A stretch of 33,848 nt of DNA from Candidatus Competibacteraceae bacterium. Lineage in GTDB: Bacteria > Pseudomonadota > Gammaproteobacteria > Competibacterales > Competibacteraceae. The position numbers and the translations under genes are program-made. The notes below the pieces were generated by a model, which saw only the letters and a list, made by a program, of their open reading frames with translations, made no database searches and was not told the DNA's origin. Position 1 is the stretch's first letter, and each line of letters begins with the position of its first letter. Below, one piece after another: positions 1 to 33,848 of this stretch. The stretch is from contig DAIRDI010000001.1 of NCBI GenBank assembly GCA_036796235.1, positions 1 to 33,848 on the forward strand, in the 5' to 3' direction.

Positions 1-25
1 CAAATCCAGCGGACATTTCGTTCAT
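1..25 (-). CDS. 5' end of an unidentified gene that runs off the window (only 8 codons visible: MNEMSAGF)
   Basis: ATG on the minus strand at 23-25, with GGAGG (complement of 31-35) 5 nt upstream. Divergent from fbp across an AT-rich spacer. Too short to identify. Confidence 0.2.
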
Positions 26-217
26 GAGATCCTCCGATACGAGATCGGTAATGGCGCCAAACAACAATTAAAATAATCGCAATAAAATAATAACAAAAAA
101 TGCTGCATCGCGCCATCCGAATCTGGGTTGGAGCTATGCTGAGGCGCTCCAGGGGATCCGCCGCGCGGCAATCGAGTCGGCGGTTGCGGTTTCGCCCCAC
201 AAAGACCATAGCTTTAA

Positions 218-226
218 TGATACAAT
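218..226 (+). promoter_or_regulatory. Candidate extended -10 promoter element (TG-a-TACAAT) for fbp
   Basis: TGATACAAT at 218-226, about 73 nt upstream of the fbp ATG. The -35 region is weak. Pattern match only. Confidence 0.25.
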
Positions 227-298
227 GCCCGAACTGGCTCGCCAGATATCCACAATTCTTGTCATTGCACCGGTTTTCCACAACCAGGGACAAACATC

Positions 299-1318
299 AT
301 GGCAATCGGTACGACCATCACTGAATTCATCATCGAAGAACAACGGCGCATCAAGGGCGTGTCGGGCGATTTCACCGCCTTGGTCAACGACATCGTAATC
401 GCTTGCAAGGCCATTGCCAGCGCCGTCCGCTACGGTAGCCTGGTAGGCGTTCTGGGCGCCGCCGACACCGAGAATATCCAGGGGGAGACCCAGAAAAAGC
501 TGGATATCATCTCCAACGATCTGTTCATCACGCGCAACGAATGGGCGGGTCACGTGGGCGCCATGGCGTCCGAGGAGATGGAGGATATTTATCATCTGCC
601 GGCCCAGTATCCGCGCGGCAAGTATCTGTTGGTGTTCGATCCGCTGGACGGCTCGACCAATACCGATGTCAACGGGCCGGTTGGAACCATCTTCTCGATC
701 ATGCGCCGCCCCGAAGGCGCGACCGGCGAACCGACCGCGAACGACTTCCTGCAATCGGGCGACCGACAGGTCTGCGCGGGTTACGCCCTGTACGGACCCT
801 CTTCGATGATGGTGTTGACCACCGGCCACGGCGTCAACGGCTTTACCCTGGACCCACGGATCGGTGAATTCATCCTGACCAACCCCAACATGCAAGTCCC
901 TGCGGATACCGAGGAATTTTCCATCAACACCGCTCATACCCGGTTCTGGGATCCGCCGGTTCGCCGCTACATCGATGAGTGCCTGGCTGGCAAGGATGGC
1001 CCGCGGCGCAAGGACTTCAACATGCGCTGGGCAGGGGCGATGATCGCCGACGTCCACCGGGTGCTAACCCGCGGCGGCGTGTTCCTGTATCCGCTCGACC
1101 GCAACCTTCGCGCCAAGCGCCAGGAGGGCAAGCTGCGCCTGCTCTATGAAGCCAATCCGATGAGCTTTATCATCGAGCAGGCCGGCGGGCTGGCCACCAC
1201 TGGCGTCCAACGGATCACGGAGCTCCAACCAACCGGTCTGCACCAACGCTGTCCGGTGATCCTGGGCTCCAGAAACGAGGTCGAGCGTCTGATTTCCTAT
1301 CATCTCGACGCTCGATAA
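299..1318 (+). CDS. fbp: Fructose-1,6-bisphosphatase class 1
   Basis: 339-aa ORF with hallmark class I FBPase segments: LVFDPLDGSTNTDVNGPVGTIFSI, GGVFLYP, KLRLLYEANPMSFIIEQAGG. AGGGA lies 9 nt upstream of the ATG. Confidence 0.95.
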   Translation: MAIGTTITEFIIEEQRRIKGVSGDFTALVNDIVIACKAIASAVRYGSLVGVLGAADTENIQGETQKKLDIISNDLFITRNEWAGHVGAMASEEMEDIYHLPAQYPRGKYLLVFDPLDGSTNTDVNGPVGTIFSIMRRPEGATGEPTANDFLQSGDRQVCAGYALYGPSSMMVLTTGHGVNGFTLDPRIGEFILTNPNMQVPADTEEFSINTAHTRFWDPPVRRYIDECLAGKDGPRRKDFNMRWAGAMIADVHRVLTRGGVFLYPLDRNLRAKRQEGKLRLLYEANPMSFIIEQAGGLATTGVQRITELQPTGLHQRCPVILGSRNEVERLISYHLDAR

Positions 1319-1547
1319 TCCCGTAATAACCTATCCTACCCCGCACCACCATCCCGTCACGCATGCCGGCGTAGCACTCCGGTTCCGCGACGGGGCCCTC
1401 CAATTCGTAGGCGAAGCGCGAGAAAAAGGCGGTCTCCGTTTCGCCTCTTTCCTGTAACTGTCGTAAACTCTCCTTTGACAGTGCGACCTCGCACCTGCGC
1501 TGGGCGATCGGTTATCCAGCAATATCCGAACTGCGGGAAAATTCTCC

Positions 1548-4031
1548 ATGGCATCCAAGACCTCCTTCCCTGAACCCTTGGCCGGCAAACTCCGGCGCAT
1601 CGAGGATCTCGCCGAAAAACTGGTTTACATCAAGTGGAGCCGGGAGTTCTTCGTGCTGCTCCAACGCTCGGCGCAGGATATCCTGAACTTGGCGAGCCCG
1701 CGGCCGGAGTACCACAAAATCGCGGTGCTGGCCGAACGCTTGCAGCAGCAGATTGGGGAATGTCTGGAGAAAAGCGAATTGCCCCGAGGATCGGAACGGG
1801 AACGGCTCATCGCCGTCGCGGATGCGTTGTGCCGGGCGACGCCCAATGCCGAGGACGACGGCCGCGACCCCGTCGCCCCAGAATCGCGCCGATCGATCAC
1901 GACCCTCACCATTCCTCTGTTTTCGAAGTGGGACCAAGGCGAGCGGACGCCGCCCAATTCGGGCGAAAAAACCGCCAAGTCGTTTCCCTTGTGGCTGATC
2001 GCGCCGGAGACCGCGCAGATCCTGGGGCGCAAGCTCGAACAGCGCGGCGGTTTCGAAATCCTGATGCGCGCCAGCCTGAACGAAGTCCGCCTCGCCTTGG
2101 CCCAGTCCCAGCAACCCGCCGCCCTGATCATCGATTTGGACCATGTCAGCGACAGCCAGACGACCTTGCAACAGATCGGGAGCTTGCGGCAACTGCTGGC
2201 TCCGGAAATTCCGCTGTTCTTTCTGGCCGATCGCGGCGACATCACCGCCCGGCTCGATGCGGTGGAGGCCGGCGCCGCCGGCTACTTCATCAAACCGGTG
2301 GATATCCCCCTGCTGCTGGAAGCACTGGACGAAAGAGTCCTGAAAACCCAGGATCACCGGATTCTGCTCGTCGAAGATTCCCTGCCCGCCGCCCGCGAGG
2401 CTGCCCGCTGGCTGGAGAGCCGCGGCATGGCGACCCAGGTGCTGGCTCAACCTCTGCAAATCCTGCAAGCGCTCTACAACTTCCAGCCCAGCCTGCTGAT
2501 CCTGAGCTTGGACCTGAAGGAAACCGACGGCCTCACCCTGGCCCGGGCGATCCAGCAGCACGAGCTGTTCCGGGAGCTGCCGCTGATTCTGTTGTCCGCG
2601 CAAACCGATATCGGCCAACGGCTATCCGCCGCCGGCTTGGGCGGCGAGGCGTTGCTGGGCAAGCCCCTGAACCCGGAACTGCTGTTCGCGGCGCTCGCCA
2701 AACGGCTGCGTCAGGGACATGGGTTGTACCGTAAACTCAGTCAGATCAGCAACCGCGATACGGTGAGCGATCTGTACAACCGCCCTTATTTCCTCGCGCA
2801 TCTGGAACGGGTGCTGGTCGCCACCGCCGCCAACGCCCAACCGGTGGCGATCATGCTAATCGCGCTGGATAACCTGCGCGGTATTGAGAACAGCGACGTG
2901 GCCGCCGCCGACGAGGTCGTCGAACAAGCCGCCAAACGCTTGAAAGCCACATTAGGAGCCGACCCGATCGCGGCCCGTTTCGGCGACGCCGTTTTCACCG
3001 TGCTGCTGAGCTTCGCCAACCAGGACGCGCTGCTCGCCACCGCGCGCGCCTTGCAAGAGAGTTTGGAAGCGCAGCCCTACGCCTTGGCCAGCGGCGACTT
3101 CAAGCTGCGCGCCAGCATCGGCATCAGCATCGCCAGTCCGACCGTGAACGAGGCTTCCATGCTGATCCAGCAAGCCGATCTGGCCTGTGGGATGGCCCGC
3201 GACAGCAAGGACACGCGGATTTATGTCCATCGCGGTCAAAGCGGCGAGCAGGACACGGACGCCATCGGGCAGCGCCGCTTGCTGGAAGAAATTCGCGAAG
3301 CCGTGCAACAGCAACGTATGAACCTGCTGTTCCAACCGGTCGTCAGCTTGCGCGGCGACACCACGGAACGGTATGAAGTGCTGTTGCGGATGCGCAATCT
3401 CGAAGGCTGGGAGTTGTTGCCGGAAACCGTGTTCGGCCTGGTCAAGCGCCACCGGATCGGCATGGTGCTCGATCGGTGGGTCATCGCCCACTCGATTCGG
3501 GTGCTGCGGGAACGCCAGATCCGCGGACACTCGGTGATTCTGTTCATCAATATTTCCCCGACCATCCTGCAAGACGAGGAACTGTTGAACTGGCTGCGCA
3601 GCGGCCTGCAAAAAACCGGCGTGCCGGCCGCCAAGCTGGTGTTTGAAATGACGGAAACCACCGCCGAATTGAACCGGCAGGGGCTGCTCCCGTTCCTGCG
3701 CCAGATCAAGGACCTGGGCTGCGGCATCTCGCTGGATCATTTCAGTGGTCACGAGCGCGCCCAAGCGTTGGTTCAGCTGCTGCAAGTCGATTATGTCAAG
3801 CTGGACCCTCGCTTTACCCAGGACTTGCTCAACGACAAGGAGCGCCAACGACAGCTTGGCGAGACGGTGCATGCCCTAGCCACCTTGGGCGTGACCACCA
3901 TCGTCACTGGCGTCGAAGACGCGGCCATCCTGCCGGCGCTGTGGGCCTGTGGCATCGATTACGTGCAAGGTTTCCTGCTGCAACGGCCCCATACCGATAT
4001 GAGCTACGACTTCGCGCACATGGTGCTGTGA
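1548..4031 (+). CDS. Multidomain c-di-GMP signalling protein: N-terminal helical region, pseudo-receiver, receiver, degenerate GGDEF, EAL
   Basis: 827 aa. The second REC has the LLVEDS...LSLDL...LSAQ...GKP pattern. The first REC-like domain lacks the acidic pair (LIAPET). The GGDEF position reads RFGDAVF. The EAL domain has YEVLLR, FINISP, FEMTET, ISLDHFSG, VKLD, GVEDA and QGF. Confidence 0.9.
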   Translation: MASKTSFPEPLAGKLRRIEDLAEKLVYIKWSREFFVLLQRSAQDILNLASPRPEYHKIAVLAERLQQQIGECLEKSELPRGSERERLIAVADALCRATPNAEDDGRDPVAPESRRSITTLTIPLFSKWDQGERTPPNSGEKTAKSFPLWLIAPETAQILGRKLEQRGGFEILMRASLNEVRLALAQSQQPAALIIDLDHVSDSQTTLQQIGSLRQLLAPEIPLFFLADRGDITARLDAVEAGAAGYFIKPVDIPLLLEALDERVLKTQDHRILLVEDSLPAAREAARWLESRGMATQVLAQPLQILQALYNFQPSLLILSLDLKETDGLTLARAIQQHELFRELPLILLSAQTDIGQRLSAAGLGGEALLGKPLNPELLFAALAKRLRQGHGLYRKLSQISNRDTVSDLYNRPYFLAHLERVLVATAANAQPVAIMLIALDNLRGIENSDVAAADEVVEQAAKRLKATLGADPIAARFGDAVFTVLLSFANQDALLATARALQESLEAQPYALASGDFKLRASIGISIASPTVNEASMLIQQADLACGMARDSKDTRIYVHRGQSGEQDTDAIGQRRLLEEIREAVQQQRMNLLFQPVVSLRGDTTERYEVLLRMRNLEGWELLPETVFGLVKRHRIGMVLDRWVIAHSIRVLRERQIRGHSVILFINISPTILQDEELLNWLRSGLQKTGVPAAKLVFEMTETTAELNRQGLLPFLRQIKDLGCGISLDHFSGHERAQALVQLLQVDYVKLDPRFTQDLLNDKERQRQLGETVHALATLGVTTIVTGVEDAAILPALWACGIDYVQGFLLQRPHTDMSYDFAHMVL

Positions 4032-4040
4032 CTGCTGGCC

Positions 4041-4598
4041 ATGCGGATCGACGCGGCGGCCGGATTGCTGGAAGGGGTGCGATACCAACCTTCGCCCAAC
4101 TGCGACGACCGGCCGCCCGGCCTGGAGGTGGATTTAATCGTGATCCACGGGATCAGCCTGCCGCCCGGCGAGTTCGGCGGGCCGTGGATCGACGCGCTGT
4201 TCACCAACCGGCTCGATCCCGCCGCGCATCCCTATTTCCAGGGCATCGCGGGCCTGCGGGTTTCAGCGCATCTGTTGGTCCGCCGGGATGGCGAACTGGT
4301 GCAGTACGCGCCGTTCCAGCGGCGGGCTTGGCATGCCGGCGAATCGGTTTACGCCGGCCGGCCCCGCTGCAACGATTTCAGCGTGGGCATCGAACTGGAA
4401 GGCGCCGATCACCTGCCTTACGACGATCGCCAGTACCCACGGTTGGCCGCGGTCATCCGGGCGTTGCGCCACGCCTACCCCGCCATCACGCGCGAGCGGT
4501 TGACCGGTCATTCCGACATCGCGCCGGGCCGGAAGACCGATCCAGGACTGGCGTTCGACTGGGACCGACTACACCGGTTGTTGGGTGAAATCGGCTGA
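4041..4598 (+). CDS. ampD: 1,6-anhydro-N-acetylmuramyl-L-alanine amidase AmpD
   Basis: 185 aa amidase_2 pattern: IVIHGISLPPGEFGG, RAWHAGES, NDFSVGIELEG, GHSDIAPGRKTDPG. Starts 9 nt after the upstream stop. Confidence 0.9.
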   Translation: MRIDAAAGLLEGVRYQPSPNCDDRPPGLEVDLIVIHGISLPPGEFGGPWIDALFTNRLDPAAHPYFQGIAGLRVSAHLLVRRDGELVQYAPFQRRAWHAGESVYAGRPRCNDFSVGIELEGADHLPYDDRQYPRLAAVIRALRHAYPAITRERLTGHSDIAPGRKTDPGLAFDWDRLHRLLGEIG

Positions 4599-5852
4599 TC
4601 CCGGGCCGGGGGATTCGGAATCATCGAGAACGTCCGAAACATTCAGAGCGTCCAGTATTGCAAGCGCTTCGGGCGGCAATTCTCGCGTTATCCAGTCCGC
4701 CGACTCCGCATCGATCAGCTCCGGCGGTTCTCGCCCGCCCAACAGGTCCGCCACCTGTTCCACCCAGGCCGCGATCAACTCGGCCGCCGGACGCGCTTCG
4801 CACAGATGACAGCCTTGACCCGCCCACAAGGGCATGAAATCGGTTAGACCCTGCTCGGCCGCCGCCTGGCGCAGATCCTGAGTCAGAAACAGTTGCAGCG
4901 GAAAACCCGGGAGATCGGCTTCGTGCGCGCGCAACTCATCGCTCAGCCGGTTACGCAGCACGCGGCCGTGGCGGCCGGTGAAGACCCGGCTTAGCGTGGT
5001 GGCGATTTCGCTGCCCTGCCGCAGCAAGTCCTTATAGGCCGGATGCGCGCCGCTTTCCGGAGTCGCGAGAAAAGCCGTGCCCATCTGCACGCCGGCCGCA
5101 CCCAGCATGCGGGCGGCGGCGATGCCGCGCCCGTCCATGATGCCGCCGGCGGCGATGATAGGTACTTTGATGTGCTTGGCCAACAGCGGCACCAGAGTCA
5201 AGGTGCCGACCAAGCCCTGTTCCGGATGGCCGACGAAGGTGCCGCGATGGCCGCCGGCCTCGGCGCCCTGAGCGATGATAAAATCCACGCCGCTCTCTTC
5301 CAGCACGATGGCTTCCAGCAGGTGGGTGGCCGTACCCAGGGTCGCGATCCCCGCTTCCCGCAGCATTTCCAGATACACCGGGTCCGGCGCCCCAAAAATG
5401 AAGCTCACCGCCGCTACTCCAGCTTCCAGCACCACGTCCAGCTGCTGTTCGAATTCCGGGAGGTCAGGAGGTGGTCCGGGTGGGTCGGGCGGCAGGCCCA
5501 AGGCCGAGCGGTAGGGGGCCAGCAATTCGCGGGCGCGGGCGATGCGGGCTAGATCGATTTTGGCCGGACCAACAGCCGCGAGGTTGACGGCAAACGGACG
5601 GTCGGTGAGCGCGCGCAGTTCGGCGATCGCCAGCCGTAACGCTTCCGGTTGCAGTTCGCCACCCGCCAGCACCCCCAAACCACCGGCATCGGACACCGCC
5701 GCCACCAGGTGCGGCGTCCCGGGACCACCCGCCATGGGCGCCTGGATAATCGGATAACGGACCCCGAGGCGTTCGGTGAACGCGGTGTGGGACCACTGTG
5801 GGTCGTTAGCCAATGGCGTTGAACGACTGGCGGTTCTCTGCGGATCATGCAT
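4569..5852 (-). CDS. Nitronate monooxygenase (NMO / 2-nitropropane dioxygenase family) with an acidic C-terminal extension
   Basis: RYPIIQAPMAGG, VNL and VPIIAAGGIMDGRGIAAARMLGAAGVQMGTAFL are typical FMN TIM-barrel NMO motifs. The start is placed at MHDPQ (ATG 5850-5852, GGAG 8 nt upstream) rather than the ORF-track start at 5972. The start is uncertain. Confidence 0.8.
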   Translation of the reverse strand: MHDPQRTASRSTPLANDPQWSHTAFTERLGVRYPIIQAPMAGGPGTPHLVAAVSDAGGLGVLAGGELQPEALRLAIAELRALTDRPFAVNLAAVGPAKIDLARIARARELLAPYRSALGLPPDPPGPPPDLPEFEQQLDVVLEAGVAAVSFIFGAPDPVYLEMLREAGIATLGTATHLLEAIVLEESGVDFIIAQGAEAGGHRGTFVGHPEQGLVGTLTLVPLLAKHIKVPIIAAGGIMDGRGIAAARMLGAAGVQMGTAFLATPESGAHPAYKDLLRQGSEIATTLSRVFTGRHGRVLRNRLSDELRAHEADLPGFPLQLFLTQDLRQAAAEQGLTDFMPLWAGQGCHLCEARPAAELIAAWVEQVADLLGGREPPELIDAESADWITRELPPEALAILDALNVSDVLDDSESPGPGSADFTQQPV

Positions 5853-5983
5853 GATTGCTACTCCATTGATGGCGATCGTCACCACTGAACTCGGTGAATG
5901 CGGATTTCCCGCAGCCATTTTTTGTGACGGTAAGACCGTTGGGATTTTCGGGGCGAAAGATGGAGAAAACAACCTCAGGATCT

Positions 5984-6631
5984 CTATTGTTGGTCGCCCG
6001 CTCCCGGCGCGGACCGACGCAGCCGCCGCAGATCGGCGGGCACGTCCACATCCCAGCCGGACGGCAATTCAGCCCAGTCCACGCCCGCCCGCGCGAACCG
6101 GCGACGAGTGGCCCCCAGCACGGTTTCCGTTCCCCAGGCAATGCCCCGAAAGATCTCCGGGCAGGGTTGGCTTAGGCCGACCAACACGTAACCGCCATCC
6201 GCCGCCGGCCCCAACACCGCCGCACGGCCAGCAGCCAGATATTCGAACGCGGCGCGCAATTCCTCCGCGCCCAGCGATGCGCCATCACCGCCGATCAGCA
6301 CGGCCGGATGACCGTCGGCCAACGTCCGGTGCAAGGCCCGATTCATGCGCTGGCCCAGATCGCCCGTCCCCTGTGGGCGCAACCGCACACCGTATTGGCG
6401 CCGGCAAGCGTTGAAGAAACCGTGGCGGGTATCTGGCGCGCACCATAATTCGACCGGACCCAGGCGGGCCGCGCGGGCAATGTGCAGCGTTCGCCGCAAG
6501 AGTTGCTGGTATAGCAGCGCCGCGCCGCGCGCGCCCAACTGTCCGGCCAGGCGGGTCTTGACCTGCCCGGGAATCGGCGCTTTGGCGAAGACCAGCAGGC
6601 GGGCGGTGGGGAAGGCGTAGGTGTCGTTCAC
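5984..6631 (-). CDS. DUF2064-family transferase (TIGR04282-like, rSAM/selenodomain-associated transferase 1)
   Basis: The C-terminal 215 aa of track ORF 5984..7255 read VNDTYAFPTARLLVFAKAPIPGQVKTRL ... ADGGYVLVGL ... IAWGT. The GTG start at 6629-6631 overlaps the upstream stop (GTGA). The upstream part of the track ORF is Arg/Pro-rich read-through. Confidence 0.75.
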   Translation of the reverse strand: MNDTYAFPTARLLVFAKAPIPGQVKTRLAGQLGARGAALLYQQLLRRTLHIARAARLGPVELWCAPDTRHGFFNACRRQYGVRLRPQGTGDLGQRMNRALHRTLADGHPAVLIGGDGASLGAEELRAAFEYLAAGRAAVLGPAADGGYVLVGLSQPCPEIFRGIAWGTETVLGATRRRFARAGVDWAELPSGWDVDVPADLRRLRRSAPGAGDQQ

Positions 6632-7311
6632 GAGCGGTAGTAAATCCGGGCCAGCCGAGCGGGATCGGCGCCGAAGAAGTAGGCCAGACGCAGCCACCAC
6701 ATTAACAGAATCGTGCGGAGAATCCCGTCCTGCTCCCAGCGTCGGCTGGAGGTGCGCAATCGCTGGCGCAGGCGGATGGGCCAGCCGTGCCGCCGCAACC
6801 GTCGGCTGAAAGCGATATCCTCCATCAGGGCGATGGCGGGAAAACCGTCTACCCGCTCGAAAGCTTCGCGGCGCACAAAGATACCCTGGTCGCCGGTGGC
6901 GATGCCAGTCAGACCGGAGCGGAAGTTCATCAGGGTTTCCACCACGCGCAGGAGCGGATGGCGACCGGACAGGCGCACATCGAAGCGACCCCAGTGGTGA
7001 TTCGGATTCGCCAGCGCGGCGCGAATCCGTTCGGTGGCATTCTCTGGCGGCGTACTGTCGGCATGCAGGAACCAGAGAATCTCGCCGCTGGCCCGCCGGG
7101 CGCCGGCGTTCATCTGCATGGCCCGTCCCTTGGGACCGGTGATGACTTGATCCGCCAACGGTTCGGCCAGCGGCACGGTTCGGTCGTTGCTGCCGCCGTC
7201 CACCACGATCAGCTCGCAATCCGCTCCACGTTGCGGCTGCAAGTCTTGCAGACACCGGGCGACCTGCGCTTCCTCGTTCAGAACGGGCAGAACGATGCTG
7301 ATGCGGGACAT
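6628..7311 (-). CDS. Family 2 glycosyltransferase (TIGR04283-like, rSAM/selenodomain-associated transferase 2)
   Basis: 227 aa from MSRISIVLPVLNEE. Also has ELIVVDGGSNDRT, LWFLHADS and GDQGIFVRREAF (GT-A fold signatures). It overlaps the DUF2064 gene by 4 nt. Confidence 0.85.
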   Translation of the reverse strand: MSRISIVLPVLNEEAQVARCLQDLQPQRGADCELIVVDGGSNDRTVPLAEPLADQVITGPKGRAMQMNAGARRASGEILWFLHADSTPPENATERIRAALANPNHHWGRFDVRLSGRHPLLRVVETLMNFRSGLTGIATGDQGIFVRREAFERVDGFPAIALMEDIAFSRRLRRHGWPIRLRQRLRTSSRRWEQDGILRTILLMWWLRLAYFFGADPARLARIYYRS

Positions 7312-7380
7312 GATTTTCGGGCGCGCGGGTCTGGTCAATGATGAGCGGGAATTGTATGATAGCGCTTCTAAATCATGCGT

Positions 7381-7456
<76 letters not shown>

Positions 7457-7488
7457 ACCCAACATCCAGGCAGATCCAGCAGCATCCG

Positions 7489-7518
7489 AAAGCCCGCCTC
7501 ACCGCGGGCTTTTTCTTT
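7489..7518 (+). terminator. Rho-independent terminator after tRNA-Ala
   Basis: Stem AAAGCCCGC / GCGGGCTTT with a 6-nt loop (CTCACC), running into TTTTCTTT. Confidence 0.7.
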
Positions 7519-7764
7519 GGCGCCGACCGGGACCAGCGACAACGCCACGCGCTGATCCTGCTGGACGTGGCGATTGAACGCCCGAATGGCTTGAGTGGCG
7601 GTGTCCTGATGCTCTGGATCGGCCTCGGCGCCATCCCAGAGCGTGTTGTCGATCATGACGAGTCCGCCGGGGCGCAGCAGGTCGAGACAGCGTTCGTAGT
7701 AAGCCAGGTAGCCGGTCTTGCCGACATCGATAAAGGCCAGATCGGTCGAGGCCGATGGATCGAT
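7519..7764 (-). pseudogene. Remnant (C-terminal part, about 80 aa) of a class I SAM-dependent (caffeoyl-CoA-type) O-methyltransferase
   Basis: The minus-strand frame reads DLAFIDVGKTGYLAYYERCLDLLRPGGLVMIDNTLWDGAEADPEHQDTATQAIRAFNRHVQQDQRVALSLVPVGA. This resembles the FIDADK...YYE...LLRPGG...DN.LW.G...F...DPRV...LP.GDG tail of this family. There is no start codon, no N-terminal SAM-binding half and no native stop; the frame runs into the tRNA terminator. Confidence 0.6.
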
Positions 7765-7832
7765 TGGACATGGCTCGAGGGTAGTTTTTTGCGATGGTGT
7801 CAATGGCCACGCGACCGCGCGACCCGAGGGAC

Positions 7833-8744
7833 TTACAACCGGCTCAACAGCTCGGCCTTCTTGGCGGCGAACTCTTCTTCGCTGAGGATGCCTTTGGCGC
7901 GCAGCTCGGCGAGCCTCTCGATGAGAGCAAAGACATCGACGCCGCCACCGCTTGGCGATGCGGGCGGGGCGGAGACTGGTGGAGCCGACGGGGATTCCGC
8001 GGCGACCGGTACCCCATTCGCCGATAGAACCGGCAGGCTGGCCACGTCCACCAGACCGTACTGGCTGGAAAACGCGAGCGATCCACCATGGGACTGTTGC
8101 TGCGAGAAACCGCTGATCTGGTGATCGAGAGTGTCGTAGATCGTGACCCGGCCACCGAGTTTGATCGCCAGACGCCGGGCCTGCGCGAAGTAGGCGTAAC
8201 GCGCGCCGTTCTGCGCGCCGGTGCTGGTGGGCCAGCGCAAGTCCGCACCCCACCAGTCGCCGGAGCTTCCAGGGGCCGGTGGCGCGAACAGGCTGACCGG
8301 CCCGACCGGTCCCGCCCCATCCTGCTGTTGTTGGCCCCCGCCGTAACCGCCCCCCTGTTGCTGACCGTAGCCACCTTGCTGCTGGCCACCCCCATAACCG
8401 CTCTGCTGCTGGCCATGATCGTCCGGTTGCTGGCCGCCCTGACTCTGCGACTGGAAACTGCCGCCGCGCACCAGGTCGGGCTGACTCGCCACCAGGTTGG
8501 CCAGGTCGTGACACAGTCCATCGACCCGTCCCTTCAGCGCATGATTGAACATATCGGACAGCATGAGCATACCGCCCTGCATCCATTGGCCGGAGCCGCC
8601 GAATTCAGGGTGATTGAACTGGGCCATGCCGCCGTTACCGTTGATGACGGCGTCCAGCATGCTCGTGACGGCGTCCGGGCTGAAACCGTACCGTTGGGCC
8701 AGGTCGTTGATCGCCTGCTGGCCGGCGGGAGTGAGAGGTCGCAT
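7833..8744 (-). CDS. SHOCT-domain protein with a Gln/Gly/Tyr-rich low-complexity linker
   Basis: 303 aa. The C-terminus DVFALIERLAELRAKGILSEEEFAAKKAELLSRL fits the SHOCT short C-terminal motif. The N-terminal globular part contains AQFNHPEFGGSGQWMQGGMLMLSDMFN. The central tract reads QSQGGQQPDDHGQQQSGYGGGQQQGGYGQQQGGGYGGGQQQQ. Confidence 0.8.
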   Translation of the reverse strand: MRPLTPAGQQAINDLAQRYGFSPDAVTSMLDAVINGNGGMAQFNHPEFGGSGQWMQGGMLMLSDMFNHALKGRVDGLCHDLANLVASQPDLVRGGSFQSQSQGGQQPDDHGQQQSGYGGGQQQGGYGQQQGGGYGGGQQQQDGAGPVGPVSLFAPPAPGSSGDWWGADLRWPTSTGAQNGARYAYFAQARRLAIKLGGRVTIYDTLDHQISGFSQQQSHGGSLAFSSQYGLVDVASLPVLSANGVPVAAESPSAPPVSAPPASPSGGGVDVFALIERLAELRAKGILSEEEFAAKKAELLSRL

Positions 8745-8795
8745 GGTAGGTATCGCTGTTGATCTGGCGAGGATGACGATGGCGCTCGGTCGCCT

Positions 8796-9284
8796 TCAGA
8801 TTAGCGGCTCGTCCGCGACGAGCAAGCCGTCCTCGTCGGCATAGAGAAAAGCGCCCGGCACGAAATTCACGCCGGCGAAGCGCACCAGGATATCCCGCTC
8901 GCCGACGCCGCGCTTGACGCTCTTGAGCGGATGCACGCCCAAGGCCTTGACGCCGATGCCCAGCTCGGCGACGGCGGTGGAATCGCGGATGCAGCCGTTC
9001 ACCACCACGCCGGCCCAGTCGTTCTCCTCGGCCAGTTCGGCGAGCTGGTCGCCCAGCAACGCGCAGCGCATCGACCCGCCGCCGTCCACCACCAACACCC
9101 GGCCGTCGCCCGGCTCTTCGAGGGCGGCGCGGACCAGGGAATTATCCTCAAACACCTTCAGAGTCGTGATGGGTCCGGAAAACATCACTTCTCCGCCGTA
9201 ATCACCGAACACCGGTTCGGCGATTTGCAAACGATCGGAAAACTCATCACATAGATCAGTCGTCTTGAAGTCCATCGGGGTCAC
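8796..9284 (-). CDS. rraA: RraA family protein (RNase E regulator / HMG-aldolase-type fold)
   Basis: 162 aa: [48 protein letters not shown]. Confidence 0.9.
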
Positions 9285-9338
9285 TCTCGCGGATTGTCGA
9301 ATACGGGTTCGGGCAGTCTAGCACAGTTGGCCACGGCC

Positions 9339-10361
9339 TCAGCGGCTGGTGATTTTCAGCTCGATGCGCCGGTTGCGGCGGTACGCTTCGGGGGTGTTGT
9401 TCGGGTCGATGGGATGATATTCCGCCATGCCGACCGCAGCCAGCCGCTCCGGCGGGACGCCTTGCAGGATCAGATAATTCACCACCTCCTGCGCTCGCGC
9501 CGTGGACAGTTCCCAGTTGGAGGGGAACCGGCCGCCGCGGATGGGCGCCCGGTCGGTATGGCCCTGCACCTCGATAATGACCGGCAAATCCGGCGGCAGT
9601 TGGGTCGCCAACTGCCGGTAGACGGCGGCGAACTTGTCCAGATCGCCGCGCCCGTTCGCCGACAGCGTCGCTTCACCGGAACCGAATAGGACCTCGGACT
9701 GAAACACAAACCGGTCGCCGACCACGACGATGTCGGGGTTGCCGGCGAACACCTCGCGCAGGCGGCCAAAAAAGTCGCTGGCGTATTTTTCCAGTTCCTC
9801 GACCCGCTCCAACAGCTTTTTCTTCAAGGCGCTGTCCAGCGCCTCAATTCGGTCCTTTTGCTCGACGATGACCGTATCGCGTCGGGCCAATTCTTCCTCG
9901 CTGACCGCCAGCGCCCGGTTGAGCCGTTCCAGTTCCGCCGCCAGTCGCTCGGTCCGGGCGCTCAGCAGCGCCGCCTGTTCATGGACGCTGGTGAGGGTCT
10001 GTTCGGTCTTGCTCTTGTCGGCGCTCAGGGCCGCATGCGCCATGCGCGCCGCCACCAGTTCATTCCGCAACTGCGCCAGCAGGGCATCCCGTTCGCCGGC
10101 CGTGGTTTCCAGACCCTGAACTTGGCCGCGCAGCAGCGCCGCTTCCCGTTCGGCGTCGCCGGCCAAGCCCTCCAGATGCGCGACGATCCGCTGGAGTTGA
10201 CCGATAGCGGTTTCCTTACCCAGGATTTCGCGGCCGATCAGCACTTCGGTGATGACAAAGACCGTGATCAAAAAAATCAGCACCATCACCAAGCCGCCCA
10301 AGGCGTCGGTGAAGGCGGGCCAGATGTTGAATTCGCCGAACGAATCACGCCGGCGGGGCAT
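9339..10361 (-). CDS. MotB/OmpA-like peptidoglycan-binding stator subunit with a roughly 170-aa coiled-coil spacer
   Basis: 340 aa. Single N-terminal TM preceded by a conserved Asp (WPAFTDALGGLVMVLIFL). Long heptad-like A/L/E/R-rich segment. C-terminal OmpA-like motif: VQGHTDRAPI...SNWELSTARAQEVVNYL...NRRIELKI. Confidence 0.85.
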   Translation of the reverse strand: MPRRRDSFGEFNIWPAFTDALGGLVMVLIFLITVFVITEVLIGREILGKETAIGQLQRIVAHLEGLAGDAEREAALLRGQVQGLETTAGERDALLAQLRNELVAARMAHAALSADKSKTEQTLTSVHEQAALLSARTERLAAELERLNRALAVSEEELARRDTVIVEQKDRIEALDSALKKKLLERVEELEKYASDFFGRLREVFAGNPDIVVVGDRFVFQSEVLFGSGEATLSANGRGDLDKFAAVYRQLATQLPPDLPVIIEVQGHTDRAPIRGGRFPSNWELSTARAQEVVNYLILQGVPPERLAAVGMAEYHPIDPNNTPEAYRRNRRIELKITSR

Positions 10362-11427
10362 GGTCGTCGCCGTCCGGGTTTAAGTCCGACCGCTGCGCCA
10401 GCAGTCGGGCGATGATCCGCAGCTCGTGCCGCAGATCGGCGGTGCGGTCGCTCTCGATATGTTGCAGGGTCGCCCGCAGCGATTCGATCTGTTCGCCCAG
10501 GTTCGCCACCTGCTCCGCAACCCGGGTGATGCCTTCACCCCGGTTGGCCAGATATTCGGTGGACGCCGCCACCCGCTCCAGCCGATCCACCGTGGATTGT
10601 AGGAGAGCGGCCAGATGCCGGGGAGAAATCGTTTCGGTCTGAGCGGTGACCGTGACCACCGGCTGCCACAGCGGGACCAAATCGCTGACCACCAACGCTT
10701 CCAGTTGGGCGTGATGATGGTTTTGGGCGTGGAACAGTTGCAGCTCCAGAAAGCCCAGCGCCAGCGCGCCCAGCAACCCGAACAGCGAGGCCGAAAACGC
10801 GGTGCCCATGCCGCCCAGCGGCGCGGCCAGACGATCCTTGAACTCGCCGATCAGGGCCATGGTATCGGTCGCCTGGTCGGTGGACAGACCGCCGATGACA
10901 TCGCGCACGCCGGCGATGGTCAACAACAGGCCATAAAAAGTGCCGATCAGGCCGAGCAGCACCAGCGCCCCGACCAGATAGCGCACCAGCGCCCGCTGAT
11001 CGTCGCCGCGCGTGGCCAGCGAATCCAGGAGATACGGCAGAGTGGCGGTGGCGTCGCCATGCTCGATGACTCGGTGGACCTTTTGCAAGAACTCACGCAC
11101 GCCGTACCGCTCGTTACCGAGCAGCAGTTCGTCGGCTTGGCGGAGCGGCAGTTCGCGGCGGCGGGCCTTGAGGGCGACCTCTCCCGCCTGCCCGGCGGCG
11201 CGGGTATCGAGCAGGGCGCCGATCAGCGCCTTGAGGGTGTAAGCCACTCCCAACAGAAAGGCGACGCCGATGGTCCCGTTCAGATAGGGATTGGTCAGGA
11301 AGGCTTTGGTAAGGGGTTCCTGAAAGGCCGCGCCCAGCGCCGCCATGGCGGCCAGAAACAGCAGGGAACGTAGCAGATAGCTTCCGGCGCCCCGGACGGA
11401 GCGTCGGTCGGGCATGAGGGTGGGCAT
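10345..11427 (-). CDS. MotA/TolQ/ExbB-family proton-channel protein (4-TM MotA-like topology) with a C-terminal coiled-coil tail
   Basis: 360 aa. Two N-terminal TMs, a soluble loop of about 95 aa, then LLGLIGTFYGLLLTIAGV and GMGTAFSASLFGLLGALALGFL (channel-family signatures). This is followed by a helical tail of about 130 aa. It overlaps the MotB-like gene by 17 nt. There is no clear SD, so the start (11427 or 11415) is uncertain. Confidence 0.8.
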   Translation of the reverse strand: MPTLMPDRRSVRGAGSYLLRSLLFLAAMAALGAAFQEPLTKAFLTNPYLNGTIGVAFLLGVAYTLKALIGALLDTRAAGQAGEVALKARRRELPLRQADELLLGNERYGVREFLQKVHRVIEHGDATATLPYLLDSLATRGDDQRALVRYLVGALVLLGLIGTFYGLLLTIAGVRDVIGGLSTDQATDTMALIGEFKDRLAAPLGGMGTAFSASLFGLLGALALGFLELQLFHAQNHHHAQLEALVVSDLVPLWQPVVTVTAQTETISPRHLAALLQSTVDRLERVAASTEYLANRGEGITRVAEQVANLGEQIESLRATLQHIESDRTADLRHELRIIARLLAQRSDLNPDGDDHAPPA

Positions 11428-11451
11428 GAGCGTGATGGATTCGGAAAAGAG

Positions 11452-12060
11452 TTACGCCAGTTGGAGGTTTTGGCCCCAGCCGCCCTCGAACGCCAGGCTG
11501 TCCAGCGACTTGCGTTCTCGTGGGGCCAGTTCGCGTTCGCGCAGCGACTCCGGCAAGACATCGATTGGCCCCGGATGACCGACCGCGATCATCGCCATGC
11601 AGGCGTGGTCGGCGGGGATCGCGAACGTCGCTCTGGCTTTTTCGGGATCGAAGCCGCCCATCTGGTGGGCGACCAGACCGAGGGCGGCGGCTTGCAGGCA
11701 GAGATTTTCGCTGGCCGCGCCGGTATCGTGCTGCGCCCAACGGTTCGGCTGGTTGTTGTGACCGAAGTTCGGCGTCGCCACCGACAGCAGCAGCACCGGC
11801 GCGTTGTGAACCCAGATTTGATTGCCCTCGGCCAGACATTCGAACGCCTGTCGCCAGCCGGCGGCGTCGCGGAACCGATCCCAGACCAGATAGCGCCACG
11901 GCTGATCGCCGAAACAGGATGGCGCCCAGCGGGCTGCTTCCAGCAGCGCCAGCAGGTGTTCGCGACTGACCGATCGCTCCGGGTCGATGGCGCGCGGACT
12001 CCAGCGGCGGGCGAGCAGATCGGCGATGGCGAGTTGAGTGACAGCGGGTTTTTCCAGCAT
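11452..12060 (-). CDS. Nitroreductase family protein
   Basis: 202 aa from MLEKPAVTQ (AGGAGA SD upstream). RRWSPRA...LLEAARWAPS...QPW and HDTGAASENLCLQAAALGL are typical nitroreductase-fold motifs. The track ORF start at 12168 is an upstream extension. Confidence 0.85.
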   Translation of the reverse strand: MLEKPAVTQLAIADLLARRWSPRAIDPERSVSREHLLALLEAARWAPSCFGDQPWRYLVWDRFRDAAGWRQAFECLAEGNQIWVHNAPVLLLSVATPNFGHNNQPNRWAQHDTGAASENLCLQAAALGLVAHQMGGFDPEKARATFAIPADHACMAMIAVGHPGPIDVLPESLRERELAPRERKSLDSLAFEGGWGQNLQLA

Positions 12061-12179
12061 GAGTTTCTCCTGAGGGGGTTTGGCGATTGTGTAGACCACG
12101 TCGGTCCGAAAAAAGCGACAATGACGGGCAATATCTTCTTCAACCCTTTCTAAACCCGCAACCATCAAAGGAGCCCGTC

Positions 12180-12641
12180 ATGGCTCTCATCCAGGAAATC
12201 AACGATTACCTCAACCACCACGTCCCGCTGTTCCGGGCCATGCAGGCGCGCTTGGAGCGCTGCGACGCCACCGGACTGGCCTTGGTCGCGCCGCTGGCGC
12301 CGAATCTCAACGACAAGGGCATCGCCTTCGGCGGTTCGCTGGCGGCCATCGCGTCGCTGACCGGTTGGGCCCTGACCACGGCGACCCTGCGCGAACACGG
12401 CGAGGCCGCCGAAATCGTGATTACCGAAAGCACCCTGAAGTTTCTGCGCCCGGTGCGGGAGGACATCGTGGCGGAGTGCGCGCGGCCGGATGCGGCGACG
12501 TCCGAACAGTTCATCGAACGTTACCGCCTGCGGGGAAAAGCCCGCTGGACCGTTGAGGTCGTCATCCGCGCCGCAGGCGAGCCGGCGATGACTTTCACCG
12601 GGCAGTATGGGATTTTTCGGGCTGAAAAACCCTTGGCGTAA
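12180..12641 (+). CDS. Hotdog-fold thioesterase (YiiD C-terminal-like)
   Basis: 153 aa from MALIQEINDYLNHHVPL (AAAGGAG SD at 12167-12173). NDKGIAFGGSLAAIASLTGW is typical of the YiiD_C putative thioesterase family. The family assignment is from memory. Confidence 0.65.
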   Translation: MALIQEINDYLNHHVPLFRAMQARLERCDATGLALVAPLAPNLNDKGIAFGGSLAAIASLTGWALTTATLREHGEAAEIVITESTLKFLRPVREDIVAECARPDAATSEQFIERYRLRGKARWTVEVVIRAAGEPAMTFTGQYGIFRAEKPLA

Positions 12642-12707
12642 GCCCTCGTCCGCCGAATGGGTTAGAATCAAGGTTGAGGCGAACGGTTGCCCATTCGGAG
12701 GCCTGCC

Positions 12708-14231
12708 ATGATGACTCTCGATCTTCCCGGTTTTGTGCTGACCTTTCTGGCGGTGATGGCCGCGTTGTTCGTCTTCGCCGTCGGCGTCGGCGTTCTGCTG
12801 CTCGCCGTCCTCTACGTGGTCGACATCACGCAAACCCAGCACGCCATCCGCCGCAACTTTCCGGTCATCGGGCGGCTGCGCTACCGGATGGAGCATCTGG
12901 GCGTGTTTTTCCGTCAGTATTTTTACGCCATGGATCGGGAGGAGATGCCGTTCAATCGGGCGCAACGGGCCTGGGTCTACCGGGCGGCGAAAAATCTGGA
13001 CACCACCCAGCCGTTCGGCTCCACCCGCGACCTGCGGCCGCCGGGCACTATTCTGTTCGCCAACGCCGCGTTTCCGACCCTCGACACCGAGCCGGCCGCC
13101 GCCGCGCCGTTGGTGATTGGTCCGGATTGTCCCCAGCCCTATGCGGCGCCCAGCTTTTTCAACGTCTCCGCCATGAGTTACGGGGCCATTTCCAAACCGG
13201 CGGTCCTGGCCTTGGCGAACGGCGCGCGGCTGGCCGGGTGCTGGATGAATACCGGGGAAGGCGGCCTGTCGCCTTATCATCTGGAAGGCGGCGCCGACCT
13301 GGTCTTTCAGATCGGGACCGCGAAATACGGCGTGTGCGACGGCCAGGGTGGCCTGGATGCGGCGAAGTTGCGTGCGGTGGCCGCCCATCCTCAAGTGCGG
13401 ATGTTCGAAATCAAGCTCAGCCAAGGGGCCAAGCCCGGCAAAGGTGGCATCCTGCCAGCGGCCAAGGTCACGCCGGAAATCGCCGCGATTCGCGGCATCC
13501 CGGTCGGCCAGGATTCCCGCAGCCCCAACCGGCATCCCGACATCGCCGATGTGGCGGCCTTGTTGGACTTCGTCGCCCGAGTCCGGAATCTGACCGGCAA
13601 ACCCACCGGTTTCAAGCTGGTCATCGGCGATCCGGATTGGCTCGACGAGTTGTGCCAAGAGATCAAACGCCGAGTTCCGGCCAGCGCACCCGACTTCATC
13701 ACGGTGGACAGCGCCGACGGCGGCACCGGCGCGGCCCCGATGAGCTTGCTCGACTACGTGGGACTGCCGATCCAGGAGAGCCTGCCGCTGGTGGTGGACA
13801 AACTCAGCGAGTACGGCTTGCGCGAGCGCGTCCGGGTGATCGCCTCCGGGAAACTAATCAATCCTGGCGAGGTGGCCTGGGCACTGTGCGTGGGCGCCGA
13901 TTTCGTCAACTCGGCGCGGGGTTTCCTGTTCGCGCTCGGCTGCGTGCAGTCCATGCAATGCGACAAGAACACCTGCCCGGCCGGCATCACCACCCACAAT
14001 CCTCGCCTGCAACGAGGTCTGGACCCGACGGACAAGGTCGAGCGGGTGCGGCATTATGTGGAAAATCTGCGGCGAGAGGTGGAGAGCATCGCCCACTCCT
14101 GCGGCGCGGCGGACCCCCGGCAACTTCGGCGCGGGCACTGTCGGATCGTGACCGGTCCCGGCCGCTCAGCGTCGCTGGATGCTCTTTATCAACGGGTTCC
14201 GGCGCCGGTTCGCCAGATGGATGCGGCTTGA
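12708..14231 (+). CDS. FMN-binding glutamate synthase-family protein (stand-alone GltS FMN domain with an N-terminal TM)
   Basis: KLSQGAKPGKGGILP and VDSADGGTGAAP match the GltB FMN-domain signatures. There is an N-terminal hydrophobic helix. The ATG at 12708 has GGAGG 6 nt upstream. Confidence 0.9.
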   Translation: MMTLDLPGFVLTFLAVMAALFVFAVGVGVLLLAVLYVVDITQTQHAIRRNFPVIGRLRYRMEHLGVFFRQYFYAMDREEMPFNRAQRAWVYRAAKNLDTTQPFGSTRDLRPPGTILFANAAFPTLDTEPAAAAPLVIGPDCPQPYAAPSFFNVSAMSYGAISKPAVLALANGARLAGCWMNTGEGGLSPYHLEGGADLVFQIGTAKYGVCDGQGGLDAAKLRAVAAHPQVRMFEIKLSQGAKPGKGGILPAAKVTPEIAAIRGIPVGQDSRSPNRHPDIADVAALLDFVARVRNLTGKPTGFKLVIGDPDWLDELCQEIKRRVPASAPDFITVDSADGGTGAAPMSLLDYVGLPIQESLPLVVDKLSEYGLRERVRVIASGKLINPGEVAWALCVGADFVNSARGFLFALGCVQSMQCDKNTCPAGITTHNPRLQRGLDPTDKVERVRHYVENLRREVESIAHSCGAADPRQLRRGHCRIVTGPGRSASLDALYQRVPAPVRQMDAA

Positions 14232-14300
14232 TGGCCGCGCCCCGGTTTTAGGTCCACGCAATCGCTTCACCTTCAGCCATCAATCTCTGGCAGGTATTCC

Positions 14301-15002
14301 ATGGCAACATGGCGTAGGGTATGGGTAGTAGGGTTGTGGTCGATCGTTTTGTCGGCCCAGGCGGATCTACTGGTAGGCTTGGCGGCCTTGGCCAAAGGCG
14401 ACTATCCGACCGCGCTGGCTGAATGGCGACCGCTGGCCGAGCAGGGTGAAGCGGAAGCGCAGTTTAACGTGGGCGTGCTCTACGACGACGGGTTGGGGGT
14501 CGAACGGGATCGGGCGGTCGCCGCCGATTGGTATCGGCGGGCCGCCGAGCAGGGACACGCCAGGGCACAGTTCAATCTGGCCGTGCTGTACGCCAATGGT
14601 CTGGGCGTCGAGCAGAGTTACGCGCAAGCCTTGCGCTGGTACCGGCGAGCCGCCGAACAGGGGCTGAGTGAAGCGCAGTTCAACTTGGCCGTTTTGTACG
14701 AGAATGGCCTCGGCGCAATCCGGGACTATACCGAAGCGGCCTATTGGTTGCGCCGCGCCGCCGAACGAGGGCATGCGGCCGCGCAGAACAACCTTGGGGT
14801 GCTGTACGCCAACGGTCAAGGCGTTGCCCGCGATCCGGTGCTCGCCTATGTCTGGTACAGCATTGCAGCGGTGGGCGATAACGCCAAAGCCCGCTTCAAC
14901 CGCGACCAGATCGTCCAGGAGCTGGACCCGGAGCAGCTCGCGGAAGGCCGGCGACTCACCGTCGAATACGTCAAACGTTATTTGCCCTCCTCATCACCCT
15001 GA
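14301..15002 (+). CDS. Secreted Sel1-repeat (TPR-like) protein
   Basis: 233 aa. Signal-peptide-like N-terminus (WVVGLWSIVLSAQA). Four consecutive 36-aa repeats of the form AQFNLAVLYxNGLGVxxDxxxAxxWYRRAAEQG. Confidence 0.9.
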   Translation: MATWRRVWVVGLWSIVLSAQADLLVGLAALAKGDYPTALAEWRPLAEQGEAEAQFNVGVLYDDGLGVERDRAVAADWYRRAAEQGHARAQFNLAVLYANGLGVEQSYAQALRWYRRAAEQGLSEAQFNLAVLYENGLGAIRDYTEAAYWLRRAAERGHAAAQNNLGVLYANGQGVARDPVLAYVWYSIAAVGDNAKARFNRDQIVQELDPEQLAEGRRLTVEYVKRYLPSSSP

Positions 15003-15054
15003 ACGTATGCCACCCAAGCCGGCATTCTTCCCGATTTGCAGCCGCCTCCACGCC

Positions 15055-16077
15055 ATGATTCACTATCCCCTGCAAGCGCGCGCTTATTGGCTGGCGGCTC
15101 CCGGACGGGGCGAAATCCGCGACGGACGGCTGGCCGCGCCCGGTCCGGATCAGGTTCTGGTCAGAACGCTCTATACCGGCATCAGCCGCGGCACCGAAAG
15201 TCTGGTGTTTCGCGGCGAGGTGCCGCCCAGTCAGTATCACGCCATGCGCGCGCCGTTCCAGCAGGGTGACTTTCCCGCGCCGGTCAAATACGGTTACTGC
15301 AATGTTGGGGTCGTCGAGGTCGGTCCAGACGCGCTGCGCGGCCAAACGGTCTTCTGTCTGTATCCGCATCAGGACCGCTATGTGGCGCCGGCGACCGCGG
15401 TGACCCCGGTGCCGTTATCGATTCCGCCCGGACGGGCGGTGCTGGCCGCCAATCTGGAAACCGCGCTCAACGTGCTGTGGGACGCCGCGCCCCGGCTGGG
15501 CGACCGAATCACGGTAATCGGCGCCGGCGCGGTGGGTTGCCTGATCGCCCGGTTGGCCGGGCGGATGCCGGGGTGCGCGGTGCAACTGGTGGACATAGAC
15601 CCGCGCAAGGCCGCGCTCGCCGCGCACCTGGGGGTCCGCTTCGCCACTCCGGAGGAGGCGGAGGGAGGTCAGGATCGAGTCGTTCACGCCAGCGGCGCGC
15701 CCGCTGGCCTGGCGACCGCCCTGGCATTGGCTGGTTTCGAGGCTACCGTGGTGGAAGCCAGTTGGTTCGGCGCCCGCCCGGTCAGCCTGCCGCTGGGCGA
15801 AGCCTTCCACGCCAACCGGCTGCGGATTCACAGTTCCCAGGTCGGCGCCGTGGCCACCGCCCAGCGCGGGCGCTGGGACCATCGGCGGCGCATGGCCACC
15901 GTGATGCAGCTCCTGGACGATCCGGCGCTGGATGCGCTGATCGGCGGCGACCGCCCGTTCGCCGAATTGCCGCGAGTCATGGCCGACCTGAGCCGGAATC
16001 CCGATGTCGTACCCTGCCATCGCATTGTCTATGCTGATAGCAGGTTGAACCCAGCCCTCTCGAATTCCCTCACCTAA
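15055..16077 (+). CDS. MDR-superfamily dehydrogenase, BchC-like subgroup (catalytic Zn ligands apparently absent)
   Basis: 340 aa from MIHYPL. Has the Rossmann motif [15 protein letters not shown]. The N-terminal GroES-like part reads [14 protein letters not shown]...[10 protein letters not shown], where classical Zn-ADHs have C-G-T-D and G-H-E. The track ORF start at 14668 is an out-of-frame overlap with the Sel1 gene. Confidence 0.8.
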
Positions 16078-16090
16078 GGTCAAGCCATCC

Positions 16091-16492
16091 ATGTACACCG
16101 TCTGCGTCCGCGACCATTTCATGATCGCCCACAGCTTTCAGGGAGCAACCTTCGGTCCCGCCCAGCGCCTGCACGGCGCGACCTATGTCGTCGATCTGGA
16201 ACTGCGCCGTCCCGAACTCGACCCCGATGGGGTGGTGGTGGATATCGGCAAGGCCAGCGTGTGCCTGCGGGCGGTGCTGGACGAACTGAATTTCCGCAAT
16301 CTCGATGAACTGCCGGAATTCGCCGGCCGCAACACCACCACCGAGTTTTTGGCGCAGGCGATTTTCAACCGCCTCGCGCTGCGGATCGAGGACGGCCAAC
16401 TCGGGTTGCACGCCACGGGCCTGAGCGCCATGCGCGTCACCCTGCATGAATCGCACGTCGCCTGGGCCGCCTACGAAAGCGTGCTGCCGTGA
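16091..16492 (+). CDS. 6-pyruvoyl-tetrahydropterin synthase / QueD-fold (COG0720-like) protein, non-canonical active site
   Basis: 133 aa. FMIAHSF...[13 protein letters not shown]...VVVDIG...NTTTEFLA...TLHES align by eye to QueD/PTPS (FEAAHRL...CGRLHGHSF...IDF...PTSEVLA...ETC). Confidence 0.8.
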
Positions 16493-17538
16493 CAGCGGTC
16501 CAGATCCTGATCCCCGGCGATCCGGAAACCCGCACCGGTGGTTATTTATATGATCGGCGGATCATGGGCGGATTGACAGCGCTGGGCTGGCGGGTCGAGT
16601 TGCATCGGCTCAGCGCCCATTTTCCGCATCCGGACCCCGCCGCGCTACGCGAGGCCGACGCGGTGCTGGCCGGATTGCCGGACCAAGCGTTGGCGGTCAT
16701 CGACGGCCTGGCCCTGGGCGCCATGCCCGAGGTCGCCGCCGCGCATCGGGATCGACTGCGGCTGGTGGCGTTGGTACACCATCCCCTGGCGCTGGAGACG
16801 GGGTTGGACGAGGCGGCGCGTCGGCGCTTGTTCGCCAGCGAGCGCGAGGCGCTCCGGCAAGTCCGGGGCGTCATCGTCACCAGCCCCAGCACGGCGCGGG
16901 CGTTGGCGGCTTACGATATTTCTCCGGAGCGCTGCGCCGTGGTTCCGCCCGGCGCCGATCCCGCGCCCCTGGCCGAAGGTTCGCGCGATGGAACGCTGAC
17001 ACTGCTGTGCGTGGCGGCGCTGACCCCGCGCAAGGGGCACGACCTGTTGTTCCGAGCGCTGGCGCGCCTCGCCGGGCAGGCTTGGCGGCTGCGCTGCGCC
17101 GGCAGCGCGGCTCTCGACCCCGCCACCGCCGCCGCGTTGCGGGAACTGGTGGTGGAATTGGGTGTGGCCGACCGCATCGAATTTTTGGGCGAACTCGATG
17201 AGGAGGCCTTGGCCCAGCAATATCGGCGGGCGGACCTGTTCGTCCTGCCCTCCTATTACGAGGGTTATGGCATGGCCTTGGCCGAAGCGCTGGCCCATGG
17301 CCTGCCTGTGGTCAGCACCACGGCGGGGGCGATTCCCGATACCGTGCCGGCGACCGCCGGACTGCTGGTCCCGCCGGGCGACGAAGCGGCCCTGACCGAG
17401 GCGCTGGCACGGCTGATGACTGAACCGGCATTGCGCGAATCCCTGGCGAGCGGCGCCCGCGCGGCCCGGCGAACCCTGCCGGACTGGTCGGACAGTTGCG
17501 CCCGGTTCGCGGCGGCGCTCGATGCGCTGGCGGCCTGA
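16489..17538 (+). CDS. Glycosyltransferase family 4 (GT-B, group 1)
   Basis: 349 aa. [24 protein letters not shown] carries the E-x7-E motif. The GTG start overlaps the PTPS-like stop (GTGA). Confidence 0.9.
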
Positions 17539-18407
17539 TGAGCGGTTTTTCGGCGGAGTGGCTGCGCGAGCGCGAACCGGCGGACACCGCCGCGCGCAAC
17601 CCCGAACTGACCGCCCGTGCGCGCGACTGGCGCCGGCGGCGCGGCGCCCTGACCGTCCTGGATTTGGGGAGCGGAACCGGCGCCAATGTCCGGTTCCTGG
17701 CGCGGCGTCTCGGCGGCGCGCAGCGTTGGCTGCTGGTCGATCACGATCCGGAGTTGCTGGCGCGCGGCGTCGAGGAAATACGCGAGTGGGCCACGACGCG
17801 GGGGATGACGGCGACTGATGAAGGTGCGGCGCTGGTGCTGGAAGATGCGAGTTGCCATTGCCGGCTGGAGCCGGTGCGGCTGGACTTGGCTGGTGACTGG
17901 AAGCAGTTGGAGGTTCGCGAGGTCCATCTGGTCACGGCCTCGGCCCTGCTCGATCTGGTGGGAGCGGCTTGGCTGGAGCGGCTGGCCCAGCAGGGTCGAG
18001 CCTGGCGAGCGGCGATGTTCGTCGCCCTGAGTTACGACGGCTCCATCGTCTGGGAGCCGGCTTTGGCGGGCGACGAGACGTTGCGCGAACGGGTCAACCG
18101 CCATCAACGCACCGACAAGGGCTTCGGGCCAGCGCTCGGTCCCGCCGCCGCCGCCACGCTGGCGGCTCTGTTGCAAGATCGAGGCTATCAGGTCGAGTTG
18201 CGGCCCAGCCCCTGGCGGTTGGGACCGGAACACACCGTGCTGCAGACGGCGCTGCTGGAAGGCTGGAGCGAAGCCGCGCGCGAGATCGAACCGGCGGTGG
18301 ATGATCTCACCGAATGGACGGGCCAACGTCGGCGCTGCATCAATCGGGGCGAATCCCGGTTGCGGGTCGGACACTGGGATTTGTTCGCCTGCCCGGACGA
18401 CGACTGA
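17538..18407 (+). CDS. Class I SAM-dependent methyltransferase
   Basis: 289 aa from MSGFSAEWL. Motif I reads VLDLGSGTGANVRFLA. The ATG overlaps the GT4 stop by 1 nt (TGATG). Confidence 0.8.
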   Translation: MSGFSAEWLREREPADTAARNPELTARARDWRRRRGALTVLDLGSGTGANVRFLARRLGGAQRWLLVDHDPELLARGVEEIREWATTRGMTATDEGAALVLEDASCHCRLEPVRLDLAGDWKQLEVREVHLVTASALLDLVGAAWLERLAQQGRAWRAAMFVALSYDGSIVWEPALAGDETLRERVNRHQRTDKGFGPALGPAAAATLAALLQDRGYQVELRPSPWRLGPEHTVLQTALLEGWSEAAREIEPAVDDLTEWTGQRRRCINRGESRLRVGHWDLFACPDDD

Positions 18408-18425
18408 ACCGAGTCCGGTTCAGTC
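18402..18425. terminator. Perfect 10-bp palindromic hairpin between convergent genes, containing both stop codons
   Basis: GACTGAACCG-agtc-CGGTTCAGTC. The TGA of the methyltransferase gene (18405-18407) and the TCA (TGA on the minus strand, 18420-18422) of the RibD_C gene lie in opposite arms. There is no U-tract on either side. Confidence 0.4.
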
Positions 18426-19346
18426 CCGGAACCGACAATCGAAGAGCACGTCCTCGCCCAGCAAGTAACGGCGATGGTGGGGCCGCAGCCCCTGGGACAG
18501 GTCCTGAATGGGGGGTAGCGTGACGCCCGGCCGGCCGGAGCCGATAATCAACGGCGCCACCGTCAGTTGCAGGCGATCCAGTACGCCCTCTTCCAAAAAG
18601 GCCGATACCGTCTGGCCGCCGCCTTCGATGAAGATCCCATATAAACCAAGGCCGTGCAGCCGCCGCAGGATCTCCCGCGGGTTCAGCCGCCCGTTTTCGC
18701 TGGGGATTCCAAGAATCTCCACGCCGCCCGGCGCGGGCGTTACGGCCCGTTCCGCGGCGCAGACCAGCAGGGTGGGCGCGGCGCGATCCTGGAATACCCC
18801 ATGGTCGGCGACGAGCCGGCGCTGGGGATCGATGATGACCCGCACTGGATTCGGACCCGCGACCCGCCGGGTGGTCAACCGGGGATCGTCGCACTCCACC
18901 GTGGCGGCGCCGACCACAATCGCATCGCATAACGCGCGCATTCGGTGCAAGTGGGTCAGGTTTTCAGGACCGGTCACGAAACAGGAGGCCCCGTTTTCGG
19001 TGGCGATGCGCCCGTCCAGGCTCTGGCCGAGATGCGCCACCGCCAACGGCCGCTCCGGGCTGGCCAGCGCCATCGATAGATACAGATCCAGCCACTCCTC
19101 ACCCGGTTTCGCCACTGGCGTCCTGGCGCTCCACGAGCCAGCGCCGGCGATCTCCAGCAAAGCAGCCGGGTCGTCGGCCGGGATCACGACCGGCCGCCCC
19201 TGCTCGTCCAGTCCCAGGCCGAGCGGCGCGGGCGCGGTCATCAGGGACCGGACGTGCTGGCGCAGCGCCAGCAGCAGCGCCCAAACCAGCTCCGGTTGGA
19301 TCACGGCGGGGGCGTTAGGGAACGAGGTAGAGTCGGCGGTGGTCAT
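18420..19346 (-). CDS. RibD C-terminal domain (DHFR-like) reductase with an N-terminal extension of about 95 aa
   Basis: 308 aa. Has GQSLDGRIA, LHRMRALCDAIVVGAATV..DDP.L and FIEGGGQTVSAFLEEGVLDRLQLTVAPLIIG. The ATG overlaps the FkbM stop (ATGA). Confidence 0.85.
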   Translation of the reverse strand: MTTADSTSFPNAPAVIQPELVWALLLALRQHVRSLMTAPAPLGLGLDEQGRPVVIPADDPAALLEIAGAGSWSARTPVAKPGEEWLDLYLSMALASPERPLAVAHLGQSLDGRIATENGASCFVTGPENLTHLHRMRALCDAIVVGAATVECDDPRLTTRRVAGPNPVRVIIDPQRRLVADHGVFQDRAAPTLLVCAAERAVTPAPGGVEILGIPSENGRLNPREILRRLHGLGLYGIFIEGGGQTVSAFLEEGVLDRLQLTVAPLIIGSGRPGVTLPPIQDLSQGLRPHHRRYLLGEDVLFDCRFRD

Positions 19347-20101
19347 GGCGCGCGCCGCCGGGCATATACATCACCGGAGCGGCCGGTCCCGGCCTGGGTT
19401 TCCAGCCACGCCAGCAGGGCCTCGGCGTCCAGCCAGACCGCCGACCGCAGTCGGGGCGCTTCCCCAACCGTGACGTTGAATTCGTAGCGCTCGAGCGTCC
19501 CCAGATACGTCACGCAGGCCCGGGCGGTTTCCAGGCAGGCGGGAATGTATTCAAAGGACAGCGCCGGGATCGGTTGCGTCAGCCCCCTCAGCACGTCCAG
19601 TTCGTAACCCTCCACATCGATCTTGCAGAAAGCGGGCAATCCATGGCGGGCGATGAGCGCATCCAGGGTGGTGACCGGCACCGGCACGGCGTAGTCCCAA
19701 CGCACGTCGGCGAAAGCGCGATCCTGTTGGACCGCCGCGATCCAGTCCGGCGAAAGGGTGGTCACGGTCGGGGTGCGCGGGCTGACCCACAGTTCGGCGA
19801 CCCCCGGCGCGGCCCCGACCGCTTGCTCGACCAAGGTGATATGCGGGTGGCGGCCATACCAGCGACGCAACAGGCGCAGGCATTCTGGTTGCGGTTCCAC
19901 CGCCACGATGCGCGCGCCCAGTGGAGTCCAGGCCCGCAACCGGCTCCCGACGTGGGCGCCGATATCGAAACAAAGATCACCCGGCTGGATGAATTGGGCG
20001 TAGAAGCGGCTCAACCGACGCCGGCGCAGCGGGATGCCGTGATACATCAGCACCGAGCGCCAGAGTCCGAGTTGATGCGCCAGGCGGGTCCACATCGTCA
20101 T
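19343..20101 (-). CDS. FkbM-family methyltransferase
   Basis: CFDIGAHVGS and FCKIDVEGYELDVLRG are FkbM hallmarks. The start is uncertain: ATG at 20101 or 20095, while the track uses TTG at 20134. There is no clear SD. Confidence 0.85.
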   Translation of the reverse strand: MTMWTRLAHQLGLWRSVLMYHGIPLRRRRLSRFYAQFIQPGDLCFDIGAHVGSRLRAWTPLGARIVAVEPQPECLRLLRRWYGRHPHITLVEQAVGAAPGVAELWVSPRTPTVTTLSPDWIAAVQQDRAFADVRWDYAVPVPVTTLDALIARHGLPAFCKIDVEGYELDVLRGLTQPIPALSFEYIPACLETARACVTYLGTLERYEFNVTVGEAPRLRSAVWLDAEALLAWLETQAGTGRSGDVYARRRAP

Positions 20102-20201
20102 GGCTGCGCTAATCCGGTGATTCCACCGAATCAACCCAACCTGTCGTGATAGTCTTTACCATGGATTCATCTGCCTTACCGGTCGCGGGAGAGAGAAGAC
20201 G

Positions 20202-20594
20202 ATGGCCAGTATTCCACTGCTTGCATTTGTGGTGATCGCCTATACGGTGCTGGCGTCGATCGCGCCGGTCTGGTTGGAGGGCGTGTTGTTCGTGCTGCCG
20301 TTATTGTCCGGGGCGACGCTGCCCTTTCGGGGTAATGACTTGTTGCTGGTGATCAGCCTGTTTTTGCTGTGTATCGAAGTCTACCGCGCCACCAGCAGTT
20401 CGACCGCCGCCATCCTCAATCATGTACTGTCGCTGGTGGTGTTCATCGTCTGTCTGGTCGAGTTCCTCGTCCTGCCGCCCATGGCCAACATGACCTTTTT
20501 CCTGATCATGGCGATGACCTTGATCGATGTGGTCGCCGGTTTCACCGTAACCATCTCGACCGCCCGGCGAGACATACAGGATCAACGGTCATGA
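20202..20594 (+). CDS. Small polytopic membrane protein, unknown function
   Basis: 130 aa with 4-5 hydrophobic helices. GGGAGAGAG SD-like sequence upstream. GC content is visibly lower than in the neighbours. I recognise no family. Confidence 0.6.
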   Translation: MASIPLLAFVVIAYTVLASIAPVWLEGVLFVLPLLSGATLPFRGNDLLLVISLFLLCIEVYRATSSSTAAILNHVLSLVVFIVCLVEFLVLPPMANMTFFLIMAMTLIDVVAGFTVTISTARRDIQDQRS

Positions 20595-20605
20595 TGGGGG
20601 ATCGG

Positions 20606-20640
20606 ACGCCGGCAGGTTTCTCCGGCGTTTCGCTCTGTTG
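20606..20640 (+). terminator. Candidate intrinsic terminator after the small membrane protein gene
   Basis: Stem ACGCCGG / CCGGCGT (7 bp) with a 9-nt loop, followed by a T-containing tail (TTCGCTCTGTT). The U-tract is weak. Confidence 0.35.
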
Positions 20641-20763
20641 GGAGGCGGTCTCGATTTGCCAGCGTTTGAGGCCAGCCGACCTGGCTACGGTCGTCACGGC
20701 GGCCGATAAATCGCGCGAAACGAAACAGCGGGATCGGCCGGCGCCGGAGTGGCCATCCGGCCT

Positions 20764-21855
20764 CTAAGCGTCGTTATTCCCCAGCACGACTTGCCGGCGT
20801 TGCCTGGCGAAGTCCAGCAAGCGCCGGATCGGTAGCGCCGCCCGCTCGCGCACCGTCTCGGCGATGACGATCTCGTTGCGACCGGTCTCCAGAACCCGCG
20901 CCAGATTGCGCAGGCCGTTCATCGCCATCCACGGACAGTGGGCGCAACTGACGCAGGTCGCGCCCTTGCCGGCGATGGGCGCTTCCAAGAAGATTTTATC
21001 CGGGGCCACCTGCTTCATTTTGTGAAACAAGCCGTTGTCGGTGGCGACGATAAACTTTTTCGCCCGCGAATCACGCGCCGCATCGACCAGCGCCGTGGTC
21101 GAACCCACCACATCGGCTTGGGCGATCACGTCCAGCGGAGATTCCGGATGGACCAGCACCTTGGCGTCGGGATGTCGGGCGCGCAGCTTTCGCAATCCAT
21201 CCGCCTTGAACGCTTCATGCACCACGCAGGCGGCGCTCCACAGCAGCATGTCCACCCCAGTTTCCCGCTGCACGTAAGCGCCCAAGTGTCGGTCCGGCGC
21301 CCAGATCAGCTTCTCGCCGCGTTGGGCTAAATGGCGCACGAGATCCAGGGCGATGCCCGAGGTGACCACCCAGTCGGAACGAGCTTTCACCGCCGCGCTG
21401 GTGTTGGCGTAGACCACCACGGTCCGGTCGGGATGCCGGTCGCAGAAAGCGCTGAACTCGTCGGCCGGGCACCCCAGATCGAGCGAGCATTCGGCATTGA
21501 GATCGGGCATCAGCACGCGTTTTTCAGGATTGAGGATCTTGGCGGTTTCGCCCATGAACCGCACCCCGGCCACCACCAGCGTCCTGGATCGGCATTCCGT
21601 GCCGAAGCGGGCCATGTCCAGCGAATCCGAAACATAACCGCCGGTGGCCTCGGCCAGCTCTTGTAATTCAGGCGAGGTGTAGTAGTGCGCGACCAACGTG
21701 GCGTCCTGCTCGACCAGCAGCCGCTTGATGCGCTCGACCAACCGGGCTGTTTCGGCGGCGTCCAGCGTCTCGACCACGGTGCGCGGCACGTGCATCGGCG
21801 CCAGGCGGCGATCCCTCATGACCGGGTTGGATACGACGGATAAGAGTGCGCTCAT
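20764..21855 (-). CDS. nadA: Quinolinate synthase NadA
   Basis: 363 aa from MSALLS (GGAGA SD). Has [47 protein letters not shown] and the Fe-S Cys region [10 protein letters not shown]. Confidence 0.93.
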
Positions 21856-21917
21856 GTTGTTCTCCAGCGACCATGGCGATGGCTTTTGCCAGCAATTTTG
21901 AACCGACGGCGGCATCT

Positions 21918-21936
21918 TAGTTTCATTTTGAAACTA
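21918..21936. promoter_or_regulatory. Candidate operator palindrome in the nadA / hydrolase divergent promoter region
   Basis: TAGTTTCA-ttt-TGAAACTA: perfect 8-bp arms with a 3-nt spacer, 63 nt upstream of the nadA ATG, within an AT-rich patch. Confidence 0.4.
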
Positions 21937-22035
21937 TGACAAGAAGATGACGCGATTTTATGCGGGGGCCACTCGGAGCGCGGCGAATTTCGTTTAAGAT
22001 GCGCCGCTCAACAAGAATTCGAGGAGAAACTGGTC

Positions 22036-22692
22036 ATGATGGCCCAGCGGGAAACGGTAGTGCTGGTGCATGGTTTGTACGTGCATGGGTTGTGGATGCA
22101 GTTGCTGGAACACTGGTTGGAGGAAGCCGGCTATCACACGGTGAATTTTTCCTATCCGACCATGACCCGCACGCCGGCGGAAAACGCCGAGGACCTGCAC
22201 GCCATGTTGGAGCGACTGGACTCGCCGGTCGTGCATTTTTTGGCGCACAGCATGGGTGGGTTGGTGGTGCGTCACTTGTTCCACCGGTATCCGGAACAAC
22301 GCGCGGGGCGGGTCGTGACGCTGGGTACTCCCCATCAAGGGAGTTATGCCGCCCAAATCATGCGGGGCTGTGGGCTGGAATACTTTGTAGGGCGGGGAGT
22401 GGAGGGCGGACTGTTGGGCGGTGCGCCGACTTGGGCCGCCTCCCATCAACTCGGCTCGATCGCTGGGACCCTGAACGTCGGGCTCGGTCTGCTGTTCCCC
22501 GGCATGCCGGCCCCGGCCGATGGCATGATCGCCGTGGTCGAGACCCAGTTGCCGGGGATGACCGATCACGTCTGCCTGCCGGTTTCGCACATGCAGATGT
22601 TGGTGGACCCGACGACGATTACCCAGTCCTGCGCGTTTTTCGCCACTGGCCGGTTTCGTCATCCCAAGCCGGTCAGGCCCAGTGGGGGATGA
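22036..22692 (+). CDS. Alpha/beta-fold hydrolase (lipase/esterase-like)
   Basis: 218 aa. VVLVHGL oxyanion region and the nucleophile elbow AHSMGG. GAGGAG lies 9 nt upstream. Confidence 0.85.
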   Translation: MMAQRETVVLVHGLYVHGLWMQLLEHWLEEAGYHTVNFSYPTMTRTPAENAEDLHAMLERLDSPVVHFLAHSMGGLVVRHLFHRYPEQRAGRVVTLGTPHQGSYAAQIMRGCGLEYFVGRGVEGGLLGGAPTWAASHQLGSIAGTLNVGLGLLFPGMPAPADGMIAVVETQLPGMTDHVCLPVSHMQMLVDPTTITQSCAFFATGRFRHPKPVRPSGG

Positions 22693-22745
22693 TCGAGAGC
22701 TGGCAACGCGCTGAGCGGGAATCCACGCCGCGTTAAGGCCCGTTG

Positions 22746-23969
22746 CTAAGGAGTGGCGGAATCGAGCGCTGTGGGGTGCGCGACATCGATTGCGGGAGGT
22801 GGAGATGCTGGGACGGCCGCGCGCTTTTTGACGGGCGGCGCATAGATCAACGCCACGGCAACCTGATTTTCCCCCTCGAAGCGCCTGGTCGTGATGGCCG
22901 AGGGCAAACGCCCCTCGCGCAAGGACTGGAGGCCGGCATCGTCCTTAAATGTCCCCATCATGATCCACTCACGAATTTGCGTGAAGCGGCGCACGCTCGG
23001 TTCGTGGTCGTCGTAACCGCCGGCGGCGGCCAGAATTTCGGCTTGGCTGGCCTCATCCAGATCGTCCCGCCAGGCCGCATCGTCGCCGGCGACCAAGCCC
23101 ATCAGCGCCCCGGCGGCGCGGGACAGCGCGATTTTCTCGGCGTCGGCGCGCAGTTTTTGCTGGGTTTCTGGAGCCGGATGAGCGCCAATCGGGTTGACGG
23201 CATAGCCGATGAGCGCCATTTCACCCGTGGCATTGACCGCGATTTGGCGGTGGCCGACCGGTGGGACCAGGCGGCCCTCGATCTCGGCCAGCGCCTGCTT
23301 CAGCCCTTCTTGCAGAGAGACTGTTTCCATGGCGCCGGGGGCGGGTCGCGTCAGCCGGGTGGCGGTCCTGGGCGTGGTGACCAAGTGTACGTAAACCGTG
23401 CGGGGGGTTGAATCGACCTCGACCGTATAGGCCACGAAACCGCGCGCCAGAATTTTAAGCGCTTGGTTGAGCCGTTCCTGGTCGTTAACGGCGAGATTGA
23501 TCAGCGCGAGGCGAATCGCGTTGTCTTGTTGTTCCAGATGCTCGGCCACCCTCCGCTGAGCATCCCGCGACAGGCCGGCGAGACATTCGGATAGACGGAG
23601 TCGGGCATCCGCGAACGCTTTGAGACGAGCCTCTTGTTGGAGGCGCCGCGTCGCCACCGGGTTTTCGGAGGCCGGATGATCGGCCGTTCCAGTCGCCACC
23701 CAGCCGAAGCCGTTGCGAAACCGGATCATCCGACAGCCGGCGGTGCGCTGGCCGACCGCGGCGGCGATGGCGGCTTGGGCGGTTCTGGCGCGCAAGGCCG
23801 GTTCTCCGGTCAGTTCGTCCCGGATCGGGCGCGCTCGTTCGGCGCTGCGCGGGGTCGTGGTGGACTGCAGCGGTGCGACAAACTCCTCGGCGCCGGGTCG
23901 GGCCGCTGAAGCCGATGAGATCCAGAGCAGACCGAGCAGTAACGCGAGCGAGCGAAACAAGTGACGCAT
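22746..23969 (-). CDS. Secreted protein of unknown function (two LPP20-like segments by eye)
   Basis: 407 aa with signal peptide MRHLFRSLALLLGLLWISSASA. The segments GTADHP..ATRRLQQEARLKAFADARLRLSECLAG and IGYAVNP...QQKLRADAEKIALSRAAGALMGLVAG resemble the LPP20-type pattern. The C-terminus is Pro/Ala-rich. Confidence 0.65.
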   Translation of the reverse strand: MRHLFRSLALLLGLLWISSASAARPGAEEFVAPLQSTTTPRSAERARPIRDELTGEPALRARTAQAAIAAAVGQRTAGCRMIRFRNGFGWVATGTADHPASENPVATRRLQQEARLKAFADARLRLSECLAGLSRDAQRRVAEHLEQQDNAIRLALINLAVNDQERLNQALKILARGFVAYTVEVDSTPRTVYVHLVTTPRTATRLTRPAPGAMETVSLQEGLKQALAEIEGRLVPPVGHRQIAVNATGEMALIGYAVNPIGAHPAPETQQKLRADAEKIALSRAAGALMGLVAGDDAAWRDDLDEASQAEILAAAGGYDDHEPSVRRFTQIREWIMMGTFKDDAGLQSLREGRLPSAITTRRFEGENQVAVALIYAPPVKKRAAVPASPPPAIDVAHPTALDSATP

Positions 23970-24004
23970 GAGGGTGGCTCCCGAGGTGGATGATCGATAG
24001 TGTT

Positions 24005-24640
24005 TCAGGTCGATAGCGAAGCATCGTCCGCGCGGCCCAATCGCGCTAGTTTTTCCTTGGTGCGCTTTAATTGCTCGATGGCTAGTTCCAGTTCATCATC
24101 GAAAGGGTTCCGCTCTTCCCGGTCGGCGTGACGCCGCAGTTCCGCCAGCTTGCGGCGCGTCATCTCCAGCTCCTTGACCGCCAGGACCAATTCATCGGTG
24201 GTTTTTCGCAGCCGTTCGGCGACGATCCGGCCGATGGCTCGATACAGCAACGCCTGGCAAGCATTGCGTTCCGATGGCGGCAGCTTTTGTAAAAACCCGG
24301 GACTGAGTTCCAGGCACCAAGTGGTTTCCAGCGCGTACACCGACGCGGTGCGGGTTTCATTACCGAGCACGGAGAGTTCGCCGAACACTTCCCCGACCTG
24401 ATCCAGCACCGTGATCGGACTTCGGTTCTTGGTCACCCGTACCTTGCCGTTGAGCAGCACGTACAGACGGTCTCCGAAAGCGCCCTCGGGAATGATCAGT
24501 TCCTCGGGTTCGTAAACGAGCAGGCGGCTGACGCCCAGAATTTCCTTGAGAGGTTGCTCGCCGAACGCCTGTAGAAATGGAATCGATTTGAACCGTTCGA
24601 CCTGTTCGCCCAGAGCGGGACCGCTTTGGTGGATTTGCAT
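24005..24640 (-). CDS. Cyclic-nucleotide-binding (CAP_ED) domain protein with a C-terminal coiled coil and no DNA-binding domain
   Basis: 211 aa. FGELSVLGNETRTASVYA is the cNMP phosphate-binding cassette. The last 70 aa or so are heptad-like (ELEMTRRKLAELRR...ELELAIEQLKRTKEKLARL). Confidence 0.85.
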   Translation of the reverse strand: MQIHQSGPALGEQVERFKSIPFLQAFGEQPLKEILGVSRLLVYEPEELIIPEGAFGDRLYVLLNGKVRVTKNRSPITVLDQVGEVFGELSVLGNETRTASVYALETTWCLELSPGFLQKLPPSERNACQALLYRAIGRIVAERLRKTTDELVLAVKELEMTRRKLAELRRHADREERNPFDDELELAIEQLKRTKEKLARLGRADDASLST

Positions 24641-24698
24641 GGTGAGTATCCTGAAAAAGCCATGGGGATCATTGGCCTTGCCCGCCCCTGGAGGCGCG

Positions 24699-26333
24699 CT
24701 AGGCGGTATAACCCGGAATCTGGTCGACCTCCACGGCGTCGAGTTGCTCCGGTTGCAGGTATTGCCGGGCGTAGTTTAGCCAGATGCCCTCGCGAACGAA
24801 CACGTCGAAGAGGTCGGGGTCGATCTTTCGATCGATCGCCATCCGGCCGAGAATCGCCAGCACTTCGCTCAACGGCTTGCCGGGTTTATAAGGTCGGTCG
24901 CGAGCGGTCAGGGCTTCGAAGATATCGGCCAGACCGATGATGCGGGCCGGCATGGATAAAGTCCGCTCGTCCAAACCGCGGTGGTAGCCGCTGCCGTCGA
25001 GCTTTTCGTGATGGCTCCCGGCATATTCGGGTACGTTGCGCAGGTTTTTAAGCCAAGGCAAGGTATTCAGCATCCGCAGGGTCAAGGCGACGTGTTCCTC
25101 GATAATAGCGTGCTCCTGAGGATTGAGGGTGCCTCGGGCGATACACAGATTGCCGACTTCGTCCTCGGACAGGAAAGCGCATTCCCGGCCCTCCGATCCG
25201 ATCCAGCGGTAGCCGGCAATCTGGCGAACCCGATCCTGATCCTCGGGGCGCATGAATTCGCCGCCGATATTGCAGTGGCGCAGGTGTTCCCGATCGGCGT
25301 CCAGCCTGGCCAGCCGCTCGCGGAATCGCTGCTCCAAACCCGGTAACTCGGCGGTGTCGCCGCGCTCCACGGCCGCCAGTTGCGCTTGCAGCCATTCGAT
25401 CCGGGCATCGCGTTTGAGCACTTCAAAGCGGGTATCCACCAGTTCGATGCGATCGAACAGTGTCTCCAGCTTGGTGGCTTTGTCCACCACATGCACCGGT
25501 GTGGCGATTTTGCCGCAATCGTGCAACAGTCCAGCGATTTTGAGTTCGAAGAGTTCCTCGTCCGTGGGGCGAAAGTCTTTCAAACGCCCTCGCTCGGAGC
25601 GGCGGGCGGCCTCGGCGATCATCATGGTCAGAACGGGCACTCGCTGACAGTGAGCGCCCGTGTAGGGAGATTTATGGTCGATCGCGGTGTTGATCAGTTC
25701 GATCAGCGCTTCGAATAGATGCCGGAGCTGACCGATCAAGTGATGGTTGGTCAGAGCGATGGCCGCTTGGGAGGCCAAGGATTCCGCGAGTTGGCGGTCG
25801 GTCGTCGAAAAGGCGCGCACCGCTCCGGTCTCCGGGTCGAGCGCGTTGATGAGTTGGAACACCCCGATGATTTCGTCGTCGTGATTCTTCATCGGCACGG
25901 TCAGGAAGGAGCGGGAGTGGTAACCGGTTTTCCGGTCGAAGCGGTGCGTCCCGGAAAAGTCAAAGTTGGAGTCCGCGTAGGCGTCGTCGATCAGGACGGT
26001 CGTATCATGCAGCACCGCATAGGTCACCACCATGCCGGTATTGGGCTGACCGAGCGAGTCGTACAGTGGGATGGGCGCAAAAGGGATAGGCACGCCCGAC
26101 CCTCCACCCATGAACAACTGGAGCGAATCGTTGTGGAGAACCTCGAAACAGAGTTGATGACGATCCTCGTCCAGCCGATACAACGTACCGCCATCGGCAT
26201 TTAGCAAGCGCTTGGCCGCAAGCAGGATCATTTCCAGCAACTTCGGCGTATCCCGCTCTCTGGACAGGGCGATGCCGATCCGGTTGAGTTGCTCCAAACA
26301 CCGCAGGGGATCGTTGGAGTGGGATGGGGGCAT
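24699..26333 (-). CDS. GAF domain / HD-GYP-type phosphohydrolase
   Basis: 544 aa. N-terminal GAF-like region. The HD domain has LLHDCGKIATP, then an insert of about 100 aa, then SHHEKLDGSGYHRGL (GYP reads GYH) and GLADIFEALTARDRPYK. AAGGA SD lies 6 nt upstream. Confidence 0.9.
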   Translation of the reverse strand: MPPSHSNDPLRCLEQLNRIGIALSRERDTPKLLEMILLAAKRLLNADGGTLYRLDEDRHQLCFEVLHNDSLQLFMGGGSGVPIPFAPIPLYDSLGQPNTGMVVTYAVLHDTTVLIDDAYADSNFDFSGTHRFDRKTGYHSRSFLTVPMKNHDDEIIGVFQLINALDPETGAVRAFSTTDRQLAESLASQAAIALTNHHLIGQLRHLFEALIELINTAIDHKSPYTGAHCQRVPVLTMMIAEAARRSERGRLKDFRPTDEELFELKIAGLLHDCGKIATPVHVVDKATKLETLFDRIELVDTRFEVLKRDARIEWLQAQLAAVERGDTAELPGLEQRFRERLARLDADREHLRHCNIGGEFMRPEDQDRVRQIAGYRWIGSEGRECAFLSEDEVGNLCIARGTLNPQEHAIIEEHVALTLRMLNTLPWLKNLRNVPEYAGSHHEKLDGSGYHRGLDERTLSMPARIIGLADIFEALTARDRPYKPGKPLSEVLAILGRMAIDRKIDPDLFDVFVREGIWLNYARQYLQPEQLDAVEVDQIPGYTA

Positions 26334-26431
26334 GAGCAGTCCTTAAAATCTTCCCGAGCAAATTTAAGTAGACGGCGAACTTTGTCATTATAGTCACTGT
26401 GGGCTCTTGGAAGGGAGTTCCGGAGTCGTCA

Positions 26432-26488
26432 TCGAACCACGATGAGTTTCAATCCGATAGCGCGCCATGCGCGACCGTCGTGGTTCGA
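26432..26488. repeat. 11-bp perfect inverted repeat with an inner GC palindrome, in the HD-GYP / mlaA divergent intergenic region
   Basis: TCGAACCACGA (26432-26442) and TCGTGGTTCGA (26478-26488) flank 35 nt that contain GCGCGCCATGCGCG. Located 52 nt upstream of the mlaA ATG. Confidence 0.5.
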
Positions 26489-26539
26489 GTAAGATAGTCG
26501 CCGGCAATTTCGCCCCGGCCCTTTTTCACGACCAGGCTT

Positions 26540-27289
26540 ATGAAGACCTTTCGCCGCCTTGTTCTGATGACCGCCGTAGCCGCCCTGCTGGGAGGATGCG
26601 CCCCGACCCACGAACTTCTGCGCGATGATTCCGACCCACTGGAGGGTTTCAACCGCGCGATGTTCGCCTTCAACGAGGCCGCCGACAAAGCGGTCATCAA
26701 GCCGGTCGCCCGAGCCTACCAGGCGGTTCTCCCCGGCCCGGTTAACGCCGGCATCACTAACTTCTTCAGTAATCTCAATGACGTAGTGGTTCTGGCCAAC
26801 AGCCTGCTGCAATTCAGGCTCCACGATGCCGCCATGAACAGCAGTCGGATCGTGTTCAACACTACTTTCGGTGTGCTGGGGTTGATCGATGTGGCCAGCC
26901 ACATGGAGCTCCCCAAACAATATAAGGACTTTGGCCAAACATTGGGTCGCTGGGGATTCAGCGAAGGCTATTTCATCGTACTGCCGCTCCTGGGGCCGAG
27001 TACGGTGCGCGATACCTTCGGACTGGTCGGGAATTTCTATGTCAACCCCATTACGTGGGCGACCGATTCCAGCACGGTCCAGTGGAGCTTGTGGGGGCTG
27101 GATTTGATCGACCGCCGGGCCGGGTTGTTGCGGATCGAACGGGCCTTTGCCGATGCGCAGATCGATCCCTACTCCTTCCAGCGCAGCGCCTACCTGCAGC
27201 GTCGCCGCAGCCTGGTTCACGACGGCAGTCCGCCCCCGGAATTTGATTTCGACTTCGACGACCTTGAAGAAGATCAGTCGCCGCCATGA
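26540..27289 (+). CDS. mlaA: Outer-membrane lipoprotein MlaA/VacJ
   Basis: 249 aa. Lipobox LLGGC, DPLEGFNRAMFAFN, FFSNLND, GPSTVRD. The C-terminus is acidic. Confidence 0.9.
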   Translation: MKTFRRLVLMTAVAALLGGCAPTHELLRDDSDPLEGFNRAMFAFNEAADKAVIKPVARAYQAVLPGPVNAGITNFFSNLNDVVVLANSLLQFRLHDAAMNSSRIVFNTTFGVLGLIDVASHMELPKQYKDFGQTLGRWGFSEGYFIVLPLLGPSTVRDTFGLVGNFYVNPITWATDSSTVQWSLWGLDLIDRRAGLLRIERAFADAQIDPYSFQRSAYLQRRRSLVHDGSPPPEFDFDFDDLEEDQSPP

Positions 27290-27516
27290 GTGCTCCCTGG
27301 GTGACGCTGACGGTCTTCGATGCCTTGCCGCACGCGGAAATCGCGCGCGGGCGGTTGCTGGCGGAGGACGTTCCCTGCCGGTTGGCGGACCGCTCGCTAT
27401 TGCAGATTGGCATCGTCGCTGGCGGGATCGAACTTCAGGTCGCGGAACGGGATCTGGAGCGCGCCCGGACGGTGCTGGCGCAGGATTTTTCCGGGGAACT
27501 CGAGCCGGAATCATGA
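27286..27516 (+). CDS. DUF2007-like small protein (putative signal-transducing fold)
   Basis: 76 aa. WVTLTVFDALPHAEIARGRLLAEDVPCRL...IELQVAERDLERARTVL fits the DUF2007 pattern. It has ATGA overlaps at both ends (with mlaA and the lpxL-family gene). Confidence 0.7.
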   Translation: MSAPWVTLTVFDALPHAEIARGRLLAEDVPCRLADRSLLQIGIVAGGIELQVAERDLERARTVLAQDFSGELEPES

Positions 27517-28394
27517 TTCGGCGGGCGGGGCTGACCGGTTTGTTACGCCTGACCGCAGCGTTGCCGCTGCCGCTGGCGCACCGGATCGGATCGATGCTCG
27601 GCTGGCTGTTGTGGCGCTTCCCGAACAGGTTACGATGGATCGCCGCCCGCAATCTCAGCCTCTGTTTTCCGGAATCGGACTCCATCGAGCGCGAGCGGTT
27701 ATTGCGCCGGAATCTGGTGGAAACAGGCAAGCTGTTTCTGGAGCTGGGTCCGTTGTGGCTATGGCCCGGCGCGCGCGTGTTGGATCTGGTCCGCGCGCCG
27801 GTCGTCGGCGAGGAAGCCTTGAGCGCCGCCGTGCGCCAGCAACGAGGCGCCATTCTGATCACGCCGCACCTGGGGGCCTGGGAGATGGCGGGGCTGTACT
27901 ATTCCAGCCGTTACCCGCTGAACATCCTGTACCGCCCCAGCCGCCTGGGGCTGGACGAACTCAGCCGCCGAGGTCGGGGCCGGCTCGGTGGCAAAGTGGT
28001 CGCCACCGACAGTAGTGGGATAAGGACGCTAGTGGCGGCGCTGCGCAAGGGCGAGGCGCTCGGCATTCTTCCCGATCAGGATCCTGGCGACGAGGGCGGG
28101 GTGTTCGCCCCGTTCTTCGGCATTGCCGCCAGCACCATGACCCTGGTCTCGCGCCTGGCGCTGAAGACCGGCGCGCCGGTTTTCCTGACTTGGGCCGAAC
28201 GGTTGCCGCGCGGTCGGGGGTTCCTCGTCCATTTGCGGGAACTGCCGGAGGTGGCCGGAGCCGCGTCGCTGGGGGAGTCCGTGGCGGCCCTGAACCAGGG
28301 CGTGGAAGCGGCGATCCGCACCTTGCCGGCGCAATATCTGTGGACCTACAAACGCTTCAAGACCCGCCCACCCGACGCGCCCAAGCTGTACTGA
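27513..28394 (+). CDS. Lipid A biosynthesis lauroyl/myristoyl acyltransferase family (LpxL/HtrB-like)
   Basis: 293 aa from MIRRAGLTG. Has NLSLCFPE, the ITPHLGAWE acyltransferase H-x4-E/D motif, ILPDQD and YLWTYKRFK. The track ORF start at 27147 is an upstream extension. Confidence 0.85.
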   Translation: MIRRAGLTGLLRLTAALPLPLAHRIGSMLGWLLWRFPNRLRWIAARNLSLCFPESDSIERERLLRRNLVETGKLFLELGPLWLWPGARVLDLVRAPVVGEEALSAAVRQQRGAILITPHLGAWEMAGLYYSSRYPLNILYRPSRLGLDELSRRGRGRLGGKVVATDSSGIRTLVAALRKGEALGILPDQDPGDEGGVFAPFFGIAASTMTLVSRLALKTGAPVFLTWAERLPRGRGFLVHLRELPEVAGAASLGESVAALNQGVEAAIRTLPAQYLWTYKRFKTRPPDAPKLY

Positions 28395-28454
28395 ACGGAG
28401 AGAGCATGTCACGGGGGCGCGTCTCCCACGAGCTTCCGTATCAACGTTCGGCAT

Positions 28455-28589
28455 TCATTGTGGCCCGGCAGATCTGAGCAGGGTCATGCGCTGACAGCCC
28501 GGACACCAGCCCATTTCCCCACCGCAACTCAGGCAACTCACGTTGTCGAAAGACAGTTGCGCGCCACAATTGCATTGAAAGCGTTTCAT
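28455..28589 (-). CDS. Small zinc-ribbon ORF (44 aa), not in the supplied ORF track; possibly a 5' remnant of a larger zinc-ribbon gene
   Basis: MKRFQCNCGAQLSFDNVSCLSCGGEMGWCPGCQRMTLLRSAGPQ. Cys pairs: CxC, CxxC, CxxC. GAGGAG lies 6 nt upstream of the ATG (28587-28589). It sits 69 nt downstream of the Lpd-like gene on the same strand. Confidence 0.5.
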   Translation of the reverse strand: MKRFQCNCGAQLSFDNVSCLSCGGEMGWCPGCQRMTLLRSAGPQ

Positions 28590-28658
28590 GACGGACTCCT
28601 CGTCGGTAGTGAAGCGGGCCACTTCCGTCTTCGCCGCGGGCTTTGACGCCAGACTCGC

Positions 28659-30086
28659 TCAGTCGAGCGCCTCGGCGCCCAGCCGGCCGCAACGGGCCAG
28701 GTCGGGCGTCCGGTCGTCGGTCAGTTGGCCGGCGGCCTCGCGCAGCGCGCCGCGCAGCCCCTCTTCCACCACCGGGTGATAGAACGGCATCCGCAGCAGC
28801 TCCCGCACCGTCAGTCCCTGCTGGATCGCCAGAGCCAGCAAATGGGCCAGATGTTCGCCGTGCGGGCAACACAACTCGACGCCGAGCAGGCGACCCTGTC
28901 GCGCATCGGCATAGAGTCGAATCAAGCCCCGATCGGCGCCCGCCATCCGCAGCCGGCCCTGGCCTTTCAGGTCGACTTCGCCGACGACCACCTGATCTTG
29001 CTCCAATCCCTCGCAGCAGCGTCCCACCGTGGCGATGTTAGGATCGCTGAACACGATGCCCAGGGGCACGCGCCGGGCGAAGCACTCGGGCGCGTCGAGC
29101 AGGGCGTTGTAACCGGCGATGTAACCTTCATCGGCGGCTTCGTGCAGCAGCGGTCGCATCCCGTTGACGTCGCCGGCGATCGAGATCGCGAACCCCGGAA
29201 TGCGCAGTGTGCCCGGATCGAACGGCGGCCGGCCGCGGTCGTCGAGTGGGATGCCGATGTCCTCCAGCCCCAAGCCGTCCAGATTCGGGCGGCGCCCCAG
29301 CGCGGCGATGACGGCGTCCACCTCTACGCCGGTCGAACCGGCGCTGACCCGGATCGCGCCGTCTGCCGCGCGGCTCAACTCGGCGGGCTGACCGAGATGC
29401 AGGGAGAATTCCTCGGCGAAGATCTCGCCGGCGCGGGCGCTGACCGCCGGGTCGCTCAGACCGGCCACCCGTTCGGCGGCATCGAAGCCGGTCACGGCGA
29501 TCCCCAGCCGGGCGAGCGCCTGGGCCATCTCCACCCCAATCGCCCCCAGTCCGACCACCGCGATGCGGTCGGGCAGGGTCTCCTGTTCGAACAAGTCGTC
29601 GCTGGTCAGGATGCGGTCGCGCAATTCCCGCCAGGGTTGGGGCACGACCGGACGCGAGCCGGTGGCGATGATGATGTGCCGGGCTTGCAGCCGCCGGGCG
29701 CCGACCTCCAGCGTGTCGGGCGCGACGAACCGCGCCCGACCCACGACCACCCGCCCGCCCAGTTCGTCCGTGACTTTCAGCACCCCGTCGACATAGGCAT
29801 CGCGCAGCTTGCGGACGTGCCGCAGCACGGCGGGCCGATCCACCTTCAGCGCCACCGTCCCCGCAATCCCGGCAGCGGCCAGAAAGTCCCGCTGATGCAG
29901 GGCCTTGGCAACCTCGATCAGCGCCTTGGACGGCATGCAGCCGACCCGTGCGCAGGTGGTGCCGAATGGTCCGGCGTCGATCACCACAAAGTTCTCGGTC
30001 GCGCGCCGCACCTCGCGCAGCGCCGCCAGTCCCGCTGTGCCCGCGCCGATGATCGCCACGTCGAAGGATTCGGAAGTCGTCGTCAT
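28659..30086 (-). CDS. Dihydrolipoyl dehydrogenase-family flavoprotein (class I pyridine nucleotide-disulfide oxidoreductase)
   Basis: 475 aa. FAD motif IIGAGTAGLAA, redox disulfide GTTCARVGCMPSK, NAD motif VVGLGAIGVEMA, and a C-terminal FYHPVVEE dyad in the dimerisation domain. Confidence 0.9.
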   Translation of the reverse strand: MTTTSESFDVAIIGAGTAGLAALREVRRATENFVVIDAGPFGTTCARVGCMPSKALIEVAKALHQRDFLAAAGIAGTVALKVDRPAVLRHVRKLRDAYVDGVLKVTDELGGRVVVGRARFVAPDTLEVGARRLQARHIIIATGSRPVVPQPWRELRDRILTSDDLFEQETLPDRIAVVGLGAIGVEMAQALARLGIAVTGFDAAERVAGLSDPAVSARAGEIFAEEFSLHLGQPAELSRAADGAIRVSAGSTGVEVDAVIAALGRRPNLDGLGLEDIGIPLDDRGRPPFDPGTLRIPGFAISIAGDVNGMRPLLHEAADEGYIAGYNALLDAPECFARRVPLGIVFSDPNIATVGRCCEGLEQDQVVVGEVDLKGQGRLRMAGADRGLIRLYADARQGRLLGVELCCPHGEHLAHLLALAIQQGLTVRELLRMPFYHPVVEEGLRGALREAAGQLTDDRTPDLARCGRLGAEALD

Positions 30087-30243
30087 GTTCGAGTCTCCAG
30101 GTGGAAAGTCGCGGTGCGTCCCGGAACCGGCGACGCAATGGAACGCCGGCCCTCGGTTCTTGGGCCGCTTTTGACCGGAATGCCATAGACTGATTTTTGA
30201 CGTCCCGTGATTTGCACCCAGAGGCGTTTTTTTGCACGGCCTC

Positions 30244-30271
30244 TTACAGACTAAGCTATTGAAAGTATAAC
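30244..30271 (+). promoter_or_regulatory. Candidate sigma70 promoter for glgX (TTACAG-16 nt-TATAAC)
   Basis: Hexamers at 30244-30249 and 30266-30271, about 70 nt upstream of the glgX ATG. Pattern match only. Confidence 0.25.
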
Positions 30272-30342
30272 CATCAACCCCGACCTCCCTCCCACAGGGA
30301 GAGGGGAGTTTTCGTGCAACCTCTCAGATAAAGGAGCTTGTG

Positions 30343-32564
30343 ATGCCTCGTCCGCTTTGGCCTGGAAAACCGTTTCCACTCGGTGCCTCCTGGAATGGTA
30401 AGGGCGTCAATTTCGCTCTGTTTGCGGAAAACGCCACGGGGGTCGAACTTTGCCTCTTCGACGCCGACGATCATGAAACCCGGTTGGAACTCACGGAAGT
30501 TAATAAATGCATCTGGCATGGCTATGTCCCGGAGCTCGGACCCGGCCAGCGTTACGGCTTTCGGGTCCACGTTCCCTTCGCACCTCAGGAGGGCCACTGC
30601 TTCAATCCTCACAAACTGCTCATCGACCCCTACGCCAAGGCCATCGACGGCGACATACGCTTCGGTGAGGAAATTTTCGGCTCCCCTGGGAGCAGCCGGA
30701 TGAGGATCTGGGGTTCTCGGAGCTCGACAGCGCGCCGCTGATGCCCAAGGCGGTGGTCATCGACCCGCGCTTCGCCTGGGAAGGCGACGAACTGTTGCGC
30801 GCCCCCTGGCACGAAACGCTGATCTACGAAACGCACGTCAAGGGCTTTACTGTCCGACATCCGGAGATCCCGGAAGAGCAGCGTGGGACTTACGCCGATC
30901 TCGCCCACCCGGCCGCTATCGCCCATCTCCAGGCGCTCGGCGTGACCGCCGTCGAACTGATACCAGTCCATTATTACCTGGCCTTTCCGGGTCATCTGGC
31001 GGGCTTGGGTTTGCGCAACTACTGGGGCTACGATTCACTGAACTTTTTCGCCCCGCATCCCGGCTACAGCGTCAGTGACGGACCCGATCAGGCGGTGCGC
31101 GAATTCAAGACCATGGTCAAGACCCTGCACCGGGCCGGCATCGAAGTCATCCTGGATGTGGTCTACAACCACACCGGCGAAGGCAACCAGATGGGGCCGA
31201 CCCTAAGCCTGCGCGGCGCGGACAACGCCGTCTATTACCGGGTGGTCGAGGATGACCCGCGCCATTACATGGATTTCACCGGTTGCGGCAACTCGCTCAA
31301 CGTCCGCCACCCGCAGGTCCTCAAGCTGATCATGGACAGCCTGCGCTACTGGGTGCAGGAGATGCACGTGGACGGCTTCCGCTTCGACCTGGCCTCGGCG
31401 CTGGCGCGGGAACTGTACGCGGTCGACCGGCTGGCGGCGTTTTTCGACATCATCCATCAGGACCCGGTCCTGTCCGACGTGAAGCTGATCGCCGAACCCT
31501 GGGACGTCGGCGATGGCGGCTATCAGGTCGGCGGATTCCCGCTGCTCTGGTCGGAATGGAACGGGCGCTATCGCGACACGGTGCGCGATTTCTGGCGCGG
31601 CGAGCCGAGCCGGCTGGCCGATTTCGCCTTCCGCCTCACCGGCAGTTCCGATCTCTACCAGTTCGGCGGGCGCAGTCCCAGCGCCAGCATCAACTTCATC
31701 ACCGCCCACGACGGCTTCACCCTGCGCGATCTGGTCAGTTACAACGACAAGCACAACGAAGCCAACGGTGAGGACAACCGCGACGGCGAATCGCACAACC
31801 GCTCGTGGAACTGCGGGGTCGAGGGCGAGACCGACGACCCGGAGATTCTGAGCCTGCGCCTGCGCCAGCAGCGCAATTTCCTAACCACCCTGCTGCTGTC
31901 GAAGGGCGTGCCCATGCTGTTGGCCGGCGATGAAATGGGCCGCACACAGGGCGGCAACAACAACACGTATTGTCAGGATAGCGAACTGTCCTGGATCGAT
32001 TGGGAACTACCCGAGAAAAACTCGGAACTCCTGAAATTCGCTGGCGAACTGGTGGCGTTCCGTCGCGCGCATCCGGTGCTGCGGCGCCGTAAGTGGTTCG
32101 AAGGCCGGTCGATCCACGGTTCCGGCGCGCATGACATTATCTGGTTCAATCCGGACGGCGGCGAGATGACCGAGGAACAATGGCAAGACGGTCTGGCGCG
32201 GGTGATCGGCGTCTTCTTCAACGGCGAGGAAATCGCCACCCTCGGCCCGCGCGGCGAACGGATCATCGACGACAGTTTTATCCTGTTGTTCAACGCTCAT
32301 CACGAGCCGCTGGAATTCGCGCTCCCCGAGTCGGTGCGGGATGGCGCCTGGCGTCTGATCATCGACACCACGCAACCCGGCTTCGTCGACCGCGATCCCT
32401 ATCCCGCGCCCGCGCCCGCGCCGGCGAAGGCCGCGCCAAAGTCCCGGAAGAAGACCGTCGCGCCCCCACCCGCCCCCACGGGACCGACGGTGGCGGAACG
32501 GTCCATCGTGGTCTTGCAACGGCCCCGAAACGCGAAGACTGGGTTGGCGGACTGGCCGAAATGA
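30343..32564 (+). pseudogene. glgX: Glycogen debranching enzyme GlgX, split by a 1-nt frame disruption near 30683-30688 (true pseudogene or homopolymer sequencing error)
   Basis: The N-terminal piece ([23 protein letters not shown]) is in frame 1 and stops at 30741. The rest ([44 protein letters not shown]) is in the -1 frame. Reading ...EEIFGSP then [26 protein letters not shown] across the CCCC run restores a continuous GlgX of about 740 aa. AAGGAG lies 6 nt upstream of the ATG at 30343. Confidence 0.9.
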
Positions 32565-32910
32565 CCGCCGGATGATGGAGCTAAAAACGGAAATCTCGGG
32601 CCGTGCGTTCCGCGACCGCAGGTTTCGTTGGCGAGTGGCTCCCAGCGCCGCAAAGCGCTGGTTGAGGTCCTGCGGCGGATGGCCGTGGAAGAAGGCTCAA
32701 CCCATCGCGTGGAACTCTGATTTTCCTCGTATCCCCCGCCGTCCACCAAAGTGGCGGGAACCTCCCCAACGAAGCCGCGCCCGTCGCGGCCGCGCGGATC
32801 GTAGCAGACGCTCCAGGGATCGAACGGTCCGATGGGTACGGAACGCAAGCGGCATAGTGTTATCCTGTTTGGAACGACCCTGACGACACCGTGCAAGGAG
32901 ACTCTATCCC

Positions 32911-33848
32911 ATGAGTACTTATCCACTCGGTTCCCACGTTCTCGGCGACCGCCAATGCGCCTTCACCCTGTGGGCGCCGTTGCTGAAGCAGGCGGCGGTG
33001 CATCTGATCGCGCCCGTGGAGCGGCTGATTCCCATGACCCGCGACGAATGGGGATACTGGCGCGCCACCGTCACCGGCGTCGAATCCGGCGCGCTCTATT
33101 TCCACCAGTGGGACGGCGCAACCGACCGGCCCGATCCGGCGTCCCACAGCCAGCCGCAAGGGGTGCATGGTCCGTCGCGGGTCGTGGATCACGCCTTCGC
33201 CTGGAGCGACGCCGGCTGGCGACCGCCGCCGCTGGACCAATGGGTGATGTACGAACTACACGTCGGGACCTTCACGCCCGAAGGGACCTTCGACGCCATC
33301 ATTCCCCGCCTGCCGGAGTTGCGCGAACTGGGCGTGAACGCGCTGGAACTGCTGCCGGTCGCCCAGTTCCCCGGCGACCGCAACTGGGGTTACGACGGCG
33401 TCTATCCCTACGCCGCGCAACACTCCTATGGCGGGGTCGAGGGTCTGAAGCGGTTGGTGGACGCTTGCCATCGCGAAGGCCTGGCGGTGATTGTGGACGT
33501 GGTCTACAACCACCTGGGTCCCGAGGGCAACTACCTGTGGGGACTGGGGACCTACTTCACCCACCAGTACCGCACCCCCTGGGGCGACGCCGTCAATTAC
33601 GACGGCCCACACAGTCCCGGCGTGCGGGAATACGTGGTCGGCAATGCGCTCTACTGGCTGGAAACCTGCCACTGCGACGCGCTACGGCTGGACGCGGTCC
33701 ACGCCATTTACGACTTCGGCGCCCGTCACCTCCTGGCGGAACTGGTGGAAACCGTCGCCGAGTGCGGGCGGCGGCTGGGCCGGCCCTTCCATCTCATCGC
33801 CGAAAGCGATCTCAACGATCCCCGCCTCGTGCGGCCCCCGGCCGTCGG
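32911..33848 (+). CDS. treZ: Malto-oligosyltrehalose trehalohydrolase TreZ (5' part; continues beyond the window)
   Basis: Open frame from the ATG at 32911 (AAGGAG at 32895-32900) to the window end. It is absent from the ORF track because it has no stop. Has YELHVGTFTPEGTF, NWGYDGV, VIVDVVYNHLGPEGNY, DALRLDAVHAI and LIAESDLND. Confidence 0.9.
   Translation, partial: MSTYPLGSHVLGDRQCAFTLWAPLLKQAAVHLIAPVERLIPMTRDEWGYWRATVTGVESGALYFHQWDGATDRPDPASHSQPQGVHGPSRVVDHAFAWSDAGWRPPPLDQWVMYELHVGTFTPEGTFDAIIPRLPELRELGVNALELLPVAQFPGDRNWGYDGVYPYAAQHSYGGVEGLKRLVDACHREGLAVIVDVVYNHLGPEGNYLWGLGTYFTHQYRTPWGDAVNYDGPHSPGVREYVVGNALYWLETCHCDALRLDAVHAIYDFGARHLLAELVETVAECGRRLGRPFHLIAESDLNDPRLVRPPAV

What the first reader, a model, noticed from the sequence alone, without database searches (positions are those of the whole stretch)
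9339..11427. Stand-alone MotA/MotB-like stator pair in which both subunits carry long coiled coils (Zorya-core-like, no recognisable effector)
Two genes overlapping by 17 nt encode the pair.
- The first is a 4-TM MotA-type channel protein (LLGLIGTFYGL and GMGTAFSASLFGLLG signatures) with a C-terminal helical tail of about 130 aa.
- The second is a MotB-type partner with the conserved TM-proximal Asp (FTDALGG) and an OmpA-like peptidoglycan-binding end. These are separated by a coiled coil of about 170 aa, much longer than the flagellar MotB linker.

No flagellar, Tol-Pal or TonB genes are nearby. A tailed MotA-like subunit plus a PG-anchored MotB-like subunit is the core of the Zorya anti-phage system (ZorAB). 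Here no ZorC/D/E-type nuclease or helicase follows. Instead, the pair sits in a tight minus-strand block with short gaps of 24, 54 and 51 nt: nitroreductase, MotA-like, MotB-like, RraA, SHOCT/QG protein. This may be an uncharacterised ion-driven envelope machine or sensor. I rank it as the top candidate in the window.
Basis: partly seen in the sequence, partly recalled or inferred. Interest (0 to 1): 0.7.

Follow-up and report, generated by a model that had tools for sequence, protein, structure and literature searches.

The report
Non-flagellar ZorAB-like motor gene pair
Two overlapping genes encode a membrane channel protein and a cell-wall-anchored partner of the kind that forms ion-driven rotary motors, and they belong to a large, widespread housekeeping family whose cellular job is still unknown.

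Summary
Two minus-strand ORFs, A (10345-11427, 360 aa) and B (9339-10361, 340 aa), overlap by 17 nt.

A has four TM segments. Its predicted fold matches only ExbB/TolQ/ZorA/MotA. It has no Pfam or NCBIfam family but hits PADLOC ZorA models.

B has one TM with an invariant Asp19, a single ~165-residue periplasmic helix and a MotB/MotS-type OmpA domain. It passes the NCBIfam cut-off for PRK09039, "peptidoglycan-binding protein".

The pair is not a local oddity. The A family has about 2,800 clusters at 50% identity. A is followed by a PRK09039 B in Competibacteraceae, Plasticicumulans, a Desulfomonilaceae MAG and Alphaproteobacteria such as Sinorhizobium meliloti, always among housekeeping genes. 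No Zorya effector, flagellar, Tol or Ton genes lie nearby. RraA, the nitroreductase and the SHOCT protein are neighbours only within this lineage.

Two new points:
- The B stalk varies from 177 to 345 residues, only in heptad-compatible steps.
- The A tail ends in a conserved Arg-rich tip.

The "motA/motB" genes studied in flagellum-less Komagataeibacter hansenii belong to this family. There they show polar localisation, cell elongation on overexpression and viable knock-outs.

Best reading: a proton-driven 5:2 motor of an unrecognised housekeeping class related to ZorAB, with unknown output.

The parts
10345..11427 (-). Gene A: 360-aa, four-TM, MotA/ExbB/TolQ/ZorA-type subunit, the presumed pentameric ring
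   Evidence: ORF. Four TM segments. AF2 model with pLDDT 75.6. The Foldseek top 50 are all ExbB/TolQ/ZorA/MotA. PADLOC ZorA E 5e-8. No Pfam or NCBIfam hit.
10732..11379 (-). A residues 17-232: the four-TM core with a cytoplasmic helical domain between TM2 and TM3
   Evidence: This region aligns to S. meliloti and K. hansenii-type homologues at 34-37% identity.
10927..10959 (-). A TM3 motif LLGLIGTFYGL. G159, G162 and G166 are invariant and T163 is at least 90% conserved in 91 diverse relatives. T163 is the candidate partner of the B-subunit Asp.
   Evidence: The analogy to ZorA Thr147 comes from PMC11946911.
10768..10812 (-). A TM4 motif GMGTAFSASLFGLLG. F211, G217 and L218 are invariant; P203 and S214 are at least 90% conserved.
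   Evidence: The analogy to ZorA Ser184 comes from PMC11946911.
10387..10623 (-). A residues 269-347: cytoplasmic tail of two helices with heptad periodicity
   Evidence: AF2 helices 269-294 and 300-347. Periodicity z = 7.5.
10396..10434 (-). A tail-tip motif LRHELRIIARLLA. The family consensus is eLRxEiRLLaRTiAa, with an Arg ladder.
   Evidence: Conserved near the C-terminus in diverse family members despite variable tail length. It aligns with K. hansenii-type LRLLARTIA.
10345..10361 (-). 17-nt overlap of the A stop with the B start, suggesting translational coupling
9339..10361 (-). Gene B: 340-aa MotB-like subunit of the PRK09039 family, the presumed dimeric axle
   Evidence: NCBIfam NF006543 scores 312.1 bits against a cut-off of 305, matching full length. 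Pfam OmpA. AF2 model with pLDDT 79.9.
10236..10322 (-). B residues 14-42: the WPAFTD motif and the single TM helix
   Evidence: W14, P15, A16, F17, T18 and D19 are invariant in 18 homologues. WPGFVD is kept in alphaproteobacterial members.
10305..10307 (-). Codon of B Asp19, the presumed ion-carrying residue
   Evidence: The role is inferred by analogy with MotB D32 and ZorB D26 (PMC11946911).
9747..10235 (-). B residues 43-205: periplasmic coiled-coil stalk, about 24 nm if straight
   Evidence: Single predicted helix 14-205, with block-mean pLDDT above 90 for about residues 91-180. Heptad periodicity z = 4.8. Length varies in the family only in steps of 0, 1 or 4 mod 7.
9342..9731 (-). B residues 211-340: OmpA/MotB-type peptidoglycan-binding domain
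   Evidence: Pfam PF00691 E 3e-20. PDB sequence hits to MotS, MotB and PomB. Foldseek TM-score (target-normalised) about 0.8 to MotS, DVU_2228, PomB and MotB.

Best explanation
The two genes encode the A and B subunits of an ion-driven, probably proton-driven, motor of the 5:2 MotAB/ExbBD/TolQR/ZorAB type. The pair belongs to a large housekeeping family that is not recognised as a motor class. Its A subunit is unnamed and closest to ZorA. Its B subunit is NCBIfam PRK09039.

Shown here:
- A has four TM segments and an ExbB/ZorA-like fold.
- B has one TM with an invariant Asp, a long register-preserving periplasmic coiled coil and a MotB-type peptidoglycan-binding domain.
- The two genes are translationally overlapped and always adjacent.
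- The family is widespread, appears vertically inherited, and carries no effector gene.

Inferred:
- A forms a pentamer around a B dimer.
- Protons pass via B Asp19 and A Thr163 plus Ser212/Ser214.
- This drives A5 to rotate around a B2 axle that the stalk fixes to the cell wall.
- The short cytoplasmic tail bundle, with its conserved Arg-rich tip, passes the motion or a signal to a partner encoded elsewhere.

The most likely cellular role is in envelope, polar or cell-division physiology, not flagellar rotation or phage defence. K. hansenii family members localise to the poles, give elongated and chained cells when overexpressed, and are dispensable.
For: Fold and sequence
- The Foldseek top 50 hits of the A model are all ExbB, TolQ, ZorA or MotA.
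- PADLOC ZorA models match A (E 5e-8) and 91 of 91 diverse relatives (best 2e-17). Pfam MotA_ExbB matches 61 of 91 weakly and does not match A itself.
- B passes the NF006543 cut-off. B's C-terminal domain matches MotS/MotB/PomB structures.
- Invariant residues: B W14-D19; A G159, G162, G166, F211, G217 and L218, with T163 and S214 at least 90% conserved.

Family size and pairing
- The A family has 2,797 clusters at E<=1e-3.
- A is followed by B in every locus at 36% identity or more where the contig continues.
- Partners in distant contexts also pass PRK09039 cut-offs.

Context
- Neighbours are housekeeping genes and differ between lineages.
- There were no viral-contig relatives.

Stalk and tail
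- The stalk is heptad-quantised.
- The tail tip is conserved.

Experimental link
- K. hansenii motA/motB (PMC6570709 and review PMC7347698) were verified as family members using a contig found with the published primer. A is 34% identical over residues 16-344. B is 39% identical and scores 480 bits on NF006543.
Against: - No complex model or stoichiometry could be computed. The A5B2 assembly and rotation rest on homology alone.
- A's Foldseek E-values are modest (about 1e-3) and its model is of medium confidence (pLDDT 75.6).
- The stalk, about 24 nm here and about 21-46 nm in the family, is longer than the usual distance from inner membrane to peptidoglycan. A simple 'axle pinned to the wall above it' picture does not explain this.
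- No output partner is known.
- The K. hansenii phenotypes come mainly from overexpression and are indirect.
Confidence: 0.65

Rival explanations
1. An orphan or minimal Zorya-type anti-phage sensor. A-B would detect envelope perturbation by phage and signal through the tail to an effector encoded elsewhere.
For: A and all 91 relatives tested match PADLOC ZorA models better than the generic Pfam model. The architecture is a tailed A subunit plus a PG-binding B subunit.
Against: - No ZorC/D/E/F/G, nuclease or helicase gene lies next to the pair in any context.
- The position is conserved among housekeeping genes across genera: efp, inositol monophosphatase, A, B, rpmE in Alphaproteobacteria, and nitroreductase, A, B, RraA in Competibacteraceae. 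This indicates vertical inheritance rather than a defence island.
- The tail is 132 aa here and 170 aa at the family median, against a ZorA tail spanning roughly 500 residues.
- ZorB has no linker, whereas B has a 165-residue stalk.
Confidence: 0.08
2. A divergent flagellar stator paralogue (MotAB/PomAB/MotCD-like) that powers a flagellum.
For: B's PG-binding domain is closest to MotS, MotD, PomB and MotB. JGI annotates homologues as 'chemotaxis protein MotB'.
Against: - A gives no Pfam MotA_ExbB hit and B gives no MotB_plug hit.
- Flagellar MotB, MotD and MotS NCBIfam models score far below their cut-offs, for example 110 against 283.
- A's fold resembles ExbB, TolQ and ZorA at least as well as MotA.
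- There are no flagellar genes in the window.
- Verified family members occur in Komagataeibacter, which the authors state has no flagellum.
Confidence: 0.04
3. A Tol/Ton-like force transducer. The long B stalk would cross the peptidoglycan and deliver PMF-derived force to an outer-membrane process, with B acting as both TolR and TolA.
For: The stalk (about 21-46 nm) is long enough to span the periplasm. A's fold is closest to ExbB and TolQ. K. hansenii overexpression gives chained, elongated cells, reminiscent of Tol phenotypes.
Against: B ends in a peptidoglycan-binding OmpA domain, not a TonB/TolA-type C-terminal domain or an ExbD/TolR fold. No outer-membrane partner gene is conserved nearby. 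Stalk length varies twofold, which does not fit a fixed span.
Confidence: 0.13
4. A passive structural tether or spacer between inner membrane and peptidoglycan that has lost ion conduction.
For: The stalk is long, rigid and preserves heptad register, with a PG anchor at its end. No output partner is known.
Against: The residues needed for ion coupling are the most conserved in both proteins. These are B W14-D19, the A TM3 Gly-x-x-Gly-Thr motif and the TM4 Ser motif.
Confidence: 0.08

Closest known systems
ZorAB, the core of the Zorya anti-phage system (E. coli ZorA5B2; PDB 8qyd, 8vvn)
   Same: - The A subunit has four TM segments, an ExbB-like cytoplasmic bundle and a helical C-terminal tail.
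- The B subunit has one TM with an Asp and a PG-binding domain.
- ZorA is the closest sequence relative: PADLOC ZorA models match 91 of 91 family members.
- Thr on TM3 and Ser on TM4 sit where ZorA Thr147 and Ser184 contact ZorB Asp26.
   Different: - The tail is 3-5 times shorter: 132 aa here and 170 aa at the family median.
- B has a 165-residue stalk where ZorB has no linker.
- There are no effector genes, and the context is housekeeping and vertically inherited.
Flagellar stators MotAB, PomAB, MotPS and MotCD
   Same: The gene pair is adjacent. A has four TM segments. B has a TM-proximal Asp and an OmpA-type PG-binding domain, with best structural matches to MotS, MotB and PomB.
   Different: - A fails Pfam MotA_ExbB and B lacks MotB_plug.
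- Scores fall well below the NCBIfam flagellar cut-offs.
- The linker is a long coiled coil rather than a plug plus flexible linker.
- The family is present in flagellum-less Komagataeibacter.
- No flagellar genes lie nearby.
ExbBD and TolQR
   Same: These are the best Foldseek matches for the A model (ExbB E 9e-4, TM-score normalised to target up to 0.65; TolQ). The TM helices extend into long cytoplasmic helices.
   Different: - A has four predicted TM segments, not three.
- B has an OmpA domain rather than an ExbD/TolR fold.
- There is no TonB or TolA gene nearby.
Komagataeibacter hansenii 'MotA/MotB' (Jacek et al. 2019, PMC6570709), i.e. the alphaproteobacterial 'MotA/TolQ/ExbB family protein' plus PRK09039 'peptidoglycan-binding protein' pair
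   Same: This is the same family.
- A is 34% identical over residues 16-344, including the tail tip.
- B is 39% identical and scores 480 bits on NF006543.
- The gene order is the same.
- S. meliloti carries the same pair.
   Different: The lineage is different (Gammaproteobacteria, Competibacteraceae) and so are the neighbours. The window's A is too divergent for Pfam MotA_ExbB. In the papers found here, the genes were treated as motility-related and no mechanism was established.
SiiAB (type I secretion accessory motor of Salmonella SPI-4)
   Same: It is a non-flagellar MotAB-like pair. A distant subfamily found here in Devosia and Maritalea sits next to an ABC exporter in B-then-A order.
   Different: The window pair has no secretion genes nearby, has A-then-B order, and has an OmpA domain. 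SiiAB sequences could not be compared here.

Membership tests
5:2 ion-driven motor superfamily (MotA/ExbB/TolQ/ZorA plus partner) | A subunit with the ExbB/MotA-type helical membrane fold | tested here: met
   The Foldseek top 50 PDB hits are all ExbB, TolQ, ZorA or MotA, with probability 0.94-1.00 (1.00 for most) and best E 9e-4.
5:2 ion-driven motor superfamily (MotA/ExbB/TolQ/ZorA plus partner) | B subunit with a single N-terminal TM carrying a conserved Asp | tested here: met
   One TM. D19 is invariant within the WPAFTD motif and is kept as WPGFVD or WPGYVD in Alphaproteobacteria.
5:2 ion-driven motor superfamily (MotA/ExbB/TolQ/ZorA plus partner) | A5:B2 stoichiometry and ion-driven rotation | not testable with these tools
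   No multimer modelling or experiment was available.
PRK09039 'peptidoglycan-binding protein' (NCBIfam NF006543) with its upstream A partner | Full-length match of B above the curated cut-off | tested here: met
   312.1 bits against a cut-off of 305. Residues 3-340 match profile positions 6-350 of 350.
PRK09039 'peptidoglycan-binding protein' (NCBIfam NF006543) with its upstream A partner | An A-family gene immediately upstream | tested here: met
   The two genes overlap by 17 nt in the window. The same arrangement is seen in all loci with sufficient contig and in S. meliloti, the K. hansenii-type contig and metagenomic contexts.
Zorya (ZorAB plus effectors) | A subunit matches ZorA profiles | tested here: inconclusive
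   PADLOC ZorA3 gives E 5e-8 and 30 bits, but only over residues 146-296, which correspond to profile positions 103-250 of 692. A PDB ZorA sequence search gives E 3.7.
Zorya (ZorAB plus effectors) | Long ZorA tail, spanning roughly 500 residues and present in all subtypes | tested here: not met
   There are 132 residues after TM4; the family median is 170. The ZorA tail description comes from PMC11946911.
Zorya (ZorAB plus effectors) | ZorB PG-binding domain fused to the TM without a linker | tested here: not met
   A 165-residue helix separates the TM from the OmpA domain. The ZorB description comes from PMC11946911.
Zorya (ZorAB plus effectors) | Adjacent ZorC/ZorD, ZorE or ZorF/ZorG genes | tested here: not met
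   The neighbours give no PADLOC hits. Pfam shows housekeeping genes in nine further contexts.
Zorya (ZorAB plus effectors) | Protection against phage | not testable with these tools
   This needs an experiment.
Flagellar stator (MotAB/PomAB) | A matches Pfam MotA_ExbB, and B matches MotB_plug or the flagellar NCBIfam equivalogs above cut-off | tested here: not met
   A gives no Pfam hit at E<=0.01, and B hits only OmpA. MotD scores 110 against 283 and MotS 94 against 264.
Flagellar stator (MotAB/PomAB) | Association with flagellar genes or with flagellated organisms | tested here: not met
   There are no flagellar genes in the window. Verified family members occur in flagellum-less K. hansenii.
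ExbBD / TolQR | B subunit with the ExbD/TolR periplasmic fold, and a TonB or TolA partner | tested here: not met
   B carries an OmpA domain. No TonB or TolA gene lies nearby.
SiiAB-type secretion accessory | Linkage to a type I secretion ABC, MFP and OMP operon | tested here: not met
   There are no secretion genes in the window. Such linkage is seen only in the distant Devosia subfamily.

The most novel reading that the evidence does not exclude
This is a housekeeping sister family of ZorAB and a separate class of PMF-driven 5:2 motor. It is a core gene pair in Alphaproteobacteria and present in some Gammaproteobacteria. Its B-subunit stalk is a rigid coiled coil kept in heptad register, which sets or senses envelope geometry at the poles or the division site. 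Its Arg-tipped cytoplasmic tail couples this to an unknown cellular process. Zorya would then be a defence-specialised offshoot of this older machine.
Probability: 0.25. Interest if true: 0.8.

Novelty: new variant of a known kind. Interest (0 to 1): 0.55.

Why it matters
The 5:2 motors listed in the reviews read here power flagella, gliding, Ton and Tol transport, type I and type IX secretion and Zorya defence. This family is not on those lists. Yet it has about 2,800 clusters at 50% identity and sits among housekeeping genes in model Alphaproteobacteria such as S. meliloti.

- Working out what it drives would add a new output to this motor class.
- It may show where ZorAB came from.
- It would correct a common annotation error: homologues are labelled 'chemotaxis protein MotB' in JGI data, and family members are called motA/motB in organisms without flagella.
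- The heptad-quantised stalk gives a direct experimental handle, since its length and register can be changed.

Tried and rejected
- **Functional module with neighbours.** I tested whether the nitroreductase, RraA and the SHOCT protein form a module with the pair. I rejected this because they are kept only in close relatives.
- **PDB sequence searches with A.** Single-sequence and 15-sequence profile searches gave only coiled-coil noise. ZorA scored E 3.7. Only fold comparison and the PADLOC HMMs showed the relationship.
- **Viral contigs.** A scan using two conserved peptide patterns from A found no relatives.
- **Heptad quantisation of the A tail.** The distance from TM4 to the tip motif takes all values mod 7, probably because a disordered linker at 255-268 absorbs the variation.
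- **Literature.** Searches for PRK09039, ZorA-like terms, stator-like terms and alphaproteobacterial models found no mechanistic study. One search was badly designed and uninformative. Only the Komagataeibacter work turned up.
- **Greedy ORF clustering of loci.** This was too noisy in high-GC DNA. I replaced it with gene calls from the look-up of encoding contigs.
- **Not possible here.** I could not run A5B2 complex modelling, a phylogeny including ZorA, MotA, ExbB and TolQ sequences, or a direct comparison with SiiAB.
Full report
**1. Observation**

Two minus-strand ORFs are present as described. A is 10345-11427 (360 aa, ATG start). B is 9339-10361 (340 aa, ATG start). B's start codon lies 17 nt inside the end of A. 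The gaps to the nitroreductase upstream and to RraA and the SHOCT protein downstream are 24, 54 and 51 nt.

The quoted motifs are at A 157-167, A 206-220 and B 17-23. Hydropathy gives four TM segments in A and one in B.

The rest of the window is ordinary chromosomal DNA of a Competibacteraceae bacterium. It encodes FBPase, a REC-GGDEF-EAL protein, an Amidase_2-family N-acetylmuramoyl-L-alanine amidase, NadA, a lipid A acyltransferase and similar genes. It has no flagellar, Tol, Ton, secretion or defence genes. GC content is even across the region.

**2. What the proteins are**

*Protein A*
- A has no Pfam or NCBIfam family. PDB sequence searches give nothing useful.
- Its AF2 model (pLDDT 75.6) is entirely helical. 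Long TM helices continue into the cytoplasm, followed by a two-helix tail at 269-294 and 300-347.
- The 50 best Foldseek matches in the PDB are all ExbB, TolQ, ZorA or MotA chains. The best E-value is 9e-4 and TM-scores reach 0.65 on the target.
- PADLOC ZorA models match A residues 146-296, covering TM3 and TM4, at E 5e-8.

*Protein B*
- B matches NCBIfam NF006543 (PRK09039.1-2, "peptidoglycan-binding protein") over its full length and above the curated cut-off, 312.1 against 305 bits.
- Its model (pLDDT 79.9) is one continuous helix from 14 to 205 followed by an OmpA fold.
- The nearest structures to that fold are the periplasmic domains of MotS, DVU_2228, PomB and MotB, with TM-score (target-normalised) about 0.8.

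**3. The family**

A profile of 15 A homologues finds 2,797 clusters at 50% identity with E<=1e-3, and 326 with E<=1e-30. In the 150 best hits listed, lengths are mostly 330-480 aa with a few up to 614.

Among 91 diverse representatives:
- G159, G162, G166, F211, G217 and L218 are invariant. T163, P203 and S214 are at least 90% conserved.
- All 91 hit PADLOC ZorA models, with a best E of 2e-17.
- 61 hit Pfam MotA_ExbB, but only weakly, with a best E of 1e-6.

By these profile libraries the family therefore lies nearer to ZorA than to the generic MotA/ExbB/TolQ model. The libraries differ in breadth, so this is not a phylogeny.

Wherever I looked, the downstream partner is a PRK09039 protein above cut-off. 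B homologues are annotated "peptidoglycan-binding protein" by NCBI and "chemotaxis protein MotB" by JGI. A homologues are annotated "hypothetical protein".

**4. Context**

I compared 77 species-level genome loci.
- B follows A in every locus at 36% identity or more where the contig continues.
- RraA follows B in 37 of 42 close loci (at least 70% identity), in 3 of 9 at 40-70%, and in none of the three more distant loci with room to test.
- The nitroreductase precedes A in 27 of 40, 4 of 14 and 0 of 13 loci respectively.
- The SHOCT protein appears only in the two closest genomes.

More distant members are bare two-gene units among unrelated genes. Others sit in a recurrent alphaproteobacterial setting: efp, inositol monophosphatase, A, B, then rpmE a little further on. 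This is seen in three metagenomic contigs, in S. meliloti, and in part (efp to B, where the contig ends) in a Komagataeibacter-type contig.

- S. meliloti A is 37% identical to window A, and S. meliloti B is 39% identical to window B over its full length.
- No nuclease, helicase or other Zorya effector gene is adjacent in any context.
- A viral-contig scan found nothing.

This is the pattern of a vertically inherited housekeeping module, not of a defence island.

**5. Two features not described before, as far as I could find**

*(a) The B stalk keeps heptad register.* In 111 homologues the distance from WPAFTD to GDRFVFQSEV ranges from 177 to 345 residues and takes 23 distinct values. Every value differs from the window's 201 by 0, 1 or 4 modulo 7. 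None differs by 2, 3, 5 or 6.
- These are the steps a coiled coil tolerates: whole heptads, stutters and skips.
- The stalk is therefore a genuine continuous coiled coil whose phase between the TM helices and the PG-binding domain is preserved.
- At 0.15 nm per residue it is about 24 nm long here and about 21-46 nm across the family. That exceeds the usual distance from inner membrane to peptidoglycan (my own knowledge). This remains unexplained.
- The sequences are related to one another, so the count is not a formal probability.

*(b) The A tail has a conserved tip.* The tail varies in length, with a median of 170 residues after TM4 and a 5-95% range of 92-235. It nevertheless ends in a conserved motif, eLRxEiRLLaRTiAa, in which Glu is 81% conserved and three Arg are 65-69% conserved. 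The motif lies about 10-25 residues from the C-terminus and reads LRHELRIIARLLA here. In a pentamer this would form a ring of arginines, which suggests a conserved binding partner.

**6. Link to experiments**

Jacek et al. 2019 (PMC6570709) studied adjacent "motA" (348 aa) and "motB" (321 aa) genes in K. hansenii, which the authors state has no flagellum.
- Overexpression gave elongated, chained cells, threefold greater colony spreading and looser cellulose.
- GFP fusions were unipolar in short cells and bipolar in long cells.
- Disruption mutants are viable and make denser cellulose (review PMC7347698).

I checked that these genes belong to the family. The published motA forward primer hit one metagenome contig. 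That contig encodes a 348-aa protein ending in TNHSAS and a 320-aa protein beginning MARRSR and ending EFRLTDR, matching the primers.
- That A is 34% identical to window A over residues 16-344, including the tail tip.
- That B is 39% identical to window B and scores 480 bits on NF006543.

**7. Mechanism**

*Shown:* the fold class of A, the domain order of B, the invariant Asp and the Gly/Thr/Ser TM motifs, gene coupling, and distribution.

*Inferred by homology to solved MotAB and ZorAB complexes (PMC11946911):*
- A5 surrounds B2.
- Protons pass through Asp19 in contact with A Thr163 and Ser212/Ser214.
- A5 rotates around the wall-anchored B2.
- The tail bundle transmits this motion to a partner.

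*Function:* the role is inferred only from the K. hansenii phenotypes and the housekeeping context. It probably lies in envelope, polar or division physiology.

**8. Comparison with known systems**

- The pair works like a 5:2 motor and resembles ZorAB most. It fails three defining Zorya features: the long tail, a linker-less ZorB, and adjacent effectors.
- It fails the flagellar-stator tests: the Pfam and NCBIfam cut-offs, flagellar context, and restriction to flagellated hosts.
- It is not ExbBD or TolQR, because B carries an OmpA domain and there is no TonB or TolA.
- Relative to the classification in PMC12505986 it is a hybrid. A has an ExbB-like, non-flagellar-type architecture, while B has an OmpA-type domain and an exceptionally long linker.
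- The 5:2-motor papers and reviews I read do not list this family.

**9. Verdict**

The suggestion that the neighbouring genes form a module does not.

The locus is an ordinary member of its family, but the family itself is an under-recognised variant of a known motor class. I score interest at 0.55. The finding is worthwhile for specialists and opens testable questions, but it is not categorically new and the function is still inferred.

Noticed in passing
L075 2358-7712 (Devosia rhodophyticola); also L062-L077: A distant subfamily, about 30% identical in A, has a different layout. In order it carries an ABC exporter, a B-like protein of 412 aa, an A-like protein of 478 aa and a PilZ-domain protein. 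The B-like protein has the WPGFVDAL TM motif and a coiled coil but no OmpA domain. This hints at a secretion-linked, c-di-GMP-controlled variant reminiscent of SiiAB.
   Followed up: partly
L080, L082, L083, L085 (S. meliloti), L086: Alphaproteobacterial-type members sit in a recurrent context: efp, inositol monophosphatase, A, B, then rpmE further on. L080 and L086 carry an extra OmpA-like gene just upstream of A.
   Followed up: partly
window 9747-10235 (B stalk) and 111 homologues: The stalk varies from 177 to 345 residues. It is therefore longer than the usual inner-membrane-to-peptidoglycan gap. How the terminal PG-binding domain is positioned is unexplained.
   Followed up: partly
window 7833-8744 (-): This encodes a 303-aa protein with a Gln/Gly-rich low-complexity centre and a C-terminal SHOCT domain. 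It was found only in the two closest genomes, L001 and L002.
   Followed up: no
window 11452-12168 (-) and 12087-12641 (+): The listed TTG start of the nitroreductase ORF overlaps the divergent YiiD-type thioesterase ORF by 82 nt. The Pfam domain begins at residue 53 and there is an in-frame Met at about residue 36-37, so the true start is probably further downstream.
   Followed up: no
window 1548-4031 (+) and 24699-26333 (-): Two putative cyclic-di-GMP signalling proteins lie in the window: a REC-GGDEF-EAL protein and a GAF plus HD_5/HD-domain (possibly HD-GYP-type) protein. No link to the pair was shown.
   Followed up: no
window 7381-7456 (+): A tRNA-Ala (CGC) gene lies between the DUF2064/glycosyltransferase region and the SHOCT gene. 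A spurious 652-aa ORF runs across it on the opposite strand.
   Followed up: no
L085 (CP090106.1); L042; P0333; P0279: These look like database labelling problems.
- CP090106.1 is titled 'plasmid pSymB' but is 3.7 Mb and carries rpmE, a thiamine phosphate synthase gene and the A-B pair, so it looks like the chromosome.
- A 'Synechococcaceae' MAG (L042), an 'Accumulibacter' MAG protein (P0333) and a 'Xanthomonadaceae' protein (P0279) are 69-87% identical to the Competibacteraceae pair. These are probably binning errors.
   Followed up: no
L078 15449-16309: One gammaproteobacterial genome that carries a stand-alone A-B pair also encodes a MotY-like protein (MotY_N plus OmpA) and a chemoreceptor within 7 kb. 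The family therefore coexists with flagellar systems in some hosts.
   Followed up: no

Follow-up and report, generated by a model that had tools for sequence, protein, structure and literature searches.

A six-gene cluster in a Candidatus Competibacteraceae bacterium as a trimmed copy of a widespread, biochemically uncharacterised PTPS-IV cluster

The six genes described here lie in a window of 33,848 nt (the whole stretch of DNA that was analysed) from a Candidatus Competibacteraceae bacterium, and are a trimmed copy of a widespread, biochemically uncharacterised PTPS-IV cluster. We give about an even chance to the reading that the cluster builds and decorates a small GTP-derived compound by way of the riboflavin-type branch instead of the GTP cyclohydrolase I/PTPS one, with a phospholipid head group as the probable product in most lineages. 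The PTPS-IV family itself has already been noticed (PMC5445326, PMC5041015), with a published neighbourhood of PF00925 and PF01872 (PMC5445326). The original prediction had found no characterised pathway with this gene set, and the cluster product is indeed uncharacterised.

Organisation and distribution of the cluster

Analysis with Pfam, NCBIfam and direct reading of the sequence gave the same six coupled open reading frames, domains and junctions as had originally been described. On the plus strand the MDR dehydrogenase gene is separated from the PTPS-like gene by 13 nt as read from the sequence, the PTPS-like and GT4 genes overlap by GTGA, and the GT4 and class I methyltransferase genes overlap by TGATG. 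The stop codons of the methyltransferase gene (plus strand) and the RibD_C gene (minus strand) are convergent and 12 nt apart, and the FkbM and RibD_C genes share an ATGA overlap. Public gene calls on identical contigs independently gave the same six products of 340, 133, 349, 289, 308 and 252 aa. A short palindrome read from the sequence, GAACCG-agtc-CGGTTC (18405..18422, no strand assigned), covers both convergent stop codons; its shortness and the lack of a T-run kept it out of the terminator scan's output. The original prediction had noted that the cluster is free of GTP cyclohydrolase. None, GTP cyclohydrolase II included, was found in the whole window, and genes for a creatininase, a CDP-alcohol phosphatidyltransferase or a sulfatase-family protein were likewise absent. 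A search for a riboswitch or other regulatory clue found none.

At least 596 matches to the PTPS-like protein were confirmed among species-representative genomes; hosts among the matches listed were Gamma-, Beta- and Alphaproteobacteria, Myxococcota, Acidobacteriota, Gemmatimonadota and Actinomycetota. Neighbours were counted in 52 well-flanked loci, which carried the MDR (51 loci), GT4 (50), methyltransferase (45), RibD_C (45) and FkbM (16) genes. A CDP-alcohol phosphatidyltransferase was found in 43 of the 52, a sulfatase-family (LtaS/EptA-like) membrane transferase in 31, and the GTP-related neighbours (PF00925 and PF02633) in fewer: GTP cyclohydrolase II in 20, and creatininase in 13, always alongside GTP cyclohydrolase II. 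GTP cyclohydrolase I and sepiapterin reductase were never among the co-occurring genes of the loci examined. The neighbour-conservation check thus upheld the proposal of one syntenic functional cluster, and since both order and orientation recur across phyla the six-gene arrangement is far beyond chance. The same core, with a phosphatidyltransferase and a creatininase, was present on a Haloarcula plasmid with a PTPS-like protein 33% identical, and some Competibacteraceae loci kept PTPS-GT4-MT alone. PNPOx or F420-dependent split-barrel proteins adjoin the cluster in Streptomyces, Haloarcula and Hydrogenophaga.

Predicted functions of the encoded proteins

The first gene (15055..16077, plus strand) encodes a zinc-less MDR-superfamily dehydrogenase of 340 aa, distantly BchC- or polyol-dehydrogenase-like, with a weak ADH_zinc_N match and 51 bits to TIGR01202 (bchC) against a cut-off of 291. 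The motifs GISRGTE and KYGYCNVG stand where canonical zinc ligands are expected and are invariant in 62 orthologues, and a GAGAVG nucleotide-binding motif is present. Foldseek searches with its AlphaFold model (pLDDT 83) reached TM values of about 0.7 for polyol, hydroxy-acid and alcohol dehydrogenases of the MDR type, structural neighbours that are generic. In 49/52 well-flanked loci this gene immediately precedes the PTPS-like one.

The second gene (16091..16492, plus strand) encodes a T-fold protein of 133 aa of the PTPS-IV subfamily (PF01242, 88.7 bits) that belongs to a family with more than 60% identity across phyla. It is 61% identical to SCO6650 of S. coelicolor (PDB 3D7J), to which the family profile aligned with E = 1e-54, and it contains the FGPAQ signature of PTPS-IV. 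At the position of Cx3HGH in QueD, a motif whose roles have been described (PMC9894224), it has AQRLHGA, and the catalytic Cys and second zinc-binding His are replaced throughout the family; a T-T-E motif, which falls on the substrate-anchoring part of QueD in the alignment, is kept. By sequence this protein is an SCO6650 orthologue, a zinc-less look-alike without the catalytic Cys and second His, and not a catalytic PTPS or QueD. Spoonamore et al. (2008) reportedly found neither zinc nor PTPS activity in SCO6650.

The RibD_C-family reductase (18420..19346, minus strand, 308 aa) scored 127 bits to RibD_C, 134.8 to TIGR00227 and 93 bits to the archaeal rib_reduct model. It has no deaminase domain, and its extra N-terminal stretch of about 95 aa is poorly conserved. 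Its best solved relative was 6P8C, a 2,5-diamino-6-ribosylamino-4(3H)-pyrimidinone 5'-phosphate reductase (107 bits); 2AZN and RibD proteins came next, and Rv2671 reached only 42 bits. The protein had earlier been called DHFR-like; this was rejected in favour of the archaeal-type diaminopyrimidine ribosyl reductases and RibD, and it is predicted to reduce a ribosylamino- to a ribitylamino-pyrimidine. The gene was found in 43-45 of the 52 loci, where it mostly runs towards the operon in convergent orientation, and was missing in about 13% of well-flanked loci and in the haloarchaeal locus. With respect to the GTP-related neighbours in other loci, the GTP cyclohydrolase II proteins keep the Tyr of the canonical enzymes, and the creatininase matched ArfB weakly (18 bits) versus 118 bits for MftE.

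The GT4 (GT-B) glycosyltransferase (16489..17538, plus strand, 349 aa) matched Glyco_trans_1_4 and Glycos_transf_1 (E = 1e-33) and was in the same position in 46/52 well-flanked loci. Its best solved relatives were sucrose-phosphate synthase 6KIH (95 bits), MshA 7QSG (90 bits) and PimB, and weak matches to EPS and LPS glycosyltransferase models were also obtained. The pteridine glycosyltransferases that have been characterised resemble GT4 enzymes too (PMC5683033). Similarity to one of these, CtPGT of Chlorobium, came to 36 bits over 95 residues in the generic sugar-nucleotide region only, and a pterin glycosyltransferase, the role this enzyme had been taken to have, was rejected for want of specific similarity.

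The class I SAM-dependent methyltransferase (17538..18407, plus strand, 289 aa) fell just below the Methyltransf_25 cut-off (26.6 against 27 bits). It has the motif I VLDLGSGTG, and its AlphaFold model (pLDDT 92) adopted a class I methyltransferase fold with generic Foldseek matches (TM 0.45-0.62) to small-molecule, phospho-base and lipid methyltransferases; the gene was present in 44-45 of the 52 well-flanked loci. The FkbM-family methyltransferase (19343..20134, minus strand; 263 aa from TTG 20134 or 252 aa from ATG 20101, the form in public gene calls) scored 56.8 bits to Methyltransf_21 and 89 bits, over cut-off, to TIGR01444. It is the least constant cluster member, at variable positions in its 16/52 loci.

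Candidate products of the cluster

In the scheme we favour, GTP cyclohydrolase II would produce 2,5-diamino-6-ribosylamino-4(3H)-pyrimidinone 5'-phosphate, supplied in this genome by its housekeeping version; a dedicated paralogue sits within the cluster in about 40% of other genomes. The RibD_C protein would then, by homology, reduce the ribosyl to a ribityl chain, and the zinc-less MDR might, tentatively, oxidise a secondary alcohol of this polyol chain. More speculatively, the zinc-less T-fold protein could bind the 2-amino-4-oxopyrimidine edge and catalyse a reaction other than that of PTPS, for example an isomerisation or a ring closure. Its resemblance to MshA, sucrose-phosphate synthase and PimB suggests that the GT4 enzyme would glycosylate a polyol-phosphate-type acceptor, and both methyltransferases would methylate the product. 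Every chemical step is a prediction from family resemblance. Reduction of the ribosyl group followed by re-oxidation of the chain is chemically uneconomical and counts against the scheme, which also leaves unexplained the statement that PTPS-IV acts in archaeal F420 synthesis (PMC5041015). As originally proposed, a GTP-derived heterocycle from a housekeeping precursor fits the evidence, but entry by a GTP cyclohydrolase I-type route does not, the co-occurring genes being GTP cyclohydrolase II and a creatininase-family gene. A GTP-derived origin may not be universal, because RibD_C is absent from some loci and some keep only PTPS-GT4-MT.

The phosphatidyltransferase and sulfatase-family neighbours were assigned to PF01066 and PF00884, and natural fusions of the two were found in five loci (L018, L027, L036, L042 and L077). 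In Thiodictyon the RibD and phosphatidyltransferase genes overlap, and in a close Competibacteraceae-like relative the phosphatidyltransferase gene is directly upstream of the MDR gene. A flippase-like protein (MprF-type domain) is sometimes present in related loci, and mdoH adjoins the cluster in Methylosinus. The phosphatidyltransferase scored far under every curated PgsA, PIPS, Pss and Cls model, and no cytidylyltransferase was found among the recurrent neighbours of related loci. Since a divergently transcribed phosphatidyltransferase gene, its protein often with or fused to an LtaS/EptA-like one and sometimes with a flippase-like one, occurs in most other lineages, the product there is probably a phospholipid head group or envelope decoration. 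The window has no phosphatidyltransferase or sulfatase-family gene, so the lipid link is extrapolated from relatives; with membrane genes locally absent, the product here may be soluble, or completed by unlinked genes.

The original prediction had taken PTPS beside a glycosyltransferase as the logic of a pterin glycoside pathway. In its classical form PTPS would act on dihydroneopterin triphosphate from housekeeping GTP cyclohydrolase I, the RibD_C protein would be a DHFR-like pterin reductase, the GT4 enzyme a pteridine glycosyltransferase, and the methyltransferases would decorate pterin or sugar. Methylated pterin glycosides such as cyanopterin exist, the GT4 gene directly follows the PF01242 gene with translational coupling, the T-T-E motif is retained in alignment with the anchoring region of QueD, and known pteridine glycosyltransferases are of the GT4 type (PMC5683033). 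We nevertheless consider this very unlikely: the T-fold protein is a PTPS-IV member whose family has lost the catalytic Cys and second His, SCO6650 reportedly lacks zinc and PTPS activity, the match to CtPGT is short and low, the reductase favours diaminopyrimidine ribosyl reductase over Rv2671 by 107 to 42 bits, and it is GTP cyclohydrolase II and creatininase that co-occur, never GTP cyclohydrolase I or sepiapterin reductase.

Supply of an archaeal-style flavin or deazaflavin precursor (5-amino-6-ribitylaminouracil, leading to riboflavin or F420) or of a cofactor derivative, with PTPS-IV catalysing a step still missing from the route and the GT4 enzyme and methyltransferases modifying the cofactor, is also unlikely in our judgement. 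Unpublished work is cited as placing PTPS-IV in archaeal F420 synthesis (PMC5041015), and GTP cyclohydrolase II, a creatininase of ArfB's family, the archaeal-type reductase and the split-barrel proteins of the three genera named above are all neighbours. Against this, the loci examined contained neither a lumazine, riboflavin or FO synthase nor cofC/D/E, the constant partners (MDR, GT4, methyltransferase, phosphatidyltransferase) are not part of any known flavin or F420 pathway, the creatininase is closer to MftE than to ArfB, and many host genera are not known to use F420. Tailoring of an envelope glycan or lipid that has no GTP-derived moiety seems similarly improbable. Here a polysaccharide, LPS, periplasmic glucan or glycolipid would be modified by the GT4, methyltransferase and MDR enzymes, with the T-fold and RibD_C proteins acting on sugar-like substrates or as accessories. 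The GT4, FkbM and SAM methyltransferases are typical of such systems, and the GT4 enzyme has weak EPS/LPS matches; the phosphatidyltransferase, LtaS/EptA-like transferase and flippase-like protein are all envelope enzymes, and mdoH is the neighbour in Methylosinus. However, no substrates but those of purine, pterin or pyrimidine type are known for the families of the T-fold and RibD_C proteins, the dedicated GTP cyclohydrolase II of 20/52 loci has no role in glycan synthesis, and Wzx/Wzy, polyprenyl-phosphate transferase and sugar-nucleotide synthesis genes are not recurrent nearby.

Comparison with known systems

BchC (3-hydroxyethyl bacteriochlorophyllide a dehydrogenase) is the best curated match of the window MDR. 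Both have an MDR fold without classical zinc ligands, and some pipelines name homologues BchC, but 51 bits is under the 291-bit cut-off, photosynthesis genes are lacking around the cluster, and most hosts among the matches listed are non-phototrophs. Cyanobacteria and green sulfur bacteria have pterin glycoside pathways that combine PTPS-II with a pteridine glycosyltransferase (such as BGluT or CtPGT). These pathways share with the window a COG0720 fold beside a GT-B/GT4 enzyme and a plausible GTP-derived heterocycle, whereas the window's COG0720 member lacks the catalytic residues, its similarity to CtPGT is generic, its reductase is RibD-type, and a GTP cyclohydrolase I/sepiapterin reductase context is missing.

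Among phospholipid head-group systems, PI/PIM synthesis uses PIP synthase with PimA (GT4), and PG or PE is the donor for LtaS, OpgB and EptA of the sulfatase family. Related loci likewise group a phosphatidyltransferase, an MshA/PimB-like GT4, a sulfatase-family transferase and sometimes an MprF-type flippase-like domain; none of these membrane enzymes is in the window, and known phospholipid pathways contain nothing equivalent to the cluster's head-group genes (T-fold, RibD_C, MDR). The early archaeal and fungal riboflavin route runs through GTP cyclohydrolase, the formamide hydrolase ArfB (creatininase family) and 2,5-diamino-6-ribosylamino-pyrimidinone 5'-phosphate reductase. The window's stand-alone RibD_C protein best matches such reductases (6P8C, 2AZN), and both GTP cyclohydrolase II and an enzyme of the creatininase family occur in related loci. 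The cluster differs in that downstream riboflavin or F420 genes are absent from it, the creatininase is not ArfB-like by score, the neighbouring GTP cyclohydrolase II proteins have the canonical Tyr, and the reductase carries the extra N-terminal extension of about 95 aa.

SCO6650 (COG0720, PTPS-IV) with its SCO6648-6655-type neighbourhood belongs to the same cluster family as the window genes. Fuller PTPS-IV clusters have CDP-alcohol phosphatidyltransferase, sulfatase-family, GTP cyclohydrolase II, creatininase and flippase-like genes that the window does not, while the window couples to RibD_C an FkbM methyltransferase carried by only about 30% of PTPS-IV loci. Shared with SCO6650 are the 61% identity, FGPAQ, the loss of the Cx3HGH Cys and one His, and a RibD_C neighbour, and the MDR-PTPS-GT4-MT order is identical in Streptomyces, Thiodictyon and Methylosinus records.

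Organization of the cluster and its flanks

The six genes were confirmed by listing and translating the ORFs and by profile searches. An MDR-superfamily dehydrogenase (15055-16077), a PF01242 (PTPS-fold) protein (16091-16492), a GT4 glycosyltransferase (16489-17538) and a class I SAM methyltransferase (17538-18407) are encoded on the plus strand, and a RibD_C protein (18420-19346) and an FkbM methyltransferase (19343-20101 or 20134) on the minus strand. The predicted junctions were also found, namely the 13-nt gap, the GTGA and TGATG overlaps, the 12-nt spacer separating the convergent stops and the ATGA overlap, and the six genes are coupled in an operon-like manner. Public gene calls on identical contigs agree on all six products. 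Near-identical proteins carry names that assign the window to Candidatus Competibacteraceae. A perfect 6-bp palindrome (GAACCG/CGGTTC, 4-nt loop) at 18405-18422 spans the convergent stops of both genes, that of the methyltransferase and that of RibD_C; lacking a T-run, it was not called by the terminator scan. Promoter and terminator scanning of 14200-20800 returned sites no more numerous than in shuffled sequence, and an Rfam scan of the window and of five diverse related loci for a riboswitch or RNA leader identified tRNA only. The single RNA gene found in the window, tRNA-Ala (CGC) at 7381-7456 on the plus strand, is approximately 7.6 kb from the cluster and has no mobile-element genes near it. 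With respect to base composition, the cluster (15001-20000) has a G+C content of 0.66-0.71 compared with 0.59-0.66 in the adjoining 1-kb bins on both sides, a difference that may be due to acquisition or to nothing more than dense coding.

The products of the flanking genes include FBPase, a GGDEF-EAL regulator, an AmpD-like amidase, NMO, RraA, an OmpA-domain protein, a nitroreductase, a YiiD thioesterase, a glutamate-synthase-like FMN protein, a Sel1-repeat protein, NadA, a cNMP-binding protein, a GAF/HD protein and glycogen enzymes. As these are unrelated to the cluster, we regard it as a self-contained island. The Sel1-repeat gene (14301-15002) and a 130-aa membrane ORF (20202-20594) were considered as further members and rejected, since neither recurs in related loci. 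Nucleotide second-messenger genes are present on both sides, with a response-regulator GGDEF-EAL gene at 1548-4028, a cNMP-binding gene at 24008-24640 and a GAF and HD (HD_5) gene at 24702-26333, none of which is a recurrent neighbour of the cluster elsewhere. Further downstream a GlgX-type debranching enzyme appears to be split between a 133-aa N-terminal ORF (30340-30738, plus strand) and a 607-aa alpha-amylase-domain ORF (30741-32561, plus strand), which lie in different frames with a one-base overlap (TGATG) while the protein sequence runs on from one to the other; a frameshift, pseudogene formation or an error of assembly accounts for the split.

Conservation and recurrent partners

One genome per species was searched by a pattern scan, with an alignment of the PTPS-like protein as seed, and at least 596 relatives were confirmed. 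The best 80 of these share 61-81% identity and come from Gamma-, Beta- and Alphaproteobacteria, Myxococcota, Bdellovibrio, Acidobacteriota, Gemmatimonadota and Actinomycetota. The six window proteins were compared by tblastn with these 80 loci, 52 of which had enough flanking DNA for synteny to be counted. Among the 52, the MDR gene was found in 50-51 (directly upstream in 49), GT4 in 46-50 (always directly downstream), the class I methyltransferase in 44-45 and RibD_C in 43-45 (convergent in 36), while FkbM was found in 16 at variable positions. The full six-gene set was present in 12 of these loci and five of the six genes in 34. Because gene order recurs in this way, the main ground on which the original prediction of a single cluster could have been dismissed, that the genes are not syntenic elsewhere, falls away, and chance juxtaposition of the six genes is excluded by the same counts.

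The PTPS-like family itself is compact and highly conserved: when 1.84 billion representative proteins were scanned, 126 clusters at 50% identity were found with E <= 1e-30. Apparent Rosetta-stone fusions of PTPS with GT4, or of MDR with PTPS, were set aside, as most of those among the database representatives have truncated domains and resemble frameshift artefacts; only one such protein, P0237 (501 aa), appears full-length. Several other database proteins carry three tandem PTPS-IV-like domains (P0121, 488 aa; P0124, 855 aa; P0125, 375 aa; P0128; P0137; P0140, 824 aa), a covalent pseudo-trimer of the T-fold, with about 450 extra residues lacking a Pfam match in some.

De novo clustering of ORFs from the best 80 loci revealed additional partners, and the cluster is recurrently associated with GTP cyclohydrolase II, a creatininase-family enzyme and two membrane enzymes. 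The first membrane enzyme, a CDP-alcohol phosphatidyltransferase (PF01066, motif DGx2ARx8Gx3Dx3D), occurs in 43 of the 52 loci counted for synteny, as a rule in divergent orientation to the MDR gene. The second, a membrane protein of about 550 aa from the sulfatase family (PF00884) to which LtaS, EptA and OpgB belong, is present in 31 of the 52. In at least five loci (L036:5529-7739, L042, L027, L077 and L018) the two are fused and divergent from the MDR-PTPS-GT4-methyltransferase operon, an arrangement that may couple synthesis of a donor lipid to transfer of its head group; no such fusion is present in the window. GTP cyclohydrolase II was found in 20 of the 52 loci, often with an N-terminal extension of about 190 aa, and the creatininase-family enzyme in 13, always together with GTP cyclohydrolase II. 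An MprF-type flippase-like membrane domain was found in six, mainly actinobacterial. At the position of E. coli Tyr105, the cluster GTP cyclohydrolase II has Tyr in 19 of the 20 loci examined and His in one. The FAPy-forming enzyme of S. coelicolor reportedly has Met in place of this Tyr, and the FAPy-forming type was rejected as a general description of the associated paralogues, given that 19 of 20 keep Tyr.

Annotated records of individual genomes are in line with these assignments. On Thiodictyon pTs417 the MDR-PTPS-GT4-methyltransferase genes are followed by RibD overlapping the phosphatidyltransferase gene, and in Streptomyces fungicidicus the phosphatidyltransferase is divergent from these four genes, followed by creatininase and ribA. 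A distant version on a Haloarcula plasmid, with a PTPS-like protein of 33% identity, has MDR-PTPS-GT4, a hypothetical gene at the methyltransferase position, phosphatidyltransferase and creatininase. In Methylosinus trichosporium OB3b (plasmid pOB3b1) the five-gene core adjoins the glucan synthase gene mdoH (L087:6079-7881), which is divergent from the MDR gene and occupies the position usually held by the phosphatidyltransferase in other genomes; its placement may hint at periplasmic glucans as acceptor of the head group or may be coincidental. Split-barrel flavin/deazaflavin-binding proteins (PPOX class F420-dependent, PNPOx family and FMN_bind_2) adjoin the cluster in Streptomyces, Haloarcula and Hydrogenophaga (L089:15420-15866, L088:282-734 and L081:10322-10978), and may be related to an unpublished F420 remark on PTPS-IV.

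None of the additional partners is encoded in the window. The phosphatidyltransferase and the sulfatase-family protein had no tblastn match there, and the Sel1-repeat gene stands at the phosphatidyltransferase position. The absence of a GTP cyclohydrolase, predicted for the cluster, extends to the window as a whole, in which neither type was found. A Competibacteraceae-like relative has the phosphatidyltransferase directly upstream of MDR and other relatives have PTPS-GT4-methyltransferase only; the window is therefore a reduced variant from a variable lineage.

Assignment of the individual enzymes

The PTPS-like protein has a PF01242 T-fold domain (88.7 bits, residues 4-129). Its family profile matched SCO6650 of S. 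coelicolor (PDB 3D7J), to which the window protein is 61% identical, over the full length with E = 1e-54, and genuine QueD/PTPS structures at 1e-7 to 1e-3 only. The FGPAQ sequence at residues 21-25 is named in two papers as the mark of PTPS-IV, a subfamily of COG0720 (PMC5445326), the published neighbourhood of which includes PF00925 and PF01872 (RibD_C); PF00925 is GTP cyclohydrolase II, mislabelled in that paper as FolE2. Of these neighbours the window has RibD_C, in convergent orientation, and lacks GTP cyclohydrolase II. By profile match and signature, the window PTPS-like protein belongs to the conserved PTPS-IV cluster.

Catalytic PTPS and QueD proteins carry Cx3HGH, Cx5HGH or ExxHGH motifs with a catalytic Cys or Glu (PMC5041015, PMC9894224), and in QueD zinc is bound by an N-terminal His and both His residues of Cx3HGH, the Cys being catalytic (PMC9894224). 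In the window protein and all 16 aligned homologues the QueD Cys position is occupied by an alanine (Ala24). His14 and His28 of the zinc site are kept, the third ligand is replaced by Ala30, invariant across the family, and the QueD LDHH motif aligns with LNF/YR. The PTPS/QueD catalytic residues are therefore lost, and a catalytic identity of the PTPS-I, -II or -III type within COG0720 was rejected on the basis of the replaced Cys and third zinc His. Neither GTP cyclohydrolase I nor queC/queE neighbours were found in the window, and none is recurrent in the best 80 of at least 596 loci. What is kept is a T-T-E motif aligning with T-S-E of QueD, a type of motif which we take to anchor the 2-amino-4-oxo edge of the substrate in PTPS and QueD structures. 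The product of GTP cyclohydrolase II bears the same edge. The SCO6650 crystal structure was reportedly described by Spoonamore et al. in Acta Cryst F in 2008 as lacking zinc, the catalytic triad and PTPS activity while keeping pterin-binding residues, and is said to have left the function unassigned.

The RibD_C protein scored 134.8 bits against TIGR00227, the riboflavin-specific reductase domain model (cut-off 150), and 93 bits against the archaeal reductase model TIGR01508. Its best solved relative is 6P8C, a 2,5-diamino-6-ribosylamino-4(3H)-pyrimidinone 5'-phosphate reductase (107 bits), followed by 2AZN (78 bits) and then by bacterial RibD proteins. No deaminase domain is present in the protein, whose N-terminal extension, about 95 aa long, is poorly conserved. 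Rv2671, which we take to be a RibD-family protein with DHFR activity, reached only 42 bits, and because the closest matches are riboflavin-pathway reductases the predicted description as "DHFR-like" is not the best one. By these profile and structure matches the enzyme is classed as a RibD-type reductase.

The MDR protein gave a model of pLDDT 83 which matched MDR enzymes in Foldseek with TM about 0.7 and E = 1e-19, its structural neighbours being polyol, hydroxy-acid and alcohol dehydrogenases of a generic kind. The Rossmann GxGxxG motif is present as GAGAVG. The zinc-ligand positions (Cys in GxCxxD, His in GHE), placed by linear sequence and known MDR motifs, hold GISRGTE and KYGYCNVG, invariant in 62 orthologues, and a zinc-dependent alcohol dehydrogenase was rejected on this account. 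BchC (TIGR01202) was the best curated match at 51 bits; this identity was likewise rejected, as the score is far below the cut-off of 291 and the window contains no bch or puf genes that would provide a photosynthesis context. Homologues are publicly named 2-desacetyl-2-hydroxyethyl bacteriochlorophyllide a dehydrogenase (BchC) or zinc-binding alcohol dehydrogenase, though they have no zinc ligands. PGAP names for the cluster are all generic, with the T-fold protein labelled "6-carboxytetrahydropterin synthase" and given a queuosine GO term, and the queuosine (QueD) annotation of its homologues is contradicted by the motif analysis. Public annotation of both the T-fold (QueD) and MDR (BchC) homologues is systematically wrong.

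The GT4 protein has Glyco_transf_4 N-terminal and Glycos_transf_1 C-terminal domains over their cut-offs (115.6, 117 and 46 bits) and is closest to sucrose-phosphate synthase (95 bits) and MshA (90 bits), and also to PimB, enzymes which glycosylate phosphatidylinositol or phosphorylated sugars or polyols. CtPGT, the characterised pteridine glycosyltransferase of Chlorobium (sequence from PMC5683033), matched by BLASTP at only 36 bits (29% identity over 95 aa) in a generic donor-binding segment, and a specific relationship to pteridine glycosyltransferases was rejected. The class I methyltransferase (model pLDDT 92) has a canonical fold, and its top Foldseek matches were all class I methyltransferases acting on small molecules, phospho-bases or lipids, again generic; it carries motif I (VLDLGSGTG), and its Pfam score of 26.6 bits is marginally under the cut-off of 27. 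For neither this protein nor the MDR protein did Foldseek pinpoint a substrate beyond confirming the fold. The FkbM assignment was well above the cut-offs for TIGR01444 (89.1 versus 37.7 bits) and PF05050 (56.8 versus 22.7 bits).

A proposed GTP-derived product and its relation to known clusters

The original prediction followed the logic of the classical pterin glycoside pathways. This we consider very unlikely, given the missing PTPS catalytic residues, a GT4 that does not specifically resemble pteridine glycosyltransferases, and a genomic setting of GTP cyclohydrolase II and RibD. A role in supplying a flavin or F420 precursor would agree with a published remark on PTPS-IV and with the adjoining split-barrel proteins; it is unlikely, since no downstream flavin or F420 genes are recurrent in the best 80 of at least 596 loci and it would give no account of the MDR, GT4, methyltransferase and phosphatidyltransferase genes that constantly accompany the cluster. 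Improbable too is a purely glycan-tailoring role, which fits GT4, FkbM and the membrane enzymes but offers no place for a dedicated GTP cyclohydrolase II, for RibD_C or for the T-fold protein.

The explanation which we prefer begins with GTP cyclohydrolase II, which would supply a diaminopyrimidine ribosyl phosphate. RibD_C would reduce its ribosyl group to ribityl, following the archaeal sequence of steps with no prior deamination, and the MDR enzyme would oxidise a secondary hydroxyl of the chain. The T-fold protein might then bind the aminopyrimidinone edge and carry out a zinc-independent catalytic step, GT4 would glycosylate a polyol-phosphate-like acceptor and both methyltransferases would finish the molecule. 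A chemically attractive possibility is that oxidation at C2' would let the chain close a ring onto the 5-amino group and so form a dihydropterin. An end product resembling a pterin is therefore compatible with this scheme, and the evidence speaks only against the PTPS route to it. We hold the family-level statements on the cluster to be highly probable and the stepwise chemistry to be tentative; for the explanation as a whole the chances seem evenly balanced.

With respect to the fate of this product, no cytidylyltransferase is recurrent near the cluster in the best 80 of at least 596 loci, so the phosphatidyltransferase most simply uses CDP-diacylglycerol, and the product would therefore be a lipid head group. 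Fusion to an LtaS/EptA-like domain points to a later transfer of the phospho-head group to an extracytoplasmic acceptor. Taken jointly, a hitherto undescribed glycosylated, methylated, GTP-derived alcohol (ribitylaminopyrimidine- or pterin-like) would be joined by the phosphatidyltransferase to CDP-diacylglycerol, or CDP-archaeol in haloarchaea, to form a phospholipid head group of a new class, and the flippase-like protein and LtaS/EptA-like transferase would expose the head group or hand it to envelope polymers, the window holding the head-group module alone. This joint reading is rather doubtful. If true, it would define a new class of polar lipid or envelope decoration and provide functions for several large orphan families.

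In the literature open to searching, the cluster is nowhere described as systematically linked to a phosphatidyltransferase and an LtaS/EptA-like protein, and this link is the most interesting lead. That literature yielded no functional study of SCO6650, of SCO6655, or of PTPS combined with phosphatidyltransferase or with GTP cyclohydrolase II and creatininase. Spoonamore et al. are said to have characterised, in Biochemistry in 2006, the FAPy-forming GTP cyclohydrolase II SCO6655, a paralogue which we take to belong to the PTPS-IV/SCO6650 cluster. The PTPS-IV subfamily and its neighbourhood were described in comparative-genomics papers of 2016-2017 (PMC5041015, PMC5445326). Together with the SCO6650 structure, this neighbourhood places the cluster family in the literature already as an unsolved case, an annotation problem of years' standing. 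The window is, more modestly, one further reduced member of that family, and its metagenome-derived copy is not the best system for solving the function. For the PTPS-IV/SCO6650 cluster in general, the "pterin-like" label is sharpened to a specific hypothesis by three results: its spread over hundreds of species from no fewer than seven bacterial phyla, plus a distant version in haloarchaea; a chemistry of the GTP cyclohydrolase II/RibD type; and its usual association with a phosphatidyltransferase and an LtaS/EptA-like enzyme.
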